Source: an uncultured virus (IMG/VR IMGVR_UViG_3300009418_000017)
Taxonomy: Duplodnaviria; Heunggongvirae; Uroviricota; Caudoviricetes
Direction: 5' to 3' (one strand)
Length of the DNA stretch: 64,000 nt
Virus record (IMG/VR): IMGVR_UViG_3300009418_000017
Made by a program: the position numbers and the translations under genes. The notes beneath the pieces are model-generated. The model had not been told where the DNA came from, ran no database searches, and saw nothing but the letters and a program-made list of their open reading frames with translations. How positions within the stretch are numbered: the first letter of the stretch is position 1; each line of letters begins with the position of its first letter. Shown here in pieces: positions 1-64,000 of the stretch.

Positions 1-1274
1 GCTCTTGTAAGGGCTTGGGTTTTAGTCTTCATCGCGCCTATAGCGACCATGTGAGCTCGGTACCCTTTACTGGCAGCTGCCATGTGACGGTTGATTATGG
101 CCTGATCTTTAATGGTCGTTTGAGACATGGCTTTCTTAGCTGCAGCCAGGCGTCTAACCGCGACAATCTGACGCTTTATTTTTTGAGTGGCAGACTGATA
201 GCCAGACCCGACACTCTTTATGCCAGATGTCATCACGTTGAACACTTTCTTACCGGCGTACAACATGAATACGGTTTTTATAACCTCACCGTACTCATAA
301 GCGGTCTGTGTCAGAGTAGACATTAACTTAATAACGCCTTCTAAAAACTGACCAAAGGTTCGGGCCCACTCTTTAGCCTCGCTACTCTCAAGAAACTCAA
401 GAAACTCTCTCATTTCGCTTTTTAGAGTGTCGAAGTAACCGGCTTCATTCAACTCTTTCATTAGAATGGTGAACTGGGTTTTTATGCGTGACTTGAGACC
501 GTCGTAGGTTGTCATCAGGGCATCGGCCGAACCTTCAGCGTCAATTATCATTTCTCTTGCCATTTCTTTCATGGCTGATTGAGCGGCAACTTTACCTTCA
601 GAGACAAGTTTCACAAATTCGGCATACGTCATGGATAATGAACGAGCTGCTAGTTTTGCAGCATTTGGCACTGCTTCACCAAGCTGCTGTCTCAGCTCCT
701 CCATTGATATCACGCCTTTGCCTCCCATTTGCAGAATGGCAACTGAAGCACGTTTTAACATTTCCGAGCTGCCGCCAAACTGCGAAACGGACTCAGTAAG
801 TCCTTTAAATAGAAGGTTCGCGTCTTTTCCGACGCCAGTGTTTAATTTTACCAAACTATCTTGAAGTGTATTGAACTCAAACGGCAGCTGCTTTGCTTTT
901 TGGAGAAGTCCGTCCACCTGAGCTTTTGCATTTTCCATGCGCTCCATTCGGGTGGCGCCTTCACTGAAGTTCGACATGATTACTGTCGATCTTTCTAGCT
1001 CAGCATTGGTAGAGGCAATTGCGTCATTCCACCCCCAGGTCATGTTAATCAGATCCGGCATGAAGTAACGGAATGAGGCGCCGATTACGGACACGTCTCT
1101 TAGCACTGAGAGCCAGGACTTCTGAGTTCTGGTATTTCTCTTTACGGCTTTGTCCAGGCCATAAACAGACTCACTCATTTTGTCCGTGGTACGCTGAAAA
1201 CGGCGGATCTTCGCCTCACCGTTGTTATCGTCAAAGTCTAGGTCTAAAACCAACCGTTCCCGTGTCGTACTCAT
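1..1274 (-). CDS. Tail tape measure protein, N-terminal part (runs off window)
   Basis: Manually translated from ATG at 1274 (RBS GAGG): MSTTRERLVLDLDFDD...LKRASVAILQMGGKGVISMEELRQQLGEAVP, a tape-measure motif; follows the tail chaperones; absent from the ORF track because it is truncated. Confidence 0.9.
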   Translation of the reverse strand, partial: MSTTRERLVLDLDFDDNNGEAKIRRFQRTTDKMSESVYGLDKAVKRNTRTQKSWLSVLRDVSVIGASFRYFMPDLINMTWGWNDAIASTNAELERSTVIMSNFSEGATRMERMENAKAQVDGLLQKAKQLPFEFNTLQDSLVKLNTGVGKDANLLFKGLTESVSQFGGSSEMLKRASVAILQMGGKGVISMEELRQQLGEAVPNAAKLAARSLSMTYAEFVKLVSEGKVAAQSAMKEMAREMIIDAEGSADALMTTYDGLKSRIKTQFTILMKELNEAGYFDTLKSEMREFLEFLESSEAKEWARTFGQFLEGVIKLMSTLTQTAYEYGEVIKTVFMLYAGKKVFNVMTSGIKSVGSGYQSATQKIKRQIVAVRRLAAAKKAMSQTTIKDQAIINRHMAAASKGYRAHMVAIGAMKTKTQALTR

Positions 1275-1282
1275 CTATTACC

Positions 1283-1633
1283 TCACTGCAGTCTCTTAAG
1301 TCGCTCAATCGATTTCTTGCTGGTTTTTACGTGCTCGACAAACTCTTTCTCAATCACTCCACTCATAGAGCTCTCAAGCTCTTCTGAAATGGATTTGACG
1401 CCGTCTTGAGAGTGTACTGCTCCAGCTACCTTCAGCGCTCTCATATCTTCCTCAGCACGTACTGCGTCTATATGCTTGTTCATCGCCCAAAAAAGCTTGA
1501 TTCTCATGTTCAGAATCTCTTCCGGAGAGACGCCGTAAAAACGACAAAAGCGAGAGAAGAGAAAGCCGAAACTTACCCGGCTAACTCTCCAACTCGCCTG
1601 TTGTTCTTCGTCAAGCTCTTCCGGGCTTACGGC
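1283..1633 (-). CDS. Tail assembly chaperone GT-like extension (-1 frameshift product of 1627..1965)
   Basis: The -1 frame is open from GGAAAAG (1639-1633) through ...RFCRFYGVSPEEILN into ORF 1283..1507; lambda G/GT position. Confidence 0.8.
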   Translation of the reverse strand, partial: AVSPEELDEEQQASWRVSRVSFGFLFSRFCRFYGVSPEEILNMRIKLFWAMNKHIDAVRAEEDMRALKVAGAVHSQDGVKSISEELESSMSGVIEKEFVEHVKTSKKSIERLKRLQ

Positions 1634-1965
1634 TTTTCCGGCTCTTCACCTTCTTCAGCGGCAGAATTTGCTTGAGTCAGCCAAGTCATTAATGCAAACA
1701 GCTGCTTCGGCTTGAGCCCTTTCAGCTTCTCTTCGGGGCAAGTTGGAATTGAACGAGAAATTGCCTCAATCATCTTGAGCATCACTTCGTCCTCACCAAT
1801 GTTTTCTTCTTCATTGGCTTTTGCCGCTTCTTTTTCTTCTCGAATCAATGTGATGTACTCACCAACACTTGACTCGACAACTGGGTATTCTTCGCCACCG
1901 ATTTTCACGGCACGCTCTTCTTGCGCGATTTCGTCTAAGTCGAACAGGTCAACTTTGTTACTCAT
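1627..1965 (-). CDS. Tail assembly chaperone (gpG-like)
   Basis: Acidic 112 aa between tail tube and tape measure genes, ending at a slippery site. Confidence 0.8.
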   Translation of the reverse strand: MSNKVDLFDLDEIAQEERAVKIGGEEYPVVESSVGEYITLIREEKEAAKANEEENIGEDEVMLKMIEAISRSIPTCPEEKLKGLKPKQLFALMTWLTQANSAAEEGEEPEKP

Positions 1966-2031
1966 GCTTCACCTATTGCTGATTGATTAAAATAATTAAG
2001 TGGCTACGTATGTAGCCACTTAGATACTAAC

Positions 2032-2580
2032 TTAAGGAGTAGTTTCTGTTGCTGTTGGGTCACCAACGCTGAAGAGCTTGCCTTCGGCATTCGGATAACC
2101 TTTAAACTCAGCATTAAACACTCGTTCGTCGTCTTTCTTGAAAGAGTATTCCATGCCACCCGGCGTTGACGCCTTAAAGATTGTAAAGTCTTGCGACTTA
2201 TCTTCGTCAGGTAAGTCAATTGGGTGCAGAGTTAATGGTTTAGCTGACTTAACCAAGTCCTTGCCAATGCCAGTGTCGACGTCAACACGTTTCTTGGTTT
2301 CGTCAGTTGCGTCAGTTACCAAAGTAGCGCCTGGCATTAGCGCGACAAGGTTTTCCAAAGTGGTTTCGGCAAACCGAGCCGATACGCTCACGTTACGACC
2401 TTGAATGAACTCTTTAACAACCGTGTCACCGTATTGGTCTACAGTTGTCTCACGAGTTGTGGTTGTCACGCTAACGTCTACACCACCAATCGTTAGACCC
2501 ATATCATTGCCGTCGAGCATTACCTTACAGGTGCCCAACTGAATGTTTTCAATGTTCCCGTTTTGTGTTCCTGTTGGCAT
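2032..2580 (-). CDS. Major tail tube protein
   Basis: IQLGTCKV...DMGLTIGGVDV...TVDQYG pattern of siphovirus tail tube; synteny. Confidence 0.85.
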   Translation of the reverse strand: MPTGTQNGNIENIQLGTCKVMLDGNDMGLTIGGVDVSVTTTTRETTVDQYGDTVVKEFIQGRNVSVSARFAETTLENLVALMPGATLVTDATDETKKRVDVDTGIGKDLVKSAKPLTLHPIDLPDEDKSQDFTIFKASTPGGMEYSFKKDDERVFNAEFKGYPNAEGKLFSVGDPTATETTP

Positions 2581-2582
2581 TA

Positions 2583-2993
2583 TTACCCCCTGTTGACAAA
2601 CACAATCTTAAAATTCGTACTAAATTCATAAGCTGAACTTTTGTTCTTGCGGTACTGAACCGGCAAGTGCTTCGGCTTACACTTTTTAATAAGTACGTCT
2701 TCATTTCCCAAGTTCGCAAAATCAAGTGACTTAACGATCTTGTTAGCCAGCTCGTTACCGGGCTGGATTCTTTTTGAGGCGACTATTACTTGAACCTCTG
2801 TCTTGTAGTAACCCGGAAGCTCTTCATCGTGAGTTACCGGGTCCATGTCAGGCATAACTGCCACCACAGTTTCGCTATCACTTGGGATTTGAGGCAGTTG
2901 CCGCTCGAATACTTTTGGCAGACCGTTGTTCACGTTAAAAGAGGCGCATATACCCTCTGATACCAGTCTTTGAGAAATAATCTCTAAGTACAT
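2583..2993 (-). CDS. Tail terminator-like protein
   Basis: 136 aa immediately upstream of tail tube; VQVIV...YEFSTNF. Confidence 0.65.
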   Translation of the reverse strand: MYLEIISQRLVSEGICASFNVNNGLPKVFERQLPQIPSDSETVVAVMPDMDPVTHDEELPGYYKTEVQVIVASKRIQPGNELANKIVKSLDFANLGNEDVLIKKCKPKHLPVQYRKNKSSAYEFSTNFKIVFVNRG

Positions 2994-3448
2994 TAAAATG
3001 CCCCCTTAAGAATAGAGCGGACCCTGCTAACTATCTCTTCTCTCTGCCCTCTGTAGGCTCGATCCATAAATTTAGGGCCAACGTTCACCCCAAGCCTTTC
3101 CTGCTTCTCTTTTGACTTGGGACCAAGCTCGTAGTCTCTGTTCTCGTGAAGCCAAACTAGGTACTCGCCAACCATAGAGTCTTGTTTAAGCGCTATGTGA
3201 GTCTCATCGACAAATACCGAGTAAACGTTTCTTTTGAAAGGCGCTCTTTCAATGTGAACCTGAATGGCCTCTGTCATATCCCCGTCATCTACCGGGACGA
3301 ACATTTGCGCTCTATCTCTTATTTGATAGATTCCGTTTTCCAGTTCGCGATTGATTTTCTGGCCTGTTTCTTTGTAGCCGTTCATGATGCGCTTGTTAAA
3401 GCGAGAAAGTTTCGCGCTGAAATTCGATACGTTTCTTACCCCTGCCAT
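2993..3448 (-). CDS. HK97 gp10-like tail completion/neck protein
   Basis: AQMFVPVDDGDM and GPKFMDRA motifs; position. Confidence 0.7.
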   Translation of the reverse strand: MAGVRNVSNFSAKLSRFNKRIMNGYKETGQKINRELENGIYQIRDRAQMFVPVDDGDMTEAIQVHIERAPFKRNVYSVFVDETHIALKQDSMVGEYLVWLHENRDYELGPKSKEKQERLGVNVGPKFMDRAYRGQREEIVSRVRSILKGAF

Positions 3449-3783
3449 AACTTACAGGTCGCCTCGTAATGGTCTATTTTTCCGCTTATATCTCTCATGG
3501 GTCGCATTTCAGCAACCTCATGCTTTTGAAACTCGCCTTCTATCTGAACTACCGAGTCAGGTCTAGCTTCGGTGCTTGGGCTTAATTGAACCAGGTACTC
3601 TCCGGTTTTTATCTCACCTCGACCTCTCGAGCTAGATGCGTCCGCTCTGATGGAGCTAATGCTCTTGCCAGATCTGCCGCTCAATGGCGTGCATATTTCT
3701 CCGCCTATCTTCACCAATTCTTTCTCTGCATAACGATTCAAATCGTAAGAGTAGATAGTGATCGGTGTATTCCCCTTAAACAT
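3436..3783 (-). CDS. Head closure/head-tail joining protein
   Basis: 115 aa beta-rich, C-terminal GKIDHYEATC; position. Confidence 0.6.
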   Translation of the reverse strand: MFKGNTPITIYSYDLNRYAEKELVKIGGEICTPLSGRSGKSISSIRADASSSRGRGEIKTGEYLVQLSPSTEARPDSVVQIEGEFQKHEVAEMRPMRDISGKIDHYEATCKLWQG

Positions 3784-3821
3784 AGCCTTATTTTCCTCTC
3801 TGGCGTTATGTATGTCAACGT

Positions 3822-4370
3822 TTAGATATATGGAGAGAAAGAGGCGGACGTTCTTGGGTGATAAGCTCCATCGCTTTTCACAGAATCAATCAAACCGTTC
3901 AGTGTTTTTGCTCTGTAAACCTCAGAACGTCCGTTGTGTCTTACTTCTACCGAGCCCTTGCCGAGCTCATAGGCGTAAGATATTTCGGCAAGATTGACAG
4001 CCTCCGACGCTACCAGTGCAATCATGTCTTCAAACAGCCGCTTGTTGCGACCGTCTGTCACTCTTCCGGTGAAACTGATTGAGCTTTCGGAGAAGTTTCT
4101 CTTGCTCATAGTGACAAACAGTTCATTTGCCAGTTGCTTTACATACTTGCCCGACTCTCTAATGAAAAACTCTCTTTCTTTGCTGGCATCGTAACCGGGT
4201 AGTCTGCTAGAGACGATCAGGTCAAAAGCTGAAACTAAACTGAAAGACGCTGAGTCAGAAAGTTTTGATGAAAGAACCCGAAAATTCTTTTCACCTCTGT
4301 GCTTTGACAATGCCCCCAAGAAAGAAAGCCTAGTTGCGTATGCAATAGGCTTTATCTTTTCCGCTTTCAT
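3822..4370 (-). CDS. Hypothetical morphogenesis protein
   Basis: ORF coupled to the upstream gene in the head-tail cluster. Confidence 0.5.
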   Translation of the reverse strand: MKAEKIKPIAYATRLSFLGALSKHRGEKNFRVLSSKLSDSASFSLVSAFDLIVSSRLPGYDASKEREFFIRESGKYVKQLANELFVTMSKRNFSESSISFTGRVTDGRNKRLFEDMIALVASEAVNLAEISYAYELGKGSVEVRHNGRSEVYRAKTLNGLIDSVKSDGAYHPRTSASFSPYI

Positions 4371-5101
4371 CGCGTCACCACAACCGAGTTATCAATATAT
4401 CGAGCTATGTAACGCCAAGCTCTTTTGTGGATCATGTTGTCCACCGGCTTCGAGCGAAAGAATGTCGTTGACGATTCACCAACTGTTTTCGAGAAAACCC
4501 CGGACTCTCGCAGCTCTTCATTAGGGTCTTCCTGCAAAAGAATGCTTGCCTGGATTAACTGAGCCTTTCTGAAGTCATCTATTACAACGTCGGGCACCAC
4601 TTTCCAATCAACAAGGCTAGGAACGCTATGGCCAAATATGCCTTTGTTCAACGGGAATCGAGTTATCATGTCGTAACTCTCCATTAAAGCTGTAATTAGC
4701 TCGCCACGGTTTCCGTTGAAGTTTATCTTTGTCAGTCTAGGTATTAGCGACAACGCCTTGTTAAAGCTCATAAATGAGTTTGAAAAGGGCTGTAGCCGCT
4801 GCTCTCTGACAACAAAGTAGTAAACAGTGTTTCGGTAAGTGTTGCCGTCTACACCTGTCATAATGAGAGATACCGCTCTCACGGATGCACCGGCTGAATC
4901 TGACAGCGCGTTGTTTTCCGCATTGACGGTTAATTGTAGTGGCGATGAAAATTCAGAAACGGTGCCAGTTTGAAGAACCTGATCTTCGTCATCAGTAACC
5001 TCATACTCGGCACTAGCTACATCGACAGGCTCACCCTCTTCGGTTTTAAAATCGATTTGAACGTGAACGTCATTGTTCTGCAAAAAGCTTTTCATCACCA
5101 C
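4367..5101 (-). CDS. Head-tail adaptor-like protein with N-terminal beta domain
   Basis: C-terminal DDFRKAQLIQA...SGVFSKTVGESSTTF...AWRYIARY adaptor-like pattern. Confidence 0.6.
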   Translation of the reverse strand: MVMKSFLQNNDVHVQIDFKTEEGEPVDVASAEYEVTDDEDQVLQTGTVSEFSSPLQLTVNAENNALSDSAGASVRAVSLIMTGVDGNTYRNTVYYFVVREQRLQPFSNSFMSFNKALSLIPRLTKINFNGNRGELITALMESYDMITRFPLNKGIFGHSVPSLVDWKVVPDVVIDDFRKAQLIQASILLQEDPNEELRESGVFSKTVGESSTTFFRSKPVDNMIHKRAWRYIARYIDNSVVVTR

Positions 5102-5108
5102 CTCTCAA

Positions 5109-5735
5109 TTAGACTTTGAGTAATTTTTCAATCAACTCTTCGATGCTCTTTGCAGAAACATCGTGCTTTTCACCGATTTCGCGTAGGCCTTTAATGCCAC
5201 GGTCGTCAGCTACAGACTCAAGGTACTCGCGGGTGTACTTATCGCCGCCGTCTTCCGTACCTTCAATGCCTTCTACAGAAGAGCTATCTTCTGCACCTTC
5301 AGCACCGTCTTCCGGGTTCGCACCTTCCTGCTCGCCGTCTTCTGAGCCCGTTGGGTTGTTGGTTTCAGTTTTGTCTTCATCACCAACATCTGCGTCAGCT
5401 GAACTCAGGTCTTCAGAGTCTTCACCTTCAGGGGTATTATCTGAATCACCGCCACCAGGATTGTCGGAGTTGTCAGGGTTGCCGTCTTCACCTGATTCCG
5501 CGTCAGTTTTTTCTTTCGCTTGTGCTTCACGCTTGGCATGAGACTCGCGTGAATAATAAGTAACTGGCGAGATTTCGTTACCATCATCGTCAGTAATGGG
5601 CATTGAAGCGCCGATACGTATGGCTTCTTGAATGCTCATCAAGTCAACAGAGCGGCCTTCTTTGAACTCAACCATGCCAATCATGCCGGTGTATCGCTCT
5701 AAGCCTTTCTGTTTAATTCGAATATGTAGTGCCAT
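5109..5735 (-). CDS. Putative head-associated protein with long acidic linker
   Basis: Directly downstream of MCP; compact termini, D/E/G-rich middle. Confidence 0.55.
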   Translation of the reverse strand: MALHIRIKQKGLERYTGMIGMVEFKEGRSVDLMSIQEAIRIGASMPITDDDGNEISPVTYYSRESHAKREAQAKEKTDAESGEDGNPDNSDNPGGGDSDNTPEGEDSEDLSSADADVGDEDKTETNNPTGSEDGEQEGANPEDGAEGAEDSSSVEGIEGTEDGGDKYTREYLESVADDRGIKGLREIGEKHDVSAKSIEELIEKLLKV

Positions 5736-5760
5736 TAAACACCTCCAGTAAAAACGGAAA

Positions 5761-5780
5761 AGTGGGGCAAAAGCCCCACT
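5761..5780 (-). terminator. Intrinsic terminator after major capsid gene
   Basis: AGTGGGGC-AAAA-GCCCCACT hairpin, followed by TTT on the minus strand. Confidence 0.7.
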
Positions 5781-5793
5781 TTAATGCCAGCTA

Positions 5794-6687
5794 TTAGCTA
5801 GCGATAACACCTTCAACCGCAGATACCGCTTTAGTGCTCTTAAGAGCCATGCCGCAGTACATTTTGATACGAGTACGAGTCGCATCGCGGTTTTGAACGG
5901 TACCAAGATCTTCCAGTACGAAACCGGCTGTACCTTGACCACCATACAGACCGTGTAGGCCGCTAGCTTCGTCAAAGTTGACCGCGTAAAGCTTAGAAGT
6001 CTTGTCAGATGTACCTTTCGCTTCGGTTTCGATTTTGTCATTCACCATGATTGGAACACCGTCGTGAGAAGGCATTGTCAATCCGCTTGGCAACGTGACA
6101 AAGTCAGGAGTTGTGCCGCCCAGTGAGCGCAACAACGCCTTGTAAGCGCGGTACATATCTTTACGCATCAGGATTGCGTCAGCACCTAATTCACAAGCGT
6201 CAAGTAGCTCATCGAGCATTGACAGTGAAAGTGCATTACCGTCCGCTGCTGTGGTGATGGTTTGTGCGCTAGGCACCAAGTTCTTCAGACCGTTGAACTG
6301 CTTGTTAGCGGTAGAACCGTTAACCAGTGCGTCACGGAACTGCATAGACATACCCTTCACCTTGGAGGCGATCTGGATAGCCTTCTGGCTGTTCGCATCA
6401 GACTGAACGTTGTTCAGGAATTTGTCGACGTCTACGTCACCGATCAAGATACGCAGTTTAGTAGTGATCTCGTCGAACGTGCTCGCGCTTTCGTTGACGT
6501 CCTGGTTAGGGTCTAACCAGTCACCTTGCGCCAAGGTTTTCTCACGGTTGTAAACGTAAGCTTTACCTTCTGTTTCCGCAAAAGGCAGCATTTCAAATAA
6601 GTTATCCGTCTGGATGAACTCTTCGATTACGCCGCGAACCAAGTCGTTTTCTGACAGTTTCGCCGCTTCTTGTGCTAGTAATGGCAT
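5794..6687 (-). CDS. Major capsid protein (HK97 fold)
   Basis: GVIEEFIQTDNLFEMLPF...YVYNRE...LIGDVDVDKF...QFNGL; after scaffold. Confidence 0.92.
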   Translation of the reverse strand: MPLLAQEAAKLSENDLVRGVIEEFIQTDNLFEMLPFAETEGKAYVYNREKTLAQGDWLDPNQDVNESASTFDEITTKLRILIGDVDVDKFLNNVQSDANSQKAIQIASKVKGMSMQFRDALVNGSTANKQFNGLKNLVPSAQTITTAADGNALSLSMLDELLDACELGADAILMRKDMYRAYKALLRSLGGTTPDFVTLPSGLTMPSHDGVPIMVNDKIETEAKGTSDKTSKLYAVNFDEASGLHGLYGGQGTAGFVLEDLGTVQNRDATRTRIKMYCGMALKSTKAVSAVEGVIAS

Positions 6688-6714
6688 CTAACTTACCTCT
6701 TTATTAAAAGTGAA

Positions 6715-6738
6715 AGGTATCTCAGCGATGAGATACCT
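6715..6738. promoter_or_regulatory. Perfect copy of the genome-wide palindromic operator
   Basis: AGGTATCTCA-GCGA-TGAGATACCT upstream of MCP. Confidence 0.75.
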
Positions 6739-6757
6739 GTTTGCTCACAAAATTGGG

Positions 6758-7672
6758 TTAGCCGCCCTGACTGTCCAAGCCAGCTCGGATACGGTCAACC
6801 CCTTTACCAACGGTCTTCTTAGCTCGACCGTTACTCTCTTTGGAATCAGAGCCTTCTTTAACCTTTGAACGCAAGATTGTGTCTTTGTCCGGGTCCGCCT
6901 CAATGATGCGCTGCAGGGCAACGTCGAAAGAGGCAGGGTCGCCGTTCTTATCAACAATCTTCGTGCGGTCTTTGGCTCCTGATGGTTTGTCGTAAGCAAC
7001 CATTTTTCCATCTTCACCGACCTCAAAGTGGTCACCGTAAATCTTCTGAGTCTTCTGAGGAGAAGGTACCAGGTTTTCACGGATGAACTGGCTTTGGCCA
7101 AACTGTGAATCAACAACAAGAGATTTAAGCTGTGTATCGCGATCACCAAGTTGAGACTGCAATTCTTCAATGGTGGATGTCAGCTCACTAATTTTCTCAT
7201 TAGCTTCGCTCTCAACCTGCTCAACACGACTGTCAGCTTCAGCGCGAATTGTCTGTTCAAGCTCTTCATAGTTGCCTTCTTCAGCCAACTTACGCTTTTC
7301 ACCTTCTTTCTGTTGAGACATAAGCTCTTGATACTGCTCAAGGTCGATGCCTTCAAACTTGCTGTTCAGCTCTTCAAGCTTGCTTTCAAGTTCTTGACGC
7401 TGAGTGCTCGCTTCTTCTAGCTGACCGCTTAGCTCTTTAATCTTTTCCTTGCGAGACATCGACTCTTTTAGAAGCTGACGTTTTTCAGGGTCCATGCCCT
7501 TGTCGTCATCACCTTCTTTACCGCCGTTGTCACCGCCTTCGTTGCCGCTGCCGCCTTCATCGCCGCCGTCGCTGCCGTTATCTTGGCCACCACCACCGGC
7601 TCCGCCGCCTTCGGCTCCTACTTGATCTTGAACTAATGTGCGATTAGCCATAAGTTTCTGGAAAAATGTCAT
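6758..7672 (-). CDS. Capsid scaffolding protein
   Basis: Gly-rich N-terminus, long coiled coil; between portal and MCP. Confidence 0.8.
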   Translation of the reverse strand: MTFFQKLMANRTLVQDQVGAEGGGAGGGGQDNGSDGGDEGGSGNEGGDNGGKEGDDDKGMDPEKRQLLKESMSRKEKIKELSGQLEEASTQRQELESKLEELNSKFEGIDLEQYQELMSQQKEGEKRKLAEEGNYEELEQTIRAEADSRVEQVESEANEKISELTSTIEELQSQLGDRDTQLKSLVVDSQFGQSQFIRENLVPSPQKTQKIYGDHFEVGEDGKMVAYDKPSGAKDRTKIVDKNGDPASFDVALQRIIEADPDKDTILRSKVKEGSDSKESNGRAKKTVGKGVDRIRAGLDSQGG

Positions 7673-7742
7673 TGCTACTTACTCCTTCCAACGGTTTCTT
7701 GTTGGGTTAAAAAAAATAAACGCCATTCTCTCGGCAAAACTA

Positions 7743-9344
7743 CTACTCATCTTCGAGTTGATCAGACTCTTGACTTTCGTCATCTTGGTTCTGCTGATTA
7801 GGTAATGAAGATTTCACTTCCTCACCCAAACCAGAAGACTTTTCAAATTTCTCCAGGGCATCTTCCATTTCATCGATTGCTTCCTGAAGTTCTTTGATTT
7901 CTTTCTGAGGTGCACCCTGATAAAGCTTATTAACAGCTCGCTTCAACTGATACTGTCGCAATTTAAGCGGTGTAGTAATCATTTCGTAGCGTGCTGACAG
8001 CTGAAGCTCATCTTGTGCACCAATAACATCGTAATTCTCCGGGTACTTAACCAGAGGCTCGTCGATGTACTTCTCATCCCATTTATCGTGGTAGCGCAGA
8101 ACAATCTCTATAAGCTTGTTTTCCGCCCACTCAAGGCTTTGACCTTTTGAAATAAGAAGAGAATTGACGCGCTCAAAGTCGAACGCCTTAGCAACGCCGG
8201 ATGAATTGTCGATACCCATAGCGTTATCTTGCTTGGTACGCTCACCGGCCATGCCAATGCAGTGATAAATTTCATTGATGATCTGCTGAACCACGTCAGT
8301 GATCAGGCTTGCCTGTTTTGGATCTGGAGACAGGAACATCGGCTCTCCGCCTTCAGAGTCGTAAAGAAACACACGTTTGGTGCCGACTTCCTGCATCTTT
8401 TTTCGAGCTTCTTCATCGCCAGTTTCGTCATCAACACTCATGTGCTCCTGGAACAATGAGGATTGAGCCGGCATAGCGAGCTGAGAAAAGGTTTGGTCCT
8501 GGATGATTGCATCCAGGTTTGACAGGTAGTTGGCAACGGCGCGGTCGAGATAGGCAATATCATCAATTAGCGACTGAGAAGAATACTCTTCATCCGAAAT
8601 CTGATGATCAACCGGGAACACCGGAACAACGCCCAAGTTGTGAGAGCCTTCTTCGATAAGTCTCGATGGATCTTTGGACGTCGACTTGGGTTCATCTATC
8701 GAGCCACCTAGCTCGAAAAGATACCAGTCCGTCTGAGTCCAGATTCGAATTCGATCAACTTCCTTTGTGTCACCAAAAGGATCGGAGTCATGTCGAGCTT
8801 TCTCAGCAAACATGATCCAAATAATGTTGCCGTCATCGTCGTAGGCAACGTCAAGCATATCCTGGGGTCTCTTCCAGTAGAAAAACGTCCGATAATCGGC
8901 ACGCTTTTCATCTTCGACTGACTTAATTTCACCTAGAGCTTTCGTTGCATCAACAACTGCCCAAATACGGCCGTAGATGGATGACCCTTTCGAAAGTGTT
9001 GGCATCATTTTCTCGATAGACCAACCATTTCGACGAGAGCGACGCCAAAAGCGTTTAATTTCTTCAGGCGCGTCCTGTGAACGCACCACCTTGCCGCATC
9101 GCCAAACATATTTGTTGACGAGATCAACGACTTCTCTGGTGTGGTTGAATCGATAAGCCCGCTTCTTGCGCTCTTCAAATTCTGACTTAGACTCCTTCAT
9201 GTATTTGAAGATGTGCTTGTCGAACCAAGCACGACCACCACGATACGTCTCATAGAGAAAATCCCAATGAGGCTTCATGTCTTTGTATTGCGGATGTCGG
9301 CGTATCGCCAACTTATCGATCTTTTCTTTACTGAATCCAGTCAT
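7743..9344 (-). CDS. Portal protein
   Basis: 533 aa after TerL; HNLGVVPV, SSGVAKAFDF portal motifs. Confidence 0.9.
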   Translation of the reverse strand: MTGFSKEKIDKLAIRRHPQYKDMKPHWDFLYETYRGGRAWFDKHIFKYMKESKSEFEERKKRAYRFNHTREVVDLVNKYVWRCGKVVRSQDAPEEIKRFWRRSRRNGWSIEKMMPTLSKGSSIYGRIWAVVDATKALGEIKSVEDEKRADYRTFFYWKRPQDMLDVAYDDDGNIIWIMFAEKARHDSDPFGDTKEVDRIRIWTQTDWYLFELGGSIDEPKSTSKDPSRLIEEGSHNLGVVPVFPVDHQISDEEYSSQSLIDDIAYLDRAVANYLSNLDAIIQDQTFSQLAMPAQSSLFQEHMSVDDETGDEEARKKMQEVGTKRVFLYDSEGGEPMFLSPDPKQASLITDVVQQIINEIYHCIGMAGERTKQDNAMGIDNSSGVAKAFDFERVNSLLISKGQSLEWAENKLIEIVLRYHDKWDEKYIDEPLVKYPENYDVIGAQDELQLSARYEMITTPLKLRQYQLKRAVNKLYQGAPQKEIKELQEAIDEMEDALEKFEKSSGLGEEVKSSLPNQQNQDDESQESDQLEDE

Positions 9345-9398
9345 ATTGTTAATTCTACTATTGTTCCTAAGTATGTCAACGCTGAGATATAATAGTTC

Positions 9399-10679
9399 CT
9401 AAAGATTTGTCCCGAGAAGCTTAACTTTCTTAATTGGGAACTTGTATTCAATAGGATAACCAACAGCATCAGTTGCGTGCTCCACTCCGCCTCGCTTGTC
9501 GACTTCGGGGGCACCCTCTTTAAATATCGTCTGTTCAAATGACTTGATCGTTTTCTTGCAAGAACGATCAATGAACAAACGAGCTTCGCCTTTTGCGTCA
9601 GAGAACATTCGGTTAACAGAGTTAATCCGGTCTGCGACAAGTGGCGCTTTCTTCTTGAAAATAATCTTCTTAAACCCGGCGTCGCGGAATATGTCAAAGC
9701 TTGTTTCACCACGAGCGTGCTGACGGTTATTGCCTGACGGGTCCGGGAAGATGCTGATTTTACTCTTGTGTCTCCAATACCGGCGCTCGAGTTCATTCGA
9801 AACATCGACTACTGAAGAGCGGTCGCGAATGATTTCATCGACAATCCAGACTTCGCCATTCTTCTGAGGCTGCATAACCACCGTTGACATTGGGTCAACG
9901 TTAAAGTCCTGGCCGACCCAAATTGGAAGGTCAGGGTTGAACTTGTAGTCCCCAACGTGCTTCTTGCGATCAAACGAGTGATAGACACGGCCTGATACAG
10001 ACTCGAACGATGCTTCAAATTCCTGTCTGAACGTTTTGTCGTCCATATCCTGCTTCGCCTGTTCAATCTCAGACGGCGGTATGAACGGACTCGATATTGT
10101 TGGAAACTGCCAACTTTGCCATTCAGGGTTATCTGACTGGCCATTAGTGTAAAGTTCATAAAGCAAGTTGTAAGATTTTGGTGTGCCTATCATCATGGCA
10201 TCACCACCGGAGTCTACCAGTGTCGGACGAATTGCTTCGTACCAAACTTCCGGGGACATATCCTGGATCTCATCGAGTACGGCGTATTGAAGTGATACAC
10301 CACGCAAAGAGTCAGGATTGTCTGCTGATTTACACTGTATGATTGATCCGTTTTTCAGGATCAATCTCATTTCAGCTTCGTTTTTCTTTTTAACCCACTG
10401 TTTAGGGACTGACTTAACCAAGCTCATCCACATGATTTGCTTGGCCATTTGGAAAGATGGAGCTATGTACCACACCATCTTGCCTTTATTTTTGGCCGCA
10501 AACTCTATCATTTGCGACTTGGCTAACTCAGTTTTACCCCAACGGCGACCTGCAACAACAACCTTAAAACGGGCTCGCGTATTGCGAACCTCCATCTGTT
10601 TAGGATGTAGCTTGGTTACCTGTCTGTTTCTCTGCCGGCTCGACCTGGTAACTCGGCCAGCTCTTGCTAGCTGGCTCAT
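9399..10679 (-). CDS. terL: Terminase large subunit
   Basis: Walker A AGRRWGKT, Walker B VLDE, GTPK coupling motif, nuclease GQDFN...HATDA. Confidence 0.96.
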   Translation of the reverse strand: MSQLARAGRVTRSSRQRNRQVTKLHPKQMEVRNTRARFKVVVAGRRWGKTELAKSQMIEFAAKNKGKMVWYIAPSFQMAKQIMWMSLVKSVPKQWVKKKNEAEMRLILKNGSIIQCKSADNPDSLRGVSLQYAVLDEIQDMSPEVWYEAIRPTLVDSGGDAMMIGTPKSYNLLYELYTNGQSDNPEWQSWQFPTISSPFIPPSEIEQAKQDMDDKTFRQEFEASFESVSGRVYHSFDRKKHVGDYKFNPDLPIWVGQDFNVDPMSTVVMQPQKNGEVWIVDEIIRDRSSVVDVSNELERRYWRHKSKISIFPDPSGNNRQHARGETSFDIFRDAGFKKIIFKKKAPLVADRINSVNRMFSDAKGEARLFIDRSCKKTIKSFEQTIFKEGAPEVDKRGGVEHATDAVGYPIEYKFPIKKVKLLGTNL

Positions 10680-11287
10680 CAGTCACCATCCTCGTCAATG
10701 TCTTCAACGTCAGCATCAACTACTTCGCCACGGCTTTCCCGGTATTGAAGCTCCTGCTGTCTTCTTATCTGGCCAATGTCATCTTCAGACATTTCACCAA
10801 CCAACAGATCCGGTAGATCGTCGTCTTCCGTCTGGTCTTCACCAAAGAACTTGCTTGCAACATCCTGTATCGTTCTGAAAGACAGCGCCAAGCCTTGTAG
10901 AGCTTTTACGTCATCGCCAAGCAAAGCCAGAGAAGTAGCCTTCTCACCCTGATTCTTTTTAAGAATTCTTAGGTGAGAATTGACAAGCATTTGCAGCGCT
11001 GCGTGCTGCTGCATATCCCACTTCTCCAGGCGATCCTTTTTGATGCGCTCTTCTTCAGAAAGCTCTTCTTGCTCTTCCTGTTCTAGACGGCTCATTAGGC
11101 TTTCTTCGATGCGCTTTTTTAAAACGCCCTTCTCCCAACCATTCCGGCGAATGATCGAGTAAACTGTGTCACGTTTCAGATTCAGCGTTTCCGCAATATC
11201 ATCGACGGTATGCTCACCTTCCTCCCACATGGATTTGATAGCATACTTGTCACCGGTCATGACTTTTGTGCGTGTTTTACTTGGCAT
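10679..11287 (-). CDS. terS: Terminase small subunit
   Basis: N-terminal HTH (TVDDIAETLNLKRDTVYSII), coupled to terL. Confidence 0.75.
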   Translation of the reverse strand: MPSKTRTKVMTGDKYAIKSMWEEGEHTVDDIAETLNLKRDTVYSIIRRNGWEKGVLKKRIEESLMSRLEQEEQEELSEEERIKKDRLEKWDMQQHAALQMLVNSHLRILKKNQGEKATSLALLGDDVKALQGLALSFRTIQDVASKFFGEDQTEDDDLPDLLVGEMSEDDIGQIRRQQELQYRESRGEVVDADVEDIDEDGD

Positions 11288-11384
11288 TCAAAAACCCTAA
11301 AAATCGTTATCCCTAGAAACAAGTGCCTACTCTAAAGCTCTTGATATCCGGGGCTTAGAGAGATATCCGGACTTGAGTTTTCAA

Positions 11385-11489
11385 TTTTTAGGGTCAAAAC
11401 GTGTCTCTCTATATATATATTTATACTTTTTACTAATTATTTATTTATATATTTATAAACAAACGAAAAACCCGGATTGACCCTAAAAA
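11385..11489. repeat. 13-bp inverted repeat flanking an AT-rich core
   Basis: TTTTTAGGGTCAA (11385-11397) and TTGACCCTAAAAA (11477-11489) around a ~50-nt nearly pure A/T tract. Confidence 0.8.
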
Positions 11490-11501
11490 CTCTGCCTAAA
11501 A

Positions 11502-11765
11502 TTAACTCAAGTACAAACTACCTTTGTCAGTGATAACCCATAAACACCGGCTAGCACCTCTACGTTTCTGATACCCGGATTTCTTAATCAAACCTTTTTC
11601 CTTTAAACTCCGGAGTGAAAACTGGATAGCCGGTTTAGTCACTTCGTAAGGAACTTTCTTAATGATCTGGTCCAGGTCCATGTGGCGTCCGGGGTGCTCT
11701 TTTTCGTAACTACCACCGGCTACCAATGTTTTTAGAATCATTCGCTGTTTTTTCGTTAAATTCAT
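11502..11765 (-). CDS. Small winged-helix DNA-binding protein
   Basis: LTKKQRMILKTL...AIQFSLRSLKEKGLIKK wHTH pattern. Confidence 0.75.
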   Translation of the reverse strand: MNLTKKQRMILKTLVAGGSYEKEHPGRHMDLDQIIKKVPYEVTKPAIQFSLRSLKEKGLIKKSGYQKRRGASRCLWVITDKGSLYLS

Positions 11766-11850
11766 AAAACGCTCTCAAATCGTTTCTAAGCGGTTAAAAT
11801 GTCTTACCCTTTACAATGTGATATCTCAGCATTGAAATACTTATATGAGC

Positions 11851-12732
11851 TCAGTCAGCTTCGAGATCGTGCATCGACAGGGGGTCATTCAGCCCTTGTT
11901 TGTCAAATTCTCGAAGCTTTAGCTGTTTTGGCAGCTCTCGACCGTAGTCTGGATTTGTGTAAACACCATAAAGCAGTTGTGTGTGAATCAACTGATTGCA
12001 GTTTTTCAAAAGCTGCTTGTCGGTGTACTTGTCAGCCAGAGAATCTATCTTCTTGCCTAAATTCACACCCGTTTTGTCTTTGGTTGTGAACTTCCAATAG
12101 AACTCTTCAAAGTCCTGCCTAAGCATTTTCTTGATAGGCCCCGGCTTTGACTGCCACTCTTCATAGACCGCAACCCAGTCGTAAATGTTGCAATCAAAAC
12201 GCTGAGACAAAAATTCAATGCCGGCTTCATAGGCAAAAGAACGACTCGGAGGTGCATAAACGAATCCCGATTTTTTGGCAAACGGGTTAAATCGCATCAT
12301 TGCCGATGTAATCTCGATGTATTTACGCCCGGTCATGCGGCACGCTAAGTTCACCATGCGGTATGAGACGCCGGCTCCTCGAAAAATCGGGCTTGTCACT
12401 ATGCGTGACGCACGTAAGAAGTTTTCATTGAGGAATTTAGCTCTCACTTGATTTGACGTTTTGGTCTCGGTACCCGTTGGCTTCAGTCTCGGAAACATTA
12501 CATGACGCTCTTTCAAGAGCATCTGAGGGGTCGAGAAAACGATCACTCCGATCAATTCATCGCGCAACATACAACGATACATTGAGTGACGCGGCGGCAT
12601 CGACTCGGCTTTGTAATGCAAGTGGTGCAACTTGTCCCAGTCTTCCAATGTAGCCGGCTCGACAACCATTTCATCTAAAAGTGAAAGTGCCGGGGAATCC
12701 GGCACGTTATTTTCAATGACTTCTGGATTCAT
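11851..12732 (-). CDS. GNAT-fold acyltransferase (ABC-ATPase-associated)
   Basis: LHHLHY; RASRIVTSPIFRGAGVS acyl-CoA-binding motif A. Confidence 0.75.
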   Translation of the reverse strand: MNPEVIENNVPDSPALSLLDEMVVEPATLEDWDKLHHLHYKAESMPPRHSMYRCMLRDELIGVIVFSTPQMLLKERHVMFPRLKPTGTETKTSNQVRAKFLNENFLRASRIVTSPIFRGAGVSYRMVNLACRMTGRKYIEITSAMMRFNPFAKKSGFVYAPPSRSFAYEAGIEFLSQRFDCNIYDWVAVYEEWQSKPGPIKKMLRQDFEEFYWKFTTKDKTGVNLGKKIDSLADKYTDKQLLKNCNQLIHTQLLYGVYTNPDYGRELPKQLKLREFDKQGLNDPLSMHDLEAD

Positions 12733-13403
12733 CAGTAGACCTCCAGCTCGGCCGGGTCGGTTACCAACATTTTCTTCTCATGGGCGTACTTCTTAATAAT
12801 CGTCTTATTAGCGCCCAGGTCACGCTGCAGGTCGCGATGAGTGGTTGCGGCCACTACTGCAATTTTGTGCTTCAATGAGACATTCCAGATGTGCCTGGCA
12901 AGCACTTTTGCAGTCTCTCTGTCCAAAATTGCACCAAATTCGTCGCAAATAATGACATCGACGTTCTTCTCAAGCAGCTTTGCAATTCGCAAACGGTATT
13001 TCTGACCGTCCGACAGCTGATTAGGCTTTCGGATGAATAGGTGTGCATCGTTCAAACCCGCCATGTTCAAAAGTTCGATAGCGTGATTGGTCGTCTCACC
13101 TAACTGGTCGACAAGCGGCTTATCTTCAATATCGACTTCGTCCAGATCACCAACTTTGAGACCGGCGTCGATGTAGTCTTGCTTCATCTGACGCAAAAGC
13201 TGAGTTTTTCCAGAGCCGGATTGCCCGGTTACATAGATACGCTCGCCTTTTTCAGTCTCAAAGTTAAAGTCTTCGTAGACAGTAAACGTGCTGTCCGCCA
13301 TATCCATGCCGAACGCTTCACAGGCTTCAATAACCCGATCAGTCCGTTCGACCGAGATCGGGAATTTAATGTTAATGCTATGCTGAATGGGAAAATTAGA
13401 CAT
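12732..13403 (-). CDS. Soluble ABC-family ATPase (probable start MSNFP at 13403)
   Basis: GQSGSGKT, LSDGQKYR, VIICDE, ATTH; no membrane partner. Confidence 0.88.
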   Translation of the reverse strand: MSNFPIQHSINIKFPISVERTDRVIEACEAFGMDMADSTFTVYEDFNFETEKGERIYVTGQSGSGKTQLLRQMKQDYIDAGLKVGDLDEVDIEDKPLVDQLGETTNHAIELLNMAGLNDAHLFIRKPNQLSDGQKYRLRIAKLLEKNVDVIICDEFGAILDRETAKVLARHIWNVSLKHKIAVVAATTHRDLQRDLGANKTIIKKYAHEKKMLVTDPAELEVY

Positions 13404-14097
13404 TGGCACTCTCCAACAACGCAACAAAGGCCTCTGAACGTTGCTCGTCAGTGGCTTTAACCGGGTCATGGCCAAGCTCGTCTAGCTTAATGGCCATAAA
13501 CTCACGTAATTTTCGTGCGTGTTTTTGAGTGACCGTCTTAAAGCCGACCGTTTTAGTCAGTGCAACCGTCTGATCGCCCTCGTCTTCAACTTCATCATCT
13601 TCGATCCCGGGATCTACCTCAGTCTCGTCTTCAATGTCATCCAGAGGCACTTCCATTTCACCTAAATCTTCAGTGAAAAGCTCCAAGTCACGAACTGAAA
13701 AGCCGGTCATTGCCGCCAAATCTTCTTCGCTAATGTCCTCATCAAGCTCTTTCATGATGACGTTCATTTCGAGCTTTTCCATTTCCGCATCGTACTCGGT
13801 CGATGTGGTTCGGTTCGCTGCCAGGCGTAAGCGACGCATTTGCGCTTTACTCAGGTCATCACGAACGTAGACAGGTATCTTTTTCCAGCCTAGCTTGTTT
13901 CTGCAGGTCATCCATCGACCGTGACCGCTGATTATAGTGCCGTCAGGCTCGATATGAGGGTATTGCTCAAGCCCCTGGTCTTGAATTGACGCGGCGAGGC
14001 GCTCAAGGTGTTCATCCGGGTGCTTTTTGGGATTGTTTTCGTATGGCTTGAGATCATCAATATCAACAAGCTTCGGCTCTAAGATTACTTTATCCAT
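13396..14097 (-). CDS. ParB/Srx N-terminal domain protein
   Basis: LKPYENNPKKH...IISGHGRW...RLAANRT. Confidence 0.88.
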   Translation of the reverse strand: MDKVILEPKLVDIDDLKPYENNPKKHPDEHLERLAASIQDQGLEQYPHIEPDGTIISGHGRWMTCRNKLGWKKIPVYVRDDLSKAQMRRLRLAANRTTSTEYDAEMEKLEMNVIMKELDEDISEEDLAAMTGFSVRDLELFTEDLGEMEVPLDDIEDETEVDPGIEDDEVEDEGDQTVALTKTVGFKTVTQKHARKLREFMAIKLDELGHDPVKATDEQRSEAFVALLESANV

Positions 14098-14746
14098 CGT
14101 GGTTCTCCAGGTACTCTCTCATGCACTCAGCCAAAGCTTCACCCCGGTTAATGGCATTATCGGAGTCGTCAAGCTCTAGCATATCGACGATTTTGTTCAG
14201 GTCGCGCTCAAAGTCTTCGTGAAAATCAATGCTCACTCGAACACGAACAGGCTTGTATAGCTTCAGATCGGTGGTTGTGTCTTTGCGATCAACTTCTGGC
14301 GGTGTCTCGTCGATGTCGTCCAGGTCATCAAGCGAAACGTCTGTAGCCCCCATAATCTCTTTCAGCTCGTCTTCATCGATTGGTAGAGTTTCTACCGCAA
14401 CATCTTCAAGTTCACGAAGCAGTTCGTTCAGGGCGTACTGGTCGTCATAACCATAGCGTGAGTTATCAGCAATAGTGATTTGCTTAGCACGCTCGTCTGA
14501 GATATTTCCCAAGTTAATGTACGGCGCTTCTTTACCGCGCTGGATGTAGTACTCACGACGATGGGCGCCGCCGAGAATTTCATGCGTACCGTCTTCTAAC
14601 TCCCGGACTAGCAACGGTTTGAACTCGCCTTCGTCCATTGAAGCGAACAGCTTTTGTTCGTTCTCTGCACTCATCTGGTTCGGGTTCCAGTCGTTCGGAA
14701 TGAGCTCTGACGGGTCCCCGTATTGGATAATTAGTTTGTCACTCAT
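14090..14746 (-). CDS. ParB/Srx N-terminal domain protein
   Basis: LIPNDWNPN...EILGGAHR...IADNSRYG. Confidence 0.85.
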   Translation of the reverse strand: MSDKLIIQYGDPSELIPNDWNPNQMSAENEQKLFASMDEGEFKPLLVRELEDGTHEILGGAHRREYYIQRGKEAPYINLGNISDERAKQITIADNSRYGYDDQYALNELLRELEDVAVETLPIDEDELKEIMGATDVSLDDLDDIDETPPEVDRKDTTTDLKLYKPVRVRVSIDFHEDFERDLNKIVDMLELDDSDNAINRGEALAECMREYLENHDG

Positions 14747-14825
14747 TTGACCGCCTCAAAGTATAAGTATAAGATTCATGTATCTCAATTATGACATACA
14801 TTTTCCAAATATATAAGGAATCGAT

Positions 14826-16511
14826 ATGAGTGAAAGAGTCGTAATAGGCTCGGGAGCCGTCAAAGCCCAGGTCTTCGAGGGCTCGCGTGACGTTGAGCGC
14901 ATCATAAATAAAGCGCTCAGCTACCACGTCTACGGCAGTGAGCACATGAACGAAAAAGGGGCTGCAACGGGATGGGACGGCATGAGCAGCTTTTACTCGT
15001 TCAGGAAGAAACAGTTTCCGGCCGGTTTTGCACGCTCGGTTGTGACGTCTTTGCGCAAGAAGGGTTACAACGTTATATGGAAGCAACGCCAAGCACCGGA
15101 GCCACTGGGCCCACTAAAACCGAAAGTAGATGACTTTCCGGAAGATCCACGTTACAGCTATCAACCTGAAACGGTCAATCGCCTGGTGAAGTACCAAAAA
15201 ATCATTGCGAAAGCAGCAACCGGCGCTGGCAAGTCACGTATAGCACGTTTAGCGCATAAGCGCATCGGCAGAAAGACATTATTTCTAACGACTCGCGGCA
15301 TTTTGATGCACCAGATGAAAGAAGGCTATGAAGAGTCCATCGGTGAAAAAGCGGGAATTGTTGGTGACGGCGAATGGGACGAAGTCAACGGCTTTAACGT
15401 TGGCATGGTGCAAACACTCGCTCAAGCACTGGAGCCGGCTGACCTCAAGAAAGAAACTGAGCGCTACTTCTCCAATAAAGAAGCCGAGCTCGACCGCGAT
15501 GTTGAGCGAATCAAACGAGCTCGCAAGCGTCAGGGTTTTGCGCTTGGCAAAATCATGGACGAGATTGCTGACTATCGTGATAAATTCAATGAATCGCAAC
15601 CAAGCTCTGAAGAAATAGAGAAAATAGTGCGTAAGCGCTATGAGCGCCAAAAAGAGCGTAATGAAAAAGCGCTCAAGTTCTTAGAGACCGTCGACCTTCT
15701 CATCTTAGAGGAGGCGCACGAAACCGGGTCTGATAGCTATTACAAGGTTTGCAATGCGTGTAAAAACGCCATGTACCGCTTGGCACTAACCGGTACCGCC
15801 TTTCAGAAGTCTCAGGCAGAGGATAATATGCGCCTCATGGCCGTCAGCGGCCCAATTGGCATTATCATCAGCGAAAAACTGCTTATTGACCGGGGCATTT
15901 TGGCCACACCGAAGTTTATGTTCCGTGATGTTACGGCGCCGACCAAGCTTTACCGCTCGACGGGTTACCAACGAGCTTACAAATTCGGCATTGTCGAGAA
16001 CCAGTTGCGCAATGAAGATGCGGTTATGCACGCCACACACCTCTCATCGTTCGGTCTGACCTCGATGATGCTTGTTGGCCAGAAGAATCACGGTAAGATC
16101 TTAAAGTCGATGCTTGAAGACGCCGGATTAAGGGCTGAGTTTATCCTGGGCGAAAACAGCCAGAAACAACGCCAGGCTGCGCTCAATAAACTTGGCCAGG
16201 GCAAAATCGATGTATTGATTGGCACGACTATTCTGGATGTCGGTGTTGATGTTCCCAGTGTCGGCGCCGTCTTTCTTCTCGGTGGCGGTAAAGACGAGGT
16301 CAGTCACAGACAGCGTATTGGTCGTGGACTGCGAGCCAAGAAGTCAGGGCCCAACATTTGCTTTGTGTTTGACTATCTCGACCGCAAGAACAAACACCTC
16401 AAAGAGCACGCGGCCACACGCCTTAAAATCATTAAGGATACGCCAGGCTTCAGAGAGAACATTGTCGAAAACCTTGAGCCTGAAAAGTTTGGCTTTGAGA
16501 GGGCTGCGTAA
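14826..16511 (+). CDS. SF2 DEAH-type helicase with coiled-coil insertion
   Basis: ATGAGKS, LEEAH, LTGT, GVDVP, QRIGRGLR. Confidence 0.92.
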   Translation: MSERVVIGSGAVKAQVFEGSRDVERIINKALSYHVYGSEHMNEKGAATGWDGMSSFYSFRKKQFPAGFARSVVTSLRKKGYNVIWKQRQAPEPLGPLKPKVDDFPEDPRYSYQPETVNRLVKYQKIIAKAATGAGKSRIARLAHKRIGRKTLFLTTRGILMHQMKEGYEESIGEKAGIVGDGEWDEVNGFNVGMVQTLAQALEPADLKKETERYFSNKEAELDRDVERIKRARKRQGFALGKIMDEIADYRDKFNESQPSSEEIEKIVRKRYERQKERNEKALKFLETVDLLILEEAHETGSDSYYKVCNACKNAMYRLALTGTAFQKSQAEDNMRLMAVSGPIGIIISEKLLIDRGILATPKFMFRDVTAPTKLYRSTGYQRAYKFGIVENQLRNEDAVMHATHLSSFGLTSMMLVGQKNHGKILKSMLEDAGLRAEFILGENSQKQRQAALNKLGQGKIDVLIGTTILDVGVDVPSVGAVFLLGGGKDEVSHRQRIGRGLRAKKSGPNICFVFDYLDRKNKHLKEHAATRLKIIKDTPGFRENIVENLEPEKFGFERAA

Positions 16512-17056
16512 TGGCTCTCAGATTTGGCAAAACAAAGAAAATCGACCTGAGCAAGCTGACAGCGAGAGAAATCACCTCTCGCTTTCACACCATTATCGGC
16601 CAAAAACACTACGAGTCGTGCTATCCAAACGTTGTTCTCGACGAATGGGGTGAGCTCGATATCCTGGCTTTTCGAAAGTCAGGTTTTGCTGATGAGTTTG
16701 AGGTGAAAATAAGCCGCTCCGACTTCAAGCAGGACTTCAAAAAGACCTGCCATTTCGAAAGGCGTGGAGACGACACGCGCAGAAAGCACAGAAACCCGGT
16801 TCGCGACAAACACGGCTGTCTTGAGGCCGGAGACTGTCTGCCCAACTATTTCTGGTTTGTGACTCCCAAGGGGCTCTTAAAACCCGAAGAGATTCCGGAA
16901 TACGCCGGTCTTATCGAAGTCAGTGAGCTCGGCATCCCACACTTCATAAAGTCGGCGCCGAGACTGCACAGGCACAAGCTCGACCCGGAGAGACGGTACT
17001 ACATTGCTCGAAAACTAAGCTTTCGGTACTGGGATATGATAAAAAAGAGTTTTTAG
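16511..17056 (+). CDS. PD-(D/E)XK nuclease, MmcB-like
   Basis: ELDILA...EFEVKISRSDFKQD...YFWFVTP...PEYAGLI. Confidence 0.75.
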   Translation: MALRFGKTKKIDLSKLTAREITSRFHTIIGQKHYESCYPNVVLDEWGELDILAFRKSGFADEFEVKISRSDFKQDFKKTCHFERRGDDTRRKHRNPVRDKHGCLEAGDCLPNYFWFVTPKGLLKPEEIPEYAGLIEVSELGIPHFIKSAPRLHRHKLDPERRYYIARKLSFRYWDMIKKSF

Positions 17057-17094
17057 GGGTTTACACGGTATCTAAATGCTGAGATACTATTTCC

Positions 17095-17248
17095 AGTTCA
17101 ACAACATGACGACCTGTTGAGCCATTTGAATTCTCCACAATTCAGACGTATTACCAAGTCCTTTTGGTTAATTTTAAATCAGAGCCTTGCTTTGTGCACC
17201 GCGCACACTAGCTGAATGAAGCCCCTTTCGCCATGAGGGGCTTTTTTT
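17095..17248 (+). ncRNA. Putative structured small RNA (operator-controlled) with split antisense to the shared leader
   Basis: Promoter TTTACA(17060)-N17-GATACT overlapped by an operator; four hairpins; CCTTGCTT and GCTGAATG; terminator 17219-17248. Confidence 0.55.
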
Positions 17249-17319
17249 ATTGCTGTCTATTGACCCCCTATCTATTTCATTTAGCATTGTCCGTGAATTC
17301 ACAGAAACGGACTAACTGT

Positions 17320-17634
17320 ATGAAAAAACTACTATTTATTGGAACATTAACCCTGACACTGGCCGCTTGTGCAACTGGTCCACGACCAATGATGGCCAAT
17401 GGTGAACGCTGCAAAGAAGACTACTACTCTCCGACCGGCGTACTCATGACCTGCGAACGTCAAAAGCGACAGGCCTCGATTGAAGCCAGTGAGAAGCTCA
17501 ACCGTGAGCTCATTGAGTTTGCGAGACAACAAGTGCGAGAGACTAACGAACGAACAGGGTCCAGCTCTCGCGAGTGTGATGAGATTATTATTTCAAGTAG
17601 CGGTGAAGAGCTCTGCGTTATAAAGCAACGCTAG
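17320..17634 (+). CDS. Small lipoprotein (possible superinfection exclusion)
   Basis: Likely start MKKLLFIGTLTLTLAAC at 17320 with lipobox LAAC. Confidence 0.7.
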   Translation: MKKLLFIGTLTLTLAACATGPRPMMANGERCKEDYYSPTGVLMTCERQKRQASIEASEKLNRELIEFARQQVRETNERTGSSSRECDEIIISSSGEELCVIKQR

Positions 17635-18076
17635 TGAGTATGTAGGGGCTTTGCATAGTGGTGTGAACGTTTTTGCTTATTGAGAAGGCAACGGCCGATG
17701 TGTAAAGCTCCACAAAATCCTGCTCAGACGTTGCGGCATCCTGAATAAACCCGACTATCATCTGCGCGACATCAAAGCTATCCCCTGGGAAGTTCAAGCA
17801 CTCCCCTATTTTCTTGAACGTCAGCTCCGCATGAGGCCCCTCAAACTGATGAAACTCAGAATGAAAGCCGGTGGTCTTGACGTGCAGCTGATAGGACAGC
17901 TCATCTTTCTCGATACCGCTAGCTTTGTTCATTTCTTTTATGAGCGGCAGCATGACTAATGCAGCCCGGTCATTACCGCTGAACGGATAGTCCTTGCTCT
18001 TGCTAACATAGCTGTTCATAGCTGCTACGCCAATTGCCGATGGGTGTGTCATGTTGACGGCGACTTCTGGTGTCAT
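17618..18076 (-). CDS. Hypothetical protein
   Basis: 152-aa ORF with AGGAG RBS. Confidence 0.65.
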   Translation of the reverse strand: MTPEVAVNMTHPSAIGVAAMNSYVSKSKDYPFSGNDRAALVMLPLIKEMNKASGIEKDELSYQLHVKTTGFHSEFHQFEGPHAELTFKKIGECLNFPGDSFDVAQMIVGFIQDAATSEQDFVELYTSAVAFSISKNVHTTMQSPYILTSVAL

Positions 18077-18508
18077 TTCACAATTACTCCTTCTGTCCTG
18101 TTGAGGCGAACTATATAAGAACGAGTTTTCAAATAAAACCCCTTGTTTTTTCTTTTAGAGCTTCAAAACCACGAATTTGCGCATTTTGTTGATAGATAAC
18201 TGTCAATTTTCGGAATCTAAACCATTGATGGTAAAGGTGTTTTTAATTATTTCTGGAAAAGCGGCAATTTCTTGCCGAATGGGTATTTTTTAATCTGTTC
18301 GGGCTGTAACAAAATGTGACAGTGCGAATTTTTGTTATCCGTACACGCCTAACGTTTTAACAATTATGCTCTATAAGTATTACTCCTATCATATCTACGT
18401 CTGTCTATAGGGATGAGTTGCAGCGAATTATCACACGGTTATTACCTAACATTTGTATATTGTGCATTTCTTTGTTTTTTAAGCGTCTTTTGGTGATTTC
18501 GGGTTAAA

Positions 18509-18548
18509 ACTCACTTAAGTGAGTGTTTCGTTGTAGTCACTTAAGTGA
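18509..18548. promoter_or_regulatory. Tandem palindromes TCACTTAAGTGA
   Basis: ACTCACTTAAGTGAGT 18509-18524 and TCACTTAAGTGA 18537-18548. Confidence 0.6.
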
Positions 18549-18805
18549 TTAGCCTGTTCTATAAGGGTTTTGGCGATTGTCTAACAAGTGCATTCATTAA
18601 CTTTTCTTTTTTCTGACTTCGGCAATGGGTCAAGTAACGCTTCTCTGCAGCCCTTGTCAGTTCGTTCTGAGAGTCGGGTGGTCTGGTTCAAATTTATTGG
18701 TTAAGCGCCTTAAACTGGTGCAACCAGTTCTTTTCAAAACTTTACACTTTTGTGACTGCGGCCAATGCCACGAATTGACAGCCGGCTTTGAGCTTTTTGC
18801 TATAC

Positions 18806-18962
18806 GGGTATAAGAGTCGATAACCTGGTGAGGCGGAAATTTGCCTAATTCCGTCGACCGGGTGATTTGGCTTGCTGTTTTGATTTGGCTGCTCGGGGAA
18901 TTTTAGGCGTTTGGGTATAAGGGTGAGTTTTCTGGTAGGCGGAAATTTGGGTATAAGGGTGA
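18806..18962 (+). repeat. GGGTATAAG direct repeats
   Basis: TTTGGGTATAAGGGTGA at 18910 and 18946; GGGTATAAG at 18806; related copies at 24740 and 24838. Confidence 0.75.
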
Positions 18963-19065
18963 ATTTTTGATTGGCAGAAAATTTTGATTCCATCGGGGTC
19001 ACGGCAGCTGAAAATCTCTAGGACTTTCAGTACCCGATTAAACTCTAATCATTCAATCGTTTTAA

Positions 19066-19197
19066 TCAATTCAGCATCATAATGCTATTACAAACAACAA
19101 TCCCCGAAACGATCAAGCCGACAACGGATAATAAAGCGGCTTGTTTTAGTTGTTTATTGCGCTCTCTGCGCTTGATTCTCTTACTATAACGGCTCAT
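19066..19197 (-). CDS. Small membrane protein, 43 aa (not in ORF track)
   Basis: MSRYSKRIKRRERNKQLKQAALLSVVGLIVSGIVVCNSIMMLN; ATGA overlap with upstream ORF. Confidence 0.6.
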   Translation of the reverse strand: MSRYSKRIKRRERNKQLKQAALLSVVGLIVSGIVVCNSIMMLN

Positions 19198-19301
19198 AAA
19201 AACGCTCCCGATGACATATAAGCTAGAGTAAAAGCAAACGGAACACCGACAACAACGAATAAAACGAATTGAGCGGCTTTCTTAGCGGTTTCTTTAATCA
19301 T
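19194..19301 (-). CDS. Small membrane protein, 35 aa (not in ORF track)
   Basis: MIKETAKKAAQFVLFVVVGVPFAFTLAYMSSGAFL; GGAG RBS. Confidence 0.6.
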   Translation of the reverse strand: MIKETAKKAAQFVLFVVVGVPFAFTLAYMSSGAFL

Positions 19302-19320
19302 TGCGAACACTCCGACCGAT

Positions 19321-19350
19321 GAAAAGAAAGAGCGGCACAGAATGCCGCTC
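19321..19350 (-). terminator. Intrinsic terminator after 19359..20036
   Basis: GAGCGGCA-N5-TGCCGCTC followed by TTTCTTTTC on the minus strand. Confidence 0.65.
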
Positions 19351-19358
19351 TGTTGCTC

Positions 19359-20036
19359 TTACTTGATATTGAATGCGGCTTTAAGCGTATTAAGCTTTTT
19401 AGTGTCCGCTGTCTCAGTCTCTAAAATACCGCCCCGACCGATCCAGTTGCCGAGCCCGATAAAAGCAAGTGACTTTAAAAACTCACGGCTTTGTGTCGCT
19501 GTCTTGTTGTCAATATGCTTTTGCAGCTTATCGACCGTGATCGCTTTCTTGTCGAAATTCTCTAAACAAAAACGGATCGCTTTTTCAAAGTTCGACAATT
19601 GCGGGTTGTATGTTTGCCCGTTCGCTTGTCGGGTTGTGTTCGCTTGATGTTTCGCTTTTTTCAGTGCGTTTTCTACGGTTTCACCGTGAAGAATGAAACA
19701 TAAAGCGCTCATTTTTCCGTAGTTGTTGCGCTTTGCTTGCTCTGGATTTTTAGCGTGTTGTAATACGTCCGCTACTTTACCGGCAAAAGTGTAGTAGTTG
19801 TGTTGAGTAGCGGCTCGCTGTATAGCGTCAAAGTCGGCAGCGCTTTTGTCGGTTTCACTGATTTTTTGCGCTAGAGCTTCACGCTGCTTTGCTTGCTCTG
19901 TTGCAAACTCTGCAAAGCTCGGCTTTGTCTCTTCTGCTTTTTTCGCTGTCTGTTTGCGAGTAGCGGTTTTTTTCGCTGCTGCTTTTTTAGCGGTTTCTTT
20001 TGCTTGAGTTGCTTTAGTGTTTTTACGTTCTGACAT
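19359..20036 (-). CDS. Basic protein with Lys/Ala-rich N-terminal tail (putative immediate-early DNA-binding protein)
   Basis: KKAAAKKTATRKQTAKK; own promoter with operator at 20110-20129. Confidence 0.75.
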   Translation of the reverse strand: MSERKNTKATQAKETAKKAAAKKTATRKQTAKKAEETKPSFAEFATEQAKQREALAQKISETDKSAADFDAIQRAATQHNYYTFAGKVADVLQHAKNPEQAKRNNYGKMSALCFILHGETVENALKKAKHQANTTRQANGQTYNPQLSNFEKAIRFCLENFDKKAITVDKLQKHIDNKTATQSREFLKSLAFIGLGNWIGRGGILETETADTKKLNTLKAAFNIK

Positions 20037-20304
20037 AATAATTACTCTCTAAGTTTGATTGATTTTAAGCTGTATCGGCTCGGCTCTTTGTGCCGTGTCG
20101 ATGATTCTTATATTACAACGCTGAGATATTCGATCAAGTGCTTTTTATAGTTTTTTTTAATAAATTTGATTGTTTGATTACTTTTTAATCATTAGTATGT
20201 TTTTTAGTCATTCAGACAATAAATATAAAGTTTTTGATTTTTTTCTATTGTATTTCAGCTAAAGCCGTGATAGTAACGCACGCACGTTAAATAAAAGTGC
20301 GAAT

Positions 20305-20640
20305 CCTCGATGAGAACACTCCTTATCCTCAACCACAGCCGTCACTTCTCTATACAGAATTCCAAGGACAAGCCCTCTCCCCTATGCTAATACAGCCTTT
20401 CCCTAACCCTGGCACAGCTCTCCCTGGCCATTCCTGTTGTCACAGCGCCAAGGTAACCAAGGCTGTTTTCTACAAATCCAAGGAAGCTCAGGTTTGCCCA
20501 CGCTAACGCAGCCTTTCCCAAGTTTTACCAGGTCAGGCACTATATAGACCAAGGCAACCTTGGAGCCGGTGTGTGCTTACCAGTGGTCGGTCTATATCCC
20601 TACGCTAACGCAGCCATTCTTAAAATTTGAGAGGATTGCC
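20305..20640. repeat. Repeat block: CCAAGG-N3-CCTTGG palindromes and CCTAYGCTAACGCAGCC direct repeats
   Basis: CCAAGGCAACCTTGG 20549, variants 20448, 20478; direct repeats 20381, 20497, 20599. Confidence 0.8.
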
Positions 20641-20642
20641 TG

Positions 20643-20845
20643 AAAAGGCGTGGCCGGCCAATGATAACGAAGATAACCAAAAGGACCGGCCGGCCACGAT
20701 TGCCCGAAGGCAATTAGGGTTGGAGCGCTACTGAGTAAACTGAAGTAACAAAGAGAGAATGAAACCTCAGTAACGCCCCAAAAGTGGCGAGAAGGTGTAG
20801 ACTGGACAGTAGTGCAATGTGTGGGAAACTGTCTACACCTTCTCT
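20643..20845 (-). ncRNA. Putative structured RNA: tandem GC-rich stems with 25-30-nt loops
   Basis: IR pairs CGTGGCCGGCC/GGCCGGCCACG, GCGCTACTGAG/CTCAGTAACGC, AGAAGGTGTAGAC/GTCTACACCTTCT. Confidence 0.45.
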
Positions 20846-20861
20846 GAAAGAGTGACCACCA

Positions 20862-21110
20862 TCAGGCGGTCAAACGGGAATCTTGGGTAATTTTCAGCAA
20901 ACCCTCATCCCTTTCAGCAGCAAGCATGAAATCAATAGCTTCAACCAGGGCCATGCTGAAAGTAAAGTAATGCTGCTCAGTTACTTTACGCTCCTGGTTA
21001 AGCGACGTTCTTAGCCTGAATTTATCCCCGACCTGTTTGATATGAGCAACCGCCTTATCACTGATATGCAGTTGCTCGCTCTCATCGGGGGTCTGGTAGA
21101 CCCGCTTCAT
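20862..21110 (-). CDS. Hypothetical early protein
   Basis: 82 aa, coupled to upstream ORF. Confidence 0.65.
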   Translation of the reverse strand: MKRVYQTPDESEQLHISDKAVAHIKQVGDKFRLRTSLNQERKVTEQHYFTFSMALVEAIDFMLAAERDEGLLKITQDSRLTA

Positions 21111-21111
21111 A

Positions 21112-21429
21112 TTAAGCGACTCCGCTCACCACAGCCTGATAGCCTGTGAGCTTAGCGTTCTTTAAGCGCTCTTTTTGTGACACGAATGTACGGCTCTTAG
21201 TCAGCCCAAACAAACGTCTCTCACGCTCTGACAAGACACTGAACGGCTTAAGTCCTTCTTCTTGAAGAAACGCATAGCGTTGCTTATCCAACGTGAATGT
21301 CGCGCCATGCGAAAAGCCGTCTGACTTTAGTTGTTGTATCTGTTGAGCCGGTGTCATTGAAAGAAGAGCTTCCATGCTGACTGACAATTCCTTTTTGCTT
21401 TCACCGTTGCCAAAGATTGCTTGTTTCAT
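21112..21429 (-). CDS. Hypothetical early protein
   Basis: RBS, shared leader and operator (21505) upstream. Confidence 0.7.
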   Translation of the reverse strand: MKQAIFGNGESKKELSVSMEALLSMTPAQQIQQLKSDGFSHGATFTLDKQRYAFLQEEGLKPFSVLSERERRLFGLTKSRTFVSQKERLKNAKLTGYQAVVSGVA

Positions 21430-21552
21430 TGTAAAATTCCTTCTGTTGCTTGCTTGTTTGCTGAATGTTGTTGAGCGATTTGCTGTCTCGCTTCAACGGT
21501 TTCTATATTACAGTGCTGAGATAGGGGAGCAAGCGAAGTTAAGAACTTAAAT

Positions 21553-21665
21553 CCCTACGCTTTCTAGCTCTACTCCAAGGACGCCTTGGTTTATACAGAA
21601 CCAGTGGACGACAGGCATTCCTACGCTAACGCAGCCAGTCCTAAAACCTGCCTTGGCAACCTTGA
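21553..21665. repeat. Second CCAAGG/CCTACGCT repeat block
   Basis: CCAAGGACGCCTTGG 21575-21589; CCTACGCTAACGCAGCC 21620-21636. Confidence 0.8.
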
Positions 21666-21734
21666 ACCGGGTGAGAAACAAAAAAGGGCGACCGAAGCCG
21701 CCCAAACTTGCAGTGACAAGTTAAAAGACTCTGA

Positions 21735-21983
21735 TTAACGCTCGACCTCTGCGTAAACGTCCGAATCAACGTCCTGGCCAATTTCTTTCACAATATCGGT
21801 AGGAATAGGCATCAGAAACTGAATTTTTCGTGAAATTCCGTCTTCAAACAAAACGTTTAAATGCTCTCCACCAACATATTTAATCTCCACCGGCTCCTGA
21901 GTAAACTGCTCTAACATTCGTCCGTCCACCAGATACGGTGTGGTGGTTTTCTTCATCACGTTTTTAAGGTGTTGTAGTTTCAT
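21735..21983 (-). CDS. Hypothetical protein
   Basis: GAGG RBS; terminator hairpin at ~21680-21703 downstream. Confidence 0.65.
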   Translation of the reverse strand: MKLQHLKNVMKKTTTPYLVDGRMLEQFTQEPVEIKYVGGEHLNVLFEDGISRKIQFLMPIPTDIVKEIGQDVDSDVYAEVER

Positions 21984-21990
21984 TCTTACC

Positions 21991-22323
21991 TCACAGTGTT
22001 ATTTCTAAAAGTTCAAATTCGAAGCTGTTGGGTGAAATGTGGTATTCAAAACCGAAGCTATCATCCAGTGCGTTTATCTCTAATGGCTTGAACACCTCCA
22101 AAGCGTTACGAGAAAACATTGCCTTGATGTAACCCTTAAGCGTCAGCCCTGCGTCACCCGCTTCTTCACGCCAGTCTTTCTCCAGGTTTGGAGTGTGCTT
22201 CATAAGCCTTACCATAAGCTCGGGCAACGTATCTCTGTCATCGAGATCGGCAGAAAAGGTGTGCTTGTTCTCCGCATTTTCAATGTCTATCAAAACCAGC
22301 GTCTGTTGTGATTTAAGGTTCAT
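21991..22323 (-). CDS. Hypothetical protein
   Basis: Shared leader and operator (22358) upstream. Confidence 0.7.
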   Translation of the reverse strand: MNLKSQQTLVLIDIENAENKHTFSADLDDRDTLPELMVRLMKHTPNLEKDWREEAGDAGLTLKGYIKAMFSRNALEVFKPLEINALDDSFGFEYHISPNSFEFELLEITL

Positions 22324-22509
22324 TACTCGTTCTCTCTTGCTTGCTGAATGTGAGTGTATATTACAACACTGAAATAGGCACTCAACAGCTTATCATAAAC
22401 TATTTACCTCACAGCCGGCTTGGAATAGGAATAATTGTTTAGTCATTCGCTTGAACGCCTTTGTGTCAGTGTCATAATACACACTCATTCATAAAGAGAG
22501 AGAAAAACA

Positions 22510-22761
22510 ATGTCTGAAAAAGAGCCGAATTTCCTACGTGAAATCATGCAAGTGTTTATCCCGTCTACTCACAAATTTTATGAATTGAACGAGTTTGAGG
22601 ACGGGAGCTTTAAAATTACTGAGCAAACGATTGATGAAAAAATTGTAACAATTGAAGAAGCCGACCTTGTTGACTTCTACGGCGGCAAAACAATCAACTC
22701 TTACGAGAGTAAAGAAGAAGCTGTTGAGCAATTTAAGGAGCTGACATTCTCACAAATCTAA
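22510..22761 (+). CDS. Acidic hypothetical protein, stand-alone moron-like unit
   Basis: Promoter TTGAAC(22451)-N16-CATAAT with TGn extension; terminator GCGGCC-TTCG-GGCCGT-TTCTTTTTT. Confidence 0.7.
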   Translation: MSEKEPNFLREIMQVFIPSTHKFYELNEFEDGSFKITEQTIDEKIVTIEEADLVDFYGGKTINSYESKEEAVEQFKELTFSQI

Positions 22762-22857
22762 GCAAGCGGCCTTCGGGCCGTTTCTTTTTTGTCAGCCGGC
22801 ACCAAGGAAGCCTTGGTATGAGTGGATTAAACAAAAAAGCGGCCGAAGCCGCCTTTC

Positions 22858-23079
22858 TCAGTCCGTTAATACATAGCAGTGCCAATAATCTCTCAAACTC
22901 ACCTCTGCAATGCTCTGATAACTTCTCATCATGGAAAAGTAATCATCCAGGTTATAAATAACGGCTTCAGGATGCTCAACCTCAACCGGCTCTTGGGTTA
23001 AGAAACTGGTTCCATCAAGCTCTTCTGCCTGTTCAAGCGTGTATTCGCTCTTAGGGAGTAATACAATTGTTGTTGCCAT
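22858..23079 (-). CDS. Hypothetical protein
   Basis: Last gene of a coupled operon; terminator 22833-22851. Confidence 0.6.
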   Translation of the reverse strand: MATTIVLLPKSEYTLEQAEELDGTSFLTQEPVEVEHPEAVIYNLDDYFSMMRSYQSIAEVSLRDYWHCYVLTD

Positions 23080-23081
23080 AA

Positions 23082-23333
23082 CTAATCCTTACCGATATTG
23101 ACGTAAGTGACCCAAACCGTATCCAGGTCAATCGCCTCATCGTTACAGTCGTCCATAAACTGCGACAGAGTCATCACCTGAATATCGCAACACAGCGTAT
23201 TACCTTCTTTGTTCACCGTCTCAGCAACCGCCTGAATGCTCTCAAACGGTCTGTCCTGGATTAGTTCGGCCACAGCCCGACCATCATTCACCCGAGCGGT
23301 TGGAATCAGTACTATATGCTTCTCAGACATCAC
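23082..23333 (-). CDS. Hypothetical protein, probable paralog of 22858..23079
   Basis: Both have N-terminal IVL(L/I)P and C-terminal W..YV. Confidence 0.6.
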   Translation of the reverse strand: MMSEKHIVLIPTARVNDGRAVAELIQDRPFESIQAVAETVNKEGNTLCCDIQVMTLSQFMDDCNDEAIDLDTVWVTYVNIGKD

Positions 23334-23592
23334 GCTTCTCCTCTCTGGCCTTCACCCAACCGTAATGGTCGGCTATCGCCCTTAAAATGTTCAAAATCTC
23401 TTCTTCGCCTTTGAAAAATCCAAAGATCGAATTGCCATGCTTAGATTGAATGTACCCCTCTAAAGCATTCACCCGATAAAAGCTGCCCTCCGGGTATTCC
23501 TCAGACAAAAACCGCCAAAAATCTGTCTCTACCATCGGAATGTTAGACGGATTGCCAGCCTTCATTTCTTCAAGAATTTTCTCTCTGTCCAT
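23323..23592 (-). CDS. Hypothetical protein
   Basis: Tightly packed operon ORF. Confidence 0.6.
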   Translation of the reverse strand: MDREKILEEMKAGNPSNIPMVETDFWRFLSEEYPEGSFYRVNALEGYIQSKHGNSIFGFFKGEEEILNILRAIADHYGWVKAREEKRDV

Positions 23593-23595
23593 AGC

Positions 23596-23838
23596 CTACA
23601 CCGCTGATAGTTCGTAAATAACATGACCCTCACGCTCAGCCCAATCGACTAAGTGACGAGTCACCTCTGTCCAGTTCTTAGGAGCCGGTTTATCGCTTGG
23701 CCAACCGTCTCCTGCCCAAATCTCTTCCAGCTCTTCACCGTTATTCCAGTCACCGGCGATGAGAACGTTCGAGCTCTCATCCCAGTCACCAAAACAACTG
23801 ATCCGGTGGCCACGATAGGTAATGACTGTTTTACTCAT
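23596..23838 (-). CDS. Hypothetical Trp-rich protein
   Basis: ATGA-coupled, GGAGG RBS. Confidence 0.6.
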   Translation of the reverse strand: MSKTVITYRGHRISCFGDWDESSNVLIAGDWNNGEELEEIWAGDGWPSDKPAPKNWTEVTRHLVDWAEREGHVIYELSAV

Positions 23839-24101
23839 GACGCCTCCGGATCGAAGTTAATGAACAGGTCGGCCACACTCTCGATAGCCACCCACATTTC
23901 ATCAACGGTAAAGTCCTGGTAAGACTCAGCCGGTACCAAGTCACCGAAGTCGTTTGAACCATCGGGCATTTCATAAAGGGTCTTCAATGCCTGGTCAGCG
24001 GTTACCTCGTGCTCGGCAGGATTGTCACTGTCAGACACATTGTTGAAGAATAAAAGGAGTGAGCGCTTGTTGTAGGCTTCACGTATTTCATTGGCTGTCA
24101 T
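23835..24101 (-). CDS. Hypothetical protein (start revised to MTANE)
   Basis: GGAG RBS, shared leader and operator (24137) lie inside the longer called ORF. Confidence 0.65.
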   Translation of the reverse strand: MTANEIREAYNKRSLLLFFNNVSDSDNPAEHEVTADQALKTLYEMPDGSNDFGDLVPAESYQDFTVDEMWVAIESVADLFINFDPEAS

Positions 24102-24269
24102 AATAGACTCCACTTGCTGTTGCTGAATGTGCTTATATATTACATTGCTGAGATAGGCACGCAATAGCGACCGTTTATTCATATTCCTGCATAACTATCC
24201 ACTATTTAAAACAAACCCTCGGGGATTTTTCTCGAAAACTGCATACCTACCCACACAAAGTGAATAAAA

Positions 24270-24590
24270 CCCAAGGATTCCACGCATAAATACCCTATAC
24301 AAACCCAAACCAACCAAGGACGCCTTGGATTAAACCCGACCTGCAGGTAACAGCCGGCCAAGGACTCTACATTCCTATGCTTTCATAGCCTTTCCCAAAT
24401 TCTGACAGCCAAGGCTCTCTACAAACCTATGCTAACGCAACCAGTCCTGAATTCTGCTATAACTCCCTCACTCAATGTCGTTCCAAGAGCTTCACAGGCA
24501 CGAGAACACGTCTAAAAGGGAAAACCTAAGCAACCATACCACCCAAGGGCTTACAATCGCTTACAGAGCGTGTCAGGCTTCCTTGGTTCA
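24270..24590. repeat. Third CCAAGG/CCTATGCT repeat block
   Basis: CCAAGGACGCCTTGG 24314-24328; CCTATGCT.. 24374, 24426; several CCAAGG half-sites. Confidence 0.75.
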
Positions 24591-24661
24591 ATCCCACAAG
24601 GGCTGGCAGTTATGTTTATCACCGACTGTTGCTCACCACCGGCTGCGTGTTACTATAAACA

Positions 24662-24737
24662 CCGTCATGAAGAGCTGATTACTCTTTTTGATTATTTTAA
24701 GCTGTATTAGCCCTGGCCTCACGGTCGGGGCTTTTTT
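24662..24737 (+). ncRNA. Putative trans-antisense sRNA against the leader of gene 19359..20036
   Basis: Promoter TTGCTC(24629)-N16-TACTAT with TGn; terminator AGCCCTGGCC-TCAC-GGTCGGGGCT-TTTTT; body 24678-24707 matches 20041-20075. Confidence 0.65.
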
Positions 24738-24889
24738 ATGGGTATAAGAAAAGACAGTTGGTAAATTTTTTTTGGAAATTTTGCGAGCGCCTGGTTTCCG
24801 GCTGTTTGTGCGTGTCCTGACTGGCCTGGGATTTTTTGGGTATAAAAGTTTGAGGGTCGCGCCCAATTTTTTTGTGAGGGAGCGCGTTC

Positions 24890-25520
24890 AACTAAACTCG
24901 TGCCTACTCCAATCACTCACTATCTGCCTACTCTCTCAATCTCCTCTCTATACACTCGTGCCTACTCACATCATTCTCAATCGCCTACTTTCTCATTCAA
25001 CAATCAATACACTCCTATTCTACCTACTCACGCTCTCTCCCTTCATTCTCCCAATGTACACGTTATGCCTAATCACTCTCTCTATACACGTAAGCTCTCT
25101 TCTCTCCATAAGCATGAGCTCTCCCTGTACCTGTGTGAACGTTTGTTCTTCTCCGTGTGTTTCTTTGTTTTGTTTTATCGTTAGCTCCTTTACTCCTTAT
25201 GATTGTTTGTTCATCCCTCCTAATGTTCGTTGTCCGTGTGAAATGTTTTTACTTTTATCGTTAGTTCCTGTCGGTCAGAACCGTTCTCCGGCTGTTACCT
25301 TTGATTGTTTTGTATTATTGATAGCCGAGAGTTTTTGAAATTGTTTGAGGCATTTGTGTTTTGTGTAGCCTGGGTGTTTGTTGGACTTGTTTTGTGAACG
25401 GGTTATTCCTGTGTTTTGTATAGTGAGCCGGGTGTTTGCTTGTGTTTGTGAAGGGAATGCTGTGCTGAGCTTATGAGACGCTTATTTGCTTGGTTTTGTT
25501 TTGTGTTGTGAGTCAGAATG
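24890..25520. other. Strand-skewed non-coding region, candidate replication origin
   Basis: G-poor tract with GCCTACT repeats (24902, 24926, 24960, 24983) switching to a T/G-rich tract. Confidence 0.5.
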
Positions 25521-25559
25521 AGAAAAGCCGACTCTAGGCCGGCTCTGTTAGGCTCTCAA

Positions 25560-25766
25560 TCATTCAAAGTCTCCCTCGAAAATAGCTCTTTTGTTGACTC
25601 TGTCCGTGACAATGTCTACTCCGCCTGTGCTATACGGGTCGGCCTTGCATTTTTTGAAATATGATACTGCCTTCTTCTTGTCGGTCGTTCGACCGGCGTA
25701 AGTGCCTTGACCTCTTCCATCGGCGCTTGAGCCGTCATAGAGTAGGTGCCAGGTTTCTTCAATCAT
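25560..25766 (-). CDS. Hypothetical protein
   Basis: Coupled operon end; hairpin 25526-25544 downstream. Confidence 0.6.
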   Translation of the reverse strand: MIEETWHLLYDGSSADGRGQGTYAGRTTDKKKAVSYFKKCKADPYSTGGVDIVTDRVNKRAIFEGDFE

Positions 25767-25971
25767 TGTGCACCTCTAAAGCTTTCACTCTTTGACGTAG
25801 AGAGTTCACCTCTTTTAGTGCTTCATCACGCTCTTTCTCAAGCTTTGCCCTAAGCTCTTTGCAAAAATGAACGTGGCTGGCGTACTTGATGTACTTGCCT
25901 TGTTTGTGAATCTCCATAGACTCACCGTCAAAGCCTCTGATATCTCTCGATGTACAGTTAAAACGTTTCAT
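25759..25971 (-). CDS. Hypothetical protein
   Basis: Operon ORF with C-terminal coiled coil. Confidence 0.55.
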   Translation of the reverse strand: MKRFNCTSRDIRGFDGESMEIHKQGKYIKYASHVHFCKELRAKLEKERDEALKEVNSLRQRVKALEVHND

Positions 25972-25983
25972 TGCCTATTCAAC

Positions 25984-26592
25984 TCACTGTCTAAAAAAGT
26001 TCACCGGATGGATCTGGTAAACGCCGCCAAACTTTTTCATGAACTCAATGGCGTCATCTTCGCAGAGAAAAGTCTCCATGACGTTACCCATATAGGTAAC
26101 TTCATAGTAATGTTTTTGGTTGCGTAACTGCTCTAACTTATCTGACAACTCTTGAGTCTGTTCGGTGGAGGCGATTGTCTCACCCTTCTTTGAGAAGTTG
26201 TCTTTGAAGTATTCAGCGGCAACTAGCCACTGGTCTTCATGGTTTTTTGGATTGCGAGCGATCATGTCTCCGATTTTAGGAGAGCCCTTCAACTTGTCTT
26301 CGCTCGATATGCTGATATTGGCAGCAAGCGTCTCGCCAGGCACGTAAGGTCGCATTTCGGCCACGTTTGTTCGGGTGTATTGTTCAAACTTACTTTCGAG
26401 AAGAACCCCTGCGTCGATTAACTTTTGATGCGCCATTCTCTCGGACTGATCAACTCGACCGGCCTCCAACTGTCTCAAAGCGTCTTCTGGCGATTCTGGC
26501 TCCGAATAGGCGCCGTCTTTTGAGCTCATTACGCTCTTGGCGAATTCAAACGCCTCTTCCAACGTTGTATCTTTCCCTTCCATATCTATCAC
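25984..26592 (-). CDS. Mosaic phage hypothetical protein
   Basis: Central AEMRPYVPGE...GSPKIGDMIARNPKNHEDQWLVAAEYF domain typical of phage accessory proteins. Confidence 0.65.
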   Translation of the reverse strand: MIDMEGKDTTLEEAFEFAKSVMSSKDGAYSEPESPEDALRQLEAGRVDQSERMAHQKLIDAGVLLESKFEQYTRTNVAEMRPYVPGETLAANISISSEDKLKGSPKIGDMIARNPKNHEDQWLVAAEYFKDNFSKKGETIASTEQTQELSDKLEQLRNQKHYYEVTYMGNVMETFLCEDDAIEFMKKFGGVYQIHPVNFFRQ

Positions 26593-26639
26593 TCTCTTTG
26601 AATGTTCTGAAACGAGGTTACTTAGGTCAGAAATGCCCT

Positions 26640-26951
26640 CTACTCACCCATACTTTCTAGCGCTTTACAGACTGCCTCGTAAGGTTCACAGCCCAAACCT
26701 TGCTTATGATGGGTTCTACAGGCGTACTTGGCTTTTATGAGTGCTTGCTTCGTCTCTTCCGCCTGAGTCTCCAGCTCTTCAATCCGGCGCTGTTGCTCTT
26801 CGATGTGTTTGTCCACCACCGATATACCGCCTATGTAAACGCCGTTGTCGCCTTCATCAATGGCGTATATGTGATCAGCTGCATTAAACTTCTTCATCAA
26901 CTTGCTCCTTTGGCACTGATAACTCCAACGTTCTGAACTCGTAAATTTCAT
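26640..26951 (-). CDS. Hypothetical protein
   Basis: Operon ORF; start uncertain (overlaps neighbour). Confidence 0.5.
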   Translation of the reverse strand: MKFTSSERWSYQCQRSKLMKKFNAADHIYAIDEGDNGVYIGGISVVDKHIEEQQRRIEELETQAEETKQALIKAKYACRTHHKQGLGCEPYEAVCKALESMGE

Positions 26952-27222
26952 TCTCAGTAATCTGCTCCGGCTCGATTAAGGCAGTTACGAGCAATTCAAT
27001 TGCCTGGTTGAATCCGGCTCTTAACTTCTCTAAGTCCGAGCTTCTTTTACTGTAGGCAGAACTGAGCTCCTGGTTTTTCTTCTTCTCGATGACAACCTGC
27101 CGCTCTAACTCTTCAATGTCATTGGCCGCTTGGAGTAGTTTATCGGCTGAGCTTGTGCAACCACAATCTTCTTCAGTGGCGTGTTTTCTCAACTCTTCTG
27201 GTGTAATTCTGCTCATACTCAC
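26884..27222 (-). CDS. Hypothetical coiled-coil protein
   Basis: Coupled operon ORF. Confidence 0.55.
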   Translation of the reverse strand: MSMSRITPEELRKHATEEDCGCTSSADKLLQAANDIEELERQVVIEKKKNQELSSAYSKRSSDLEKLRAGFNQAIELLVTALIEPEQITENEIYEFRTLELSVPKEQVDEEV

Positions 27223-27425
27223 TCCATCGGTCTCAAAATGGTTGTTTGAAAGTGCGTGGTCTCCCGATCATTCTCGAAAGACCGCACTACCGCCTTCTTA
27301 TCGCTTGGAATGTCTATTACTTCTCCGAGAAAGAAGCGCTTAGCCTTAGAACCGGCGTGTATGGTATTAATGGTGTAGACGGTATCGCCTACACTCAAAG
27401 GGTTGCCGTGAATGTCATTCATCAC
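27219..27425 (-). CDS. Small SH3-like phage protein
   Basis: DIHGNPLSVGDTV motif. Confidence 0.6.
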   Translation of the reverse strand: MMNDIHGNPLSVGDTVYTINTIHAGSKAKRFFLGEVIDIPSDKKAVVRSFENDRETTHFQTTILRPME

Positions 27426-27894
27426 TGTTCACCAATTTTCTTATTTCTTCTTTAAGGTGTTCAACTTCAATCACGTCAAATGGGCCAGAGGCGCTTGCCT
27501 GGCCAATTGTTCTTGAGTGATTTTCAATAACGCTCTTGGCAAACTCCCGAACTGCCTCTTTCTTCACCTTTTCCAGAGAGAGCTCAGGTATAGAGCCGAG
27601 CACCTCATCCATTTCACCCTCAAAGTCGGCATTAAAATCGACACTTTGGTGATACTTAAAACAATCATCTATGTTTTTCAGATGAGCTTTGAGGCTGACT
27701 ACCTCAAGCCTAGCCTCTTCAAGATGCTCCACCGGACGTTTGCCGTCTAAACGCCCGACCACAGTGTAGAATGAGCCGTAATTTGAACCGTAGTGTTGCT
27801 CCAGGTAATTCGGTGCACCACTTTCAAGAAACGCCTCGAATAACAAGGCGGCTGCACTGTTGCGCTCTTCATCAGTGATCACTTCTTTAGCCAT
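27415..27894 (-). CDS. Hypothetical protein (probable start MAKEV)
   Basis: GGGGG RBS before ATG overlapping the upstream stop region. Confidence 0.6.
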   Translation of the reverse strand: MAKEVITDEERNSAAALLFEAFLESGAPNYLEQHYGSNYGSFYTVVGRLDGKRPVEHLEEARLEVVSLKAHLKNIDDCFKYHQSVDFNADFEGEMDEVLGSIPELSLEKVKKEAVREFAKSVIENHSRTIGQASASGPFDVIEVEHLKEEIRKLVNSDE

Positions 27895-28573
27895 TGAGCG
27901 CCCCCTGACTTGAGCCGGATACCTGTTTGTCCAGATTTGCGCTGCGACCTGCATTGACGCCCTTCATATAGGCACCGCTTTCTTGCATCGAAGGTTGACG
28001 ATGACTGCGACTGAACGTTTTTAGCTTACCAAAGTGCTGCTCAATCATCTTTTGCTTCATTGGAATGAGCTCGGTACCTGTTTCGGTAACCATATCCTTC
28101 TCACGCTCACGCTTTATCTCCATAATGCGAGTGTTTATCTCGGTAGCGAAGCCTAAGCGGAAGAAGTTTCGCTCAGAAGCGCCTACTGCATCGGAAAGAT
28201 TAACCTGACGCTCACACTCCTGAACTAAGTAGTCCATCGTGAGCTTGGCCACCACTGCATCTGATGTGAAACCCTGAAAGCGATACTCAACTTCAGGCCG
28301 GCTTGTAACCACTGATGTGCAATCGTTCAGCTGACCAACCGCTGATGCCAGGTAAAGCATCCATGTTTTGCGCTGTCTGGTCACTGAGTCAGCTTTCGTT
28401 TCAAGAAACTGGCTAAGCTCAGACTCCTGAATGTCTTCTTTAGAGAGTTGGTGTTTATCCATCAACTTGCGAGCCTTACGTGCGGCAATCATTGCCTCGT
28501 TCGGGCTGCTTGTGTCTTCCGCCATAGCCAGGAGCTTGCGGATTTTATCAATAACTTTGTCGTTATCACTCAT
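27887..28573 (-). CDS. DUF2786-domain protein
   Basis: DKIRKLLAMAED...PNEAMIAARKARKLMDKHQL; C-terminal GVNAGRSANL. Confidence 0.8.
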   Translation of the reverse strand: MSDNDKVIDKIRKLLAMAEDTSSPNEAMIAARKARKLMDKHQLSKEDIQESELSQFLETKADSVTRQRKTWMLYLASAVGQLNDCTSVVTSRPEVEYRFQGFTSDAVVAKLTMDYLVQECERQVNLSDAVGASERNFFRLGFATEINTRIMEIKREREKDMVTETGTELIPMKQKMIEQHFGKLKTFSRSHRQPSMQESGAYMKGVNAGRSANLDKQVSGSSQGALNG

Positions 28574-28580
28574 AACTATT

Positions 28581-28657
28581 ACCTTGCTTTTTGCTGAATG
28601 TATTTCAATTATGACATACGAAAATAGGCGCTCAAGAGCGCCCTTAATTTAATTGCC
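28581..28657 (-). promoter_or_regulatory. Representative promoter/operator/leader cassette (also ~30431, 33400, 34391, 36685, 37684, 38840, 40176, 42681, 50712)
   Basis: Minus strand: GGCAATTAA - hairpin with -35 TTGAGC - GCCT - operator containing -10 CATAAT - ACATTCAGCAA..GCAAGG - ATG. Confidence 0.85.
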
Positions 28658-28975
28658 TTCGACAACATGAGTAACAGGCTTGCCAAGCATACTGATGGTT
28701 TTCAGTATCTCACCTGGTGTTGCGTACTGAAGCTGCTCAGACCGCCCCTCTCTAACGTATCGATAAACAGACATCGTCCGCCAATCCGGATGCTTTCTGT
28801 CACTGCAAAGCTTCCATTTGGCACTATTGTTTTCACGCCTGAACACATCTAGCCAAGCCGAGTTGTGACCGTTTATGTTGTAACAGGTTGAAGCTCTTAT
28901 TTTCACCTGAGAGCCGTCTTCTCGGGTTATTAAAGCTTCAACCTCGCTTACCAACTTTTCTTGATCTTCACTCAT
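28649..28975 (-). CDS. Hypothetical protein
   Basis: Coupled ORF ending in cassette-derived GN*. Confidence 0.65.
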   Translation of the reverse strand: MSEDQEKLVSEVEALITREDGSQVKIRASTCYNINGHNSAWLDVFRRENNSAKWKLCSDRKHPDWRTMSVYRYVREGRSEQLQYATPGEILKTISMLGKPVTHVVEGN

Positions 28976-29235
28976 GCCGTGTAATACCCCAACTTTTTAT
29001 CGAAACGCCTAAGAAAATCGGGTACCACCTCCAACGTGCCGGAATTCATTTTTTCAATGACCGAGTCAGACATACCCATCAGACAGTCGAGCACTTCTTC
29101 ATCGCCAAAGGCTTCAAAGTTTTGATTGATTTTGGGCAAAATAGTCAGCGTCTCGTTGATATTGCAGCGAATCCAAATGCCTTTCATTATCTCACCAACA
29201 AAGGCGTGACAGCCTTCTTCATTGTCATAAGGCCC
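28972..29235 (-). CDS. Hypothetical protein (start approximate, near MGPY)
   Basis: GGAGG RBS near the end of the upstream gene. Confidence 0.45.
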   Translation of the reverse strand, partial: GPYDNEEGCHAFVGEIMKGIWIRCNINETLTILPKINQNFEAFGDEEVLDCLMGMSDSVIEKMNSGTLEVVPDFLRRFDKKLGYYTA

Positions 29236-29590
29236 CATACAAACCTCCAAACTCTTCTTCGATTCCATGATAGTCAGCAAATTCCCATGAAGCTAAAGCG
29301 TTACCCTTAATCTCTTCGACTTTCGGGTGGGCGCGTGACGCCTTTAGAAGTTCAATCATTGGCTCGGTCATAGGTAAGCGGCAACTTTTCTGAATTGAAA
29401 AGAAAAGACCCGTACACGGCTCGGGATTAACCACCTCGCCGGAGTGATCGTGCTCGCTTCTCATGTGACATGGGATAACCGTTTCTGCATTAATCGCGTG
29501 GCGGTATATACCTGGGTCGTTTCCACCAAAATAACCACTAGCAGATCCCTTTTGATAAGGGCATTCTTTGCATGGACTTTTGCAACTCAT
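29225..29590 (-). CDS. Cys/His-rich metal-binding phage protein
   Basis: PCKECPY...PCH...PCTG pattern. Confidence 0.65.
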   Translation of the reverse strand: MSCKSPCKECPYQKGSASGYFGGNDPGIYRHAINAETVIPCHMRSEHDHSGEVVNPEPCTGLFFSIQKSCRLPMTEPMIELLKASRAHPKVEEIKGNALASWEFADYHGIEEEFGGLYGAL

Positions 29591-29847
29591 AAATCCAACT
29601 CTCCCTCTAAAATAAGCTCGATTTTTTCAATCTCTTTCTGATCTGGTAAGTGATCGCACTCCATAACTGCGATACTCATAATCGGTGTATGGTAATGTTC
29701 GTGAAAACTCCAACCCTTCGGGTACTCAAGAGAGCTAAGGCGCTCAAAATCTGGATTATCAGCGCTTTCGAACTCTTTCTCTGGCTCCTCGGCTTCGTAT
29801 GAGAACGGAACCCGAATGTAGCCACAAAATTCGGCATTTATGGACAT
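29587..29847 (-). CDS. Hypothetical acidic protein
   Basis: Coupled ORF. Confidence 0.55.
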   Translation of the reverse strand: MSINAEFCGYIRVPFSYEAEEPEKEFESADNPDFERLSSLEYPKGWSFHEHYHTPIMSIAVMECDHLPDQKEIEKIELILEGELDL

Positions 29848-30188
29848 AACTGCTCCTTCAGACTTGCCTCTATCTTTTCAAAACTAATCTCGCTAGGAGA
29901 ACCGTAATAGCCTATGGAAAGTGACAGTCCGGCGTGTCCAAACAGTATGTCAACGTTCTCCAAAACATACCCTTCAGGCATACGGAGATCTCTTAGGTCG
30001 AGGTCGTGAGTCACCGAAACTGCATCAAACAAAACCTCCACCTTGAGAGTCACGCTACCTCTATTCACTACTATCGACATCGTGTCACCCCAAAATCTCT
30101 CAGGTTTATGGCCACGTCTTCTCGCAAGTCGCAGCCTTTTAGAAAGGCTTTCAGCCACAGCGAACGACCCTCCGGATCGAATCGCCAT
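29838..30188 (-). CDS. Hypothetical protein
   Basis: Operon ORF. Confidence 0.5.
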   Translation of the reverse strand: MAIRSGGSFAVAESLSKRLRLARRRGHKPERFWGDTMSIVVNRGSVTLKVEVLFDAVSVTHDLDLRDLRMPEGYVLENVDILFGHAGLSLSIGYYGSPSEISFEKIEASLKEQLCP

Positions 30189-30227
30189 AACCAGCGAAAC
30201 GCCTGATACCGGCTCATCGCTGTCACT

Positions 30228-30425
30228 TTAAGCATTGGAACCTCTGTCAGTGATAACGCACGAATCCAACTTGAAGCGCTCCTGCCAAACCGCCCCGCAC
30301 TCCATGCACGAACACTCTTGGTGAGCTGCTATTTGAGAGACCTCAACGAATCCACCATCCACGCTTTCTTTGCCGCATACAGGGCAAACATCGGCATCGT
30401 TTCTTGCCACTTCTTGTTCTTTCAT
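30228..30425 (-). CDS. Zinc-ribbon protein
   Basis: CPVC...CMECGAVW; cassette upstream. Confidence 0.7.
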   Translation of the reverse strand: MKEQEVARNDADVCPVCGKESVDGGFVEVSQIAAHQECSCMECGAVWQERFKLDSCVITDRGSNA

Positions 30426-30513
30426 TTTAAACCTCGCTTGCTTGCTGAATGTATCTCAATTCTGACATATCGAGATAGGCACACAAGAGCTAATAAGCAA
30501 TTAATTGCCTACA

Positions 30514-31032
30514 TTAACCCTTGTGATTTTTCACTATTTTTAGTATCTCTTTCGCCTCAGATACCTGTTTGTCGAGCCGGTTGCGCTCTTCTCTCACTGA
30601 GTATAGTAATTCTCTGAGGTCGAGAGCGTTGTGCATGGCGTCGTGGTAGCTCGTGATGCTGTCAGCTCGGTATTGGAAAGAGAAGTTCTTGTAATTGTTC
30701 TGAGAGAAGGCCAGGCGCAACGCTATGCGCTTTTTCTTGACCGTTATATTGGTGGTGTCGGTGTTAACGATAATGCCGTAGGACTCTGGCAACTCGTAAC
30801 CTAAAGACTCGATCAATTTGCCAAGCTCATTAATGCTGAGCTGATTGCTTGCTCTTTTCACCAACGAACTTTCTTTTTTGCCGCCCTCTAAAGGCTCCAG
30901 AAACTTCCATGATGAGCGATGCGCTTGATTAAAGAGCGAATGCTCATCTACTAAGACCACGCCAGTGCAAACAACAACTGTCTCTCCGGTTGGTATGTGA
31001 ATAAGCTTCTGCTCCAGTCGTCTGCCTCCCAT
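30514..31032 (-). CDS. Hypothetical protein (start revised to MGGRR)
   Basis: Shared leader and GAGG RBS at 31039-31057. Confidence 0.55.
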   Translation of the reverse strand: MGGRRLEQKLIHIPTGETVVVCTGVVLVDEHSLFNQAHRSSWKFLEPLEGGKKESSLVKRASNQLSINELGKLIESLGYELPESYGIIVNTDTTNITVKKKRIALRLAFSQNNYKNFSFQYRADSITSYHDAMHNALDLRELLYSVREERNRLDKQVSEAKEILKIVKNHKG

Positions 31033-31122
31033 CCTTAGCCTCGCTATTTGCTGAATGATAATAAAAAAGCTTGAGTGCTTATTCTGACATTGCGAATAAG
31101 GCACTCAAGCTTTCGGGTTTAA

Positions 31123-31533
31123 TTAATTACCTTCAATCAAAAAGTCTTCGAGTTTATTTTGACCACTTTCGATGCTCTGCTTGATAACATCTGGAATACG
31201 ACCCTGACCAGTCCAAGTCTGCCGGTCTCCATTAGAGTCTTTGTATTCGTATTTAGGCGGCAATTTCTGGCTCTGCTTTCTAACGCTTTTAGCTTCAACC
31301 AAGTCATCAACGGTAAGCCCTGCTGATTTCAATTGTTGATTGAATTCTTCTATCTTTTTAAGCTTTTCACGTTGGGCTTCGAGCTTCTGCTCATTCTCCA
31401 CATGAATATCTGAGAAACATTCATTCACTTTGCTTTGCAATTGATCAAGGGCTTGTTCGTCCAATTGTCTCAAGTATTTCTTAAAACGATGCTTGTTGGA
31501 AATGATGCTTTCGAATTCTTCAAATTCCGACAT
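31123..31533 (-). CDS. hns: H-NS family nucleoid-associated protein
   Basis: PPKYEYKDSNG...TWTGQGRIP signature; N-terminal coiled coil. Confidence 0.9.
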   Translation of the reverse strand: MSEFEEFESIISNKHRFKKYLRQLDEQALDQLQSKVNECFSDIHVENEQKLEAQREKLKKIEEFNQQLKSAGLTVDDLVEAKSVRKQSQKLPPKYEYKDSNGDRQTWTGQGRIPDVIKQSIESGQNKLEDFLIEGN

Positions 31534-31584
31534 AAATGTTACCTATTTGTTGCTAGCTGAATAATCTAGGCCGTAGCCTATTTT

Positions 31585-32262
31585 TCAAAATACCACATCA
31601 AAAAGTTTCGGTCTCCCCCTGCTCTCAATATCCTTTTCAAAATAATATCGCTCAGAAGAAGGGGAATTTTGACAGGCTTTATACCACTCAACAGCATCCT
31701 CAAATTTTGCCATTATCAATGAGGCTGAACTGTTCTTTATGCTCACTTCCTGGCCAGTATTTTCATACATCCAGTCCACAGCCATAGCCGGTGTCACTTG
31801 AGATATGTGATAAGTCTGGTAATCAAAGGAGCCTGAATACTCTTCAGATATTTCATTCATTGTATCTGCGAAGGCATTCAACACAATTTGGCAAGAATCT
31901 AATGCGGGATGGCCAGGTGTCGTTCTATCCATGAACTGATACATTCTTTCAATTACCTTTCGGCTAATCTCATGAAACAGATCACCATAAATGTGCTGAC
32001 CCAAAGCACGAGCTATTCTTTGCTCAACAGTGGGACCTTCATCACTGTAATCATCCTCAATGAACTGAACAATAAAACGGATCTCTGCTTTTCTAACAAT
32101 GTCCATTCTAATTGTTTGTTCACCAACATTTCTCGCATCCCTTGTTAGAAAAGCGGCAGTCTCACCTTCCGGCGCTCTTCTTTTCATACGTCTTTCATTG
32201 CAAACCTTTGCGTTTTGGGCGAGATTCATTAAAACGTTTGCAATACCGCTAGACTCTTTCAT
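31585..32262 (-). CDS. Hypothetical protein
   Basis: 225-aa coupled ORF. Confidence 0.6.
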   Translation of the reverse strand: MKESSGIANVLMNLAQNAKVCNERRMKRRAPEGETAAFLTRDARNVGEQTIRMDIVRKAEIRFIVQFIEDDYSDEGPTVEQRIARALGQHIYGDLFHEISRKVIERMYQFMDRTTPGHPALDSCQIVLNAFADTMNEISEEYSGSFDYQTYHISQVTPAMAVDWMYENTGQEVSIKNSSASLIMAKFEDAVEWYKACQNSPSSERYYFEKDIESRGRPKLFDVVF

Positions 32263-32597
32263 TTTAAACGAAACCTTTTTGCTTTAATTACTTTGCCATT
32301 AGCCATAACTGAGAAAACGATAGCACCCTCACTCTCGAAAACGTCAATATCCAATACTTCTTCGAGCAATTCAGCGAGCCCCTGCTTTTTCTCTTCTCGC
32401 TCACGCTCCTCAGCCAACTCTTCTTCTCTGACTTCTTTTTGGCGCTGACGAATTCTAAACGCCTCTTCTCGATAAGCTTCTTCGTATGCTTCTTGAAGGT
32501 GAGACTGTTTGTATTTCACCTCCGGATCAACTTCAGGGCACCCGTCAAGGCGCCCCTGTCTTCTTGCGTGTGAAGGGCTAGTCGGCATTGTCATCAC
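32259..32597 (-). CDS. Hypothetical protein
   Basis: Coupled ORF. Confidence 0.55.
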   Translation of the reverse strand: MMTMPTSPSHARRQGRLDGCPEVDPEVKYKQSHLQEAYEEAYREEAFRIRQRQKEVREEELAEEREREEKKQGLAELLEEVLDIDVFESEGAIVFSVMANGKVIKAKRFRLK

Positions 32598-33393
32598 CGA
32601 CAGATTCTTTCGAACTTTTTAGCGCCTGTTCGTAGACAGCTAAACCGACATTGGCATACAAGTCGCCATGCGCAGCCGCCTCTTTCATCACTTCAGGGTC
32701 AAACTTTTCAACATTGCGATCAGACCCAACCACAAGCCAATGACTTTGAACGGTATTTGGTGAAATGAAGTGTGAAAACCTAGCGTTCTTTATCTTTTCA
32801 AGGTCAATGAGAAGATCAGCCGGCTCCAAGCTATCTGTTGGCCTTTCTTCCTTTCCTCTGTCGAGCTCATTAACGAAAATGAGTGGCATATAGTGCTGCA
32901 TACTATTCAGGTCGTCTCGATTCATAATCTCAACCGCGTCCTCTGTTTGATCAACAGCAGCTTTCATGGCCAACTCAACTCTACTAACTTCTCTTTCCTG
33001 GCACCGCTTAAACAATTTATCGAATGGTGTGTAGAAGAATAAGCAGCTGCGATGACCATAGAATTCGACATCCGGCCTGGCCTGAACGTAATGAACGTTG
33101 TAGAAGCTTAGGTTTTCAGATACCAGGTGACCAAAGTCGTCACAGGCAAAGTGGTGAACATCATCGATGTCCAAAATGACGAAAGTGCCATGCTTAGACT
33201 TAACGACAAAAAAGACATTGCTGTCAGGGTTGTCATCAAAAAAGCTGTTCATTACACCAACCGCATCATTTTCGTTGGTTACATAAAACAACGGATTGGT
33301 ATTTGGGTCTTCGATAATCTCTGTGCACTCATGGTTAGTGTAATCCAGAATGCTCTTCTCCAAGTTAACGACTGCAAGTATTACTCGTGACAT
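32578..33393 (-). CDS. Hypothetical protein (start revised to MSRVI)
   Basis: Cassette at 33400-33440 lies inside the longer called ORF. Confidence 0.65.
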   Translation of the reverse strand: MSRVILAVVNLEKSILDYTNHECTEIIEDPNTNPLFYVTNENDAVGVMNSFFDDNPDSNVFFVVKSKHGTFVILDIDDVHHFACDDFGHLVSENLSFYNVHYVQARPDVEFYGHRSCLFFYTPFDKLFKRCQEREVSRVELAMKAAVDQTEDAVEIMNRDDLNSMQHYMPLIFVNELDRGKEERPTDSLEPADLLIDLEKIKNARFSHFISPNTVQSHWLVVGSDRNVEKFDPEVMKEAAAHGDLYANVGLAVYEQALKSSKESVGDDNAD

Positions 33394-33484
33394 AATCATT
33401 TCCTGCTTTTTTTGCTGAATGTATTTCAATTTTTACATACCGTAGAAGGCATACAAGCGGCGCCTCAATAAAGACGCCACTGAC

Positions 33485-33817
33485 TTAAAAGGCGTAAACG
33501 TCTTCGCTGTCCAGTTCGTAAGACTGAATGTCAGGCATTCGATCTCGAACAACTGCACCCCAGTCAACGTGGCAAAATATGTAGCCAGGAATCTCCACAC
33601 CTTGCTCGTCGAGTTCCTCTTGAACCTTTTTCTTAAGAGCTTCATCGCCAACAACAAAGTACTCTTCGTGATAGCACTCGATCTCTTCCCAAAACCGCTT
33701 CACCTCTTCGTACTCATCATCTTCTTCATCAAGCCAGTCTAAGAGAAGCTCCACATCCTTCTTGTTAAAAGAGCCGCCACTGGTCAAGTCACTGATACAC
33801 TGAAAATCACCAAACAT
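33485..33817 (-). CDS. Highly acidic protein, ArdA-C-terminal-like (possible DNA mimic)
   Basis: D/E-rich; IPGYIFCHVDWGAVVRD resembles the ArdA YIDYEAIARD segment. Confidence 0.5.
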   Translation of the reverse strand: MFGDFQCISDLTSGGSFNKKDVELLLDWLDEEDDEYEEVKRFWEEIECYHEEYFVVGDEALKKKVQEELDEQGVEIPGYIFCHVDWGAVVRDRMPDIQSYELDSEDVYAF

Positions 33818-33820
33818 AAC

Positions 33821-34201
33821 TCACCCCACTGCGTAGAATTGATAACCGAAACACTCATAGCCTGAACTCGACTTCAAACCTGGCTCTTTCCTGAGCCGGT
33901 ACTCATAAAAGTTAATGAGGTCGATAAGCTCCGCATCATCCTCATCCTCTTCATCAAGCCCGAGCCGGTTTAGCAGCTCATATTTGAAATGCTCTTCAAT
34001 GGCCTCGACCGTAATGAAGCGCTCTCTACCGTCACTTTCAACCTTAGCCGTGATAGCTTCAGCTTCTTTGTACTCTTTATGGTCAACGCCAACGTCACCG
34101 GCTAACCAATGAAGTGCTTCTTTCATCTGAGACAGCGTAAACTTTGGCTGAGTCAGAACTTCGTCAAACGACATCGGTGGATTTGCTTCATCAAACGTCA
34201 T
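33821..34201 (-). CDS. Acidic hypothetical protein (probable start MTFDE)
   Basis: GGAGG RBS; LDEEDEDDAEL. Confidence 0.55.
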   Translation of the reverse strand: MTFDEANPPMSFDEVLTQPKFTLSQMKEALHWLAGDVGVDHKEYKEAEAITAKVESDGRERFITVEAIEEHFKYELLNRLGLDEEDEDDAELIDLINFYEYRLRKEPGLKSSSGYECFGYQFYAVG

Positions 34202-34385
34202 CACGACCTCCGTACAGCTCCGTGTGCTGTTTTTCTTGCGACTGAGTGTCATTGGGTAGGGCTAGCTGACTTCTTCCCGCATTTTGCTTTGCCGCAATCA
34301 CAGTGAGCTCGCCACGTCGAGACCCTTCAATCTGGCTACCGCCAAACATCGAGTCTATTTGCTTCTCCACATCGCTTAAGTTCAT
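34191..34385 (-). CDS. Small protein resembling a DnaB-helicase P-loop fragment
   Basis: IDSMFGG...RRGELTVIAAKQNAGRS; first gene after cassette 34391. Confidence 0.55.
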   Translation of the reverse strand: MNLSDVEKQIDSMFGGSQIEGSRRGELTVIAAKQNAGRSQLALPNDTQSQEKQHTELYGGRDDV

Positions 34386-34481
34386 CTAAAACCTCGTTTG
34401 CTGCTGAATGTATTTACATAATGACATACAAAAATAGGCAAACAAGCGCTTTCAAACACTTATTTGCCTATGGTGGTGGAT

Positions 34482-34829
34482 TTACTTAACGGCTAAAACA
34501 AGAGTGTCTTTACCGTCATCGACCATCTTCAACTCTTTGCCTTCAGTATTCTCCGGCGTTGGAATTGGAAGCTTCAGTTCGCCGCCCTGAGATTCGACCG
34601 CTAACTTCAACATATCAGCCAGGTTCTTTCGCTTGGCGTCTGCATCAGTCACCTTCTGTTCAAGGTCTGACTTTTGGCTGTCGAGCTCATTGAACTCTTT
34701 GGATACAAACTGAAACATGGCGCCGACATTCAAAACACCGTCACCAGGCAAACCCAACATACTCACTGGAAGTGACACTTGAGACTGGCAAAGGTCTCGG
34801 ATAATTGCGTAATTGTCTACTCTACTCAA
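34482..34829 (-). CDS. Hypothetical protein
   Basis: Operon ORF. Confidence 0.6.
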   Translation of the reverse strand: MSRVDNYAIIRDLCQSQVSLPVSMLGLPGDGVLNVGAMFQFVSKEFNELDSQKSDLEQKVTDADAKRKNLADMLKLAVESQGGELKLPIPTPENTEGKELKMVDDGKDTLVLAVK

Positions 34830-35310
34830 CTTCTTCTCCTAAATTTACTGAGTTATAACGTGAAAGTCGCAAGGCGAATGTCATTTCTTCACCGAAACAA
34901 GCGTTCCCCATGACTTTCATTGCTTCAATGATCTTGTTTACTTGTTCAATCGGAACATTCAATACCTTGTCTTCTATGAGATCGTCATCAATGGGCTCTT
35001 CGTAAACTTCATAGAAAGTGTCAATAGGTGCCACATCAAGAACCATTCCAGGTCTGCCCAAACCTTTCTTCACAAAGTCATCGAGAAGAATCCAGTCACT
35101 TTGCTTGGTCACCGGAGCCATTTGAAGCTCAGCGAACTTGGACATCATCGAGTCATTGAGAACAACCACCTTTTCGTAGTTGCTCTCTACGCACGACATA
35201 CAACGACCTCGCTGAGACAATTGCGCTGCTAGCTCGTCACACTGGTGGCAGCGCTTCATGTTGCTTGGTTCAAGATCGAACTCTCGGGCGGTGCTCATTA
35301 AAGACTCCAA
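34822..35310 (-). CDS. Hypothetical protein with N-terminal Zn finger
   Basis: CHQC...CMSC. Confidence 0.6.
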   Translation of the reverse strand: MESLMSTAREFDLEPSNMKRCHQCDELAAQLSQRGRCMSCVESNYEKVVVLNDSMMSKFAELQMAPVTKQSDWILLDDFVKKGLGRPGMVLDVAPIDTFYEVYEEPIDDDLIEDKVLNVPIEQVNKIIEAMKVMGNACFGEEMTFALRLSRYNSVNLGEEVE

Positions 35311-35612
35311 TTCATTTCTTCAAAGAATGATTTAGGCAACGAATAAACCGTGAAGCCGGTGGCGTCTCGGTCATAGCGCAACACAGAGATAGCCTTAGAC
35401 ACCTCTTCATGCTCAACACCTTCCGGCACGAACAAAGTGAAGTGCATACCATCCGGCCCTGACAATTCTTCAGAGAAAGGGAAGTTGTTCGCCACCTCGC
35501 CCCAACGTGAAGCCCATTTGAATGCACTTTCGAGACCCAAGCGATTTTCTTCAATCAAATGACTTCCATCTAAAATCTTAGTTTTTGGCATTGCTTGGCA
35601 CCCCCACATCAA
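35298..35612 (-). CDS. Hypothetical protein
   Basis: Operon ORF; start possibly MPKTK. Confidence 0.5.
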   Translation of the reverse strand: MMWGCQAMPKTKILDGSHLIEENRLGLESAFKWASRWGEVANNFPFSEELSGPDGMHFTLFVPEGVEHEEVSKAISVLRYDRDATGFTVYSLPKSFFEEMNWSL

Positions 35613-36123
35613 TTAATTCTGCCGCTGTCTCTTCAGACACGGTGTTCATGGTCAGACAATTGTGGTCAAAGTCGCTTTCGGCAACGGTAGCCACCTCATC
35701 ATAGAAAACCGCCAGAGCGTCATCGAACGAAAGCGCTTTAACAATGGCCACAACAGACTTTTCATCTTTCTGAGCCACGTAGTACTTCTTAAGCTCCTCA
35801 AGTCGGCGCTCATTGGCAGCTCGAATCAGATAGTGAATTTTAGCCCCGATAGGCTTCGGATAATCAAGCTCTCTTAGAACATCAACCAGTCGAGCCCGAA
35901 TAACTATTCTGTTGCCTGACTCGTCAGCAAGTCTTTCACTTTGAAAGAAGACAACTTTACCCAAGTCATCTTCGAGATAACGAAAGACATCCAGAACGTT
36001 TTTGTAGTCACTCAAGGACAATCCGCTAGGCTCCATCAACACCGACATTTCAAGGTCGGCACTTGGCTCATAAATAGCGCTTTCTTCGTCCGCCACTAAG
36101 AGCGGTAAGTCAACTTTATACAT
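35578..36123 (-). CDS. Hypothetical protein, probable paralog of 36145..36678
   Basis: Shared IYEPS/LYNPS, RARLVDVL/RANVQDLL, KIHYL, VAIVKALS/CAVVKASS. Confidence 0.65.
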   Translation of the reverse strand: MYKVDLPLLVADEESAIYEPSADLEMSVLMEPSGLSLSDYKNVLDVFRYLEDDLGKVVFFQSERLADESGNRIVIRARLVDVLRELDYPKPIGAKIHYLIRAANERRLEELKKYYVAQKDEKSVVAIVKALSFDDALAVFYDEVATVAESDFDHNCLTMNTVSEETAAELIDVGVPSNAKN

Positions 36124-36144
36124 TTAAACCTCACTCTTAGCATT

Positions 36145-36678
36145 TCATTCGTAGAAAGGAACACCGGCTTCACGCTTGATATTGACAAGCTTGTCGCCTA
36201 GACCACACCAACTTAGCTCTAAACTAGATAGACTCTCCTGTGACGACGCAATGCCACACTCAAAAAGAGTCTTGCGAATAAAGTTGGCAGCTTCACCACC
36301 GGAGCTTGCTTTTACAACGGCACACACTGGCGTGTTTCGGCCTTCAACGAGATAGTGGATTTTGAATGCGGCAGACTCTCTATCAAAGATGCCTTTTACC
36401 AAGCCAATAAAAGACTTCAGCGAGTTGTGAGGCTGTCCCCAGTATTCTTCGAGAAGATCTTGTACGTTGGCTCGATAAGTTACCCCATCGTAACCAGCCT
36501 CAACAAAAGCCTGTTTGTCGGCATAGTCAGAGAAGCGGTGAAATAACCCCTTGAACTCTTCAAGTGTGTCGATAGTGATTTCACCTTCTGCAACCACAGT
36601 TTCACCGCTTATGCTTTCAGAAGGGTTGTAAAGATCTAAATCGTTAGAGCAAATATAAATAGCTGAATCAATTCTCAT
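36145..36678 (-). CDS. Hypothetical protein
   Basis: Cassette upstream. Confidence 0.7.
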   Translation of the reverse strand: MRIDSAIYICSNDLDLYNPSESISGETVVAEGEITIDTLEEFKGLFHRFSDYADKQAFVEAGYDGVTYRANVQDLLEEYWGQPHNSLKSFIGLVKGIFDRESAAFKIHYLVEGRNTPVCAVVKASSGGEAANFIRKTLFECGIASSQESLSSLELSWCGLGDKLVNIKREAGVPFYE

Positions 36679-36761
36679 GTTGTTACCTTGCTTGTTGCTG
36701 AATGTATTTCAATTTTGACATACAGTTTTAGGCAGTCAATACCGAACAAGACAAAAATTGC

Positions 36762-37310
36762 CTACGCAAAGTAGGTCGATTTGCCGCATTTAAGGTTCAG
36801 CTCCAATATATTGAAGGCTGTTACAGGGTCAAACTCGGTATAGTTTTGCGTTAATTGACTCACTCTATTTATGCTTTCGTCAATGGCGTCATCAGGTATT
36901 AGCATAACCATTTCGTTTGCCCTTATTTTGTCGATGACAGCCGAGCCGTTACCCATGTATGGCAAAATCTCTCGATCAGGGTCCAACCGGCTTTCGCTCA
37001 CAGGCAGTCCCTTCATAACCTCTGCATCAACATCAAATATCACCAGGCGGATGCCGGCCACGTAAAAGTTGCACAGCATATCCCTAACCGGCTGAGACAA
37101 GCGAATGTCGTTTGGCGCCTTGTCTTCGGAAATCTTCACCATAGTTTGAAATTCATCATTCTGTATCACAGCAATGCTTTCAGACGATCCTCTCTTGAAG
37201 TCCAAATCCGTCAGGTAATCAATGTCAAAGGCTGATAGGTGCAACATCGACAAGGTTACGCATACGTTCGTTTCAAGTTGACGCTTGTAGGCTGCTTTTG
37301 TATCAATCAT
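36762..37310 (-). CDS. Hypothetical protein
   Basis: LSMLHLS...GIRLVIFDVDAEVMKGLPV. Confidence 0.6.
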   Translation of the reverse strand: MIDTKAAYKRQLETNVCVTLSMLHLSAFDIDYLTDLDFKRGSSESIAVIQNDEFQTMVKISEDKAPNDIRLSQPVRDMLCNFYVAGIRLVIFDVDAEVMKGLPVSESRLDPDREILPYMGNGSAVIDKIRANEMVMLIPDDAIDESINRVSQLTQNYTEFDPVTAFNILELNLKCGKSTYFA

Positions 37311-37677
37311 TGCTCTTCTCCCCTTGCTGCTCTTTTAAAGAATTTTCGATTGTTTTGGCCATGAAGTTCCAGGTGAACATCATCATATTCGTCGCCTGAG
37401 CTCGATGCTCTTCCGGAATGTTGGTTATTCTAGCCTCAAGCTCTTTAGTGCTTTCAGGTGTCGCCCACATATCAACGGTCTTGAATGGCGACTCCACCGG
37501 CTTCATGTCGTTTATTTCTCTCTGAAGCTCGCCAACCGCTGTCTGCAAATCATCAATTTTGCCGAAGTAATGGTCTTTCTCTTCCTCATCCATGCAGTCC
37601 AAATCAACGTAAATGTCCTCGTTTGACATAACCCGAACATCGTCAATCAGGCGCTTCAATTTCTCTAACTTGCTCAT
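37303..37677 (-). CDS. Hypothetical protein
   Basis: Cassette upstream. Confidence 0.7.
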   Translation of the reverse strand: MSKLEKLKRLIDDVRVMSNEDIYVDLDCMDEEEKDHYFGKIDDLQTAVGELQREINDMKPVESPFKTVDMWATPESTKELEARITNIPEEHRAQATNMMMFTWNFMAKTIENSLKEQQGEKSND

Positions 37678-37753
37678 TGCTTAACCTTTGTTGCTTGCTG
37701 AATGTATCTACATAGTGACATACGAAAGAAGGCACGCAAGTGCGTGCCTCAAA

Positions 37754-38419
37754 TTAATTGCCAACCGGATTCCGAATGATCGGGAATCCCATAGGGTGCT
37801 CGTCGCTATTCATGTAAACCATGAACTGCTCATCGAACACTGACAATCCAGGTGGATCGTTTTTCAGGAGATAATTAAGTTCATCCCGAACATCAAGCCA
37901 ACTTTCTTTTTCTGTGTAGAAATAGGCTTCACTGTAAAACTTACCGCTTGGCTTGAAGTATTCAATCTGAACTCGGTATCTATTTCGCCAATTTTCATTT
38001 ACAAAGGTTTGAACGCAAAACTCATCAGCTACACCGTGATGCCACATTGCAATGAATTTTCTCAGAAGAAGCTCAACCCAATTCCACTTCTGACTCCTTT
38101 GCAAGCTGCTGTCAGACAGTTTCTCAAGCAATTTTGGGTGAGTGAATATATTGGGTAAACACTCTCCCATCAAGTCCTCAAAAACGGTTCCTTCTGCCGG
38201 CTCTCCCTCGCAATCGAGATAAGCTATCTCAACGGCTCTTTTAACAATCCGAGCTTTGGCATAGTTAATCGACATGAACCCCTCATCAAACTCTGACAAT
38301 TGACCGATGTTTAATGCGGTCAGGGTTGTTCGATTCCGAGCAGTATAATCGCAAGTACCTTGCGCGAAATAGACTGCCGCCTGAACTAGCTCCATTGAAT
38401 CTATCTGCTTAATGCTCAT
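37754..38419 (-). CDS. Hypothetical protein
   Basis: C-terminal IEYFKPSGKFYSE phage domain; ends in cassette-derived GN*. Confidence 0.65.
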   Translation of the reverse strand: MSIKQIDSMELVQAAVYFAQGTCDYTARNRTTLTALNIGQLSEFDEGFMSINYAKARIVKRAVEIAYLDCEGEPAEGTVFEDLMGECLPNIFTHPKLLEKLSDSSLQRSQKWNWVELLLRKFIAMWHHGVADEFCVQTFVNENWRNRYRVQIEYFKPSGKFYSEAYFYTEKESWLDVRDELNYLLKNDPPGLSVFDEQFMVYMNSDEHPMGFPIIRNPVGN

Positions 38420-38835
38420 AGTGGAATATCCTTCATGAATGGTTCGGCAATTTTCTGCGCTTCACTACGTTGCAATGGCGCACCGATGCGGTTGTCTACA
38501 CCAACGTTGTATTTTTCCGCCAACAGCTGTGAAACAGCCAATGCTTGCTCGGGCTTTTCAAAGTCAGCCAGAACATTGTGAAAGCCCAATTGCGTCTTAA
38601 CATAAACGGCATAGGTGCGCTTCTCATCCGGCTCCAAATCTTCAACCATATCGCTGAACCCAACGGCTCCGGCTTTCATCTGCTCGTAGCCTGACATTTC
38701 TCTGAGCTCTTCAATACTGTGCTCGATATCGCCACGCTCGATAAGTCGGATGGTCTCAATATCATCCATTTCAAACCAAATCTGAGCACACTGAATGCCG
38801 TGTACTTCTTTTGGTAAGACTGGTGCTAAAATCAT
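38416..38835 (-). CDS. Hypothetical protein (start revised to MILAP)
   Basis: GAGG RBS and cassette at 38840-38879. Confidence 0.65.
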   Translation of the reverse strand: MILAPVLPKEVHGIQCAQIWFEMDDIETIRLIERGDIEHSIEELREMSGYEQMKAGAVGFSDMVEDLEPDEKRTYAVYVKTQLGFHNVLADFEKPEQALAVSQLLAEKYNVGVDNRIGAPLQRSEAQKIAEPFMKDIPL

Positions 38836-39033
38836 AACAACCTCACTTGCTTGCTGAATGTATCTCAATTATGACAGAGTTGAATAGGCATAAAAGACAA
38901 GTCCAGTATTTATTTGCCTAGCGACAATCGTATAGCTTGGGTAGCATCACCGAGCGATGAAAAATCACCAAGCCCATCAACCTTAAACCGTCTTTCATGC
39001 TCGTGAATGATGATTCGCCCAAAGTACATTAGC

Positions 39034-39729
39034 CTAATCATCTTCATCCTCTATTTCGCTCTGTATGGCTTCGATGTCGTTCATCATGCCACCACTGAGC
39101 TCAAAATCATCCGGCGTTACCTTTATATGCACTGAACACCCTTTGAACGTCTCAAGACCACCAAGCAAACCTGCTTCGTCAATAATCGCCTGGTAAGCTG
39201 ATCGGGCTGAGTCGAATACGGCATAAGCGGTATTCCAGTCTCCATAAAGCTGTTCAGCCTTAACCGCCCCTGCCTCCATGTAAGCTCTCGCTATTTCAGC
39301 AAACTCTTCAGCTTCAACGGTTTCATCATTGAAAGTGGCAATGGAGTAGTCTATATCGTCATCGACTTGGCTTGGCTCGTCTGGTCGCTCAATAGCTTTA
39401 ATCTTTCTGCCGTGTGGATTTTCGGGATTGTGCCCTGACGCTTCAAAAAGCGATTGAAGGTCACTGGCAATGTGAGTGTAGCGACTATGAATGCCCTCAT
39501 CCAACTCACCGGATAATCCACGAATCCACAGTACGCAACCTAGCGCTTCAAGCTCATCTTCAATAGTTCCGATGTTTGGCGTACCATTGACGTGCTCAAC
39601 CAGATCGTGAGCAAACGTTAAAGCGTCATGGCTTGGATACGTTGATGACTCATAACAGGAGAGTGGAACAAGGCCAATCTCGCCCGTGTTCTGGTCACTA
39701 ACAATGAATGTTCCCTGCCTATCAATCAT
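39034..39729 (-). CDS. Acidic hypothetical protein (start revised to MIDRQ)
   Basis: AHDLVEH...DELEALG; coupled to upstream stop. Confidence 0.6.
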   Translation of the reverse strand: MIDRQGTFIVSDQNTGEIGLVPLSCYESSTYPSHDALTFAHDLVEHVNGTPNIGTIEDELEALGCVLWIRGLSGELDEGIHSRYTHIASDLQSLFEASGHNPENPHGRKIKAIERPDEPSQVDDDIDYSIATFNDETVEAEEFAEIARAYMEAGAVKAEQLYGDWNTAYAVFDSARSAYQAIIDEAGLLGGLETFKGCSVHIKVTPDDFELSGGMMNDIEAIQSEIEDEDD

Positions 39730-40168
39730 CAGCTTGCCCTCCGAACATACAAATTTCAGAAGAAATGTACTCAGCCAGGTTCTTAACTCGCCACTGAATG
39801 TCGGCAGCTTGCCATTTTTCACCTTCAGTAAAGTAAACTCCGGCAAAGTCACCTTCATCCTGGCCAAGATAATCTTGAACTCTAGCAAGTGCCGCTGTGA
39901 AAATTACTTGCTGAGGATGCTCTTCAAAGGCGTACTCCATTCTTACGATGACGTAAGTGAGGTTGAAAATGTTGTGGTTCATACCGCACTCAAGAAAGAA
40001 TGCGTCCAAAGCCTGAAACGGACACTGACAACAATAAACCTCTCTCGTATCGTCAGTTTCGTTGTCCCCAGTATTAACCGGAACCTCGAACTTCTTGTCC
40101 ACTTCATCAAATAAAATCGAGACCGTTTCACCGTCTTCACGTTTTCTTGAGATAACTTCAATACTCAT
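39722..40168 (-). CDS. Hypothetical protein (start revised to MSIEV)
   Basis: Cassette at 40176-40253. Confidence 0.65.
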   Translation of the reverse strand: MSIEVISRKREDGETVSILFDEVDKKFEVPVNTGDNETDDTREVYCCQCPFQALDAFFLECGMNHNIFNLTYVIVRMEYAFEEHPQQVIFTAALARVQDYLGQDEGDFAGVYFTEGEKWQAADIQWRVKNLAEYISSEICMFGGQADD

Positions 40169-40252
40169 TATCTTCACCTTGCTTGTTGCTGAATGTATTT
40201 CAATTTTGACATACAAAAAGAGGCACGCAAGTGCGTGCCTCAAATTAATTGC

Positions 40253-40627
40253 CTAAATAACATGATGAGTCTTTATGTCGAAGTGGCGAGACAGTTGGTA
40301 GTTCGTCTCAAAACCCATCACCTTCTTCATGTAGCTCTTTGTCGGTCTAACATAAACCCTAATGCGGTTATTTACATTCAGCTTTTGTATCAATTGCCGA
40401 ACGTTTGAGAGCTTAACACTGGTAAGAAGAACATAGTCTTCCGGCTCCAATTCTTCCCTAATTTCTTCAGCCTTAACCAAAAATACTGTGTCATAAAAAA
40501 GAACGTCAAATCTGGCATTTTCGAGAAGACTGAGGTTACTATCTTCAAAGTCTGCCGATATAAACCAGAACCCCTCTTCAGGTTCAAACTTGTCTATCGC
40601 TTCTTTTAATATATCTGCATTGCTCAT
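40253..40627 (-). CDS. Hypothetical protein (start revised to MSNAD)
   Basis: GAGG RBS. Confidence 0.55.
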   Translation of the reverse strand: MSNADILKEAIDKFEPEEGFWFISADFEDSNLSLLENARFDVLFYDTVFLVKAEEIREELEPEDYVLLTSVKLSNVRQLIQKLNVNNRIRVYVRPTKSYMKKVMGFETNYQLSRHFDIKTHHVI

Positions 40628-40634
40628 AGTCACC

Positions 40635-41312
40635 TCACGCCGCAAATCGTTTGGACAGTTCAATGGCCAACCGGCACTGCTCTTCATCAAACATGGCAAT
40701 GTGACAAGCCGCAACCGGAATTCCCATCGAGTCTGCAAGCCACGCATACGCATCAGAACGGCTTAAGCCTTCTCGCTTCCATATCCGGTCGAATGCTTCA
40801 TGGCATTGCTTTCTGAGCTTTCTCAGTGGCGCTCTGGCCACAGTTCCTAACGGCATTCTCGTCTTGTCATGAGAACCCACGTAAGCAAGACACTTCGGGC
40901 ATCGGTACATGATTTTTCGCTGCAAGTCAGGGCGACCGCTGTAAAGCATTGCACCACTGATAATTTCAGTGTCTACATTGCAGTAGTGACAATCGAGTCT
41001 CGGCACGCCTAGCAACTGATGAAGCCCCGCCTGAGCTTTTGCAATTGCACCTTCAGCATGACCTCGATAAATCATGGCACCGCCAGAGTCAGCCAGTGCA
41101 TAGTCGCCGTTGTACTTCATGTATGAAAGCGTGAGCCCAGGTCGAGGTCCCAATATCTCTCGGCCTGGTATCTCCAGGTGAGGCCCGACACCAGTGTTTT
41201 GAACAACTTCGCAAGGAACACGCTTCATGATGTCCTTCAAAGCAAACATAGCCGGATTCGCTATCTCTCCGGCTGTTGGCTGTCTAAATTGGTTCATGCT
41301 CAACCTCTCCAT
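40635..41312 (-). CDS. Zinc-finger protein (DUF3268-like C-terminus)
   Basis: CHYC...CPKCLAYVGSH...PLGTVA...CHEAFDRIW...CHIAMFDEEQC. Confidence 0.75.
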   Translation of the reverse strand: MERLSMNQFRQPTAGEIANPAMFALKDIMKRVPCEVVQNTGVGPHLEIPGREILGPRPGLTLSYMKYNGDYALADSGGAMIYRGHAEGAIAKAQAGLHQLLGVPRLDCHYCNVDTEIISGAMLYSGRPDLQRKIMYRCPKCLAYVGSHDKTRMPLGTVARAPLRKLRKQCHEAFDRIWKREGLSRSDAYAWLADSMGIPVAACHIAMFDEEQCRLAIELSKRFAA

Positions 41313-42000
41313 GCTTCACTTCAAGCTTTTCAAAAAGCTCTTTCATTAGAGAGCTCATCTTGGTGCTACCTTTAGAAGCTCTGGCACTCGAAAAAGTGTA
41401 TGAGCCGTTTCGGACTGCATTGAGGTTATTTTTAATCCATCCCAACGTTCTCAGTGGCACCTTTATTTCGTGACGCTTAAGCAAGCCTTCAAAATCATCA
41501 CCACCAATGAATGAGCCGTTGTAGTAATCAAGCTCCGCCTTGTCGAGACGCTCTTCTGCTGCCTTTTGTTCGGCAAGCTCTATCTGCTTTTTCTCTTCAG
41601 CTTCCTTCTTCTTCTTTTCGTTGGTCAGCTGCCAGAATTCTTTCTCGGCCTCTTCGTACTCACCAAGCCGGTCGAAGGCAATAGCCCAGTGTTTCGGCAC
41701 CATGAAACACTGACCTCTTTTTGCCTTTTCTAACTCATCAGAGACACGCTTGTTCATCATGGCAAAAATGTCTTCACCTTTTTCAACCAACTCTTTCAAG
41801 CGATAAAGGCTTTTTGGGTTAATGATCTGAGTGATAACACCGCTTGGCGTTTCAATCAGAACACCGTCCGACCATTCGTCGTCCGCCCACTTATCAAGCT
41901 GATATAGTTTGTATTCACCATGCTCGTTTTTAAGGGTTTCAAGCGGTGTAACCCGAGCGTTTTGAAAGCCACTGACAGCCAAAAGTATCTCTTTAATCAT
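41284..42000 (-). CDS. Hypothetical protein
   Basis: 238-aa coupled ORF. Confidence 0.65.
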   Translation of the reverse strand: MIKEILLAVSGFQNARVTPLETLKNEHGEYKLYQLDKWADDEWSDGVLIETPSGVITQIINPKSLYRLKELVEKGEDIFAMMNKRVSDELEKAKRGQCFMVPKHWAIAFDRLGEYEEAEKEFWQLTNEKKKKEAEEKKQIELAEQKAAEERLDKAELDYYNGSFIGGDDFEGLLKRHEIKVPLRTLGWIKNNLNAVRNGSYTFSSARASKGSTKMSSLMKELFEKLEVKHGEVEHEPI

Positions 42001-42674
42001 TATTTGCTCTCCTCGATGAATTCAGAAAGGTTTAATTCGTTGAAGTCTTCAGGCAGCTTCATATTCACTGCTGCATCGACCAGTGCGGTTTGAGCTTCCA
42101 GAAGAATGCTGTCGATAAATTTGAGCTTTTCTTTCATCTGCTCCTGCATAACGCTGAACAGGGATTGATGGTCGTTGCTGAAAATCCGATATTCCTCAGT
42201 AAGCATTGGCAGCGTTACGTTGAAGCCGGAATCCAATTCATCCTCTATGAATAGGTCGGTGTAAATCTGAACACACTTGCCTTTGTAGAAGTCCTTACCG
42301 AACATTTCTTTGATGACTTCTTTAAGAGCCAATGTTTCTTTCACACCGAACTTTGGTAAGTCGGCTATGTATGGAAAGTAGGATTCGCATGAGAGATCCG
42401 GCGCCAACCCGTTTATCTTTTCGATAATGTCTCGGTCACGCTCTTCAAGGATAATGAGGTTAGACTCAACGTGATTCTCAATGAGATCTCGCAAATCTCC
42501 AATGTCAGCGGCGCAATGCTCGCTCTTAAAGGCGATAAGCAGACTGTCCTCTGAAATATCACCATTCGCACAGGCGTGTATCGCACGATAAGCCTCAAGT
42601 GTGCCACCTGGATAAGTCGTCTCGATAATGAAGTGTTTCATTGCCATTTTGATAGCGGCATCTAAATTAGTCAT
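42000..42674 (-). CDS. Hypothetical protein
   Basis: Cassette upstream. Confidence 0.7.
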   Translation of the reverse strand: MTNLDAAIKMAMKHFIIETTYPGGTLEAYRAIHACANGDISEDSLLIAFKSEHCAADIGDLRDLIENHVESNLIILEERDRDIIEKINGLAPDLSCESYFPYIADLPKFGVKETLALKEVIKEMFGKDFYKGKCVQIYTDLFIEDELDSGFNVTLPMLTEEYRIFSNDHQSLFSVMQEQMKEKLKFIDSILLEAQTALVDAAVNMKLPEDFNELNLSEFIEESK

Positions 42675-42771
42675 GTTGTTACCTTGCTTGTTGCTGAATG
42701 TATTTCAATTTTGACATACAAAAAGAGGCGGTCAATGCCGCCTCTTTAAATAATTGCCAAGTTATTATTTT

Positions 42772-43311
42772 CTAACCAGGTTTTTCTTCAACCGTAATAG
42801 GTTCAACGTTTAGGTTTAATGGTTGGTCGCTAATGAACGCCTTCAAATCTTTCAAGCTTAATAGTGCATTGCTATTGGCATCGAAAAAGTAATCTTTATT
42901 GCAAACACCATTTCCGGCGTTGTAGAGCCCATTTAGGCTTGGAGCTGTTCGCACCACATCACTATGAATACCTGACTCATCAATCTTGTCAGGTGGCGTC
43001 ATGTTGTTGCAGATATTCACCGGCGGACCCTTAGAAACAAAGTACCCAATGGCGTTGCCATTATCAGCCAGTACGTAGATATAGAACAGCTTGTTAGGCT
43101 GATCCATCCGCTTCATGTATTCGGCTACCACCTGTCGAGTAACAAAGTTATTAACGTCAGGCACCGGCACTGCATGATTAGCCTTTGATGAAATTTGAGC
43201 TCTTTGTCGCTCTTGCTGTTGAGACGTCGACTCTTTGGCGTCACAACCGGCTAAGGCCAATGCCATGCCCAATCCGGCAATAGCGCTAACTACAACTTCT
43301 AATTTGCGCAA
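42772..43311 (-). CDS. Lipoprotein
   Basis: Signal peptide with lipobox LAGC; TTG start with GGAG RBS. Confidence 0.75.
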   Translation of the reverse strand: MRKLEVVVSAIAGLGMALALAGCDAKESTSQQQERQRAQISSKANHAVPVPDVNNFVTRQVVAEYMKRMDQPNKLFYIYVLADNGNAIGYFVSKGPPVNICNNMTPPDKIDESGIHSDVVRTAPSLNGLYNAGNGVCNKDYFFDANSNALLSLKDLKAFISDQPLNLNVEPITVEEKPG

Positions 43312-43727
43312 TGTGTTTCTCCTTCCACTTTAAGTTTTTCTGGTAAACGGTCGTCAAAAAAGCGACCTGATGTATAGCTCTTGCGAGCCTCGTTGTTGTA
43401 CCGCATAACGTCTCCTGCAACCTGGGACTCCAATGCGGCAATGTTCGTGTAAATTCGAGAGAGGTCTTCTTCATCAGTCGTGACTTTTGCCAGCCTTTTC
43501 TGAGCCTTGAGAGACGCCTTTTTCTCGACCACTGTTGAGCACATATCGAAAAATTGCTCATAGCGTTGAATCCGGCTTTCCGCTGACTCAATTTGAACCT
43601 CTGCATTCACACGACCCGTCACTTCTGCCGTAAAATACCGCCAAGCCAAATGAGCAGCGGCAATCAACAAGATTAACCCGACAAAAACAACAAGAATCTT
43701 TGCCAATGCACGCTTTTCACCTTTCAT
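43299..43727 (-). CDS. Single-pass membrane protein with coiled coil, partner of the lipoprotein
   Basis: N-terminal TM helix; overlaps the lipoprotein start. Confidence 0.7.
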   Translation of the reverse strand: MKGEKRALAKILVVFVGLILLIAAAHLAWRYFTAEVTGRVNAEVQIESAESRIQRYEQFFDMCSTVVEKKASLKAQKRLAKVTTDEEDLSRIYTNIAALESQVAGDVMRYNNEARKSYTSGRFFDDRLPEKLKVEGETHCAN

Positions 43728-44116
43728 TTCATACTTACCTCGCTGAATGTTAATGATTAAAAATAATCGTTGAAAAGAGCTTATACTTTGACGCTTGCCT
43801 GAGTATATGTCAACACTGAAATACTAATAAGCTCAAAAGTTAATTCCTCAAATGGCGAATATCAAAGCCAAAACGACAACGACAACAACAATCTTCAACT
43901 TCTCTTCCGCATCCATAAATCCGCCTAGTTTTTAACCAATAAAAGTATAAGAGTTAGACCCCTCGTTTGACCACATCGTAAAATGGAACATTTTACCACC
44001 CGTCTATTCCGAGAAGTCTTGATATATAAGGGTTGTAGGCAAACTGACGGCTGCTAAAATTTTGCAAACACCGCCTACGCTTGCCCACATTCTGCCCACA
44101 TTTCGCACACAAAAAA

Positions 44117-44656
44117 TCAGAGCTCGTTGACAGGCACCGCCGCCATACCACAAACAAACAAATCAGCGCCCTTTTCACCCTTTTCAAAGAGCTCAAGTGC
44201 CCTTTCTTTTGTTGTAGCCACAAACGAATTAATCTCTTCGTCAAAGCGAATGCAGTAACCCTGCGCTCGCAACTTGGGACCAACCGTTTTAGTAACCGGC
44301 AGCACCTCGTTTGGCATCTGAGCTATGATCCGCTCAAAATCTGCTGAGGTCAGCTGTAAATGACCCTTTCGAGCCCTAACCAGTTTTTCAGCCAGTGCTC
44401 CGGTGACGGATTCGCTTTCTGACTCCATTCGAGACATCATAAGCTCAAGCTCTTTGTTCAGGTTCAACGCTTTGAACACCTTGAACAGCGTCTTTAACCG
44501 AACAGCCTCAGCTCGCTCAATAGCGGCAATTGACGGCTGTGACAGCCCAGTCATCGCCGCCAATTCTTTTTGTGACAGTCCGGCGCTTTTCCGCCGCTTT
44601 TGTATAAACGTGGCCAGAGCCTCAGAAAATTCTTCAAATTCCATGTTATCAACCAA
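44117..44656 (-). CDS. XRE-family HTH regulator
   Basis: RRKSAGLSQKELAAMTGLSQPSIAAIER. Confidence 0.85.
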   Translation of the reverse strand: MVDNMEFEEFSEALATFIQKRRKSAGLSQKELAAMTGLSQPSIAAIERAEAVRLKTLFKVFKALNLNKELELMMSRMESESESVTGALAEKLVRARKGHLQLTSADFERIIAQMPNEVLPVTKTVGPKLRAQGYCIRFDEEINSFVATTKERALELFEKGEKGADLFVCGMAAVPVNEL

Positions 44657-45182
44657 TGCTAGTTAAAAATTCAGAAGACATATTTGCCTTCAGTTTACTA
44701 CCATCTAGCACCGCAATGCCAAGAGCCGGCATCAATTTTCTCATTTGAGTGGCTTGAGAATTCGCTGTACTCTGCTTCAGCCCTTTCTCCAAGTACACTT
44801 CAATAAGCTCTTTACGCTCAAATTCTTTTTTCTCTTTGAGGTGTTCAAGGGCAATCAATGTGTATCGAGACAAAGGTTTTCCGGCCTGAAGCGCTGCAAT
44901 AGCGTTTTTCGCCTTGTCCTGGACTTTCTTGGGTAGGGACTCAATGTCGTAAGAGCCGGTTGAAACAGGCGCTTTCTTTGCGCTCTTTTTCTTTTCCGTC
45001 TCAGGCTTGGATTCGGCTTTCGCCTTTTTAGCCTGGCTTTTGGCACGAGCTTCATCAGCCTTCTTTTTTGTTTCGGCTTTCTTCTCTTGAAGCTTAGCTT
45101 CGTCTTCCGGTTTAGTGGTGGGCTTCGACGCTCCAATTTCTTCCTGAAGCTTGTCGATTTCTGCTAATAGATCGTCTGACAT
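44649..45182 (-). CDS. Lys/Ala-rich protein with probable C-terminal winged helix
   Basis: STANSQATQMRKLMPALGIA; leader and operator (45212) upstream. Confidence 0.7.
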   Translation of the reverse strand: MSDDLLAEIDKLQEEIGASKPTTKPEDEAKLQEKKAETKKKADEARAKSQAKKAKAESKPETEKKKSAKKAPVSTGSYDIESLPKKVQDKAKNAIAALQAGKPLSRYTLIALEHLKEKKEFERKELIEVYLEKGLKQSTANSQATQMRKLMPALGIAVLDGSKLKANMSSEFLTSIG

Positions 45183-45282
45183 GATACACCTCTTGCTTTT
45201 GCTGAATGTTTGTATTTCGATGCTGATATACTAAACGATCCGAGTAGGCAATCAAGCGGTTTTTGATTTTGTTTTTTCCAAT

Positions 45283-45372
45283 AAAAAACCGCCTTCCCAA
45301 GCAAAAGAAAGGCGGTCTACATTCAGCAATAGCAAGCAAGGTTTTACAAGAAGTGCAAAATCACGCTTACTT
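45283..45372 (-). ncRNA. Putative multi-target antisense sRNA complementary to the shared early-gene leader/RBS
   Basis: Promoter TTGTCG(45406-45401)-N17-TGTAAT(45383-45378) with TGn; body ACCUUGCUUGCUAUUGCUGAAUGUA; terminator ACCGCCUU...AAGGCGGU-UUUUU. Confidence 0.72.
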
Positions 45373-45435
45373 TGCTCATTACAGCATAAACCCTGGGCTG
45401 CGACAAGTTTTAATGCTTAATGCTGAATATCGGCT

Positions 45436-45876
45436 CTATTCCTTCTTAGCCTTTCGCTCTTTGTAAGACCGATAAAGCTCTTTTGCCTTTTCCGTTCCGC
45501 CCTGAAGCAATGGCTTGCTAAAGTAAAAAGGAACAATCCAGACCAGAATCGAGTTAATGTTTTTATCCACGATCTCCTGCAAGTCCTTCACAAAGTCAGC
45601 GTCAAATACAGCACCACCGGCTAAGAACAATACACAGACCAACCAAGCAAAAATCACAGCCACTACAATCGCTCGCCTTGAGACGTTCTGCCCCTCAGTG
45701 TTCTTCATGTACTTACCCAGGCTGTCGATAAACTGCCGGTTCGCCTCTACCCGCTCTTGATCGCCAAAATGAAGCTTGTCCATTCCTGATGAAACAGTGT
45801 CAAAGACGCCCTTCGTTGACTCAGGTGTTCCGAACATAGTACCGAATACGTGTTTAATGCCATTCCACAAACTCAT
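45436..45876 (-). CDS. Membrane protein, holin-like
   Basis: Amphipathic N-terminus, SRRAIVV followed by hydrophobic segments. Confidence 0.5.
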   Translation of the reverse strand: MSLWNGIKHVFGTMFGTPESTKGVFDTVSSGMDKLHFGDQERVEANRQFIDSLGKYMKNTEGQNVSRRAIVVAVIFAWLVCVLFLAGGAVFDADFVKDLQEIVDKNINSILVWIVPFYFSKPLLQGGTEKAKELYRSYKERKAKKE

Positions 45877-45939
45877 AAAAAAATACCCCTGTTAATGAAT
45901 AACAGAGGCATTTTATCAACTATCTCAGTATTGAGATAC

Positions 45940-46182
45940 CTAAGTGTAACGAGAAATCTTCTGGTGCGACTTCAATACCAACTCCCAGGCGGTCATTAAA
46001 ATCAACCAAATGCCGCAAGCAATCGAGAACAAGCCGAACAGAAGCGAATATCTGGCCAATAGCTCAAAAACATAACCATACCCGCCAAACGCTTCTTCGT
46101 TCCACTGGCCAAACACGCCCAAAGGTATGCTTGCCAGTGTAAACATGACACCAAATAACGTGAGCTTTATTGCGTCTCGCAT
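45940..46182 (-). CDS. Small two-TM membrane protein
   Basis: Two hydrophobic segments. Confidence 0.55.
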   Translation of the reverse strand: MRDAIKLTLFGVMFTLASIPLGVFGQWNEEAFGGYGYVFELLARYSLLFGLFSIACGIWLILMTAWELVLKSHQKISRYT

Positions 46183-46745
46183 GAAAGTTCCTCCAAGTCT
46201 AACTTAAAATAGCCTTTCTTAAGGCCGTAAATGAGAGCGTCCATCATTTTCTCGGTATCGTACCAAGCTCGGTGAGCGCTAACCTCATCAAAATCTATCC
46301 GACACGCCCGACAAAGCTCAGCCAGTTTTGGCACCTTGCCGTTAGGAGTAGCCCATCTGCCGTTTTGCATCGTACAGAAGATCTCAATATCCGGCATTTC
46401 GAGTTTCACTTTGTTCATCATGTGGTACATGAACGGCGCATCGAAATTGGCATTGTGAGCCACAAAAACGTCACAACCGTTAATTATTGACTTCACTTTG
46501 GGCGCAATCTCATGCCACTCCGGAGCACCCTTTACCATGTCCGGTGTGATACCTGTTATCTCCTGAACCTTTTGCGGTATGCTGCGCTTCGGATCAACAA
46601 GTGTCGACCACTTCTTTCGGTCAACGGCCTCCATTGTCTCGGTGTCGAGTTTGACAATGCTTATGGCAATCTCAGTTACCATGTGACCGTCATCTGCATC
46701 GAAACCTGTGGTCTCTAAATCCGTTCCGAATAATTTAAGTATCAT
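46167..46745 (-). CDS. DEDDh 3'-5' exonuclease (DnaQ-like)
   Basis: DLETTG, VAHNANFD, HRAWYD. Confidence 0.92.
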   Translation of the reverse strand: MILKLFGTDLETTGFDADDGHMVTEIAISIVKLDTETMEAVDRKKWSTLVDPKRSIPQKVQEITGITPDMVKGAPEWHEIAPKVKSIINGCDVFVAHNANFDAPFMYHMMNKVKLEMPDIEIFCTMQNGRWATPNGKVPKLAELCRACRIDFDEVSAHRAWYDTEKMMDALIYGLKKGYFKLDLEELSCETQ

Positions 46746-47181
46746 ATTTTTCCCTCAACTTTTTGACCACGTTTTTAAAGCGCTTACAGGCGTCACTGGA
46801 ATCGCTTATGTTGATTGACTTCACCGGCTCCGAGATCAAAATGCGCATTTCGCTCGGAATGTAGTTTATGTGGTATGGGCCAGCCCTAACGGTGTCCGTT
46901 GATTGACCCACAACCTCTTTATTAAACTCGTGAAGCACGTTAATCAAAAAGTCGTCCTTGTCGTATCCGTTCAATACCGAATACAGTGCGTGAATAGCTT
47001 CATAACCGGCGTTGGTGGACATATTGCCAGCCTCAACAGCCAGGCAAATGTTCTCAATCTGTCCGGTTATCTTTCTCTGAATGCCGTCCTGAAACTGTTC
47101 GAAGTCTTCTTCAGCGATTTTAAGGCGCTCTCTCAACCTCTCTATTTCAGTGATTGACTCCAGTTCTTTCATGTCACTCAT
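46735..47181 (-). CDS. Hypothetical protein
   Basis: Leader with 21/21 match to the sRNA; operator 47220. Confidence 0.7.
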   Translation of the reverse strand: MSDMKELESITEIERLRERLKIAEEDFEQFQDGIQRKITGQIENICLAVEAGNMSTNAGYEAIHALYSVLNGYDKDDFLINVLHEFNKEVVGQSTDTVRAGPYHINYIPSEMRILISEPVKSINISDSSDACKRFKNVVKKLREKYDT

Positions 47182-47242
47182 TGCTCTTACCTTGCTTGCT
47201 ATTGCTGAACGACTTAATACTATCTCAGCAATGAAATACTAA

Positions 47243-47902
47243 TCAAGCAACAAAAGCACGCCGAGTTAGAAAATAATCCCTCTCCAAGTTGTGCACCATC
47301 ATGATTGCACGTCTATGAATGGATGCGCTTGGAATTAATCGACCCATTTGCTCACTGGATAGCGGTGCGCCTGTCACTGACTGATAAAGACCGACCATCA
47401 TTGCGTGTATGGCAAGCTGAGCGGCTTTTGACGGCTTACCCTTGCCCTCGACTGCACTGGTGTACTCCAATGGCTCACAGACGTACACACGAAAGAATGG
47501 GCTAAACTTCTTGTAGAATTCGGCACAAGTCTCAAGCATGGTTGTGAATACATGGTCTGCATACACTCTTTCGTTTTGTCGAACGTTGGCCACCGTACCA
47601 ATGTCAAACATCATCGCTGTGTAAGCCAGATAGTCCAGAGGCGAACGGTCGGCTACATAAATTGTTTGGTTGCCGTCCTGCAAAAGCTCGATGTACTTTT
47701 CCATCGCTATGTAGAAAATATGCTTCTGACGCTCAATAACTTCAGAGAAGTCGTTGGTGTGCATATCAAAACCGGCACCCTCGATCATTTCTCCGGTATT
47801 CATGTATAACGGCTGTGCATTGTTCAGCATTGGTGCTAAGTTTTCAGCCAGTGTGGTTTTCCCTGAGCGGTGAGCTCCCGCTAAAAATATAATCTTTGAC
47901 AT
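47243..47902 (-). CDS. P-loop nucleotide kinase-like protein (start revised to MSKII)
   Basis: GAHRSGKTT, VADRSPLDYLAY. Confidence 0.75.
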   Translation of the reverse strand: MSKIIFLAGAHRSGKTTLAENLAPMLNNAQPLYMNTGEMIEGAGFDMHTNDFSEVIERQKHIFYIAMEKYIELLQDGNQTIYVADRSPLDYLAYTAMMFDIGTVANVRQNERVYADHVFTTMLETCAEFYKKFSPFFRVYVCEPLEYTSAVEGKGKPSKAAQLAIHAMMVGLYQSVTGAPLSSEQMGRLIPSASIHRRAIMMVHNLERDYFLTRRAFVA

Positions 47903-47963
47903 AGTTGTTACCTCAAACAGCAAAAAGGGGCACGAATGCCCCGACATTAACTTGTTTAAACGA

Positions 47964-48908
47964 TTAGCCTTCCATCACACGGTAAGCTTCGTGGGTGCAT
48001 AGCTTGTCGAATGCTTTTTCAAAAGCAATCTGCTCACCAAGCTCCTGATCGAAGTCATCAGGGTTCACGCACGAAGAGTCGCCTTCAACAGCAAAGCCTG
48101 ACGGCATTTTAATGACACAAATTGTCATCGTGGTTTCAGGCACAATAGTGTACTCAACACTGGCAATGCGAGACTTAAGCTCATCAACATCAATTGCCTT
48201 GTTACGACCATCGTTGTCGTTAACCTGGTCTTGACCGGCTACCTTCGCATCGTAGTATTCGAGCAAGCCTTTCTTAATAAACTCTAAAGGCTCTTCTTCT
48301 AAGGCGATTGTCTCAGCCATTCTGCCGACAAAATCAACCATGACTTCGTTGTCTTCCTGGCCGTTCCAGATTTTGCGGTACTCACCTTCTTTGTAGCCAC
48401 GCTCCTGACGAACAAAGTTTAGGGCGTTTTTACCCATATACATTGAATAGAAGGTCTCAAAATCACCGTAAAAATCCATCACCATGTCGAACAATATAAT
48501 ATAGAAATTAAAGGTCGGCACTCCAACCGTAAAATGCTCGGTTAACTCAGCCTTGCCATAAGAAATAGAGCCCTGATTAGGCACCGTTTCTGACCATGCT
48601 TGAGAAATTGCTCCCGCCAGATAATCAAGGGCTTCATCAAAAGACTTGTAGCCTTTCATTTCATGTTCAATGCTTGCAGACATTGCAAAGTGGAATATAT
48701 CGACCAACTCCATTGCTGCCTGATCCAAGTCCGGTGTCTGATTCTTCCACCACTTGTAACCCATGTGGTCGTGAAACTCACCAAACTCTACGTTAATGGC
48801 TACTGCATCTTCACGCTTAACTTTTGGGTTAATTGGCCAATCCTTGTCAATTTTTTGGTTAAACAAGGTTTGAAGCTCTAACATTTTGCGGAACTGCTTC
48901 TTGTGCAT
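47964..48908 (-). CDS. Dimeric all-alpha dUTPase fused to a C-terminal phage Gp49/66-like domain
   Basis: EFGE..YKWWK..ELVDIFHF..KNALNFVRQ..GY..EDNE; C-terminal TICVIKMPSGFAVEGDSSCVNPDDFDQELG. Confidence 0.85.
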   Translation of the reverse strand: MHKKQFRKMLELQTLFNQKIDKDWPINPKVKREDAVAINVEFGEFHDHMGYKWWKNQTPDLDQAAMELVDIFHFAMSASIEHEMKGYKSFDEALDYLAGAISQAWSETVPNQGSISYGKAELTEHFTVGVPTFNFYIILFDMVMDFYGDFETFYSMYMGKNALNFVRQERGYKEGEYRKIWNGQEDNEVMVDFVGRMAETIALEEEPLEFIKKGLLEYYDAKVAGQDQVNDNDGRNKAIDVDELKSRIASVEYTIVPETTMTICVIKMPSGFAVEGDSSCVNPDDFDQELGEQIAFEKAFDKLCTHEAYRVMEG

Positions 48909-48916
48909 AATTGCCT

Positions 48917-49525
48917 CTATTGCTGTAATGTTTTTGTTTGCTGTTTTGGGTAATCTTTCCCTGCTTCAATCACGGCATCAATCGACTGCTCGTAATTGTC
49001 GTGGTACTCAATTGCGTAAATGGCGTGAGAGAACTCATCAAAGTCCGCCACGTCACAGGGAATCATATCGAACGCCACTGTCGAGAAATGGTCAAGGTTC
49101 TGATAACGAACTTCATCCGGTGACCCAGTGCTTTTGTAGTCCACCGATGATGCGTGTACCGCCTCAACTCTTCCCGATCTAAATGCTGCATCCCAGGCAC
49201 CCGGTCCACCGATGACAAACCACTGCTTATCAAGCCAACGGTTCATATTGGTGAAAGCCTCCAGGCTTTCTGCATAAATGACGGTTTCGCCATTCTCCTG
49301 CACCTCAGTGATACCGTCAAAGCCACTGGAAAGAACGACATTGATACGGTTTGGCAAAGGAAATTTTGGTAACCCCATGAAAGTGCCTTTGCCCATAATG
49401 ACAACCTGGTTCTTCGTTGTCTCTTTGAAAAGCTTCAGCTCTTCAGAAATGTGCCAGGGTAGGCGGTCACCTACCCCAACAACATATTCCTCACCGAAAG
49501 CCATTATGACTCTCAACCCCTTCAT
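48917..49525 (-). CDS. folA: Dihydrofolate reductase
   Basis: [39 protein letters not shown]. Confidence 0.92.
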
Positions 49526-50385
49526 ACAGAGATTTCTCCTTTAATAGCTGAGTGAGGTTTATAACCAACAAGCTCCACCATATCCGGCGTCAGATTGTCG
49601 ATGGTTGCTTCAGAATCTAACTTCACTGAAGGCAAGCTCTTAGGCTTGCGACCTAATTGCTTCTTAACCTGGTCTACGTGATTCAGGTATATGTGAGCGT
49701 CACCAATCGTATGAATGAACTCGCTAGCAACGTGACCTGTCATGTTCGCCACCAATTGCAGCAGAAGCGCATAGCTTGCGATATTGAACGGAACCCCCAA
49801 AAACAGATCTGCGCTGCGTTGGTACAGCTGCAACGATAAGTGACGGGCACCATCAATTTCATAGCTCTTAAACTGAAACAGCGTGTGGCATGGCGGTAAC
49901 GCCTGATTGCCTTTCTCTGCATTCTCAGAAGGAGACATTGAGGTGTCCGGTAGTAAGGCCGGGTTCCAACCGCTTACGATGATGCGGCGGCTGTCAGGCT
50001 CTTCTTTCAGCTGACGGATCACTTCACGCAATTGGTCGAAGCGCAAATCCATTGTATTCATGCCGTGATCGATCTTGTGCGGCCAACTGCGCCACATTTT
50101 CCCGTAGATAGGGCCTAGCTCCCCATCTTCAGTCGCCCAGTCATCCCAAATTTTTGCACCAAGCTCGTTCAGTCGCTTAGCGTTGGTACTTCCTTCTAAA
50201 AACCAACAAAGCTCCGCCACGATAGCGTCAAAGTTCACTTTCTTGGTGGTCACCAAAGGAAAGCCTTCTTTCAAGTCGTACCGAGACTGAGTGCCAAACA
50301 AGCTGATGGTGCCGGTGCCTGTTCGGTCGCCGGTCTCAACGCCTTCTGTTAGCACCTTGTCCAATAAATCATGGTACTGCTTCAT
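49522..50385 (-). CDS. thyA: Thymidylate synthase (start revised to MKQYH)
   Basis: [36 protein letters not shown]. Confidence 0.97.
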
Positions 50386-50398
50386 ACTTCCTCCTACG

Positions 50399-50704
50399 TT
50401 ATATGTAGGGAATGACTGTTTCACTTTCAGCTATCTCAGTGAACAACAGGTAGCTACCATGAGCTCTCATGTCGTCCTTGAAATAGCCCTTCTGAGCGAT
50501 GTCTTCAGAAACGCCTTTCAACGTTCTCATAAAACACTGAACTAACGTTGGGTGAGACTTTAAAAGGCCTGTTAAAAAGCCCTGCTTCACCTCTTCGTCG
50601 TAGCCCATTATGTTTATCGACTCCAACAGTCTTCCTACTTGTTTTTCAACGTCTTCAGTTACTTTTTGTTTTTGCTTGTGAAGATTTAAGCCTTCTTTAT
50701 CCAT
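50399..50704 (-). CDS. Hypothetical protein
   Basis: Cassette upstream (50712-50750). Confidence 0.7.
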
Positions 50705-50788
50705 GTTGATTACCTTGCTCGTTGCTGAATGTATTTCAATTCTGACATACTGAACAAGGCAATCAACTAGACCTAAAACAAAAACCCC

Positions 50789-51007
50789 TTACATTTTTAC
50801 CTCGACCTTGAGAGGCTCTATTTCATCTGACCTGATTTTGACAGGTGTTTTATCCTTCCCATAATAAGTATGGTTGGCAAGGACAATGAATACTCCCAAG
50901 TAAAAAAGGAGAAATGCCACTCCAACTATGCGCCACTTCCTTCTATACAAATAAGCAAGCACAGCCTTTCCCAAATTCTGCGAGGTCAGTCGAAAATCGA
51001 AACCCAT
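50789..51007 (-). CDS. Small membrane protein
   Basis: One TM segment. Confidence 0.5.
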   Translation of the reverse strand: MGFDFRLTSQNLGKAVLAYLYRRKWRIVGVAFLLFYLGVFIVLANHTYYGKDKTPVKIRSDEIEPLKVEVKM

Positions 51008-51234
51008 AAGCCTTTATTGTCCCACATCTTTCGCGAACGATGCTCAAGCCTGATCTTCTTAAAGTTGTCCCAGGCCACAATAACGCCCATTAAAATGAGA
51101 ACCGTCGATAACAGCATACCGGCTGCCATTTCCAGCCCCTTATCACTACTTGAGGACAGATAAAAGGCTAATAGCCCTGATGTAGCGGTCATAACGCCAC
51201 AAATTAAAATTACAAACAGTCGAAACATAACCAC
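50986..51234 (-). CDS. Small two-TM membrane protein
   Basis: Two hydrophobic segments, GAGG RBS. Confidence 0.55.
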   Translation of the reverse strand: MVMFRLFVILICGVMTATSGLLAFYLSSSSDKGLEMAAGMLLSTVLILMGVIVAWDNFKKIRLEHRSRKMWDNKGLWVSIFD

Positions 51235-51271
51235 CTCTATACAAAAATAAGCAAGAACAGCCTTTCCCTAA

Positions 51272-52267
51272 TTACCACTCGGCCATGTCATCGTAAGTGT
51301 CACGCTCTGACTCAAAGAAGTTTGTTTCAAAGGCGACATCATCAGCACGCTCTTCAACAAACGGAGCCGGATCTTTTGTAACACCGGGGTAGATTTCACC
51401 CAGGCCTAGCGCTTTCGAGTATTGGTTGGTCAGATACTCGATGTAGGTCTCCATGAGCTCGTTCGATAAGCCCATAATGCCGTCACCGATGATGTGATTG
51501 CCCCACTGCTTTTCAAGCTCAGCCGTGTTCTTCAGAATGTCCTTAGCACGCTCACGGAATTCCGGAGTGTCTACTTCAGGGTTTTCAGCCAACACGTCTT
51601 TAAACATGGCATTGAACAGGCGCAAATGGTTATTTTCATCGCGGTGGATGTAACGAATTTGCTTAGCCGATTCGGGCATTTTTTTGTTTTCTGCCAAAGC
51701 GTAGAAAAACAAAAATCCAGACTGGAACATAATGCCTTCTAGCGCCTGGTTTGCGACTGTGGCCAAAGCAAAGTTCTCGGTCGAGAAACCTTCCGGCATC
51801 AACACGTTCATCACGCGAACGTACTTGTTCTTTTCGTGAAGAAGGTCGTCAGTCATGAACATATTGTAAGTTTCGATAGGGTCAAAGCCCATTGTCTCGA
51901 TCATTAAGCTGTACGCCATGACGTGCATGGACTCATCAAAAATCTGACGACTCAACGCCATGCGGTACCAGGGCGAAGTCACATGAGAGTTAACCACGTT
52001 CAAGTTGTTCAGCTGAAGACCGTCCAGATTTGACAAGAACGCCAGGGCTTTTTGGTAACCGCGTTGCTCAGCCTCAGTTAGAGAGGACCACTGTTGAACG
52101 TCACGGCTCATGTCCACAGAAGACTCATTCCAATGGTCTTCACGCATCTTGTCGTAAATCGCCATTGCAGCCGGGTGCTTGGCCGGTTTGATCTGCATTA
52201 ACCCATTGTCAGGGCCATTAATTACACGATAATCGTCTAAGTTGATGATTTCTTTATCAGATTTCAC
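51272..52267 (-). CDS. nrdB: Ribonucleotide reductase class I beta subunit
   Basis: FLSNLD, DESMHVMAY, EGIMFQSGF, RDENNH metal ligands and radical Tyr. Confidence 0.94.
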   Translation of the reverse strand: MKSDKEIINLDDYRVINGPDNGLMQIKPAKHPAAMAIYDKMREDHWNESSVDMSRDVQQWSSLTEAEQRGYQKALAFLSNLDGLQLNNLNVVNSHVTSPWYRMALSRQIFDESMHVMAYSLMIETMGFDPIETYNMFMTDDLLHEKNKYVRVMNVLMPEGFSTENFALATVANQALEGIMFQSGFLFFYALAENKKMPESAKQIRYIHRDENNHLRLFNAMFKDVLAENPEVDTPEFRERAKDILKNTAELEKQWGNHIIGDGIMGLSNELMETYIEYLTNQYSKALGLGEIYPGVTKDPAPFVEERADDVAFETNFFESERDTYDDMAEW

Positions 52268-52324
52268 GTCTATTCTCCGCTACTAATTACAAAATGAGAG
52301 GGACAATAAGTCCCTCAACAACAA

Positions 52325-52684
52325 TCACTGACACGCTTCGCAAGCAATCTCTTCGTCAGCGTCATAGTCGGTCGCTTCAGCAAGCTCAAAGACTACTCGC
52401 TCGATGCGACTCTCATCGTCACCAGTAACCCGGTTTTCTTCCATGCCATAGGCAAAGGTCATTACCGTTGGTGCCGAGCGGATATTGCGCAGATGCAAAA
52501 AGCCGTTATCCACGTCTTTAATGTCGATTTTGATAAAGTCGATACTCTGATGAGTTTCTTCTAACTTTTTCAACGTGCGCTCTGCACTTTGGCAGGGTGC
52601 ACAGTTTGTAGCGCAAATCATGAGGACCGTAGGACGGCCCTCTGTTAAACGCTGTACCATTTTTTTGTGATCTAACTGTTGCAT
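52325..52684 (-). CDS. Thioredoxin-fold protein with a C-terminal NrdA-type CxxC tail
   Basis: NCAPC active site, IRSAPT cis-Pro loop, C-terminal EEIACEACQ. Confidence 0.85.
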   Translation of the reverse strand: MQQLDHKKMVQRLTEGRPTVLMICATNCAPCQSAERTLKKLEETHQSIDFIKIDIKDVDNGFLHLRNIRSAPTVMTFAYGMEENRVTGDDESRIERVVFELAEATDYDADEEIACEACQ

Positions 52685-52686
52685 GA

Positions 52687-54879
52687 TTAAGCTCCTACTT
52701 TTTTAGCTGCTGAAGAGGTTTTTTGCTTCTTCAGGTAATAAGTTGATTTCAAACCTAAGCGCCAAGCCAGGTCGTAAATTGCAGCGACTTCTCGCCCTTT
52801 TGTGTCCGCCTTGCAATAGATATTCAGACTTTGAGACTGATCTACCCATTTCTGGCGAACCGCAGCCGGACGAATCTGCCACTCCGGAGATATTTCATAA
52901 GCCGTCTTCGTTATTTCAGGCCGGTTGTATTGCTGACACGGCTCTACAACACGGTATAAACCGCCTATGTTTTCTTTCTTGAATACACGGTGCTCACTTG
53001 CTTCAGTACAAGGCGTGGTACCGGCTATGTTGGCGATGGTTGCCGTTGGTGCGACCGCCATTAGGTTGCAGTTGCGCATACCTTGTTTAGCCAGTTCGCG
53101 AACACGGTCCCAAGCCTCAGCTGAGTACACGTTTGTTTCACGGTTGCGAGCGGTATCAATTGGCAAAATGCCCTGAGACCACAAGCTACCTTCAAACGAC
53201 TCGTACCGGCCTCGAGTTCGAGCCAACACGCTTGAGCTAACGATTGAGTGATATGAAATAACCTCAAACACTTCGTCTGCCCATTTCAGGTGCTCTTCTG
53301 ACTCATAATCGATGCCACATTGAACAAGTGCTTCTGCGTAGCCCATGACACCAAGACCGATTGGGCGATGACGCATATTCGAGCGGCGAGACTCATCGCT
53401 TGGGTAGTAATTGAGGTCAATTACGTTATCCAACATTTCGATAGCGTCAGAAACCGCCTGGCCAAGCAGGTCAAAGTCAATTTTTCCGTCAACAACCATA
53501 CGGCTCAGGTTGATAGAGCCTAAGTTACACACGAACGTCTCATTAGTGCTGTTGTTCAGCGAGATTTCAGTGCACAAGTTCGAGTTGTGAATCATTCCGT
53601 CGTGCGACTGAGGATTACGGCGATTATGCTCGTCCTTAAACGTCAGCCACGGCGCACCTGTTGTCATGACGCTCAGAACGATTTTCTGCCAAAGCTCAGC
53701 TGCATTAATCTGGTGACGCGCTTTACCGGCCTTCTCAGCTTCAATGTAAAGGCGCTCAAACTCTGCACCGTAGCTCTCAACAAGCTCGGGGCACTCGTCA
53801 GGGTCAAAGAACGACCAGATTGCTTCCGGATCTTCTTTACGCTTCATGAATAAATCGTTCATGAAGAAAACAGGGAAAATGTCATGAGTTCGGCGGCGCT
53901 CATCGCCTGTCTTCTTCTTCAGATCGATAAAGGCTAGAGCGTCTGCGTGCCACGGCTCAAGATAAGCCGCAAAAGCTCCCTTTCTCTTACCTCCCTGGTT
54001 AACAGCTACAGAGGTGTCGTTATAAACTTTCAGGAACGGCACAATCCCTGAGCTTCTTCCATTCGTTGCGCGAATGTGTCCACCCATCGACCGTACACCT
54101 GTCCAGCACGTTCCAATCCCCCCGGCATACTTCGACAGAGCGGCGCACTCGGTCATCTTTGGGTAGATACCGCCCTCATCAATCAAGCTGTCACCAACAA
54201 AGTTGCCGTAACATGAGCTCATTTGGCTGAAGTTGGTGCCTGAGTTAAACAAGGTCGGTGTCGAGCTCACAAACTCCAGGCTGCTCAGCCGGTCGTAGTA
54301 ACGAATTGCTGCTTCAGTGCGCTCTTCTTCACTGTCAAAGTTCAGGCTTAAGCCCATTGCGACACGCATCCAGAAGTGCTGAGGCAGCTCAAACAAACGA
54401 CCCACTTTTTCATCACGCAAAGGTTCTTTACGCATCAAATATCTTTCTGTCAGTGTTGACATACCGACAAAGTCAAATAAAGAATCACGCTCCTGAACGA
54501 TAGCGTCATTAAGGTCGTCCATGTTGAAGCGCAGCATACGCTTGTCAAAACGGTTCTCTTCGATACCAGTAATGATTGTCTCTTCAAGGCCTGGGTACCG
54601 TAAAGAGCCGCCGGTCACTTCTTTGAAGTTGTTCATCATCATCAGACGCGCTGCCACAAACGTGTAGTTACGCTCTTCTGATACTTTCTGTGCTGCCGAG
54701 ATAATCAAGGCATTTTGAATGTCAGACGTTGGGATGCCGTCAAAGAATTTAAGCGTTGTGCTCATTACAACGTCATCCGGTGAAACGTTTTCCAGGTCAC
54801 GGCACGCGAATTTTGCAGCGGCGGTGATCTTGTCGATGTTCAACTCTTCAAGAGAGCCGTTCTTTTTAGTGACTTGCAT
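52687..54879 (-). CDS. nrdA: Ribonucleotide reductase class I alpha subunit with ATP cone, lacking the C-terminal CxxC
   Basis: VTKKNG ATP cone, STPTLFN, SSC, SNLCTE, VCNLGS, APTA, KSTYY. Confidence 0.96.
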   Translation of the reverse strand: MQVTKKNGSLEELNIDKITAAAKFACRDLENVSPDDVVMSTTLKFFDGIPTSDIQNALIISAAQKVSEERNYTFVAARLMMMNNFKEVTGGSLRYPGLEETIITGIEENRFDKRMLRFNMDDLNDAIVQERDSLFDFVGMSTLTERYLMRKEPLRDEKVGRLFELPQHFWMRVAMGLSLNFDSEEERTEAAIRYYDRLSSLEFVSSTPTLFNSGTNFSQMSSCYGNFVGDSLIDEGGIYPKMTECAALSKYAGGIGTCWTGVRSMGGHIRATNGRSSGIVPFLKVYNDTSVAVNQGGKRKGAFAAYLEPWHADALAFIDLKKKTGDERRRTHDIFPVFFMNDLFMKRKEDPEAIWSFFDPDECPELVESYGAEFERLYIEAEKAGKARHQINAAELWQKIVLSVMTTGAPWLTFKDEHNRRNPQSHDGMIHNSNLCTEISLNNSTNETFVCNLGSINLSRMVVDGKIDFDLLGQAVSDAIEMLDNVIDLNYYPSDESRRSNMRHRPIGLGVMGYAEALVQCGIDYESEEHLKWADEVFEVISYHSIVSSSVLARTRGRYESFEGSLWSQGILPIDTARNRETNVYSAEAWDRVRELAKQGMRNCNLMAVAPTATIANIAGTTPCTEASEHRVFKKENIGGLYRVVEPCQQYNRPEITKTAYEISPEWQIRPAAVRQKWVDQSQSLNIYCKADTKGREVAAIYDLAWRLGLKSTYYLKKQKTSSAAKKVGA

Positions 54880-54974
54880 ACTACCTCTAGTGTTATTTCT
54901 TATATCGAGTTACTAAATGTTGGGGTTTCGTAGTATCTCAGCGTTGAAATACACAATCAACCCCAAAAAACGAA

Positions 54975-55367
54975 TTACAATCTGCTAATTTTTAACAGGT
55001 GCGAATAAAACGCAACAAACGGATAAGCAATGGCCGCGTTTATCAACGCATAAGCTGGCAGATAAACCGGGTCGAGCGTTTCTATAAAGACCAACCCTAA
55101 TGGCCAGGCAATGACTGCCACCGCCATATTCACGAAGATCCAGCGAACAAGGTTCCACGATCTGCGAGCCATATAAACATTGCGGTAATTTTCCGATGCT
55201 TTTGCAAGCGCATAGTCTGTCGCTTTTCTGGTGCCAAGAAACAGGTCGCGCATAAAAACAGACAGGGCAACGTAAAACGGAACAAACCAGTACGGGTTCA
55301 TTTCGTGCTCAGTCTGACAATATACCGGCAGTAGCATCATCAACACGATTATAGCGAAAACCTGCAT
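54975..55367 (-). CDS. Multi-pass membrane protein
   Basis: Three to four hydrophobic segments. Confidence 0.6.
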   Translation of the reverse strand: MQVFAIIVLMMLLPVYCQTEHEMNPYWFVPFYVALSVFMRDLFLGTRKATDYALAKASENYRNVYMARRSWNLVRWIFVNMAVAVIAWPLGLVFIETLDPVYLPAYALINAAIAYPFVAFYSHLLKISRL

Positions 55368-55369
55368 GA

Positions 55370-55963
55370 TTACGCTCCTATCGCCATTTTCAGCGCATTT
55401 CTGAAATAGTTAAACTCTTCGGTTTCCAGGCCGGCTTGAATCGCTGCAATAGCGTCTGCGGCGTGCTCATTGAAGCCTTCTGTGAAAACCATTTCACCGT
55501 TTTTCTTGTGCTTCTTCCACGGTGCATTAGGATGCACTTCGCGCACTGCATCAATCATGGTTTGCTTGGTTATAGCGCCTTTAAGACCCATAGCCTTTTT
55601 GTTTTCAGCTTCACTCAGTTGAAATACCGGCAGACCTGTCTCGTTTGATACAGCGGCCAATACAGTAATGCACATGGCATAGCTCAACTGGGAGCTAGCG
55701 TTTTGCGAGCCGTGTGGCATTTCGACGAACAATGCTTTCGGCTTGTGCTCGTCAATAGAGGCCATAACCTGTTTGTGCAGATACTTGGCTCGGTCAAAGT
55801 TCTGAGAGCTTTTGCGCACCTGCTTTTTCTTGGACTTATCCAGTTTATTTTTAATGACGTCGATATGAGTCACTTCAAATTCCAGATCTTCAATGTCGAG
55901 GTTGGCTACCGCCAAACCCCAGTTAGTCATGCTAGGGTCATAACCCATCACTACTTGCTGCAT
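55370..55963 (-). CDS. ruvC: RuvC-like Holliday junction resolvase (start revised to MQQVV)
   Basis: GYDPSMTNWG, FVEMP, EHAADAIA. Confidence 0.85.
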   Translation of the reverse strand: MQQVVMGYDPSMTNWGLAVANLDIEDLEFEVTHIDVIKNKLDKSKKKQVRKSSQNFDRAKYLHKQVMASIDEHKPKALFVEMPHGSQNASSQLSYAMCITVLAAVSNETGLPVFQLSEAENKKAMGLKGAITKQTMIDAVREVHPNAPWKKHKKNGEMVFTEGFNEHAADAIAAIQAGLETEEFNYFRNALKMAIGA

Positions 55964-55964
55964 T

Positions 55965-56414
55965 TTATACTCCGTATTTTCCCCAACTTGGAATGCGCTC
56001 TCGCATTTCTTCGTTTTCACCACGCTTGTAAAGCTCAACTGTGCTTTCAAGCTCCTTTTCGACAATCTGCTCAAACTGAACAAATTGCTCGACCGTTGCT
56101 GAATAACCGAGCTCATTAATAATGCACTCTGCTATTTCAACGTTTTCCGGTTTCTCCAGGTTCGCTCTTATGCGTCGAGTTCGTATCTTGCCTTCGACAT
56201 AAAGAGTGCCGTTCTCATCGACAAGCCTCGGACTTCTAATGACGGCGCCTGGGCCAACTGTTGACTCCTGGTAACCATGCTTTTCTCTGAAGTCCACCAA
56301 CAGCTGAGCCGCATTAACGTCTAGCTTGCCTAGCGACTCAACTTTTACCCCCCAGTCATCAATAAGGGCTCTCAGAACTATCGGCTTCAACCTTAACCTC
56401 CTTTGCCTTAACAA
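55965..56414 (-). CDS. Hypothetical protein
   Basis: Fills the operon gap; start uncertain. Confidence 0.5.
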   Translation of the reverse strand: MLRQRRLRLKPIVLRALIDDWGVKVESLGKLDVNAAQLLVDFREKHGYQESTVGPGAVIRSPRLVDENGTLYVEGKIRTRRIRANLEKPENVEIAECIINELGYSATVEQFVQFEQIVEKELESTVELYKRGENEEMRERIPSWGKYGV

Positions 56415-56883
56415 CCTCTACATCATTCAAATCAACAATTCCGGCTATACCCTCCTCGTCAATCATTTCTTGAGCTATGGCGGCATAACCTCCCCTCAAA
56501 AACGCATCATCCCGAGCACAGGCATTGTTAATTCGAACCTTTACGGTCACCTCAAGATGCTGTGTTTCATTGCAGTGCGGTCTAAACTGCTCGCAGTTTT
56601 TCTCTGCACGATCTTGCTCATTAAGCCAGTAGAAGACCTTGTCTTTGCTCTGCTCATCCGGGTCTTCTACGACTTCACTGCCTGGCACCAACTGGATCTC
56701 ACTAACTTCGTCATCAGGAATCCCGAATCTCGACTTAAGTGGCCAAAAAGATGTTCCGTTTGGAAGGCACCACTTAACGACCTCACCCTTCTTGGTTTTT
56801 ATGTTGTAGAGGTCTTTGTAACGAAAGCCGGTGTACTCGACCCAACGTCCAAAGTCATCGTATCTATGGTTTACTTCGTTCAT
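56359..56883 (-). CDS. Hypothetical protein
   Basis: Coupled to the sbcC stop. Confidence 0.55.
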   Translation of the reverse strand: MNEVNHRYDDFGRWVEYTGFRYKDLYNIKTKKGEVVKWCLPNGTSFWPLKSRFGIPDDEVSEIQLVPGSEVVEDPDEQSKDKVFYWLNEQDRAEKNCEQFRPHCNETQHLEVTVKVRINNACARDDAFLRGGYAAIAQEMIDEEGIAGIVDLNDVEVVKAKEVKVEADSSESPY

Positions 56884-58808
56884 TACTCCACCAATGTTGC
56901 TTGACCGTCACGTTTGACGACCGTTACTTGTTGACGAATCCAGTCTCTAAGCTCGTTATGACTGATTACCAGTACTGTTCCGTGTGTACGTGCACGTTCA
57001 TCAAGTACATTCATCAATCGCTCAAGGCCGGCTGTATCGAGTGCATGGTCTATCTCATCACCGATATACAGATCGATGTTTTTAACAGCTCGGGTAGACA
57101 CCAGATCTTGCAATGCCAAGTTTGTTGACAAGCGAACCTTGCGCTTCTCGCCGCCTGACAGCGCCTTGAATGAGTTGCCGCCTGTCTGAGATTCCACATC
57201 AATCGTGAACTTCTCAGTCAGCTCGCCGTTGGCCTTTTTGCTTAGTGTTTGCCATGTCGCCGTAATGTTGCCGTCTGACAGCGCTGACAAGTACTCCGCC
57301 GTTCTCTGGTTAAGATAAGGCGTTACCGTGTCGAGAATATGAGCACGAACACCCGAATTCCCGTAAACTTCTGCAACTTCCTTCATCACCTCAACAGTCT
57401 CAGCTTGCTCTTCAAGATCACTTATGACCTTTTCATAGCTCTTCTTCTGGTCAGCCAAACGCTTCTCAAGACGCTCAATACTCTGCTTGTGAGGGTTAGA
57501 CTCATCACTTTTGGCGTGCTCGAGCTGTATCTTTTTAGAGTCAATTGACTCCTTTTCGCGCTTAAGGTTATCAACCGCTCGTTGATATTCGTTTCGCTGA
57601 TTGAAAAGCGCCACGATCTCAGAATCATCGAACTCCGGCGCCTCTCTTCTGGCCACATTCAATTCTGTTTGAGCATCGTCAAGCTGCTTCTCAAGGTCGG
57701 CAAGCTTTGGCTTCTCCTGCTTTATCTCGGCCATTAACTCGTCAAGGCGCTTCTTGCGGACTTCAATGACATCAGCCATGTCATGCTCCGAGTAAGGCTT
57801 GCCACACTCGCGACAATCAGTGCCAATTAGCGACTCACTGTTGTCTATTTCACCCTTGAGCTTTCTCGCTTCATTGGCCAACTGACTCAGCTCAGCCCGA
57901 ACCTTGCTGTGCTCAGCCTGGACTGCAGAAAGGTTTGCCTGTTTCTGAGCCTCATAAGCTTTGTGCGCTGCTTTGGCTTCTGTTCGAGACTCTTCAATTT
58001 CCTTTATCTTGTCTTCAATTGAATCGTCTTTCTTACCCTTCAGCTCGGCTGCTTTTTCTCTAACAGAAGCGGCCTTTTCTTCAATTTCTCGCTCAAGGTC
58101 TGCCACAACCTGCTTTTGGCGCTCTTCGTGCTCTTTAGCCTGAGACTTGGCTTGCTCCAAATCTTCTTTTGTTGTCTGCAAGCTGCGAGCTTCAAACTCC
58201 TTGCTTTGAGAAAGTGTTTCGTAATCCCGCTTTGCATCCTTCAGCTTGTCTTTGGCCAACTTATAGGCGTTTTGCAGTCGAGTGATTCCGGCTGCTTCTT
58301 CAACAATGGTCTTTAGCTCTTTATCGGTCATGGCGGGTAAGTCCACCTGAGCCTCTTGAGCGCTATACACGGACGCATTGAAGATTTCTTGACTGCAACC
58401 TAAGACTTCTACAATTTTCGCCTGAGTGAGCTTGTCTGTGCCGCCTGTGAGCGATTCTTCTTTGCCGTCAGCAATACGAACAAGCTGAACCGAATTTTTG
58501 AACTCTTTGTGCTTGCGATACCGGGTTACCACGTACTTGTCGTCACCGTCGATGATCTCTACCGACACCGAGCAATTTTTCTTGGCTTTTCGGTTAACAA
58601 TGTCGGTAGGTGAAATGCCCCGAGCTGTCACGCCAAACAGACACCAACTTATTGCATCAGCAATAGTTGATTTACCGGCTCCGTTTGAGTTCTGACTTTC
58701 GTCATGCTCGTTCTCGCCCTGTATCAACAGAAGCCCTCGTTGCTGAAGGTTAATCGATGCTTCACCGATTGCCATGAAGTTAATGATATTTACGTCGCCA
58801 AAGTGCAT
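56883..58808 (-). CDS. sbcC: SbcC/Rad50 (gp46-like) ATPase
   Basis: NGAGKST, coiled coils with CREC hook, LSGGEK, IGDE, ISH. Confidence 0.93.
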   Translation of the reverse strand: MHFGDVNIINFMAIGEASINLQQRGLLLIQGENEHDESQNSNGAGKSTIADAISWCLFGVTARGISPTDIVNRKAKKNCSVSVEIIDGDDKYVVTRYRKHKEFKNSVQLVRIADGKEESLTGGTDKLTQAKIVEVLGCSQEIFNASVYSAQEAQVDLPAMTDKELKTIVEEAAGITRLQNAYKLAKDKLKDAKRDYETLSQSKEFEARSLQTTKEDLEQAKSQAKEHEERQKQVVADLEREIEEKAASVREKAAELKGKKDDSIEDKIKEIEESRTEAKAAHKAYEAQKQANLSAVQAEHSKVRAELSQLANEARKLKGEIDNSESLIGTDCRECGKPYSEHDMADVIEVRKKRLDELMAEIKQEKPKLADLEKQLDDAQTELNVARREAPEFDDSEIVALFNQRNEYQRAVDNLKREKESIDSKKIQLEHAKSDESNPHKQSIERLEKRLADQKKSYEKVISDLEEQAETVEVMKEVAEVYGNSGVRAHILDTVTPYLNQRTAEYLSALSDGNITATWQTLSKKANGELTEKFTIDVESQTGGNSFKALSGGEKRKVRLSTNLALQDLVSTRAVKNIDLYIGDEIDHALDTAGLERLMNVLDERARTHGTVLVISHNELRDWIRQQVTVVKRDGQATLVE

Positions 58809-58810
58809 GA

Positions 58811-59884
58811 TTAAGCCTCCACTTCCTGCAGCACTGCCAGTGCTTCTTTCACAACACGGTTCTTGCGAATAGAATCGCGTGATTCAACATAGCTCTCAAT
58901 TGAGCCCTCTAGCGTCTCTGACTTTTCAGTATCAACACTGTCCTTGCGCTCAGTGACGTTGGTCTTCGGTGTAGCAACAATTGACACACCAAGTGCGCCC
59001 CTCTCTTTCATGTCGTTTTTCAGAGAGCTTGATTCTTCAATGCTTAGCTCAGAAGCACGAACACGAACGAAATTACCGGGTACGTGGTAAACAGCGTCTT
59101 CGTAATCTTCCTCTTCGCTTATCAAGTCCATGTTCACGTCTACGAATTTAGGCGCCTGAGTTTCAAAGTGCTTGACGCTGTCACCTTCAACCAGTATGAA
59201 TCCGGCTCTGGAGCTAATATCGCCAAAGTTCTGATGTGTTAACGCACCAACAGACACAACCGACTTGTCATCGTCTATGTCAAACACTTTGTGATTGTGG
59301 TAATGACCAAAGTAGAAGCGCTTGGCTTTATACTTCGCAAGCTCTTCGTATGAGAAGCCGTGATCGGGTATGCCGCTAATCACGCCGTTCAATTGCGCGT
59401 GCAGGTGAACATGAGCGTTTCCGTTACTATCATCCAACTGATTGCTAAGCTCTTCACGCAAGTCATCCAGGTTTGCAAACCAGGGCATTAATAGCGTTTC
59501 TTCGTCAATCCAGGTTGGTTCTGTCACAACATTGACACCGACACCCTGAAGCGCTGAACTGGCGTTAGACACCCACTCTGAGTCACGACCTTCTAAGTCA
59601 TGGTTGCCGGCTATCATGTGAATGCCGTCTTCAAACTTACCTTCGTACTCTTTGTACAGGTTTAGTACCGGGTTCAAAACGCTCGGAATGATTTTTCCGC
59701 GAACATGAAAGCAATCGCCGTCATGGATAACTCGGGTAGCACCCTCTTTCAGAGCGTGCTCAAACGCTTCTCGGGTTGCCTCTATGATATGCAAAAGTCG
59801 GCTGTTAACGCCGTCCACAGTTGTGCTGAATTGGTCGAAATTGTGATAGTGAGTGTCACTTATCAAGCAATCGAATCTGTTCAT
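58811..59884 (-). CDS. sbcD: SbcD/Mre11 (gp47-like) nuclease
   Basis: SDTH, GD, GNHD, GHYH metallophosphoesterase motifs. Confidence 0.92.
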   Translation of the reverse strand: MNRFDCLISDTHYHNFDQFSTTVDGVNSRLLHIIEATREAFEHALKEGATRVIHDGDCFHVRGKIIPSVLNPVLNLYKEYEGKFEDGIHMIAGNHDLEGRDSEWVSNASSALQGVGVNVVTEPTWIDEETLLMPWFANLDDLREELSNQLDDSNGNAHVHLHAQLNGVISGIPDHGFSYEELAKYKAKRFYFGHYHNHKVFDIDDDKSVVSVGALTHQNFGDISSRAGFILVEGDSVKHFETQAPKFVDVNMDLISEEEDYEDAVYHVPGNFVRVRASELSIEESSSLKNDMKERGALGVSIVATPKTNVTERKDSVDTEKSETLEGSIESYVESRDSIRKNRVVKEALAVLQEVEA

Positions 59885-59932
59885 CTTTTAATCTCGCTTG
59901 TCTTGCTGAATGTATTTCAATACTTACATAAA

Positions 59933-60385
59933 TTAAGCTCGGGTTAAATAGATAGCCGTTAATTTGTTTGACTTTAAAACCCAATTCTTTCCATAACTTT
60001 TCACCAGTGCATCAAAAACAACCGGCACAAAGTGCTCATCTTGGTTGGCCAGGGCCATGTGATTTCTCTCGCCGTGTTCTAAAAGAACATTGTCGAAATC
60101 ACCGGCTATCGTCATCACAACGGCGCAATCTAACCGCTCACCCTTGCATTCCAGTGTAATGATGTCACCCGGCTTTAATCGCTTATGCCATGCACTGTGA
60201 AGCCGCATTGTGTTGAATATCTTTTGATCGGTTCCGTCCAACCATTTTATCGGCAATATCGGTCTCATTTCCTGACACATTTGAACGTCACCTCGAAACT
60301 CGCAGTTTAAAGAGCATTCACTGCAAAGCGTTTCCGTCGATGACGTTTGAAAACCTGCTTCCATGCGTTTTAGAACTCTCATCAC
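59933..60385 (-). CDS. Hypothetical protein with Cys cluster and ASCH/PUA-like region
   Basis: CSECSLNC; FNTMRL...LKPGDIITL. Confidence 0.55.
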   Translation of the reverse strand: MMRVLKRMEAGFQTSSTETLCSECSLNCEFRGDVQMCQEMRPILPIKWLDGTDQKIFNTMRLHSAWHKRLKPGDIITLECKGERLDCAVVMTIAGDFDNVLLEHGERNHMALANQDEHFVPVVFDALVKSYGKNWVLKSNKLTAIYLTRA

Positions 60386-60400
60386 TTCTCCCGTAGATAT

Positions 60401-60430
60401 AAAAAATGCGACACCGTTAGTGTCGCATTT
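60401..60430 (-). terminator. Intrinsic terminator after recA
   Basis: AAATGCGACAC-CGTTA-GTGTCGCATTT with an A-run on the left. Confidence 0.7.
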
Positions 60431-60466
60431 AATTAAAGGTAATCAATACCGATTGTATCTATTTAA

Positions 60467-61474
60467 CTAGATATTTTCCTTAAGATGCTTGATGACATCG
60501 CCGGTTAGGTCGTTGTCGTCAATATGCTTAATCAACGTTGCGCGAGGGTAAGTTTTCCCGTCAATAAACTTGATTCGATTACCGGCTCTCTCCAGAAAAC
60601 CGTTCTCCTTCATGTAATCGACAAGCGCCCCGGTTGTGTCGATACGACCGATTGACTTCTGACCGGCTCCGCTGCGCTCATACGCAATGTTCCACTTAAC
60701 TTTTTCACCGACCGACTGCGTCACTTTGTTCTTAATGATTTTCGCCGTGATTTCATGCTCATGCACGCGACCCTCTTCCGACTTCACCTTCTTGCCGAGA
60801 GAGATACGCACTGAAGCGTAAAACTTAAGCGCTTTACCGCCAGGTGTCGTCTCAGGATTGCCGAACATAACGCCTGGCTTTTCACGGATCTGGTTGAGGT
60901 AAATCATCACCACATCCATGTCATCGACGAACAGGTTTACCGCTTTCAACGTCGAACTGGTTACTCGAGCCAGTGCCGTTGTGTCGTTCATGTTGTATTC
61001 GCTGATGCCCTTTTCTGCAACAGATTTTGGTACTGCAGCTGCCACCGAATCCTGAACAATAACGATTGGCTTGTCAGCAAACTCTTTTGAGTTTCGAATT
61101 GCTTCAGCAACTTCTAACGCCTTTGTATTGCCTTCTTCCCAAGTAACCGGCTTGATATACATAAAGTGTGGTCGTTTTGTATTCAGACCTAAGTCTTCAG
61201 CGAAGTCTTTCTTGAAAGACCGCTCGTAATCCACAAAGATTCCGACACCACCGGCTTTCTGAGCGGCAATCATGGCCATTGTCGCCATTGCTGTCTTACC
61301 TGATGACTCAGGGCCGTAGATTTCATAAATGCGGCCGGTGGCAAATCCACCATCCGGGTTGCCGCTCAACACAATGTCCAACGGCAAAAGCGATGAACTC
61401 ATAAAGTGATTTTCTTCTTCAAGCCACTCTTCGTCACCTAAAAGACCGGCTAACTCTTTATCTAAACTTGCCAT
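60467..61474 (-). CDS. recA: RecA/UvsX-like recombinase
   Basis: GRIYEIYGPESSGKT, DSVAA, NQIREKPGVMFGNPETTPGGKALKFYASVRI. Confidence 0.95.
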   Translation of the reverse strand: MASLDKELAGLLGDEEWLEEENHFMSSSLLPLDIVLSGNPDGGFATGRIYEIYGPESSGKTAMATMAMIAAQKAGGVGIFVDYERSFKKDFAEDLGLNTKRPHFMYIKPVTWEEGNTKALEVAEAIRNSKEFADKPIVIVQDSVAAAVPKSVAEKGISEYNMNDTTALARVTSSTLKAVNLFVDDMDVVMIYLNQIREKPGVMFGNPETTPGGKALKFYASVRISLGKKVKSEEGRVHEHEITAKIIKNKVTQSVGEKVKWNIAYERSGAGQKSIGRIDTTGALVDYMKENGFLERAGNRIKFIDGKTYPRATLIKHIDDNDLTGDVIKHLKENI

Positions 61475-61486
61475 GCTGAATGCTCC

Positions 61487-62413
61487 TTATGCGAATAGAC
61501 GTTCAACGGTGTCTATTTGATTCGCCAAACTGATGAAATTGTTGTCCTCGAAAAACACCAAAGTTTCTTCTTTACTGAACTTAGGCTTTTCCATCTTGAG
61601 GCCGCTTGGTTTTGGCGACTTGCTCATATCCATAAGCGCTATGTTCCGCTTAAGGATCTCCAGACCGCCATTTTCGTTGCTACAAAAAGCGTTAATCTTC
61701 TTGCGAGCCCGAGTAAGCTCTTTGGGCAAGTCTTCTTTTTCAAACTCACCATTTGCCCGATAAGCTTTAATCAATTCAGCTATGCTTCCGAAATGATTAA
61801 TAACTCGCTGAGCTGTTAGCTCTCCCAGGCCACCAACGCCGGGTATGCAGTCTGAGTTGTCACCTTGCAAATACTTAGATTCGAGAAATTGCTTGGTTGT
61901 TTTAAACCCTGTCTTTTTCTCGAAACCATGAGTATCAACTACCTCATCGTTATGTAGGTTGTACCAGTGAACGAACGGGTTAACCAATTGCAGCCAGTCC
62001 TTGTCACCAGTCACAAGCAAAACACGCTTGCCGTTGTCCGATAACTTTTTGCTTATCCAATAAGCCAGGTCATCAGCTTCTAAACCTTCATAGCTCAATT
62101 GCTGAATGCCCATCTTTTCGAGCGCTTCTTTGATCAGGGGTCGCTGCTTGCGGTATTCTTCCCGCTCAGCCGCCACTTTCGGATTGTCGTCACGCTTTGA
62201 TTTGTACTCAGGGTATATGTCAAAGCGGAACTGACAGTGCTCGTCCCACAGACAGATAATTCGAGCGTCAGGGTTTAAGCGCTTAAACTTGATCATCTGC
62301 TTGATACTTTGAAACACGGCTTGAGTTTGGTTACCGTCTCCGTCGTTAAGCTTGCGAGTGCTATTCGACTGATAACCCACCGCATTCATATCAACCAAAA
62401 TTACGTTATACAT
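61487..62413 (-). CDS. 5'-3' exonuclease / flap endonuclease
   Basis: YPEYKSKR, EADD, TGDKDWLQL, GDNSDCIPGVGGLG. Confidence 0.93.
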   Translation of the reverse strand: MYNVILVDMNAVGYQSNSTRKLNDGDGNQTQAVFQSIKQMIKFKRLNPDARIICLWDEHCQFRFDIYPEYKSKRDDNPKVAAEREEYRKQRPLIKEALEKMGIQQLSYEGLEADDLAYWISKKLSDNGKRVLLVTGDKDWLQLVNPFVHWYNLHNDEVVDTHGFEKKTGFKTTKQFLESKYLQGDNSDCIPGVGGLGELTAQRVINHFGSIAELIKAYRANGEFEKEDLPKELTRARKKINAFCSNENGGLEILKRNIALMDMSKSPKPSGLKMEKPKFSKEETLVFFEDNNFISLANQIDTVERLFA

Positions 62414-62476
62414 GGTGTGAATCTCCAGTGAAGAGAAAGGGGGCTAACGCCCCCTTTTAAAGTTACCGAGTGAACC

Positions 62477-63559
62477 TTACAGGTCGCCCAAGATGTCGTC
62501 TAAGTCATCGTCGCTTGAAGACTCAGCTACCGGCGCGTCTCCGCCTACAACTTGCTTTTCTTCAGAAGCCTTTTTCTCAGCTTCAGCTTTGGCTTTGGCT
62601 TCTTCTTCAGCTTTCGCCTTAGCTTCCGCTTCTTTGCGCTGTTCAGCTTCACGCTTAGCCTTAGCTTCTTCTTCGGCCTTAGCCTTTTCTTCGGCTTCCT
62701 GGTCGTCAGATTCAGACTCAACAACCTTCTCTTCTGAAGCTTCTGCTTCAGGCTCGTCAGCCGGCTCGTACTCAGCATCTTCAATGCTTTCGTCCAACAT
62801 ATTGTCGAGTTCACGGCGCTCACTGGCTTTGTTCTCAAGAGCTCGACCACCATCAGCAACTTCGATGCCGACAATAGAGCCAACAGTAGCGATTGCCTTA
62901 TTGACTCGCTCCTGCTCCCAGTTCTGAGCTTTAATCCACTTGTCGATGTCCTTGCGAGCTTCTAACTGCTCTTTAGTCACGTCTTTAACGTTATTCTTAG
63001 GCGATGTCGGCATGACTGTATATTTACGGTCAAAACCCGAGCCTGTTGCGTTAACAGTGATATCAAGGCCGTCTTCCGTTGCAATGATTTGCTCACCGTA
63101 CTCTTCAAACAGACTGATAATGTCGTTTTCAAACAGTGAACGTGGAATGTCGATCACTTCAACGCTATCATCTGAGCGCTTGTCACCACGCACAACAACG
63201 TTTAGCAAAATACGATTACCGGCGTTCGCTTTCTTAAGCGCTTTAACGCTGTCATCACTGTCATTGATTTCACCCATAGACTCGCGAACATAGCCAAACG
63301 CATCGCCAATAGCGTTACAGGTCGGACACTCTTCGTCGTAAGTTGCGCGAGGGCATACATGAACACCTTTCAAGTCGCCTTTTGCATCTTTTACAAAGTG
63401 CATACCAAAATCGTGAAAAAAGGTGTCGTCGTCTTCGCGCCAACCCGGTAGGATGCGCAACTGCGTTTTGCCTTCTTTCAGTTTATAAGCACTATCGTTA
63501 CCTAGTTTGCGTTCTTCAGCTTGTTCTTTGCGTTTCTTGATGATGTCGTTTAGTTTCAT
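62477..63559 (-). CDS. Single-stranded DNA-binding protein, T4 gp32-like
   Basis: LRILP, H..C..CPTC zinc site, EAK-rich linker, acidic tail DDDLDDILGDL. Confidence 0.8.
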   Translation of the reverse strand: MKLNDIIKKRKEQAEERKLGNDSAYKLKEGKTQLRILPGWREDDDTFFHDFGMHFVKDAKGDLKGVHVCPRATYDEECPTCNAIGDAFGYVRESMGEINDSDDSVKALKKANAGNRILLNVVVRGDKRSDDSVEVIDIPRSLFENDIISLFEEYGEQIIATEDGLDITVNATGSGFDRKYTVMPTSPKNNVKDVTKEQLEARKDIDKWIKAQNWEQERVNKAIATVGSIVGIEVADGGRALENKASERRELDNMLDESIEDAEYEPADEPEAEASEEKVVESESDDQEAEEKAKAEEEAKAKREAEQRKEAEAKAKAEEEAKAKAEAEKKASEEKQVVGGDAPVAESSSDDDLDDILGDL

Positions 63560-63568
63560 GATGTTTCC

Positions 63569-64000
63569 TTAGCCTTCTACATTCATGCCAGTTGCTTTTT
63601 GAATTCGTGATGCCGCAGCCCCACGGTCCTTTTTTGGAGCTGAGTGATAGCCTTCCAATGAAAGCTGTTCAGACTCCCTTTTGGCCAATTGCGAAATCAT
63701 TCGCGAACGTTGGTCAAACGCTTCGTTCATGCTCTTGCAAATGCCCAAAACTTCTTTCGCATCGATGACTAGGTCTTCCACCTTTCTCATCAATGGGTGT
63801 GTCTCAACTTCGGCGGCGATTGCCGGTTCAGTCTTCTTGTCTCCGCTATCGAGTGCTTGCTTGCGCACTTCTTTAGCAAGAGACGACCGAACTATTTCAG
63901 CCGCACGTTTGAGACGCTCATGTTGCTTCTGAGCTTGGCTGTGAGCGACACCGGCTAGAAAGGCCAGTGACGGCTGACCTCTCATTTCTTCATCCAGTCT
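63569..64000 (-). CDS. UvsY-like helical recombination mediator (may start beyond window)
   Basis: KKTEPAIAAEV...EAFDQRSRMI; upstream of the SSB gene. Confidence 0.5.
   Translation of the reverse strand, partial: RLDEEMRGQPSLAFLAGVAHSQAQKQHERLKRAAEIVRSSLAKEVRKQALDSGDKKTEPAIAAEVETHPLMRKVEDLVIDAKEVLGICKSMNEAFDQRSRMISQLAKRESEQLSLEGYHSAPKKDRGAAASRIQKATGMNVEG

Follow-up and report, generated by a model that had tools for sequence, protein, structure and literature searches.

A predicted non-coding RNA of ~153 nt, here called RNA A, follows the helicase operon of an SSU5-like phage-plasmid and is most plausibly an operator-repressed, trans-acting antisense RNA that would block translation of the element's repressor and so feed back positively into lysis. 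We give this reading, which is derived from sequence comparison, a probability of roughly 60%. Coordinates refer to the window, the whole stretch of 64,000 nucleotides that was analysed. A sequence-only reading of positions 17060-17248 had proposed an inducible anti-leader RNA that could shut early genes off; it was partly right, and the main function is most likely a different one.

RNA A and the element that carries it

The window makes up most of a ~102-kb phage-plasmid, and the remainder of the genome was taken from the nearest virus record, G001. Within the window, matches to PHROG families cover head, tail, replication and nucleotide genes. Consistent with membership of the SSU5-like group, the element carries siphovirus structural genes, rep, iterons, parA, cobS/cobT and a helicase homologous to those of the group (the G001 part supplies the Rep initiator with iterons, parA, cobS/cobT and a DNA ligase). 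The helicase beside RNA A is 41-47% identical to helicases of SSU5, Cyrano and Aeromonas/Acinetobacter elements, and its nearest relatives are 84% and 69% identical (P0002/P0003). The sequencing runs with a high share of the element's DNA were marine metagenomes; none of the 8 runs listed was an RNA data set, which has no bearing on expression. Two long stretches of the window (18080-19340 and 20130-20860) lack convincing genes and contain direct repeats and short palindromes, possibly marking a lytic origin or further RNAs. An H-NS-like gene (31123-31533, - strand) lies amid the early genes.

The features of RNA A and its surroundings are the following (SD, Shine-Dalgarno).

14826..17056, + strand: upstream operon with the helicase gene (14826-16511) and a 181-aa phrog_2776 gene (16511-17056); own operator at 14780
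17060..17088, + strand: predicted sigma-70-type promoter, TTTACA (17060-65), 17-nt spacer, GATACT (17083-88), extended -10 TG
17068..17087, either strand: operator palindrome, one mismatch to the element's consensus, over the spacer and -10
17095..17248, + strand: predicted non-coding RNA A, ~153 nt, presumed to start 7 nt 3' of the -10
17096..17122, + strand: hairpin 1, arms 17098-103 and 17115-120 (TCAACA/TGTTGA), its 3' arm pairing with codons 2-4 in both the repressor gene and the AcrVA2-like gene
17125..17146 (stem-loop 17127-144), + strand: hairpin 2, whose loop CUCCAC is the anti-SD seed
17153..17168, + strand: hairpin 3, loop UCCU
17115..17186, + strand: anti-repressor domain, complementary in co-linear order to positions -72 to +11 of the repressor mRNA
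17185..17192, + strand: box CCTTGCTT, complement of the leader's SD-containing AAGCAAGG, with a small energetic contribution
17193..17207, + strand: hairpin 4, between both boxes
17208-18, + strand: string CTAGCTGAATG, following hairpin 4
17211..17218, + strand: box GCTGAATG, complementary to the word CATTCAGC with which the early, parA and AcrVA2-like mRNAs are predicted to begin
17219..17248, + strand: intrinsic terminator, common to RNA A and the helicase operon
17099..17198, - strand: look-alike with a promoter-like TGCACA-16-TAAAAT (17198-17171), an SD and a frame of 12 codons whose start resembles that of the repressor

Promoter, operator, hairpins, boxes and terminator were all located where the sequence-only reading had placed them. 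The promoter TTTACA-N17-GATACT is overlapped by the operator at 17068-17087 as it had claimed, and this operator fits, with one mismatch, the consensus GTAT[CTG]TCA-N4-TGA[AG]ATAC. Sites matching this consensus with up to 1, 2 and 3 mismatches numbered 16, 23 and 30 in the window, compared with 0, 0.2 and 2.05 in 20 shuffles, the consensus having been derived from the same sites that were later counted. The operators lie over or just behind the promoters of early, replication and late operons, and their position varies between -35, -10 and +1, which fits a repressor site. A related palindrome, RTAAGTCA-N4-TGACTTAY, was present in 25 of 46 related records, where it recurs at matching places, for example 50-70 bases 5' of the helicase. 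The nrdA promoter (54933-54960) is a near-twin of the RNA A promoter in its promoter/operator layout, which argues for RNA A having its own 5' end near 17095. Read-through from the helicase operon would also cover RNA A.

The only frame of RNA A on the + strand is a 4-codon ATG frame without an SD. When 17095-17250 was folded with ViennaRNA, every hairpin named by the earlier reading was predicted (z=-4.08, mostly from the terminator); without the terminator the fold was modestly beyond chance (z=-1.8), with 13 of 200 shuffles folding equally well. At the level of sequence the region combines the attributes of a trans-acting anti-RBS sRNA: its own promoter, an intrinsic terminator, no ORF, and imperfect complementarity, beyond chance, over the SD and start codon of a target. 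An Rfam 15 search of the window gave seven matches at E<=5, none of them in 17060-17248 and none at gathering score, and a tRNA search returned nothing at RNA A; readings as a tRNA, a C4 RNA or a CRISPR-repeat-like element gained no support from these searches.

Complementarity to the leader of a putative repressor

The proposed target encodes a 137-aa protein, and its gene adjoins rep. The targeted leader (G001:C1 / L221 10811-10729, - strand) is outside the window, ~47 kb from RNA A on the circle. The protein is the orthologue of Cyrano CYRAN_45, which is annotated 'putative repressor' and which Table 1 of PMC9928086 lists as expressed 10-fold over background in the lysogen. It is XRE/HTH-like by features and model; a fold search listed Stl, lambda and 434 repressor domains, none at E<=0.001, and neither PHROG nor Pfam assigned it to a family. 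Homologues turned up in 14 of the 18 elements fetched, counting this one, and in 21 of another 47 entries, many of which are fragments. Cyrano and Klebsiella relatives carry one, and none was found in bases 1-100,000 of SSU5 (L264-L265). The repressor gene is preceded by a near-consensus sigma-70 promoter that lacks a good operator. We infer that the 137-aa protein binds the operator palindrome; as an HTH repressor without a peptidase family match, it probably needs an antirepressor.

Positions 17115-17186 of RNA A form a co-linear antisense of the whole repressor 5' leader and first codons, with 51 identities in 72 columns (71%). The score of this alignment, 47.5, ranked first among 111 translation starts (next 37.0, mean 25.5) and first among 6,746 genome windows, one unrelated window reaching 46.5, and was matched by 3 of 5,000 shuffles, p-values here being optimistic because the target was first spotted by eye and windows were then chosen around the match. 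The upstream half of the leader, without SD and AUG, also ranked 1 of 111 (24 of 5,000 shuffles), and it is this half that pairs with hairpin 3 and the AU-rich linker at 17169-17186. Each half of the anti-repressor domain points to the repressor separately. Rank 1 was kept in 51 of 72 parameter sets, the worst rank being 9, and in full-leader alignments the element's own repressor leader was the best of 34 repressor leaders.

The relationship was also found in the opposite direction. Out of 3,470 intergenic windows, RNA A complemented the repressor start best, and in a reciprocal test of all 111 starts it was the best intergenic partner of the repressor only; the runners-up were the AcrVA2-like gene (two better loci) and parA (three), and the other 108 starts had at least 10 better loci each. 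Three of 418 other intergenic segments ranked the repressor first, all with a lower score, and 29 of the 418 equalled the alignment score with some start, mostly paralogous promoters and a few AT-rich chance matches. Net co-folding of RNA A with the repressor mRNA from -76 to +45 gave -15.9 kcal/mol, rank 1 of 111, a rank that depends on the interval folded (also 20, 6, 23, 5, 2 and 3 of 111). With co-folding ranks of 2-63 and 9-102, parA and the AcrVA2-like gene are much less secure targets.

For the repressor, parA and AcrVA2-like targets taken together, no shuffle out of 600 came up to the summed energy in either of two schemes, one of which kept the anti-SD. The parA start is matched by the 5' arm and loop of hairpin 2 over 13 bases with one bulge. 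Both the parA and the AcrVA2-like mRNAs start with the leader word and are bound by the two RNA A domains together, at -16.7 and -20.9 compared with -7.8 to -12.7 for single domains. Within the plasmid module, which was defined after the fact, four of the seven called starts were in the top 10 by energy (p=0.001). The AcrVA2-like protein (446 aa, L221:13505-14845, - strand) was assigned to PF26125 by features and structure, and its gene lies in the plasmid module without an operator.

An anti-SD core might equally serve a generic RNA directed mainly against host mRNAs, with the phage matches arising from a common GGAG-N-AUGGC start pattern. Phage sRNAs acting on hosts are described (VpdS and PreS, in the account of PMC12197685), and foreign repressor starts pair equally well with RNA A over the SD and AUG, where 3 of 33 pair better than the cognate start; over the full leader an Acinetobacter-type repressor nearly ties (-15.7 vs -15.9). 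However, the upstream half, without SD and AUG, suffices to select the repressor, and shuffles retaining the anti-SD rarely match, 8 of 600 pairing with the repressor as well as RNA A does. The loops CUCC and UCCU had previously been called anti-SD-like; an anti-SD loop is indeed present, but it is not generic: it sits in the middle of the 72 bases that are antisense to the leader of the repressor mRNA. We consider a primarily host-directed RNA quite unlikely.

Read on the opposite strand, hairpins 1-2 look like a translation start, one that resembles that of the repressor. An old inverted copy of the 5' end of the repressor gene, stranded in the 3' untranslated tail of the helicase operon and largely or wholly without effect on regulation, would fit the co-linear 71% identity; the helicase operon needs the terminator anyway, and the hairpins without it are just modestly better than shuffles (z=-1.8). 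Such a relic nevertheless appears improbable given that a dedicated, operator-covered promoter is directed into the region, that the identity is concentrated at the SD, AUG and codons 2-4, and that the mismatches create hairpins on the + strand, the - strand giving z=0.0. Strain X3 shows 0 substitutions at 17060-17250 compared with 18 over 1,501 bases, a difference that reaches only p=0.09.

Alternatively, the functional transcript could come from the - strand, as a mimic of the repressor leader or as a 12-codon peptide gene expressed from the promoter-like TGCACA-16-TAAAAT at 17198-17171 with its SD and ATG frame. Promoter-like sites are, however, no commoner here than in shuffles (7 vs 7.9), no terminator was called on the - strand, where folding gave z=0.0, and a single inserted base in strains X3 and X4 (the X4 contig having a depth of 2) disrupts the -10 and alters the binding of RNA A little (-15.1 vs -15.9). 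A - strand product is accordingly a very remote prospect, and the antisense reading of the + strand transcript is the one pursued below.

The 3' boxes, the early leaders and RNA B

Two further features bear on the 3' part of RNA A.

21430..59931, - strand: span of early promoters with leaders beginning CATTCAGC (examples at 22350, 24129, 28600, 30451, 33421, 34410, 36704, 37704, 38860, 40195, 42700, 45208, 50731 and 59912)
45281..45345, - strand: RNA B, second anti-leader RNA before a terminator, with a 22-base contiguous complement of early leaders

The window contains 24 copies of the leader word CATTCAGC, compared with 3.15 expected, and in the assembled genome an operator lies <=70 nt upstream of 18 of its 27 minus-strand copies. 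A 5' tag, ACATTCAGC, stands right after the predicted start of ~25 mRNAs (window 21430-59931, - strand), and both RNA A boxes are complementary to ~25 early-gene leaders. The tag looks lineage-specific, since no equally enriched 5' leader word was found in 8 related genomes, G015 alone showing a weak one. A scan of viral contigs for the leader pattern returned 23 single matches, one being a fragment of this element and the rest chance. At window 45877-45939 (- strand) an operator precedes a terminator-like hairpin that runs right up to the ATG of gene 45876 and covers its SD, possibly an attenuator or a very short RNA.

Pairing of RNA A with the early leaders, as put forward in the earlier proposal, is supported by computation: the 3' 82 bases bind 19 leaders with a mean net energy of -14.6 kcal/mol, compared with -5.2 for 86 other starts, and single leaders are bound with up to -20 kcal/mol. 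The proposed split anti-leader rests mostly on one 8-mer, GCTGAATG, the shuffling of which reduced leader binding by 6.6 kcal/mol, to -8.0; shuffling CCTTGCTT cost a mean of 1.4 kcal/mol (-13.2+/-1.2; best shuffle -16.6). Hairpin 4 had been thought to join two anti-leader halves. Both boxes are real, but in free RNA A this last hairpin is lengthened by GCU/AGC pairs that half-cover them, leaving the halves not fully presented, and deletion of hairpin 4 in silico improved leader binding to -18.7. Anti-leader pairing of RNA A is possible, but it is mainly an 8-base contact.

The anti-leader sequence attributed to an RNA at 45.3 kb is present at 45320-45341 (- strand), before a terminator, and 21 of its 21 bases match the leader at 47211. 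This is RNA B, the short form of which binds the same leaders far better than RNA A (-26.5 kcal/mol). No promoter was called for RNA B. In a long form (window 45281-45436, - strand) a 5' leader-like stretch pairs with the RNA's own anti-leader, as it does not in the short form, and net leader binding is -12.7; RNA B is possibly a switch between read-through and processed forms.

These data bear on the view that RNA A is mainly a second anti-leader RNA, one that shuts off early genes after derepression and matches the repressor incidentally. The difference between leaders and control starts speaks for it, as do the position of both boxes in register ahead of the terminator and, in G015, a family RNA (see below) complementary to that genome's enriched leader word. 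Against it, the gain from the first box relative to its shuffles is only ~1.4 kcal/mol, each box is partly base-paired when the RNA is free, RNA B does the leader binding better, and the view offers no account of 90 nt that match the repressor leader at rank 1. We regard the view as unlikely: a predicted operator-controlled non-coding RNA that pairs with leaders stands, but early shut-off is unsupported as its main function.

Relatives, known systems and a proposed model of the switch

DNA searches of phages, plasmids and 220 loci for homologues of RNA A returned the element itself only, hence no covariation; strain X3 covers RNA A with no substitution and one inserted base. Loci of relatives were scanned for an operator, a short non-coding body and a terminator. 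Upstream of terS, 43 of 85 distinct related loci contain an operator-controlled RNA of ~60 nt with an anti-SD core (for example L067:5075-5133, L205:3742-3802 and L116:5285-5343, all on the - strand, and 38 other loci). It has a conserved GGGCG/CGCCC terminator, often with a CUCC loop, and no Rfam match in the 5 loci scanned. This family RNA resembles RNA A in the operator family over its promoter, the anti-SD core and the preference for its own repressor; it differs in locus, in having one third of the length and in its terminator. The pattern was not found in the terS region of this genome, where RNA A instead follows the helicase operon and uses another terminator. A covariance model of the family gave no hit in the window, but the model was insensitive, being without base pairs and also missing the known members L035, L106 and L153.

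In 19 element pairs, with related lineages kept, the terS-upstream RNA preferred its own repressor start over foreign ones (permutation p=0.0007), whereas 10 control genes with 11-19 pairs gave p values of 0.05-0.95; a reduced test of 13 pairs (p=0.0002), for which one member per lineage was picked after the values had been seen, is not relied on. Within 9 genomes the RNA's own repressor ranked only 7th to 77th, with 1-146 better loci, and the best intergenic complement of the repressor start was operator-linked in 0 of 13 relatives. The family RNA backs the antirepressor idea as a tendency, not as proof.

Short promoter-terminator units follow the helicase in 9 of 129 distinct loci, this one included, in a scan that missed L052 and L168. 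For the unit of G005, the one case that allowed the comparison, the repressor ranked 37 of 112, which gives no support for an antirepressor role. Non-coding promoter-terminator units, short and carrying anti-SD words, were seen after the helicase at L052:7821, L168:7987, L112 (~11650-11730), L039/L167 (~260 bases 3' of the helicase) and L062. At L067:12455, L116:12433, L039:11574, L113:5684 and L150:4636 the operator-controlled post-helicase promoter serves a gene for a ~65-aa membrane protein, which has an NPLALL-like motif, in place of an RNA.

The closest parallel in logic is phage P1, in which, as described in PMC8546580, the master repressor C1 acts at ~22 dispersed operators and represses the gene for its own inactivator, Coi. 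The double-negative logic would be identical, and P1 too is a phage-plasmid; Coi, however, is a protein that binds C1, whereas the non-coding RNA A would prevent translation of the repressor. RNA A is accordingly predicted, by analogy, to be an RNA counterpart of Coi. The OOP RNA of lambda similarly pushes towards lysis by antisense silencing of a lysogeny regulator, but in the descriptions of PMC12197685 and PMC7067206 it is encoded in cis, in overlap with the 3' end of cII, and cI is not its target, whereas RNA A is trans-encoded, imperfect and covers the 5' leader of the repressor. Cis-antisense RNAs such as OOP and sar overlap their targets with perfect complementarity; RNA A lies ~47 kb from its target and matches it at 51 of 72 positions.

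C4 of P1/P7 and sar of P22 are phage antisense RNAs that occlude a ribosome-binding site, C4 acting in trans via two loops (PMC12197685, PMC5320573). As those sources present them, they silence antirepressors and favour lysogeny, so that the RNA A model is opposite in sign. Classification of RNA A as a C4 RNA was rejected on structure, as it has tandem unclosed hairpins, no closing P1 stem or three-stem junction and no Rfam C4 match, and also on target, the best one being the putative repressor and not an antirepressor mRNA. VpdS of VP882 and PreS of lambda are Hfq-dependent trans sRNAs that promote lytic growth (PMC12197685); the targets named in that review are host RNAs and other phage genes, and its description of them gives no pairing with a repressor mRNA. 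The antisense RNAs that it covers likewise silence antirepressors, cII or Q, not a master repressor. Our literature search, largely of open-access texts, returned neither a small RNA reported for SSU5-like elements nor a phage RNA that pairs with the leader of its master repressor, a result on which the 38 uncharacterised phage sRNAs tabulated in PMC12197685 could bear.

The comparisons above suggest the following model. In the plasmid (lysogenic) state, the XRE-type repressor, expressed from a constitutive-looking promoter next to rep/parAB, would bind ~30 operators, and its binding to the one over the RNA A promoter would keep RNA A off. Once repression loosens, RNA A would be transcribed. 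The CUCCAC loop of hairpin 2 would catch the GGAG Shine-Dalgarno of the repressor, the weak AU-rich stems would open, and pairing, as computed, would zip through the 72-nt leader and the first codons, after which repressor synthesis would be expected to stop. Such a double-negative loop would act as a self-reinforcing switch to lysis. The 5' domain, aided by the 3' GCUGAAUG box, may also clamp parA and the AcrVA2-like plasmid-state gene, and the 3' boxes may additionally damp early genes as a weaker second job.

SSU5-like phage-plasmids are a widespread group. By-products of this analysis are an operator consensus for the group and a second, widespread RNA candidate, the terS-upstream RNA, that is present in cultured strains such as Chitinibacter tainanensis DSM 15459 and Roseospira marina DSM 15113. 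As a tentative generalisation, SSU5-like phage-plasmids across Proteobacteria might use repressor-controlled small RNAs as RNA antirepressors in a bistable lysis-lysogeny switch, with RNA A as an enlarged form of two domains that additionally clamps mRNAs for plasmid maintenance and recognises a 5' tag common to ~25 phage mRNAs. If true, an RNA silencing the very repressor that keeps it off would constitute a minimal RNA-protein toggle.

What the first reader, a model, noticed from the sequence alone, without database searches (positions are those of the whole stretch)
19023..20304. 1.28-kb zone almost devoid of CCA/CCT/AGG/TGG while CCG/CGG are abundant
Seen by reading every line: from 19023 to 20304 each run of CC ends in G and each GG run is preceded by C, with two exceptions. 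One is CCA at 19443 (the only Trp codon of the 225-aa gene, so forced); the other is TGG at 19743. From base composition I would roughly expect several dozen. The depletion covers coding and non-coding DNA on both strands and ends sharply, with 20305 onward very dense in CCT/CCA/AGG. Known: first-injected DNA of phages such as T7 and T5 is depleted of restriction sites, and Ssp phosphorothioation marks CCA. Inference: this is the leading end of virion DNA, purged of a short motif (CCW/WGG) that is either recognised by a host defence or modified by the phage itself in a way that would hinder the first transcription.
Basis: partly seen in the sequence, partly recalled or inferred. Interest (0 to 1): 0.85.

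Follow-up and report, generated by a model that had tools for sequence, protein, structure and literature searches.

The report
Phage early gene cassette without CC/GG
One small early gene unit of a marine phage is written almost entirely without the letters CCA, CCT, AGG and TGG, and related phages of other bacteria carry a unit at the same place with no CC or GG at all, which points to a strong and so far undescribed pressure on that DNA.

Summary
Window 19023-20304 holds 2 CCW/WGG, where shuffles give 32-62 and 1282-nt windows elsewhere have a median of 64. The three longest CCW/WGG-free gaps of the whole 101.7-kb phage genome lie here, side by side.

The zone is one self-contained early transcription unit. 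It has a sigma70-type promoter, a GG-less ribosome site, a 225-aa helical protein with a winged-helix-like end, a hairpin terminator and two tiny membrane ORFs.

The main new result is that the feature is conserved across the family. At the syntenic place, 4 Nickievirus and 4 Rhizobium phages examined have 0.85-1.3-kb cassettes with 0-7 CC/GG, where 104-146 per kb is normal. Most of their proteins have no Gly, Pro or Trp. Two SSU5-like phage-plasmids show a partial version. CCT/AGG is depleted in all 10 zones tabulated.

The nickie and hairong zones differ at 42% of aligned positions yet stay CC/GG-free, so selection on the DNA itself maintains the purge.

The factor that reads the motif is unknown. 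I favour a "stealth" cassette that is immune in cis to a CC/GG-reading activity, more likely the phage family's own than a host defence. I found no description of this in print.

The parts
19023..20304 (.). CCW/WGG-free zone, equal to one whole early transcription unit
   Evidence: 2 motifs against 32-62 in shuffles. It holds the three longest motif-free gaps of the genome.
20139..20304 (-). AT-rich stretch upstream of the promoter (26% G+C in bin 20100-20299)
   Evidence: A relative's 95,322-nt contig has about 410 extra letters and an 87-nt repeat at 20108-20194.
20089..20138 (-). Sigma70-type early promoter (-35 TTGATC, extended -10 TGTAATATA). It is one of four paralogous copies.
   Evidence: Repeat family D5/D4. 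The pattern has 8 matches against 0.05 expected, with the + oriented copies at 20109, 21504, 22357, 24136 and 43804. In alignment A2 the zone copy reads GAATAT where three other copies read (C/G)CCTAT.
20040..20052 (-). Ribosome-binding site of GAGAG type, without GG
   Evidence: The sequence upstream of the ATG is TTAGAGAGTAATTATTATG. The same GG-less type occurs in 9 of 11 cassettes compared.
19359..20036 (-). 225-aa ORF with a disordered Lys/Ala-rich tail (1-42), helices, and a C-terminal winged-helix-like domain (about 145-224)
   Evidence: ORF. No Pfam or PHROG family. Homologs P0001-P0005. AlphaFold model with pLDDT 69 overall and about 90 at the C-terminus. Only weak fold matches.
19329..19351 (-). 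Hairpin terminator-like site after the 225-aa ORF
   Evidence: 10-pair stem followed by a T run.
19194..19301 (-). 35-aa ORF with a hydrophobic core. It is preceded by CGGAG and overlaps the next ORF by ATGA.
   Evidence: Read from the sequence. It is below the length limit used for the ORF listing.
19066..19197 (-). 43-aa ORF with a basic N-terminus and one hydrophobic helix
20305..20860 (.). Flanking non-coding stretch, the densest in CCW/WGG. It holds CCAAGG copies, CGCTAACGCAGCC repeats and a GGCCGGCC pair.
   Evidence: 18 of the genome's 23 CCAAGG/CCTTGG copies lie in 20362-24581.
18803..18981 (.). Flanking iteron-like direct repeats (GGGTATAAGGGTGA type, 3 copies) in the 0.95-kb non-coding seam. 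They lie outside the zone.
   Evidence: Repeat family D3.

Best explanation
The zone is a complete, autonomously expressed early cassette. Purifying selection acting on the DNA duplex keeps it free of CCW/WGG.

It is the marine member of a cassette found at the same place in the SSU5 / Nickievirus / RHEph10 group of roughly 100-120-kb siphophages. That place is the end of the array of small early genes, a few kb from the DEAD-box helicase. In Pseudomonas and Rhizobium phages the purge extends to every CC and GG.

I read it as a 'stealth' cassette. When it has to work, at the very start of infection, a factor in the cell reads this very short motif on duplex DNA and cuts, nicks, marks or coats it. 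This one unit must stay intact and transcribable, so every copy of the motif has been removed from promoter, ribosome site, codons, terminator and spacers.

The same core motif (CCT/AGG, usually all CC/GG) is purged in phages of four unrelated host groups. I therefore favour a reader that belongs to the phage family itself over a host defence. The simplest candidate is the DNA-binding product of the cassette, which would bind motif-bearing DNA everywhere except its own gene. Another is a phage-borne activity aimed at host DNA.

Shown: the purge, its duplex-level nature, its coincidence with one transcription unit, its conservation, and the selection that maintains it.

Inferred: that a reader exists, what it is, and what the protein does.
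For: (1) The purge acts on the duplex and goes beyond codon usage. Both strands and non-coding parts are free of the motif. Permuting the gene's own synonymous codons gives a mean of 20.1 motifs (minimum 9 of 10000) against 2 observed.

(2) The zone equals one transcription unit, with promoter, GG-less ribosome site, ORF, terminator and two small ORFs.

(3) The promoter is a paralogue of the phage's other early promoters but has lost their CCT (GAATAT instead of (C/G)CCTAT). The purge therefore happened within the lineage and was not imported.

(4) The feature is conserved.
- CC/GG-free gaps are 1137, 1125, 1108 and 1083 nt in nickie, hairong, ZY21 and Nican01. That is 4 of the 5 distinct Nickievirus phages found by tblastn; phiK7B1 was not fetched. 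Background is 104-125 CC/GG per kb and the next gaps are 166 nt or less.
- The gap is 1279 nt in V1VFA-S and 851 nt in B1VFA. RHph_N1_10 has 2 CC/GG in its best 1000 nt, and RHEph10 has 7 in 1.22 kb.
- SSU5 and pJN2-26 show partial depletion: CCY/RGG is 2 and 4 against a permutation mean of 12 (minimum 5 of 5000).
- CCT/AGG is depleted in all 10 zones tabulated.

(5) Selection is at work. The nickie and hairong zones differ at 492 of 1174 aligned positions, yet each has at most 1 CC/GG. The same number of random substitutions creates a mean of 102 (minimum 69 of 2000).

(6) The cost is visible in the proteins. Gly/Pro/Trp counts are 0/0/0 in 7 of the 11 cassette proteins, 1/0/0 in one more, 9/3/1 here and 10/1/0 in the two SSU5-like proteins.

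(7) The phage lineage relies on motif avoidance in general. Ten 6-bp palindromes expected 6-20 times each are absent genome-wide.

(8) The product looks DNA-binding. It has a Lys/Ala-rich tail and a C-terminal helix-strand-helix-helix-hairpin-helix at pLDDT about 90.

(9) The densest CCW/WGG arrays of the genome lie next to the cassette and upstream of the sister early promoters.

(10) The control, T5 bases 1-30000, has no such zone: best score 11.6, against 19.5-22 here and 67-173 in relatives.
Against: No reader has been identified.
- The phage shows no cytosine methyltransferase, deazaguanine genes or obvious short-site nuclease. Pfam found only a Dam-type enzyme and a 2OG-Fe oxygenase.
- The winged-helix call rests on one model from 6 sequences. 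Foldseek found nothing at E < 0.08. VIA-align gave only Z 5.8-5.9 (CadC, BrxR), below the tool's own guidance.
- The cassette proteins of the different lineages are not demonstrably homologous. BLASTP was not significant. hhalign gave E = 7.7e-4 at 25% probability for marine against Nickievirus, and nothing for the other pairs.
- A protein that binds CC/GG everywhere would also sit on the phage's other genes, and I have no account of how they escape.
- The breadth of the purge differs by host group: CCN in Pseudomonas and Rhizobium phages, CCW here, and CCT/CCC/CCG in enterobacterial ones. A host factor would explain that equally well.
- DNA of this phage's close relatives (P0002, P0003) could not be obtained, so conservation of the CCW-only version is untested beyond one roughly 97%-identical contig.
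Confidence: 0.4

Rival explanations
1. Evasion of a host defence. The cassette encodes an anti-defence protein that must be made before the defence acts, so its own DNA is stripped of the motif the defence needs. That motif could be a CRISPR PAM (CC for type I-F; CCW, as I recall, for some type I-B systems) or the site of a very frequent cutter or nickase.
For: - CC is the type I-F PAM, and phages targeted by that system are CC-poor genome-wide (PMC12174588, abstract read).
- The purge covers both strands, as a PAM would require.
- Its breadth varies with host group.
- The phage avoids many restriction sites genome-wide.
- The cassette has strong host-type promoters and so is expressed at once.
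- Precedent, recalled: the T5 first-step DNA lacks EcoRI sites.
Against: - The most absolute purge (0 CC/GG in 1279 nt at 59% G+C) is in Rhizobium phages. I do not know type I-F systems to be usual in those hosts (recalled, not tested).
- In this window CCG/CGG is kept and even enriched (44 against 31), which a CC PAM would not allow.
- The rest of each genome keeps thousands of motif copies. Global CC/GG odds are only 0.77-0.87, so the genome stays vulnerable unless entry is staged or the product acts very fast.
- No host, spacer or defence was identified.
- The zones are full of other common restriction sites such as GCGC, GATC and GAATTC.
Confidence: 0.25
2. The zone is the first DNA to enter the cell, at the leading end or in a first-step-transfer segment, and is purged because it is exposed alone before protection is established.
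For: - The phage group has fixed ends with long direct terminal repeats (PMC11256456 Table 2, PMC12509600 whole text).
- The zone lies beside a 0.95-kb non-coding seam with repeats, and beside a repeat- and palindrome-rich block. This is reminiscent of T5, where pre-early genes are followed by the injection stop signal.
- The nickie record ends lie in the same inter-module region.
Against: - No termini could be mapped here, because only contigs were available.
- The cassette is 8.8 kb (nickie), 4.5 kb (RHEph10) and 2.5 kb (here) from the helicase. It is inverted relative to its neighbours in the Rhizobium phages, so it does not mark one fixed point.
- In B1VFA and V1VFA-S it lies 42 and 24 kb from the record starts.
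- The terminal repeats there are 3.6-3.9 kb, not 0.85-1.3 kb.
- T5's first-step DNA has no comparable purge.
Confidence: 0.15
3. The zone is a stretch on which the phage's DnaG-type primase cannot start. Primases recognise trinucleotides, and a CCN template would give a pppGG primer. If the zone lies at the genome end, replication would leave a long single-stranded 3' tail that promotes annealing or RecA-driven concatemer formation.
For: - The avoided motif is a trinucleotide with a fixed CC core and a variable third base, as for primase sites with a 'cryptic' base (recalled biochemistry of the T7, T4 and E. coli primases).
- All members encode a DnaG-like primase, RecA and an SSB.
- A conserved phage enzyme would explain the same core motif across hosts.
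Against: - This model needs the zone to be the terminal repeat or the very end, which is not shown. Known repeats in the group are three times longer than the cassette.
- One priming event would not be catastrophic, so near-zero tolerance is unexpected.
- It does not explain why the zone coincides with one transcription unit in either orientation.
Confidence: 0.05
4. A mutational footprint. A CC-specific cytosine deaminase, or a similar process, acts on single-stranded DNA exposed in this very highly transcribed unit and has eroded all CC/GG.
For: - Both strands are affected, as for deaminases that act on transcribed DNA.
- AAA/TTT (2.0x) and TAA/TTA (1.6x) are enriched in the zone.
Against: - Where an ancestral state can be inferred from paralogous promoters, the change is CC to AA, not C to T.
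- AG/CT and GA/TC dinucleotides are not enriched (0.92 and 0.81).
- G+C is kept at 40-51% by GC/CG alternation.
- Proteins stay functional across 42% nucleotide divergence with no new CC/GG, which needs selection in any case.
Confidence: 0.05
5. An RNA-level cause. The mRNA avoids Shine-Dalgarno-like (AGG/GG) and anti-Shine-Dalgarno-like (CCU) strings, or the site of a GG-specific RNase, as with T4 RegB cutting at GGAG (recalled).
For: - CCT/AGG is the one pair depleted in all 10 zones.
- 9 of 11 cassettes use a GAGAG-type ribosome site without GG.
Against: - Sense and antisense strands are purged equally, and so are promoter and upstream spacers that are not transcribed.
- A single internal AGG should not be lethal, yet tolerance is near zero.
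Confidence: 0.05
6. Chance, a compositional island, or recently imported foreign DNA.
For: The zone is somewhat lower in G+C than the genome (0.40 against 0.46).
Against: - All shuffle and codon controls reject chance.
- The promoter is native to the phage.
- The same feature sits at the same place in 10 other genomes and is maintained across 42% divergence.
Confidence: 0.01

Closest known systems
First-step-transfer (pre-early) DNA of phage T5, which lacks EcoRI sites although the rest of the genome has them (recalled; the T5 record annotation was seen)
   Same: - Local, not genome-wide, removal of a nuclease motif from the earliest-expressed DNA.
- Host-type early promoters.
- A DNA-binding protein and small membrane proteins among the products.
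- A repeat-rich non-coding block next to it.
- The phage group has long terminal repeats.
   Different: - There the motif is a 6-bp site of one host enzyme in about 10 kb with 17 genes. Here it is a 2-3-nt motif removed completely from 0.85-1.3 kb with 1-3 genes, so strictly that proteins lose Gly, Pro and Trp.
- T5 itself shows no trinucleotide-free zone.
- A terminal position is not shown here.
PAM depletion in phages targeted by CRISPR-Cas (PMC12174588, abstract read; PMC4246573, search listing only)
   Same: - A 2-3-nt motif (CC for type I-F) is under-represented on both strands to escape a DNA-targeting system.
   Different: - Described depletion is mild and genome-wide. Here the genome is nearly normal (odds 0.85) and one cassette is purged to zero.
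- CCG is kept in this phage.
- The purge occurs in phages of hosts in which that CRISPR type is not known to me.
Genome-wide restriction-site (palindrome) avoidance in phages
   Same: This phage does it strongly: ten 6-bp palindromes are absent. This shows that the lineage relies on avoidance rather than on base modification.
   Different: The zone's motif is not a palindrome or a normal restriction site. Common sites such as GCGC and GATC abound inside the relatives' zones.
Very short-site enzymes of chlorella viruses (nickase Nt.CviPII and methylase M.CviPII, site CCD; recalled)
   Same: They show that virus-encoded enzymes can read a CC-based trinucleotide and are used against host DNA.
   Different: No homologue was seen here. 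Those viruses protect their whole genome by methylation, not by leaving the motif out of one gene.
Genes that avoid the site of their own product (restriction and homing endonuclease genes; ACA-poor mRNAs and MazF; recalled)
   Same: The logic of self-immunity by leaving out the motif.
   Different: Those cases concern a nuclease or RNase with a known site. Here the product has no known activity and the motif is shorter.

Membership tests
SSU5 / Nickievirus / RHEph10 group of siphophages and phage-plasmids (for the phage as a whole) | Shared gene order: helicase, two ParB-like genes, two ABC ATPases, terminase, portal, capsid, tail, lysis, PhoH, DnaB, DnaG, ligase, CobT/CobS, Pol III alpha, SSB, RecA, RNR, ThyA, and an array of small early genes | tested here: met
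   Pfam scans of 103 + 34 ORFs compared with the annotated records of nickie, SSU5, RHEph10 and B1VFA. The helicase is 41-45% identical.
SSU5 / Nickievirus / RHEph10 group | Plasmid-type replication and partition genes (phage-plasmid habit) | tested here: met
   RepA (PF10134) and ParA at G001 11376-13337. Whether the phage really lives as a plasmid was not tested.
CC/GG-free early cassette (the group defined in this report) | A 0.85-1.3-kb stretch between the small early genes and the helicase, nearly or wholly lacking CC/GG-type motifs on both strands | tested here: met
   Here CCW/WGG only, 2 against about 65 expected. Relatives are shown.
CC/GG-free early cassette | Own sigma70-type promoter, GG-less GAGAG ribosome site, a 184-225-aa helical ORF, a hairpin, and a second small ORF | tested here: met
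CC/GG-free early cassette | Homology of the main protein between lineages | tested here: inconclusive
   hhalign marine against Nickievirus gave E = 7.7e-4, probability 25%, over 105 columns. Other pairs gave E 0.06-0.45. BLASTP was not significant.
T5-type first-step-transfer DNA | Lies at the leading end, inside the terminal repeat | not testable with these tools
   Only contigs were available and no read ends. Terminal repeat coordinates of relatives are not given in the text.
T5-type first-step-transfer DNA | Two-step DNA entry that depends on products of the segment | not testable with these tools
   This needs infection experiments.
T5-type first-step-transfer DNA | Homologues of the T5 pre-early genes (A1, A2, dmp) | tested here: not met
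   No family was assigned to any ORF of the zone by Pfam or PHROGs. T5 itself has no motif-free zone.
CRISPR PAM avoidance | The avoided motif equals the PAM of a CRISPR type present in the host | not testable with these tools
   The host is unknown (marine metagenome). CC = type I-F PAM (PMC12174588 abstract). CCW as a type I-B PAM is recalled only. CCG is retained here, which does not fit CC.
CRISPR PAM avoidance | Spacers in host arrays that match the phage | not tested
   No spacer search was made.
Ssp/Dnd phosphorothioate system (motif CCA; recalled) | The motif is CCA only | tested here: not met
   CCT/AGG is 0 against about 30 expected, as strict as CCA/TGG at 2 against about 35. Relatives purge all CC/GG.
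Winged-helix DNA-binding proteins | Helix-turn-helix followed by a beta-hairpin wing | tested here: inconclusive
   The model shows H149-158, E164-166, H167-174, H180-191, E196-198, E203-205 and H211-220 at pLDDT about 90. The best structural rows are weak: MarR prob 0.75 at E 0.74, and CadC Z 5.9 and BrxR Z 5.8.
Winged-helix DNA-binding proteins | Match to a curated sequence family | tested here: not met
   0 Pfam and 0 PHROG families. The Atlas best score was 0.85.

The most novel reading that the evidence does not exclude
A whole group of phages (SSU5, Nickievirus and RHEph10 relatives) carries a host-takeover or DNA-shielding factor that reads the bare dinucleotide step CC:GG on any DNA in the cell. 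The one gene unit that must keep working while that factor acts is written in a CC/GG-free 'dialect'. The rule is so strict that its proteins are built without glycine, proline and tryptophan. The window shows the marine variant, in which only CCW is read. This would be a new way for a virus to tell one piece of its own DNA from all other DNA, using neither base modification nor a specific long site.
Probability: 0.25. Interest if true: 0.92.

Novelty: new variant of a known kind. Interest (0 to 1): 0.87.

Why it matters
Local avoidance of a defence motif in the earliest DNA of a phage is known in principle from T5 and T7. A complete, conserved purge of a two- to three-letter motif from one expression cassette is something I could not find described. 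The purge is strong enough to dictate the amino-acid make-up of the encoded proteins.

It marks a gene of unknown function as critically important in a widespread phage group. That group includes phage-plasmids of enterobacteria and biocontrol candidates against Pseudomonas syringae.

It also predicts an unidentified activity that reads CC/GG on DNA at the onset of infection.

The feature is easy to test, because culturable members exist (nickie, Nican01, B1VFA). It is also a simple computable signature, a dinucleotide-free window, which could be used to find similar 'stealth' genes in other viruses.

Tried and rejected
- DNA of close relatives. The search for related loci with the protein or alignment A1 returned only the window's own record in viral contigs, metagenome contigs and genome contigs. 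The helicase query in viral contigs found nothing. blastn and tblastn of the zone or its protein against 'phages' found nothing.
- Termini. All four runs laid were assembled contigs, so no read starts or ends could be seen. Contig depths cannot show a terminal repeat. The table of single-letter differences was cut before the zone, so the differences in the roughly 97%-identical contig could not be read.
- Expression. No RNA holder was listed.
- RNA genes. No tRNA or Rfam family lies in the window.
- Function of the protein. Pfam, PHROGs, ESM Atlas, Foldseek PDB and VIA-align wide gave nothing decisive. An NCBIfam scan failed on a coordinate slip and was not repeated.
- Earlier findings of this scan. 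There were none for this genome or these words.
- Terminal repeat position in relatives. Nican01 begins at the terminase gene by convention. The B1VFA and V1VFA-S records are permuted against each other. The supplement of PMC11256456 gives no coordinates.
- Ideas considered and set aside:
  - General restriction-site avoidance, because GCGC, GATC and GAATTC abound in relatives' zones.
  - Codon- or tRNA-level causes, because non-coding parts are purged too.
  - H-NS-type silencing, because the motif is not AT-rich.
  - Dcm/EcoRII CCWGG, because half-sites are purged while CCWGG is normal genome-wide (217 copies).
- PMC10815195 mentions GG dinucleotides but concerns other phages and global periodicity.
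Full report
**The observation**

The stretch 19023-20304 contains CCA once (19443), TGG once (19743), no CCT and no AGG. It keeps 22 CCG, 22 CGG, 8 CCC and 2 GGG. The last motif before it is AGG at 19020 and the first after it is CCT at 20305.

In the window as a whole, CCW/WGG occurs 3164 times (49.4 per kb). Sliding 1282-nt windows hold a median of 64, a 5th percentile of 47 and a minimum of 2, and the minimum lies exactly here. The three largest motif-free gaps (562, 423 and 300 nt) are adjacent, and the fourth is only 149 nt.

- Compared with the rest of the window, AGG/CCT is 0 against 29.8 expected and CCA/TGG is 2 against 34.7. CCG/CGG is 44 against 31.4. No other trinucleotide falls below 0.42 of expectation, and no 4-mer free of the motif is comparably avoided.
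- Shuffles of the zone give 61.8 (mononucleotide, minimum 39 of 5000) and 32.2 ± 3.5 (dinucleotide-preserving, minimum 21 of 5000).
- In the 225-aa ORF, resampling synonymous codons from the phage's usage gives 31.8 (minimum 17 of 10000). Merely permuting the gene's own synonymous codons gives 20.1 (minimum 9 of 10000). The observed count is 2.

The avoidance therefore lies in codon choice and also in codon order. It is a property of the nucleotide string on both strands. One exception is the only Trp codon. The other is a Pro codon CCA, which is not forced.

**The genome**

The window belongs to a virus record of 101,852 nt (handle G001). Its ends overlap by 168 nt, so the assembly is circular or terminally redundant, about 101.7 kb long. 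The zone is unique in it.

Pfam scans of 103 + 34 ORFs show a siphophage. Its gene content and order match Pseudomonas phage nickie, Rhizobium phages RHEph10 and B1VFA, and the Salmonella phage-plasmid SSU5.
- It has a DEAD-box helicase, two ParB-like genes, ABC ATPases, terminase, portal, capsid and tail.
- It has PhoH, a Dam-type methylase, DnaB, DnaG, ligase, ParA + RepA, CobT/AAA, Pol III alpha, a gp32-like SSB, RecA, an SbcCD-like pair, RNR, ThyA and DHFR.
- It has a long array of small unknown genes and an H-NS homologue.

No cytosine methylase or deazaguanine genes were seen. The genome lacks ten 6-bp palindromes that are each expected 6-20 times, so it relies heavily on site avoidance. 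It comes from marine metagenomes.

**Anatomy of the zone**

Read on the minus strand, the zone holds the following parts:
- An AT-rich stretch at 20139-20304.
- A sigma70-type promoter at 20089-20138, with -35 TTGATC and extended -10 TGTAATATA.
- The ribosome site TTAGAGAGTAATTATT before the ATG.
- The 225-aa ORF at 20036-19359.
- A 10-pair hairpin with a T run at 19351-19329.
- A 35-aa ORF at 19301-19194.
- An overlapping 43-aa ORF at 19197-19066.

The promoter is one of four close paralogues (20109, 21504, 22357, 24136), with a fifth, weaker copy at 43804. The pattern has 8 matches in the window against 0.05 expected. In the alignment the other three close copies carry (C/G)CCTAT in the spacer, where the zone's copy has GAATAT. 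The promoter is therefore native to this phage, and the CCT was lost here.

To the right of the zone lies the densest CCW/WGG stretch of the window (24 and 21 per 200 nt). It holds CCAAGG copies, and 18 of the genome's 23 CCAAGG/CCTTGG copies lie in 20362-24581. It also holds repeats that recur upstream of the sister promoters. To the left lies a 0.95-kb non-coding seam with three iteron-like repeats.

**The protein**

The protein has no Pfam or PHROG family. It has five relatives among billions of proteins: P0001 at 96% identity, P0002 at 73%, P0003 at 58%, P0004 and P0005.

An AlphaFold model built from 6 sequences has a mean pLDDT of 69. It shows a disordered Lys/Ala-rich tail (1-42), helices, and a confident C-terminal helix-strand-helix-helix-hairpin-helix. 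I read the C-terminal part as winged-helix-like.
- Foldseek found nothing at E < 0.08. Its top rows are PCI and MarR domains.
- VIA-align gave only Z 5.8-5.9 to the winged-helix proteins CadC and BrxR, which is below the tool's own guidance.

**The same feature in relatives**

A scan for the longest gap of every dinucleotide and degenerate trinucleotide, scored as gap x density minus ln n, gave the following.

| Genome or stretch | Best score(s) |
|---|---|
| This genome, AGG/CCT and CCW/WGG | 22.3 and 19.5 |
| This genome, elsewhere | 11.6 or less |
| nickie | 98 |

In nickie the hit is a stretch at about 103.86-105.07 kb without any CC or GG, in DNA of 55% G+C.

The gaps in the four Nickievirus phages fetched are 1137, 1125, 1108 and 1083 nt. 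These are 4 of the 5 distinct phages found by tblastn; phiK7B1 was not fetched. Background is 104-125 CC/GG per kb and the next gaps are 166 nt or less. The only exceptions are one CCG each in nickie and hairong.

In the Rhizobium phages:
- V1VFA-S has a gap of 1279 nt, with a background median of 146 per kb.
- B1VFA has a gap of 851 nt.
- RHph_N1_10 has 2 CC/GG in its best 1000 nt.
- RHEph10 has 7 in 1.22 kb.

SSU5 and Klebsiella pJN2-26 show a partial form confined to one 216-aa ORF. CCT/AGG is 1-2 against 15 expected, CCC/GGG 1-2 against 13 and CCG/CGG 4-6 against 18-19, while CCA/TGG is normal. In synonymous permutation, CCY/RGG is 2 and 4 against a mean of 12 (minimum 5 of 5000).

CCT/AGG is thus depleted in all 10 zones tabulated. 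Other members of the helicase hit list were not examined. T5 bases 1-30000, which include its first-step-transfer DNA, served as a control and show nothing (best score 11.6).

Everywhere the zone sits between the small early genes and the helicase, at 2.5 kb here, 4.5 kb in RHEph10 and 8.8 kb in nickie. In the Rhizobium phages it is inverted relative to its neighbours.

Everywhere it is one unit, with sigma70-like promoter(s), a 184-225-aa helical ORF, a hairpin and a second small ORF.
- 9 of 11 cassettes have a GAGAG-type ribosome site without GG. The two SSU5-like ones use AAGGA.
- The main proteins have no Gly, Pro or Trp in 7 of 11. One has 1/0/0, this one has 9/3/1, and the two SSU5-like proteins have 10/1/0.
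- Homology between the lineages' proteins is not established. hhalign gave E = 7.7e-4 at 25% probability for marine against Nickievirus and nothing for other pairs. BLASTP was not significant.

**Selection**

The nickie and hairong zones differ at 492 of 1174 aligned positions (41.9%), and each has at most one CC/GG. Putting 492 random substitutions into nickie's zone creates 102 CC/GG on average (minimum 69 of 2000). For the 156 differences to ZY21 the mean is 40 (minimum 18). The absence is therefore actively maintained.

A roughly 97%-identical relative of the marine phage, from a different study, keeps the zone in one 95,322-nt contig. It has about 410 extra letters and an 87-nt repeat in the AT-rich upstream part.

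**What it means**

The facts call for a strong pressure that acts on duplex DNA, is confined to one early expression unit, and tolerates almost no copy of a 2-3-nt motif. My reading is a 'stealth' cassette: a factor that reads CC/GG (here CCW) on DNA is active when this unit must work.

- **The phage's own factor.** The core motif is the same in phages of Pseudomonas, Rhizobium, enterobacteria and a marine host. The cassette product looks DNA-binding. The motif is densest just beside the cassette and upstream of the sister early promoters. For these reasons I favour this option, at 0.4 for the stealth model with a phage-borne reader as the leading form.
- **A host defence** (0.25). The CC PAM of type I-F is the obvious candidate for Pseudomonas (PMC12174588, abstract). 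It fits poorly with the retained CCG here and with the Rhizobium phages.
It is compatible with either reader but untested. The group has long terminal repeats (PMC11256456 Table 2, passages read; PMC12509600, whole text read). Their positions are not given, and the record coordinates do not place the cassette near an end.
- **Other models.** A primase-start-free end, a deaminase footprint and RNA-level causes each explain some features and fail on others (0.05 each).
- **Chance or foreign DNA** is excluded by the controls.

**Novelty**

Full-text searches for local motif-, PAM- or dinucleotide-free regions in phages turned up only genome-wide PAM depletion and unrelated work. The announcements of the relatives do not mention the feature. 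For PMC8537276 and PMC11256456 I read passages only, and for PMC12509600 the whole text. Supplements of bioRxiv preprints could not be seen.

I file the finding as a new variant of local motif avoidance in early phage DNA. It is unusual in its strictness, in the shortness of the motif, in its conservation and in its effect on protein composition.

Noticed in passing
window 50331-51102 (G001 91365-92136): A 771-nt stretch between thymidylate synthase and the RNR small subunit lacks CCG/CGG: 0 CCG and 1 CGG at its edge, against 13 in mononucleotide shuffles (minimum 4 of 2000). CpG density is half the window's. This is the second strongest trinucleotide gap of the genome.
   Followed up: partly
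whole genome G001 (window plus L002-L004): Ten 6-bp palindromes are absent although each is expected 6-20 times: AATATT, CCATGG, CGATCG, CATATG, ATGCAT, ACATGT, GTATAC, CGTACG, CACGTG and GCATGC. CCTAGG is absent too. This indicates very strong restriction-site avoidance.
   Followed up: partly
window 20362-24581: 18 of the genome's 23 CCAAGG/CCTTGG copies cluster in the intergenic parts of the early region. Four of them form CCAAGG-N3-CCTTGG hairpins (20549, 21575, 22802, 24314). Repeats with the core CGCTAACGCAGCC lie between terminators and the early promoters. These may be operators or RNA elements.
   Followed up: partly
window 11822-11841, 47221-47240, 54934-54953 (minus strand): A variant of the early-promoter motif (GTATTTCANNGCTGAGATA) occurs in the opposite orientation at three other intergenic sites, one of them upstream of the small terminase region. 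The shared GCTGAGATA may be a regulator site rather than part of the promoter.
   Followed up: no
window 18803-18981: Three iteron-like direct repeats (GGGTATAAGGGTGA type) lie in a 0.95-kb non-coding, AT-rich seam between the zone and the helicase block. This could be an origin or a partition site.
   Followed up: no
window 11410-11449: In contigs of three other runs, indels and loose ends with AT/TA-repeat sequence lie just upstream of the small terminase gene. This looks like a hypervariable spot.
   Followed up: no
L019 29106-29786 (RHEph10 gp097) and L015 4690-5013 (nickie): RHEph10 gp097 is annotated on the + strand. The ORF with a ribosome site and terminator lies on the minus strand (L019 29196-29762), so the annotation is probably on the wrong strand. 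Nickie has an unannotated 107-aa Arg/His-rich ORF inside its CC/GG-free zone.
   Followed up: partly
window 31123-31533: The phage encodes a full-length H-NS homologue, with both N- and C-terminal Pfam domains. This hints at a proteobacterial host and at nucleoid-level interference.
   Followed up: no
G001 ends (window about 60650-60818): The virus record is classed as linear, but its last 168 nt repeat its first 168 nt. The assembly is therefore circular or terminally redundant, and its ends are arbitrary.
   Followed up: yes

Follow-up and report, generated by a model that had tools for sequence, protein, structure and literature searches.

A candidate small RNA (sRNA) gene lies on the plus strand at 24629-24738, inside a 1.3-kb stretch that is free of genes and rich in repeats. 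Positions are those of the window, that is, the whole 64-kb stretch of phage DNA that was analysed. The unit is composed of the following features.

24629-24634, plus strand: TTGCTC, the -35 element of the candidate promoter for the sRNA, identical to the -35 element of the family promoter P21532
24648-24656, plus strand: extended -10 element, TGT followed by TACTAT (24651-24656), with a 16-nt spacer from the -35 element
24663-24738, plus strand: predicted sRNA of about 75 nt, its 5' end placed at 24661-24664 from the -10 element and its 3' end within the T-run
24664-24692, plus strand: 5' stem-loop, with the ATTACTCT and TTTGATT blocks in its loop and 3' arm
24693-24708, plus strand: unpaired seed UAUUUUAAGCUGUAUU, containing the exact 14-mer 24694-24707 described below
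24709-24738, plus strand: intrinsic terminator with a 10-bp stem (seven G-C and two G-U pairs), a 4-nt loop and a UUUUUUAU tail

The window is contained in a virus record of 101,852 bp (G001), which is rated complete. About 3.2 kb at the 3' end of the window (about 60820-64000) maps to the start of this record. This means that the phage genome is circularly permuted or terminally redundant. The 101,852-bp contig was found among marine metagenomes as the sole match in a JGI metagenome scan, and the five sequencing runs listed for 19300-25600 are all marine DNA metagenomes. The GC content is approximately 45%, and the minus strand carries nearly all of the genes. ARAGORN found no tRNA, nor any tRNA or tRNA-like element upstream of the sRNA unit. 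The whole window gave no match to Rfam release 15 at the gathering score. In searches of 19000-25500/25600 against GenBank phages (megablast and blastn) and plasmids, no DNA match was obtained. The closest NrdA, which is about 51% identical, comes from 112-kb Pseudomonas phages. The phage is large, uncultured and poorly related.

The promoter, a body of roughly 75 nt with no meaningful ORF, and the terminator had all been proposed in a first-pass annotation, and each of them can be read in the sequence: TTGCTC, the 16-nt spacer ending in TGT, TACTAT, and the body and terminator behind them. The pattern TTG-N16-TGnTAnnAT occurs twice among the 128,000 window positions of both strands, where 0.49 matches are expected, and one of the two is the sRNA promoter. 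In its geometry it matches a large promoter family of the phage. When it is aligned with six members of this family, the invariant C..TTG is conserved, and the sRNA promoter has the TTGCTC -35 element and the ACCGT after the -10 element in common with P21532. When a position weight matrix (PWM) was built from 13 family promoters, with the sRNA promoter left out, the latter ranked 27th of about 203,600 genome positions with a score of 8.8 (mean -30.6, sd 9.4), which is below every clear family member and amid matches of unknown value. The hexamers TTGCTC and TACTAT are imperfect, the spacer does not carry the GCCTnTnT motif of the family, and the promoter was absent from the list given by a generic promoter scan. 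The candidate promoter is plausibly a real one, though it is not established as such.

The predicted 76-nt sRNA folds at -27.0 kcal/mol, compared with -14.7 ± 2.8 kcal/mol for shuffled sequences (z -4.45), and none of 200 shuffles was as stable; the opposite strand folds at -18.7 kcal/mol. The order of the fold is a 5' hairpin, 16 unpaired nucleotides and the terminator. The stem-loop of the terminator (24709-24732) is followed by TTTTTTAT, and it ranks first among 29 terminator-like sites in a scan of 17-30 kb. The terminator hairpin is strand specific: its energy is -18.7 kcal/mol on the plus strand (z -5.2) versus -11.6 kcal/mol on the minus strand, where the two G-U pairs of the stem become C-A mismatches, and the T-run after the hairpin is present on the plus strand only. 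In the 429 nt upstream of the unit (24200-24628), neither strand folded better than expected (z -1.3 and -0.3).

The unit does not contain a credible ORF. Seven start variants of the five ORFs of at least 30 aa that overlap the unit were all absent from a collection of 15 billion proteins, and so was the 188-aa ORF adjoining it. When 18000-26000 was compared with Rfam at E values up to 5, the only match on the unit was Acido-Lenti-1, which covered the terminator part alone at 18.7 bits against a gathering score of 37.

Several other elements surround the unit. About 650 nt at 24870-25520 are gene-free and strand-asymmetric, the minus strand being A/C-rich and then G/A-rich. GCCTACT repeats occur there at 24902, 24926, 24960 and 24983, and in a relative that is about 96-97% identical, 127 nt (24969-25097) are swapped for 40 other letters. 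This region looks like a replication origin. The motif GGGTATAAG is found in four copies where 0.18 are expected, at 18806, 18913, 18949 and 24740, all on the plus strand and each after a T run. The copy at 24740 lies directly behind the sRNA terminator, and a variant is found at about 24839. These copies could be iterons or an unusual type of plus-strand promoter. The hexamers CCAAGG and CCTTGG are also clustered: 18 of the 21 in the window fall into four short intergenic patches of the early region, and the last patch ends approximately 45 nt upstream of the sRNA promoter.

20362-20558, 21575-21651, 22802-22811 and 24271-24581: patches of CCAAGG/CCTTGG hexamers
20549, 21575, 22802 and 24314: four perfect CCAAGG-N3-CCTTGG palindromes

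The patches look like operators for a dimeric DNA-binding protein. It should be mentioned that the block of early genes on the minus strand also contains a plus-strand gene (22510-22761, 83 aa), which diverges from the promoter 22385. Within the region 22451-22793, this gene is bounded by a family-type promoter at 22451-22478 and a separate terminator at 22764-22783; in other words, plus-strand units do occur in the minus-strand block.

The body of the sRNA resembles the leader of a gene located to the left, the features of which are as follows.

19359-20036, minus strand: target gene, encoding a 225-aa protein (P0001) with a basic disordered tail, a helical middle and a winged-helix-like C-terminus
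20110-20137, minus strand: target gene promoter, TTGATC...TATCTCAGC...TGTAATAT, with two mismatches to the family pattern
20039-20076, minus strand: predicted target site, within the 5' UTR of this mRNA, from -40 to -3 relative to the AUG, covering the Shine-Dalgarno sequence (SD)

The start codon of this gene is at 20036-20034 and its SD at 20049-20045. The promoter belongs to a group with the TATCTCAGC spacer, which has four matches in the window where none is expected. On the plus strand, an extended -10-like TGACATAAT, read by eye, overlaps the start codon. Behind the gene, in the minus-strand region 19066-19351, a two-way hairpin (19329-19351) is followed by a small hydrophobic-looking ORF of 43 aa (19066-19197), whose only Pfam match is weak and below the cut-off.

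The first-pass annotation had aligned 24678-24707 with 20041-20075, including an exact 14/14 block, and had placed the match in the 5' UTR and SD of the minus-strand gene 19359-20036. Both statements hold. The two segments, read on the same strand, share 30 identities in 35 columns, with five gap columns. The exact 14-mer (24694-24707 and 20062-20075) has no further copy on either strand of the window, and it falls in the sole unpaired stretch of the sRNA. The local alignment of 24655-24712 with the rest of the window (both strands) scored 41, and dinucleotide shuffles gave best scores with a mean of 25.4 (sd 2.0, largest 33); 0 of 150 reached 41. Judged from these alignment scores, the repeat between 24.7 kb and 20 kb is a true homology. 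The 20-kb copy sits between the promoter (20137-20110) and the start codon, and spans the purine-rich SD. As the leader of a minus-strand gene has been copied on the same strand, a plus-strand RNA from 24.7 kb would be complementary to the mRNA of this gene. A distance of 4.6 kb, occupied by about ten ORFs, separates the unit from the target start at 20036.

The centroid fold predicted for the leader has a small 5' hairpin and, behind it, an open stretch that leaves the target site single-stranded. At the target locus (20031-20110), too, the hairpin is more stable on the plus strand, at -16.5 versus -9.4 kcal/mol, so that composition may account for part of the strand bias. A cis-antisense RNA on the plus strand of the target locus (20031-20110) may also explain this bias of the hairpin.

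Co-folding of the sRNA with the 20036 leader gave blocks of 15, 7 and 11 bp with a ddG of -23.6 kcal/mol. Two 3-bp contacts were added in the first codons of the target, and the terminator of the sRNA stayed folded. The 14-bp seed duplex on its own amounts to -15.2 kcal/mol. The target ranked first among 440 start regions (-60 to +30 of the ORFs of at least 50 aa in the whole 101,852-bp genome), with a ddG of -27.8 kcal/mol compared with -16.3 for the next region (mean -4.3, sd 2.5 kcal/mol). A sliding duplex scan of 13,574 windows led to the same site: outside the sRNA's own locus, the 20036 leader was best, at -40.2 versus -34.5. On these energy models, the sRNA has one outstanding predicted target within the phage genome, namely the 20036 leader.

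About 20-25 other messages of the phage share a leader tag. This tag, ACATTCAGCAA, has 21 matches with at most one mismatch in the window, where 1.95 are expected; they extend from 21458 to 62109, mostly on the minus strand, and a looser pattern has 25 matches genome-wide. Most copies are preceded by TTG, 16 nt with GCCTnTnT, and an extended -10 element (TGTCAnAAT or TGTAATAT); they lie about 7 nt past this conserved promoter, ahead of AGCAAGG and ATG. None of the 21 matches falls within 20037-20103, so the gene at 20036 is without the common leader, as had been annotated.

A second candidate RNA is found on the minus strand at about 45345-45290 (region 45270-45345), just downstream of the gene 45436-45876. 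It reads ACCTTGCTTGCTATTGCTGAATGT, the exact complement of the shared leader including the SD, and a hairpin and TTTTTTATT come directly after. The candidate RNAs at 24.7 and 45.3 kb are thus of the same build, an antisense leader copy abutting a terminator, and this recurrence makes the sRNA reading of the 24.7-kb unit more credible. That the 20036 gene is tag-less and that an anti-tag RNA is present at 45.3 kb also fits the idea, put forward in the first-pass annotation, of a dedicated RNA.

The only relative that could be aligned over the locus is a contig of 95,322 nt, which is the one about 96-97% identical mentioned above and which spans 18000-25766. In the target site, the changes listed include CT inserted behind 20044; this insertion is neutral, as it only enlarges the unpaired bulge that separates two of the blocks. 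The same relative carries an 87-nt duplication of the target promoter region (20108-20194), with 410 extra letters between the copies, and other cassette-scale changes. The duplication indicates that promoter cassettes are shuffled in this phage lineage. The 95,322-nt contig encodes the homologue P0002, and more distant relatives are known as proteins alone: P0003 (73% identity, from a contig of 90,671 nt) and P0004 (58%, from a contig of 2,102 nt). Two distant runs, X4 and X5, gave no coverage of 24629-24738. When IMG/VR was scanned for the 14-mer (118 loci) and for a pattern of 16 bases (12 loci), chance matches alone were returned, and the longest extended match, 22 nt, was at an unrelated locus.

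The product of the target gene, P0001, is hydrophilic, and its N-terminal tail is Lys/Ala-rich and disordered (residues 1-37, pLDDT under 50). The AlphaFold model, made with a four-sequence alignment, has a mean pLDDT of 70 and a pTM of 0.60. The disordered tail is followed by helices and by a C-terminal unit of the order helix-strand-helix-helix-strand-strand. There was no PHROG match and no Pfam match over the cut-off. Foldseek against the PDB at E values up to 0.001 returned nothing for the model, and the Atlas structure matches all had scores under 0.9 and TM values under 0.5. In VIA-align, the best 50 rows all covered residues ~142-225 with Z of 6.0-7.5. They were mostly winged-helix DNA-binding regulators (BrxR, ArsR/SmtB, MarR and SarA types), and other rows were winged-helix domains of ribosomal-protein, SelB and cohesin. 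These Z values are under the caution line of the tool (Z 8), so that the winged-helix assignment is a lead rather than a finding. P0001 is a probable nucleic-acid-binding protein, and the nucleic acid is probably DNA. Homologues are rare: three were found in 5.8 billion clusters and four hits among 1.84 billion representatives. IMG/VR contained no relative of P0001 or of the neighbouring 228-aa protein, and none was found in 185,579 prokaryote genomes.

These properties bear on the suggestion, made in the first-pass annotation, that the RNA silences a toxic or lysis-committing product with a logic like that of a type I antitoxin. In type I toxin-antitoxin systems, a hydrophobic or membrane peptide, mostly shorter than 60 aa, acts as the toxin, its mRNA is stable while the antitoxin RNA is labile, and the RNA gene overlaps the toxin gene or lies beside it. 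P0001 is a hydrophilic protein of 225 aa, and the two genes are 4.6 kb apart. Nothing marks P0001 as a toxin, and this part of the suggestion is not supported. The other part, a separate trans-encoded antisense RNA against the 20036 leader, came out positive in all of the in-silico tests that were run: the promoter geometry, the strand-specific terminator, the exposed seed and the unique best target.

On balance, 24629-24738 on the plus strand is probably a dedicated trans-encoded translational silencer of one early gene, that at 20036, although our confidence in this is modest. The anatomy, statistics, folds and target uniqueness were computed directly; that the RNA is made, that it pairs in vivo and represses its target, and what the protein does, we infer. 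A host polymerase of the sigma-70 type would transcribe the sRNA from a diverged member of the phage promoter family, and the strong intrinsic terminator would end the transcript. The unpaired 16-nt stretch beside the terminator might then nucleate a duplex with the 5' UTR of the 19359-20036 mRNA. This duplex could extend into the 5' hairpin until three blocks, about 33 bp in all, cover -40 to -3 of the leader, counted from the AUG. As a result, the Shine-Dalgarno sequence would be buried and initiation blocked, and the target mRNA would probably be open to decay. Because the 20036 leader does not have the tag common to about 20-25 messages, it would need a dedicated RNA, and not the general anti-leader RNA of 45.3 kb. 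The sRNA gene itself seems to have been born by a copy of leader DNA in a lineage that shuffles promoter and leader cassettes. The target product would probably be a DNA-binding protein whose amount or timing is critical.

The same shuffling offers another account, which we regard as unlikely: the leader repeat would be a relic of recombination between promoter/leader cassettes without a regulatory role, the likeness of the promoter would be fortuitous, and the hairpin would be a plus-strand terminator or insulator shielding the repeat-rich, origin-like region to the right. The copy and the original leader have the same orientation, the 96%-identical relative has the 87-nt duplication of the 20036 promoter region with its 410 extra letters, the unit lies in the gene-free, repeat-rich stretch of 1.3 kb, and the PWM score of the promoter is in a grey zone; all of these would agree with such an origin. 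However, neutral debris is not expected to retain an exact 14-mer just where a strongly non-random fold has its single unpaired stretch, nor to provide a promoter of family geometry with correct spacing and strand, and the same architecture recurs at about 45.3 kb. The RNA might also be real and have its main job elsewhere, with the match to the 20036 leader being secondary. It could act in cis against minus-strand read-through across 24740-24660, in replication at the iteron-like region, or on a host mRNA; a role in replication was reportedly once proposed for lambda OOP. The unit indeed abuts a strand-asymmetric region with GCCTACT repeats and GGGTATAAG motifs. The target ranking covers the phage genome alone. 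In addition, the minus-strand hairpin is weaker and has no T-run, and leftward transcripts would therefore pass through it and be fully complementary to the sRNA. Against this, the 45 best PWM hits include no minus-strand family promoter in 24740-24900, the stretch downstream as far as the promoter 24164 has no credible minus-strand gene, and the 20036 leader is an outlier among the 440 start regions. A main job elsewhere appears improbable.

It is very improbable that the functional strand is the minus strand, on which the hairpin, leader and SD would form a module heading a mini-ORF or a non-coding RNA. Both copies do read, on that strand, from the hairpin through ATACAGCTTAAAAT..AGAGTAAT to an ATG. 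However, there is no promoter upstream, the purine block is 13 nt from the ATG (24670-24668), and the ORF has just 11 codons, as counted by eye. The hairpin with its two C-A mismatches (-11.6 versus -18.7 kcal/mol) comes after an A-run and not before a T-run, and the overlapping ORFs are all absent from the protein collection.

The predicted silencer can be compared with known antisense regulators. The c4 RNA of P1/P7 (immI) represses icd/ant (PMC8198154), and it is a 77-nt RNA acting in trans (PMC12197685). The predicted sRNA is like c4 in its size (about 77 nt), in that its gene does not lie across from its target site, and in that it would pair with the leader of the phage's own mRNA for a regulator and block translation. 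It is also like c4 in that the complementary segments are copies of each other within the phage genome. The c4 RNA is excised from the operon transcript that it represses, and two short loops pair with two sites just downstream. In contrast, the predicted sRNA has its own promoter, on the opposite strand and 4.6 kb away, and would form one near-continuous interaction of 33 bp. It is not processed from the transcript of its target: the unit is on the opposite strand with its own promoter and terminator. C4 is an Rfam family, and no C4 match was found over the unit in Rfam, either in the window at the gathering score or in 18000-26000 at E values up to 5. With no Rfam match, a promoter of its own and a location on the other strand, the predicted sRNA is not a member of the c4 family.

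PMC12197685 also gives the lengths of P22 sar (68/69 nt) and lambda OOP (77 nt). The predicted sRNA is similar to both in size, in having its own promoter and an intrinsic terminator, and in the antisense control of a phage regulator (ant and cII, respectively). The sar RNA covers the ant RBS, as is predicted for the 24.7-kb sRNA at its own target, and OOP adjoins an origin, as the 24.7-kb unit adjoins an iteron-like region. Both sar and OOP are transcribed opposite their targets, overlapping them, and are fully complementary to them. Unlike them, the 24.7-kb RNA gene has a locus apart from its target and is a copy that has diverged from it (30 of 35 columns identical). The overlap with the target that marks cis-encoded antisense RNAs is absent, the complementary site being at 20039-20076.

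DicF is given in PMC12197685 as a trans-encoded base-pairing sRNA of a prophage. The predicted RNA shares with trans-encoded prophage sRNAs the 5' hairpin, the single-stranded A/U-rich seed before a rho-independent terminator with a U-tail, and the pairing at the RBS. An unstructured U-rich stretch followed by a terminator with a U-tail is the Hfq-binding module. In silico, the unit has the own promoter and rho-independent terminator around a non-coding body that are typical of trans-encoded sRNAs, and an exposed seed complementary to the initiation region of its target (rank 1 of 440). Prophage sRNAs have mostly host targets and short imperfect seeds, whereas the 24.7-kb sRNA would have a phage target, a perfect core of 14 bp and 33 bp in total. 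RNA-OUT of IS10 is complementary over about 35 nt to a single mRNA, RNA-IN, at its 5' end and RBS. Pairing starts from the exposed part of this small stable RNA, and action in trans on other copies is possible; one element encodes both RNAs, on opposite strands. In contrast to this pair, the loci of the 24.7-kb sRNA and its target do not overlap. By analogy, the control of the dosage or timing of a regulator, as in c4/ant, sar/ant and OOP/cII, would be a better comparison for the unit than a type I antitoxin.

Taken jointly, the two candidate RNAs allow a broader reading, which is possible but doubtful: the early programme might be timed largely by RNA in two tiers. A master anti-leader RNA at 45.3 kb would mirror the tag of about 20-25 messages, and the dedicated 24.7-kb RNA would cover the tag-less gene of the winged-helix-like protein. 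Both RNA genes would have arisen through cassette shuffling, by copying of the leader and placement of a terminator behind the antisense strand. In the same joint reading, the silenced P0001 may itself read the CCAAGG-N3-CCTTGG palindromes by the early and sRNA promoters, and the circuit would then be a feedback loop.

The antisense RNAs known to regulate phage genes from within the phage (c4, sar and OOP) belong to a small number of temperate model phages, and are encoded opposite or next to their targets. Among the literature listings searched and the two papers cited above, no description was found of an RNA of a lytic or marine phage made from a distant leader copy, which is not proof of absence. 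If the proposed silencing is true, what would be new is that a large, uncultured phage of marine origin has a trans-acting RNA copied from a single leader in addition to a general anti-leader RNA. P0001, an orphan DNA-binding protein, would be singled out as dosage-critical. RNA control of a phage's own translation would then be more widespread than thought, and such RNAs would evolve by a simple route, in which a leader is copied and a terminator is acquired on the other strand. This route would also be a rule by which such genes could be found in metagenomic phage genomes.

Follow-up and report, generated by a model that had tools for sequence, protein, structure and literature searches.

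The window, by which we mean the whole stretch of 64,000 nucleotides that was analysed, aligns over 60,818 bases and with 2 differences to a marine phage record of 101,852 bp (G001), and then wraps to the record start. Nearly all genes of this phage lie on the minus strand. They comprise a head and tail module, genes for ParB-like proteins and a helicase, and a long series of small unknown genes, and the genome holds a further block for nucleotide metabolism, recombination and replication. The phage shares its major capsid protein with Aeromonas plasmids of 103-135 kb (60% identity), Pseudomonas phage nickie (52%) and Salmonella phage SSU5 (48%), and this protein matches 954 plasmid records. 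On the basis of these capsid identities and plasmid matches we assign the phage to the SSU5 phage-plasmid group, with the plasmid lifestyle of the phage itself being predicted only. A first-pass annotation, made from the sequence of the window, had guessed at a phage-plasmid, which fits this grouping.

Read along the minus strand, the locus begins with a leader at 47189-47211 (the 47211 leader) that heads an exonuclease operon. After the third gene of the operon comes the element 45910-45939, an operator-like 20-bp dyad (45939-45920), recognized by its likeness to the dyad of the leader promoters described below, followed by TGATAAAAT (45918-45910). A strong hairpin with U7 (45877-45914; -18.3 kcal/mol, z = -6.1) then lies directly before the ATG at 45876 of the next gene (45436-45876). 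From its sequence, TGATAAAAT is a possible extended -10 promoter for this gene, while the hairpin would terminate transcription of the 47211 operon and mask the gene's ribosome site; the hairpin also gave a sub-threshold Rfam alignment resembling the Spot 42 terminator. The gene encodes a 146-aa protein (phrog_9646) of no known function, with relatives at 99, 83 and 76% identity and with Vibrio-phage homologues annotated as 'TMhelix containing protein'. Its start region carries no leader.

The 3' tail of this gene (45435-45277) contains, in order, a degenerate sense-like leader copy (45413-45430), a pair of promoter hexamers, a hairpin that we call SL1, an open linker and an intrinsic terminator. 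SL1 (45325-45376, minus strand) consists of a leader-like 5' arm (45376-45362), an inner hairpin and, as its 3' arm, most of an inverted copy of the leader. This inverted copy, the anti-leader (45318-45342, minus strand), mirrors the leader exactly over the part that runs from 2 nt ahead of CATTCAGCAA to the end of the AAGGT ribosome site, and the spacer in which it lies contains two degenerate sense-like leader copies as well. The minus-strand terminator that the first-pass annotation had placed beside it was called by our scan (45318-45286 and a T-run); the full element, at 45277-45318, has a 13-bp stem, a 7-nt loop and a T-run (-19.3 kcal/mol, z = -4.83), and its RNA would end in six U followed by AUU, a U-tail. 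The next promoter and its leader (45199-45208, minus strand; the 45208 leader) follow 109 nt past the mirror copy and head an operon for a 177-aa protein and a 179-aa Cro/C1-type HTH protein.

The leader recurs far more often than expected by chance. Its 10-mer, with at most one mismatch, has 30 matches in the window, compared with 7.57 +/- 2.83 expected, and 0 of 100 shuffles reached 30. Exact matches number 17 in the window, 16 in leader sense for the minus strand and one inverted (45320-45329). Fifteen of the 16 lie directly upstream of minus-strand start codons, and the remaining copy, at 62099, is inside the ORF 61487-62413; three further leaders, at 34401, 43740 and 47202, have one mismatch. 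All 18 leader sites named in the first-pass annotation were thus real and stood before minus-strand starts (15 exact, 3 with one mismatch), and a weaker leader that it had noted near 31541 was also present, with 2 mismatches. Besides the 47211 and 45208 leaders, 10-mer matches mark minus-strand leader copies at 59903-59912, 50722-50731, 43740-43749 (1 mismatch), 42691-42700, 40186-40195, 38851-38860, 37695-37704, 36695-36704, 34401-34410 (1 mismatch), 33412-33421, 31048-31057, 30442-30451, 28591-28600, 24120-24129, 22341-22350 and 21458-21467. Outside the window the phage record has six further copies before starts, for a total of about 24 leaders in the phage (18 in the window and about six outside). 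A-purine-any triplets, of the kind that the distal face of Hfq binds, are abundant in the leaders.

A scan of the whole 101,852-bp record confirmed that there is a single full inverted copy. Four inverted-sense matches with at most one mismatch occur in the record, and only that at 45320 in the window extends into the GCAAGG part. The perfect match reported between the mirror copy and the 47211 leader was recovered by a repeat search (arms 45322-45342 and 47189-47209; 21 nt, 100% complementary), and this leader is the best partner of the anti-leader, with a 21/21 arm and a predicted duplex of -40.8 kcal/mol. Complementarity to the 45208 leader spans 18-nt arms at 94% (17/18). The first bases of the mirror copy are the consensus CATTC, unlike the CGTTC variant of the 47211 leader. 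It had also been claimed that no gene lies behind the mirror copy; no plus-strand promoter was called there, in agreement with the claim, but a 37-codon GTG frame (45353-45466) begins 10 nt after the AAGG.

Most leader copies are preceded by a conserved three-part cassette. The first part, a G+C-rich hairpin and its T-run, terminates the preceding unit and has the -35 hexamer within it; the second is a -10 hexamer with TG before it; and the third, a 20-bp dyad, extends over both the -10 and the transcription start. Scans called parts of this cassette, namely terminators at 40241-40220 and 42747-42722 and a promoter at 42735-42708. The dyad is found with at most one mismatch at 6 leader promoters, and there are variants of it at 45939-45920, across the 45208 promoter and within the 47211 promoter spacer. 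Because an Aeromonas relative carries a different palindrome at the same promoter position, we read the dyad as the probable operator of a phage repressor.

Of the 18 window promoters, 10 have their best-scoring -10 ending 7 nt ahead of the 10-mer. For the remaining 8 the best-scoring hexamers stand at distances of 9 to 48 nt, and some of the distant ones are probably not true promoters. In most units the 10-mer starts the message, and where the promoter seems to lie further back it stays just upstream of the ribosome site; the spacing from the 10-mer to the GCAAGG part varies by a few bases. Since the 10-mer keeps its position at the ribosome site despite the variable promoter distance and the variable inner gap, its placement argues for a leader that acts in RNA rather than as a protein-binding site on DNA.

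As a minus-strand RNA, the 167-nt tail has a predicted folding energy of -55.0 kcal/mol (z = -4.0), compared with -37.1 kcal/mol for the same tail as a plus-strand RNA. SL1 contributes -20.2 kcal/mol on the minus-strand RNA (z = -4.85) versus -12.5 kcal/mol on the plus-strand RNA, and two of its pairs are G-U on the minus-strand RNA. Within SL1, 16 of the 25 nt of the seed are paired with the nearer leader-like arm (45376-45362), leaving only about 9 nt open. Opening 8-nt windows costs 2.2-3.0 kcal/mol in the linker (45325-45317) versus 8-13 kcal/mol over most of the stem-bound seed. This open stretch of the anti-leader, the toehold (45317-45325, minus strand), can base-pair with the initial bases of the target leaders, and because of that complementarity the fold suggests a toehold contact followed by displacement of the imperfect leader-like arm. 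The arm at 45376-45362 had been overlooked in the first-pass annotation, which proposed the sense-like copy at 45413-45430 as a fold-back switch instead. That copy can pair with the seed (-17.6 kcal/mol), but its hairpin is no better than those of shuffled sequences (z = -0.46). With this z-score the stretch upstream of SL1 has no significant structure, and the hairpin was therefore dropped as an argument against the candidate promoter discussed below.

Pairing across the ribosome-binding sites of the leaders, another element of the first-pass annotation, was reproduced in our predictions. Computed with a 30-nt seed region, seed duplexes with the 18 window leaders ranged from -25 to -41 kcal/mol. 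The 19 leader-bearing start regions averaged -29.4 kcal/mol, compared with -13.2 +/- 3.6 kcal/mol (lowest -24.4) for 128 other start regions, although these energies, being a consequence of the complementarity, add no independent evidence. When the 102-nt RNA was co-folded with the 5'-terminal 60 nt of every message, the window leaders gained -10 to -29 kcal/mol net of unfolding both partners, and the gain was smaller for leader copies inside genes. By a strict count, the GG of the ribosome site lay within the duplex for 13 of the 18 window leaders, with several of the other five reflecting a wrongly chosen start codon or a site without GG.

How an RNA carrying the mirror copy would be produced bears directly on when it could act. 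The first-pass annotation had proposed a free-standing promoter between the sense-like copy and SL1 (45378-45406, minus strand). Its hexamers are present (TTGTCG at 45406-45401 and TGTAAT at 45383-45378, with 17 nt between them and a TG upstream), and its crude match score of 10 is level with the best of the 18 leader promoters, which score 7-10. However, a consensus promoter scan of 44600-46000 called no promoter, because the scan requires an A at the second -10 position and the second base of this hexamer is G. In sigma-70 -10 hexamers the second position is almost always A and is the most critical base. Judged from these sequence features, it is doubtful that the promoter is genuine, and the earlier proposal of a second lock in the lysogen rests entirely on it.

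The 3' tail of the neighbouring gene could also supply the RNA, an option missing from the first-pass annotation. The mirror copy lies between the stop codon of gene 45436-45876 and the only terminator of the unit. Because the copy is part of this 3' tail, an RNA that carries it is likely to be made with or without the proposed promoter. The gene would be transcribed by read-through from the 47211 operon or from a start at the possible extended -10 promoter (45918-45910). Both of these upstream sources have operator-like dyads, an arrangement that favours production alongside the early genes, and hence a delayed shut-off, rather than production in the silent plasmid state. A search for RNA sequencing runs covering 44000-48000 listed none.

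We looked for the leader in related genomes. Four relatives at about 50% identity, read whole (Aeromonas plasmid pKAM376_1 and records G006, G007 and G008), have palindromic operators and iterons and no shared leader. The commonest upstream 8-mers in the ~50% relatives stand before at most 8 genes and are palindromic, versus 17 genes in this phage. Since relatives at about 50% protein identity have no shared leader, the leader system appears to be young or lineage-specific. Closer relatives are represented by Logan and ENA contigs (one of 90.7 kb) that encode proteins 74-83% identical. Searches of phages by megablast and blastn returned no relative with the leader, scans of viral, metagenome and genome contigs guided by the 146-aa protein returned only this phage's own record, and with the portal protein as query nothing but a fragment of the phage itself was recovered. 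Pattern scans turned up chance or coding matches and one fragment of this phage (L217) in viral contigs, a pattern scan of genome contigs gave 10 single chance matches, and four long viral contigs from the pattern scan contained no capsid relative.

Outside the window, the phage encodes an 89-aa protein (G001:20187-20456; L138:1435-1704) whose gene is itself headed by the leader. The protein falls below the Pfam cut-offs for both Hfq (PF17209; 16 bits versus 27) and LSM (18.2 versus 23.4). An exhaustive homologue search identified 48 proteins at E <=0.001, and of 46 aligned remote homologues, 16 match Pfam Hfq (E <=0.01) and 15 match LSM. When a structure model of the protein (pLDDT 84) was compared with the PDB using Foldseek, all of the top matches listed were Hfq chains (target-normalised TM-score 0.67-0.82, rmsd 1.1-3.2 A). 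On this model, the protein is predicted to have an Sm fold like that of solved Hfq structures.

The Aeromonas relative has an annotated Hfq gene (Pfam Hfq, 36.9 bits), and a profile of the Hfq-like protein also matches 3 of 5 related viral records. Judging from this spread of the Hfq-like gene, control by RNA may be a regular trait of SSU5-type phage-plasmids that has received little study; a limited literature search found no paper connecting SSU5-type elements with Hfq. In the present phage, the only link between the Hfq-like protein and the candidate RNA is that one genome encodes both. Because the leaders are rich in A-purine-any triplets and the candidate RNA ends in a U-tail, an RNA-chaperone-assisted circuit is plausible.

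Taking these results together, our best reading is that a minus-strand anti-leader RNA damps the translation of about 24 phage messages. We hold this reading tentatively, at a probability somewhat short of even. A minus-strand RNA ending at the terminator (45318-45286) would carry the 25-nt mirror of the leader, in the form of the 3' tail of gene 45436-45876 and possibly also of a shorter transcript or processed piece of about 90-165 nt. First contact with the extreme 5' end of a target message would be made by the open 9 nt of this RNA; as pairing then advanced along the leader as far as the ribosome-binding site, the weaker leader-like arm of SL1 would be displaced. The outcome would be a joint drop in translation of the whole early/accessory set, probably assisted by an RNA chaperone, whether host Hfq or the phage Hfq-like protein. 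That the RNA accumulates and pairs in the cell, and with what direction of effect and timing, is what we infer from this arrangement; a lock in the lysogen is no likelier than shut-off during lytic growth.

The anti-leader reading draws on the fact that one inverted copy stands against about 24 sense copies in 101,852 bp. In addition, the ends of the copy match the transcribed leader and not the DNA cassette, whose terminator, operator and promoter are absent on that strand, and the copy lies on the transcribed strand in the interval from stop codon to strong terminator. A terminator-proximal seed is the usual layout in 3'-derived small RNAs. The open toehold, the minus-strand-specific structure and the phage Hfq-like gene also support the anti-leader reading. 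It is weakened by a seed that is mostly buried and a promoter that is doubtful, and by the 21/21 identity to the nearest upstream leader, which would be expected from a recent inverted duplication. The relatives at about 50% protein identity, which have no shared leader, also count against it.

We consider it unlikely that the element is a cis-acting 3' structure that acts on no other messages. In one version of this explanation, SL1 and the terminator would act on the 3' end of their own message (45436-45876), shielding it or directing its processing, for example as a long near-perfect hairpin for RNase III. SL1 is significant over its ~52 nt (z = -4.85), as such a role would predict, but a stabilising hairpin needs no exact copy of the leader. 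In the second version, the mirror copy in a read-through RNA would fold onto the leader downstream, so that the next operon is untranslated unless transcribed from its own promoter. The 18-nt, 94% complementary arms of the mirror copy and the 45208 leader are only 109 nt apart, and pairing between the 5' and 3' UTRs of one mRNA is described for icaR (PMC3868564). The best partner of the copy is nevertheless the upstream 47211 leader (21/21) and not the downstream one (17/18). Moreover, because strong terminators separate the copy from the 45208 leader and, at 45914-45877, from the 47211 leader, pairing with either in the same molecule would need read-through.

It is similarly unlikely, in our judgement, that the copy is a functionless relic, left when recombination or template switching put an inverted piece of the 47211 leader into a spacer with decayed sense copies. 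A 21/21 match to the leader closest by points to recent copying, but the first bases of the mirror are the consensus CATTC and not the CGTTC of its supposed parent. The two degenerate sense-like copies in the same spacer, and repeated cassettes that resemble the PeSL recombination modules of T4-type phages (PMC2839356), are what such an origin would leave behind; however, the piece is trimmed exactly to the transcribed leader, with no operator or promoter. Four DNA runs were compared with this region. A 95-kb contig from a variant strain spans 42700-51000 with 181 differences over 8.3 kb, and contigs from other runs join different cassettes (42735-50722 and 44905-50722), joints that would accord with a relic but may be assembly artefacts. 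The lack of the whole system from relatives at 50% identity is also in keeping with a relic, whereas the copy adjoins a terminator in the orientation that enters RNA, and the pairing of its SL1 arm is maintained by G-U pairs that exist only on the minus-strand RNA.

A role on the plus strand is very improbable: the AAGG stands 10 nt before the GTG of the 37-codon frame (45353-45466) that the copy would lead, and perfect 21-bp inverted arms 1,846 bp apart could bound an invertible 1.85-kb segment that cuts the exonuclease operon from its promoter, but no plus-strand promoter was called, the short frame is antisense to the end of gene 45436-45876 and is unsupported by any search, and none of the joints listed from the four DNA runs changes strand at the arms.

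Returning to the anti-leader reading, a broader proposition is that the A/C-rich leader, the anti-leader with its toehold and the phage Hfq-like chaperone form a genome-wide layer of RNA control that would switch translation of the early set. We regard this full circuit as somewhat unlikely. If true, the phage would have in RNA form what T4 has in the RegA protein, or else, as a phage-plasmid, a second layer of immunity. By targeting a tag carried by two dozen messages of its own phage, a single RNA would offer an economical means of timing or silencing an entire set of genes, and the exact leader and exact mirror make this idea directly testable.

We compared the proposed RNA with known systems. 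As part of immunity, two small phage RNAs, c4 of P1/P7 and sar of P22, prevent translation by pairing in the region of a ribosome-binding site (PMC12197685). The proposed RNA would likewise pair at the ribosome site, and P1 is also a phage-plasmid; however, c4 and sar each act on a single message (ant), whereas the target in this phage is common to about 24 messages. No C4 match was listed by permissive Rfam scans covering 44000-47500 and 45200-46050. The c4 RNA is cut out of the transcript that it controls, and to our knowledge the known phage antisense RNAs (c4, sar and OOP) each control one gene. A limited literature search found no phage RNA described as aimed at a leader common to many of the phage's own genes. 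By analogy, the anti-leader RNA would work like c4 and sar, yet it belongs to none of these by sequence or Rfam model.

The CI RNA of P4 is an immunity factor with a seed complementary to flanking sense boxes in the same leader transcript, and it causes premature termination within one operon. The two sense-like boxes upstream of the mirror copy recall this arrangement, but the P4 RNA is made from a 5' leader, whereas the present element lies in a 3' tail and its targets would be scattered ribosome sites. In the icaR mRNA of Staphylococcus aureus, a mirror of the ribosome-site region lies in the 3' UTR and pairs within one molecule (PMC3868564). Here, in contrast, the copy is cut off from both neighbouring leaders by strong terminators, and the 21/21 partner is 1,846 nt upstream, behind the -18.3 kcal/mol hairpin and U7.

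The cassettes have their own parallel in the PeSL cassettes of T4-type phages, in which a stem-loop terminator and a sigma-70-like promoter are repeated between small early genes (PMC2839356). A repeated unit of terminator and sigma-70-like promoter between early genes is found here too, in a phage of the SSU5 group and not of the T4 type. The present cassettes differ in having an added 20-bp dyad operator and a fixed transcribed leader, and PeSLs are not known to have a mirror copy.

In multi-target logic, the closest system is GcvB (RF00022), although the candidate is not a member of that family (21.8 bits versus a gathering threshold of 42). GcvB is an enterobacterial Hfq-dependent small RNA whose G/U-rich seed pairs with C/A-rich stretches upstream of many ribosome sites. 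Its targets are host transporter messages with loose C/A-rich stretches, whereas the targets proposed here share an exact 10-mer (15 of 18 window leaders), with matches to the mirror of up to 21-25 nt. The other Rfam matches were all sub-threshold (Spot 42, 27.2 versus 80; PyrR; mir-26). Of the features of Hfq-dependent small RNAs as a class, the candidate shows the U-tailed intrinsic terminator. As to a single-stranded seed, only about 9 of its 25 nt are open, and as to a promoter or processing site of its own, the hexamers score 10 but were uncalled by the scan. T4 RegA is a protein that represses the translation of many early messages at their start regions. The anti-leader resembles RegA in that one factor would act on many early messages, with the difference that here the factor would be an RNA.

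An Hfq-like protein of 89 aa is encoded outside the window, on the minus strand at positions 1435-1704 of L138, corresponding to 20187-20456 of G001, the 101,852-bp viral record that matches the window. The shared leader stands at the head of this gene itself. The protein scored below the Pfam threshold, its predicted fold agrees with solved Hfq structures, and homologues were detected in three of five related viral records. The related Aeromonas plasmid pKAM376_1 (L135) also carries an annotated Hfq, at 46019-46342.

Within the window, the gene at 44117-44656 encodes a protein of 179 aa whose N-terminus carries a Cro/C1-type helix-turn-helix domain (HTH_3, 45.6 bits); the gene is the second in a unit that begins 109 nt past the mirror copy, the single inverted copy of the leader. 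This protein is a candidate phage repressor. Between 28600 and 50750, the repeated terminator-promoter cassettes carry a 20-bp dyad that overlaps both the -10 element and the start point (for example, at 42719-42700, 40214-40195, and 36723-36704); this dyad is probably the operator for the phage repressor. Variants of it occur at 45231-45212 and 45939-45920, as well as within the spacer of the 47211 promoter. In the Aeromonas relative, a different palindrome takes the equivalent position.

Upstream of the gene at 45436-45876, the interval 45877-45939 contains a dyad resembling the operator, together with a possible extended -10 and a strong hairpin plus U7. The hairpin stops exactly at the ATG of this gene, with the ribosome site held in its 3' arm, an arrangement reminiscent of an attenuator or of a translational lock coupled to a terminator.

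In contigs from other sequencing runs, differing cassettes were joined at 42735/50722 and 44905/50722, skipping 7,986 and 5,816 bases, respectively. Either the assemblies branch at the repeated cassette, or these joints mark real deletion variants arising by inter-cassette recombination. Elsewhere, two adjacent genes at 11851-13475, next to the packaging module, matched phrog_886 (E = 6e-94) and phrog_293, PHROG families that both carry the annotation ABC transporter (ATP-binding subunit).

Two tandem repeats lie in gene-poor stretches, one of 58 bp in 2.2 copies (24888-25014) and the other of 36 bp in 2.1 copies (18910-18984); both may be binding arrays serving plasmid replication or partition. 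In the relatives L153 and L154, clear arrays of iterons lie 3-5 kb downstream of the exonuclease gene.
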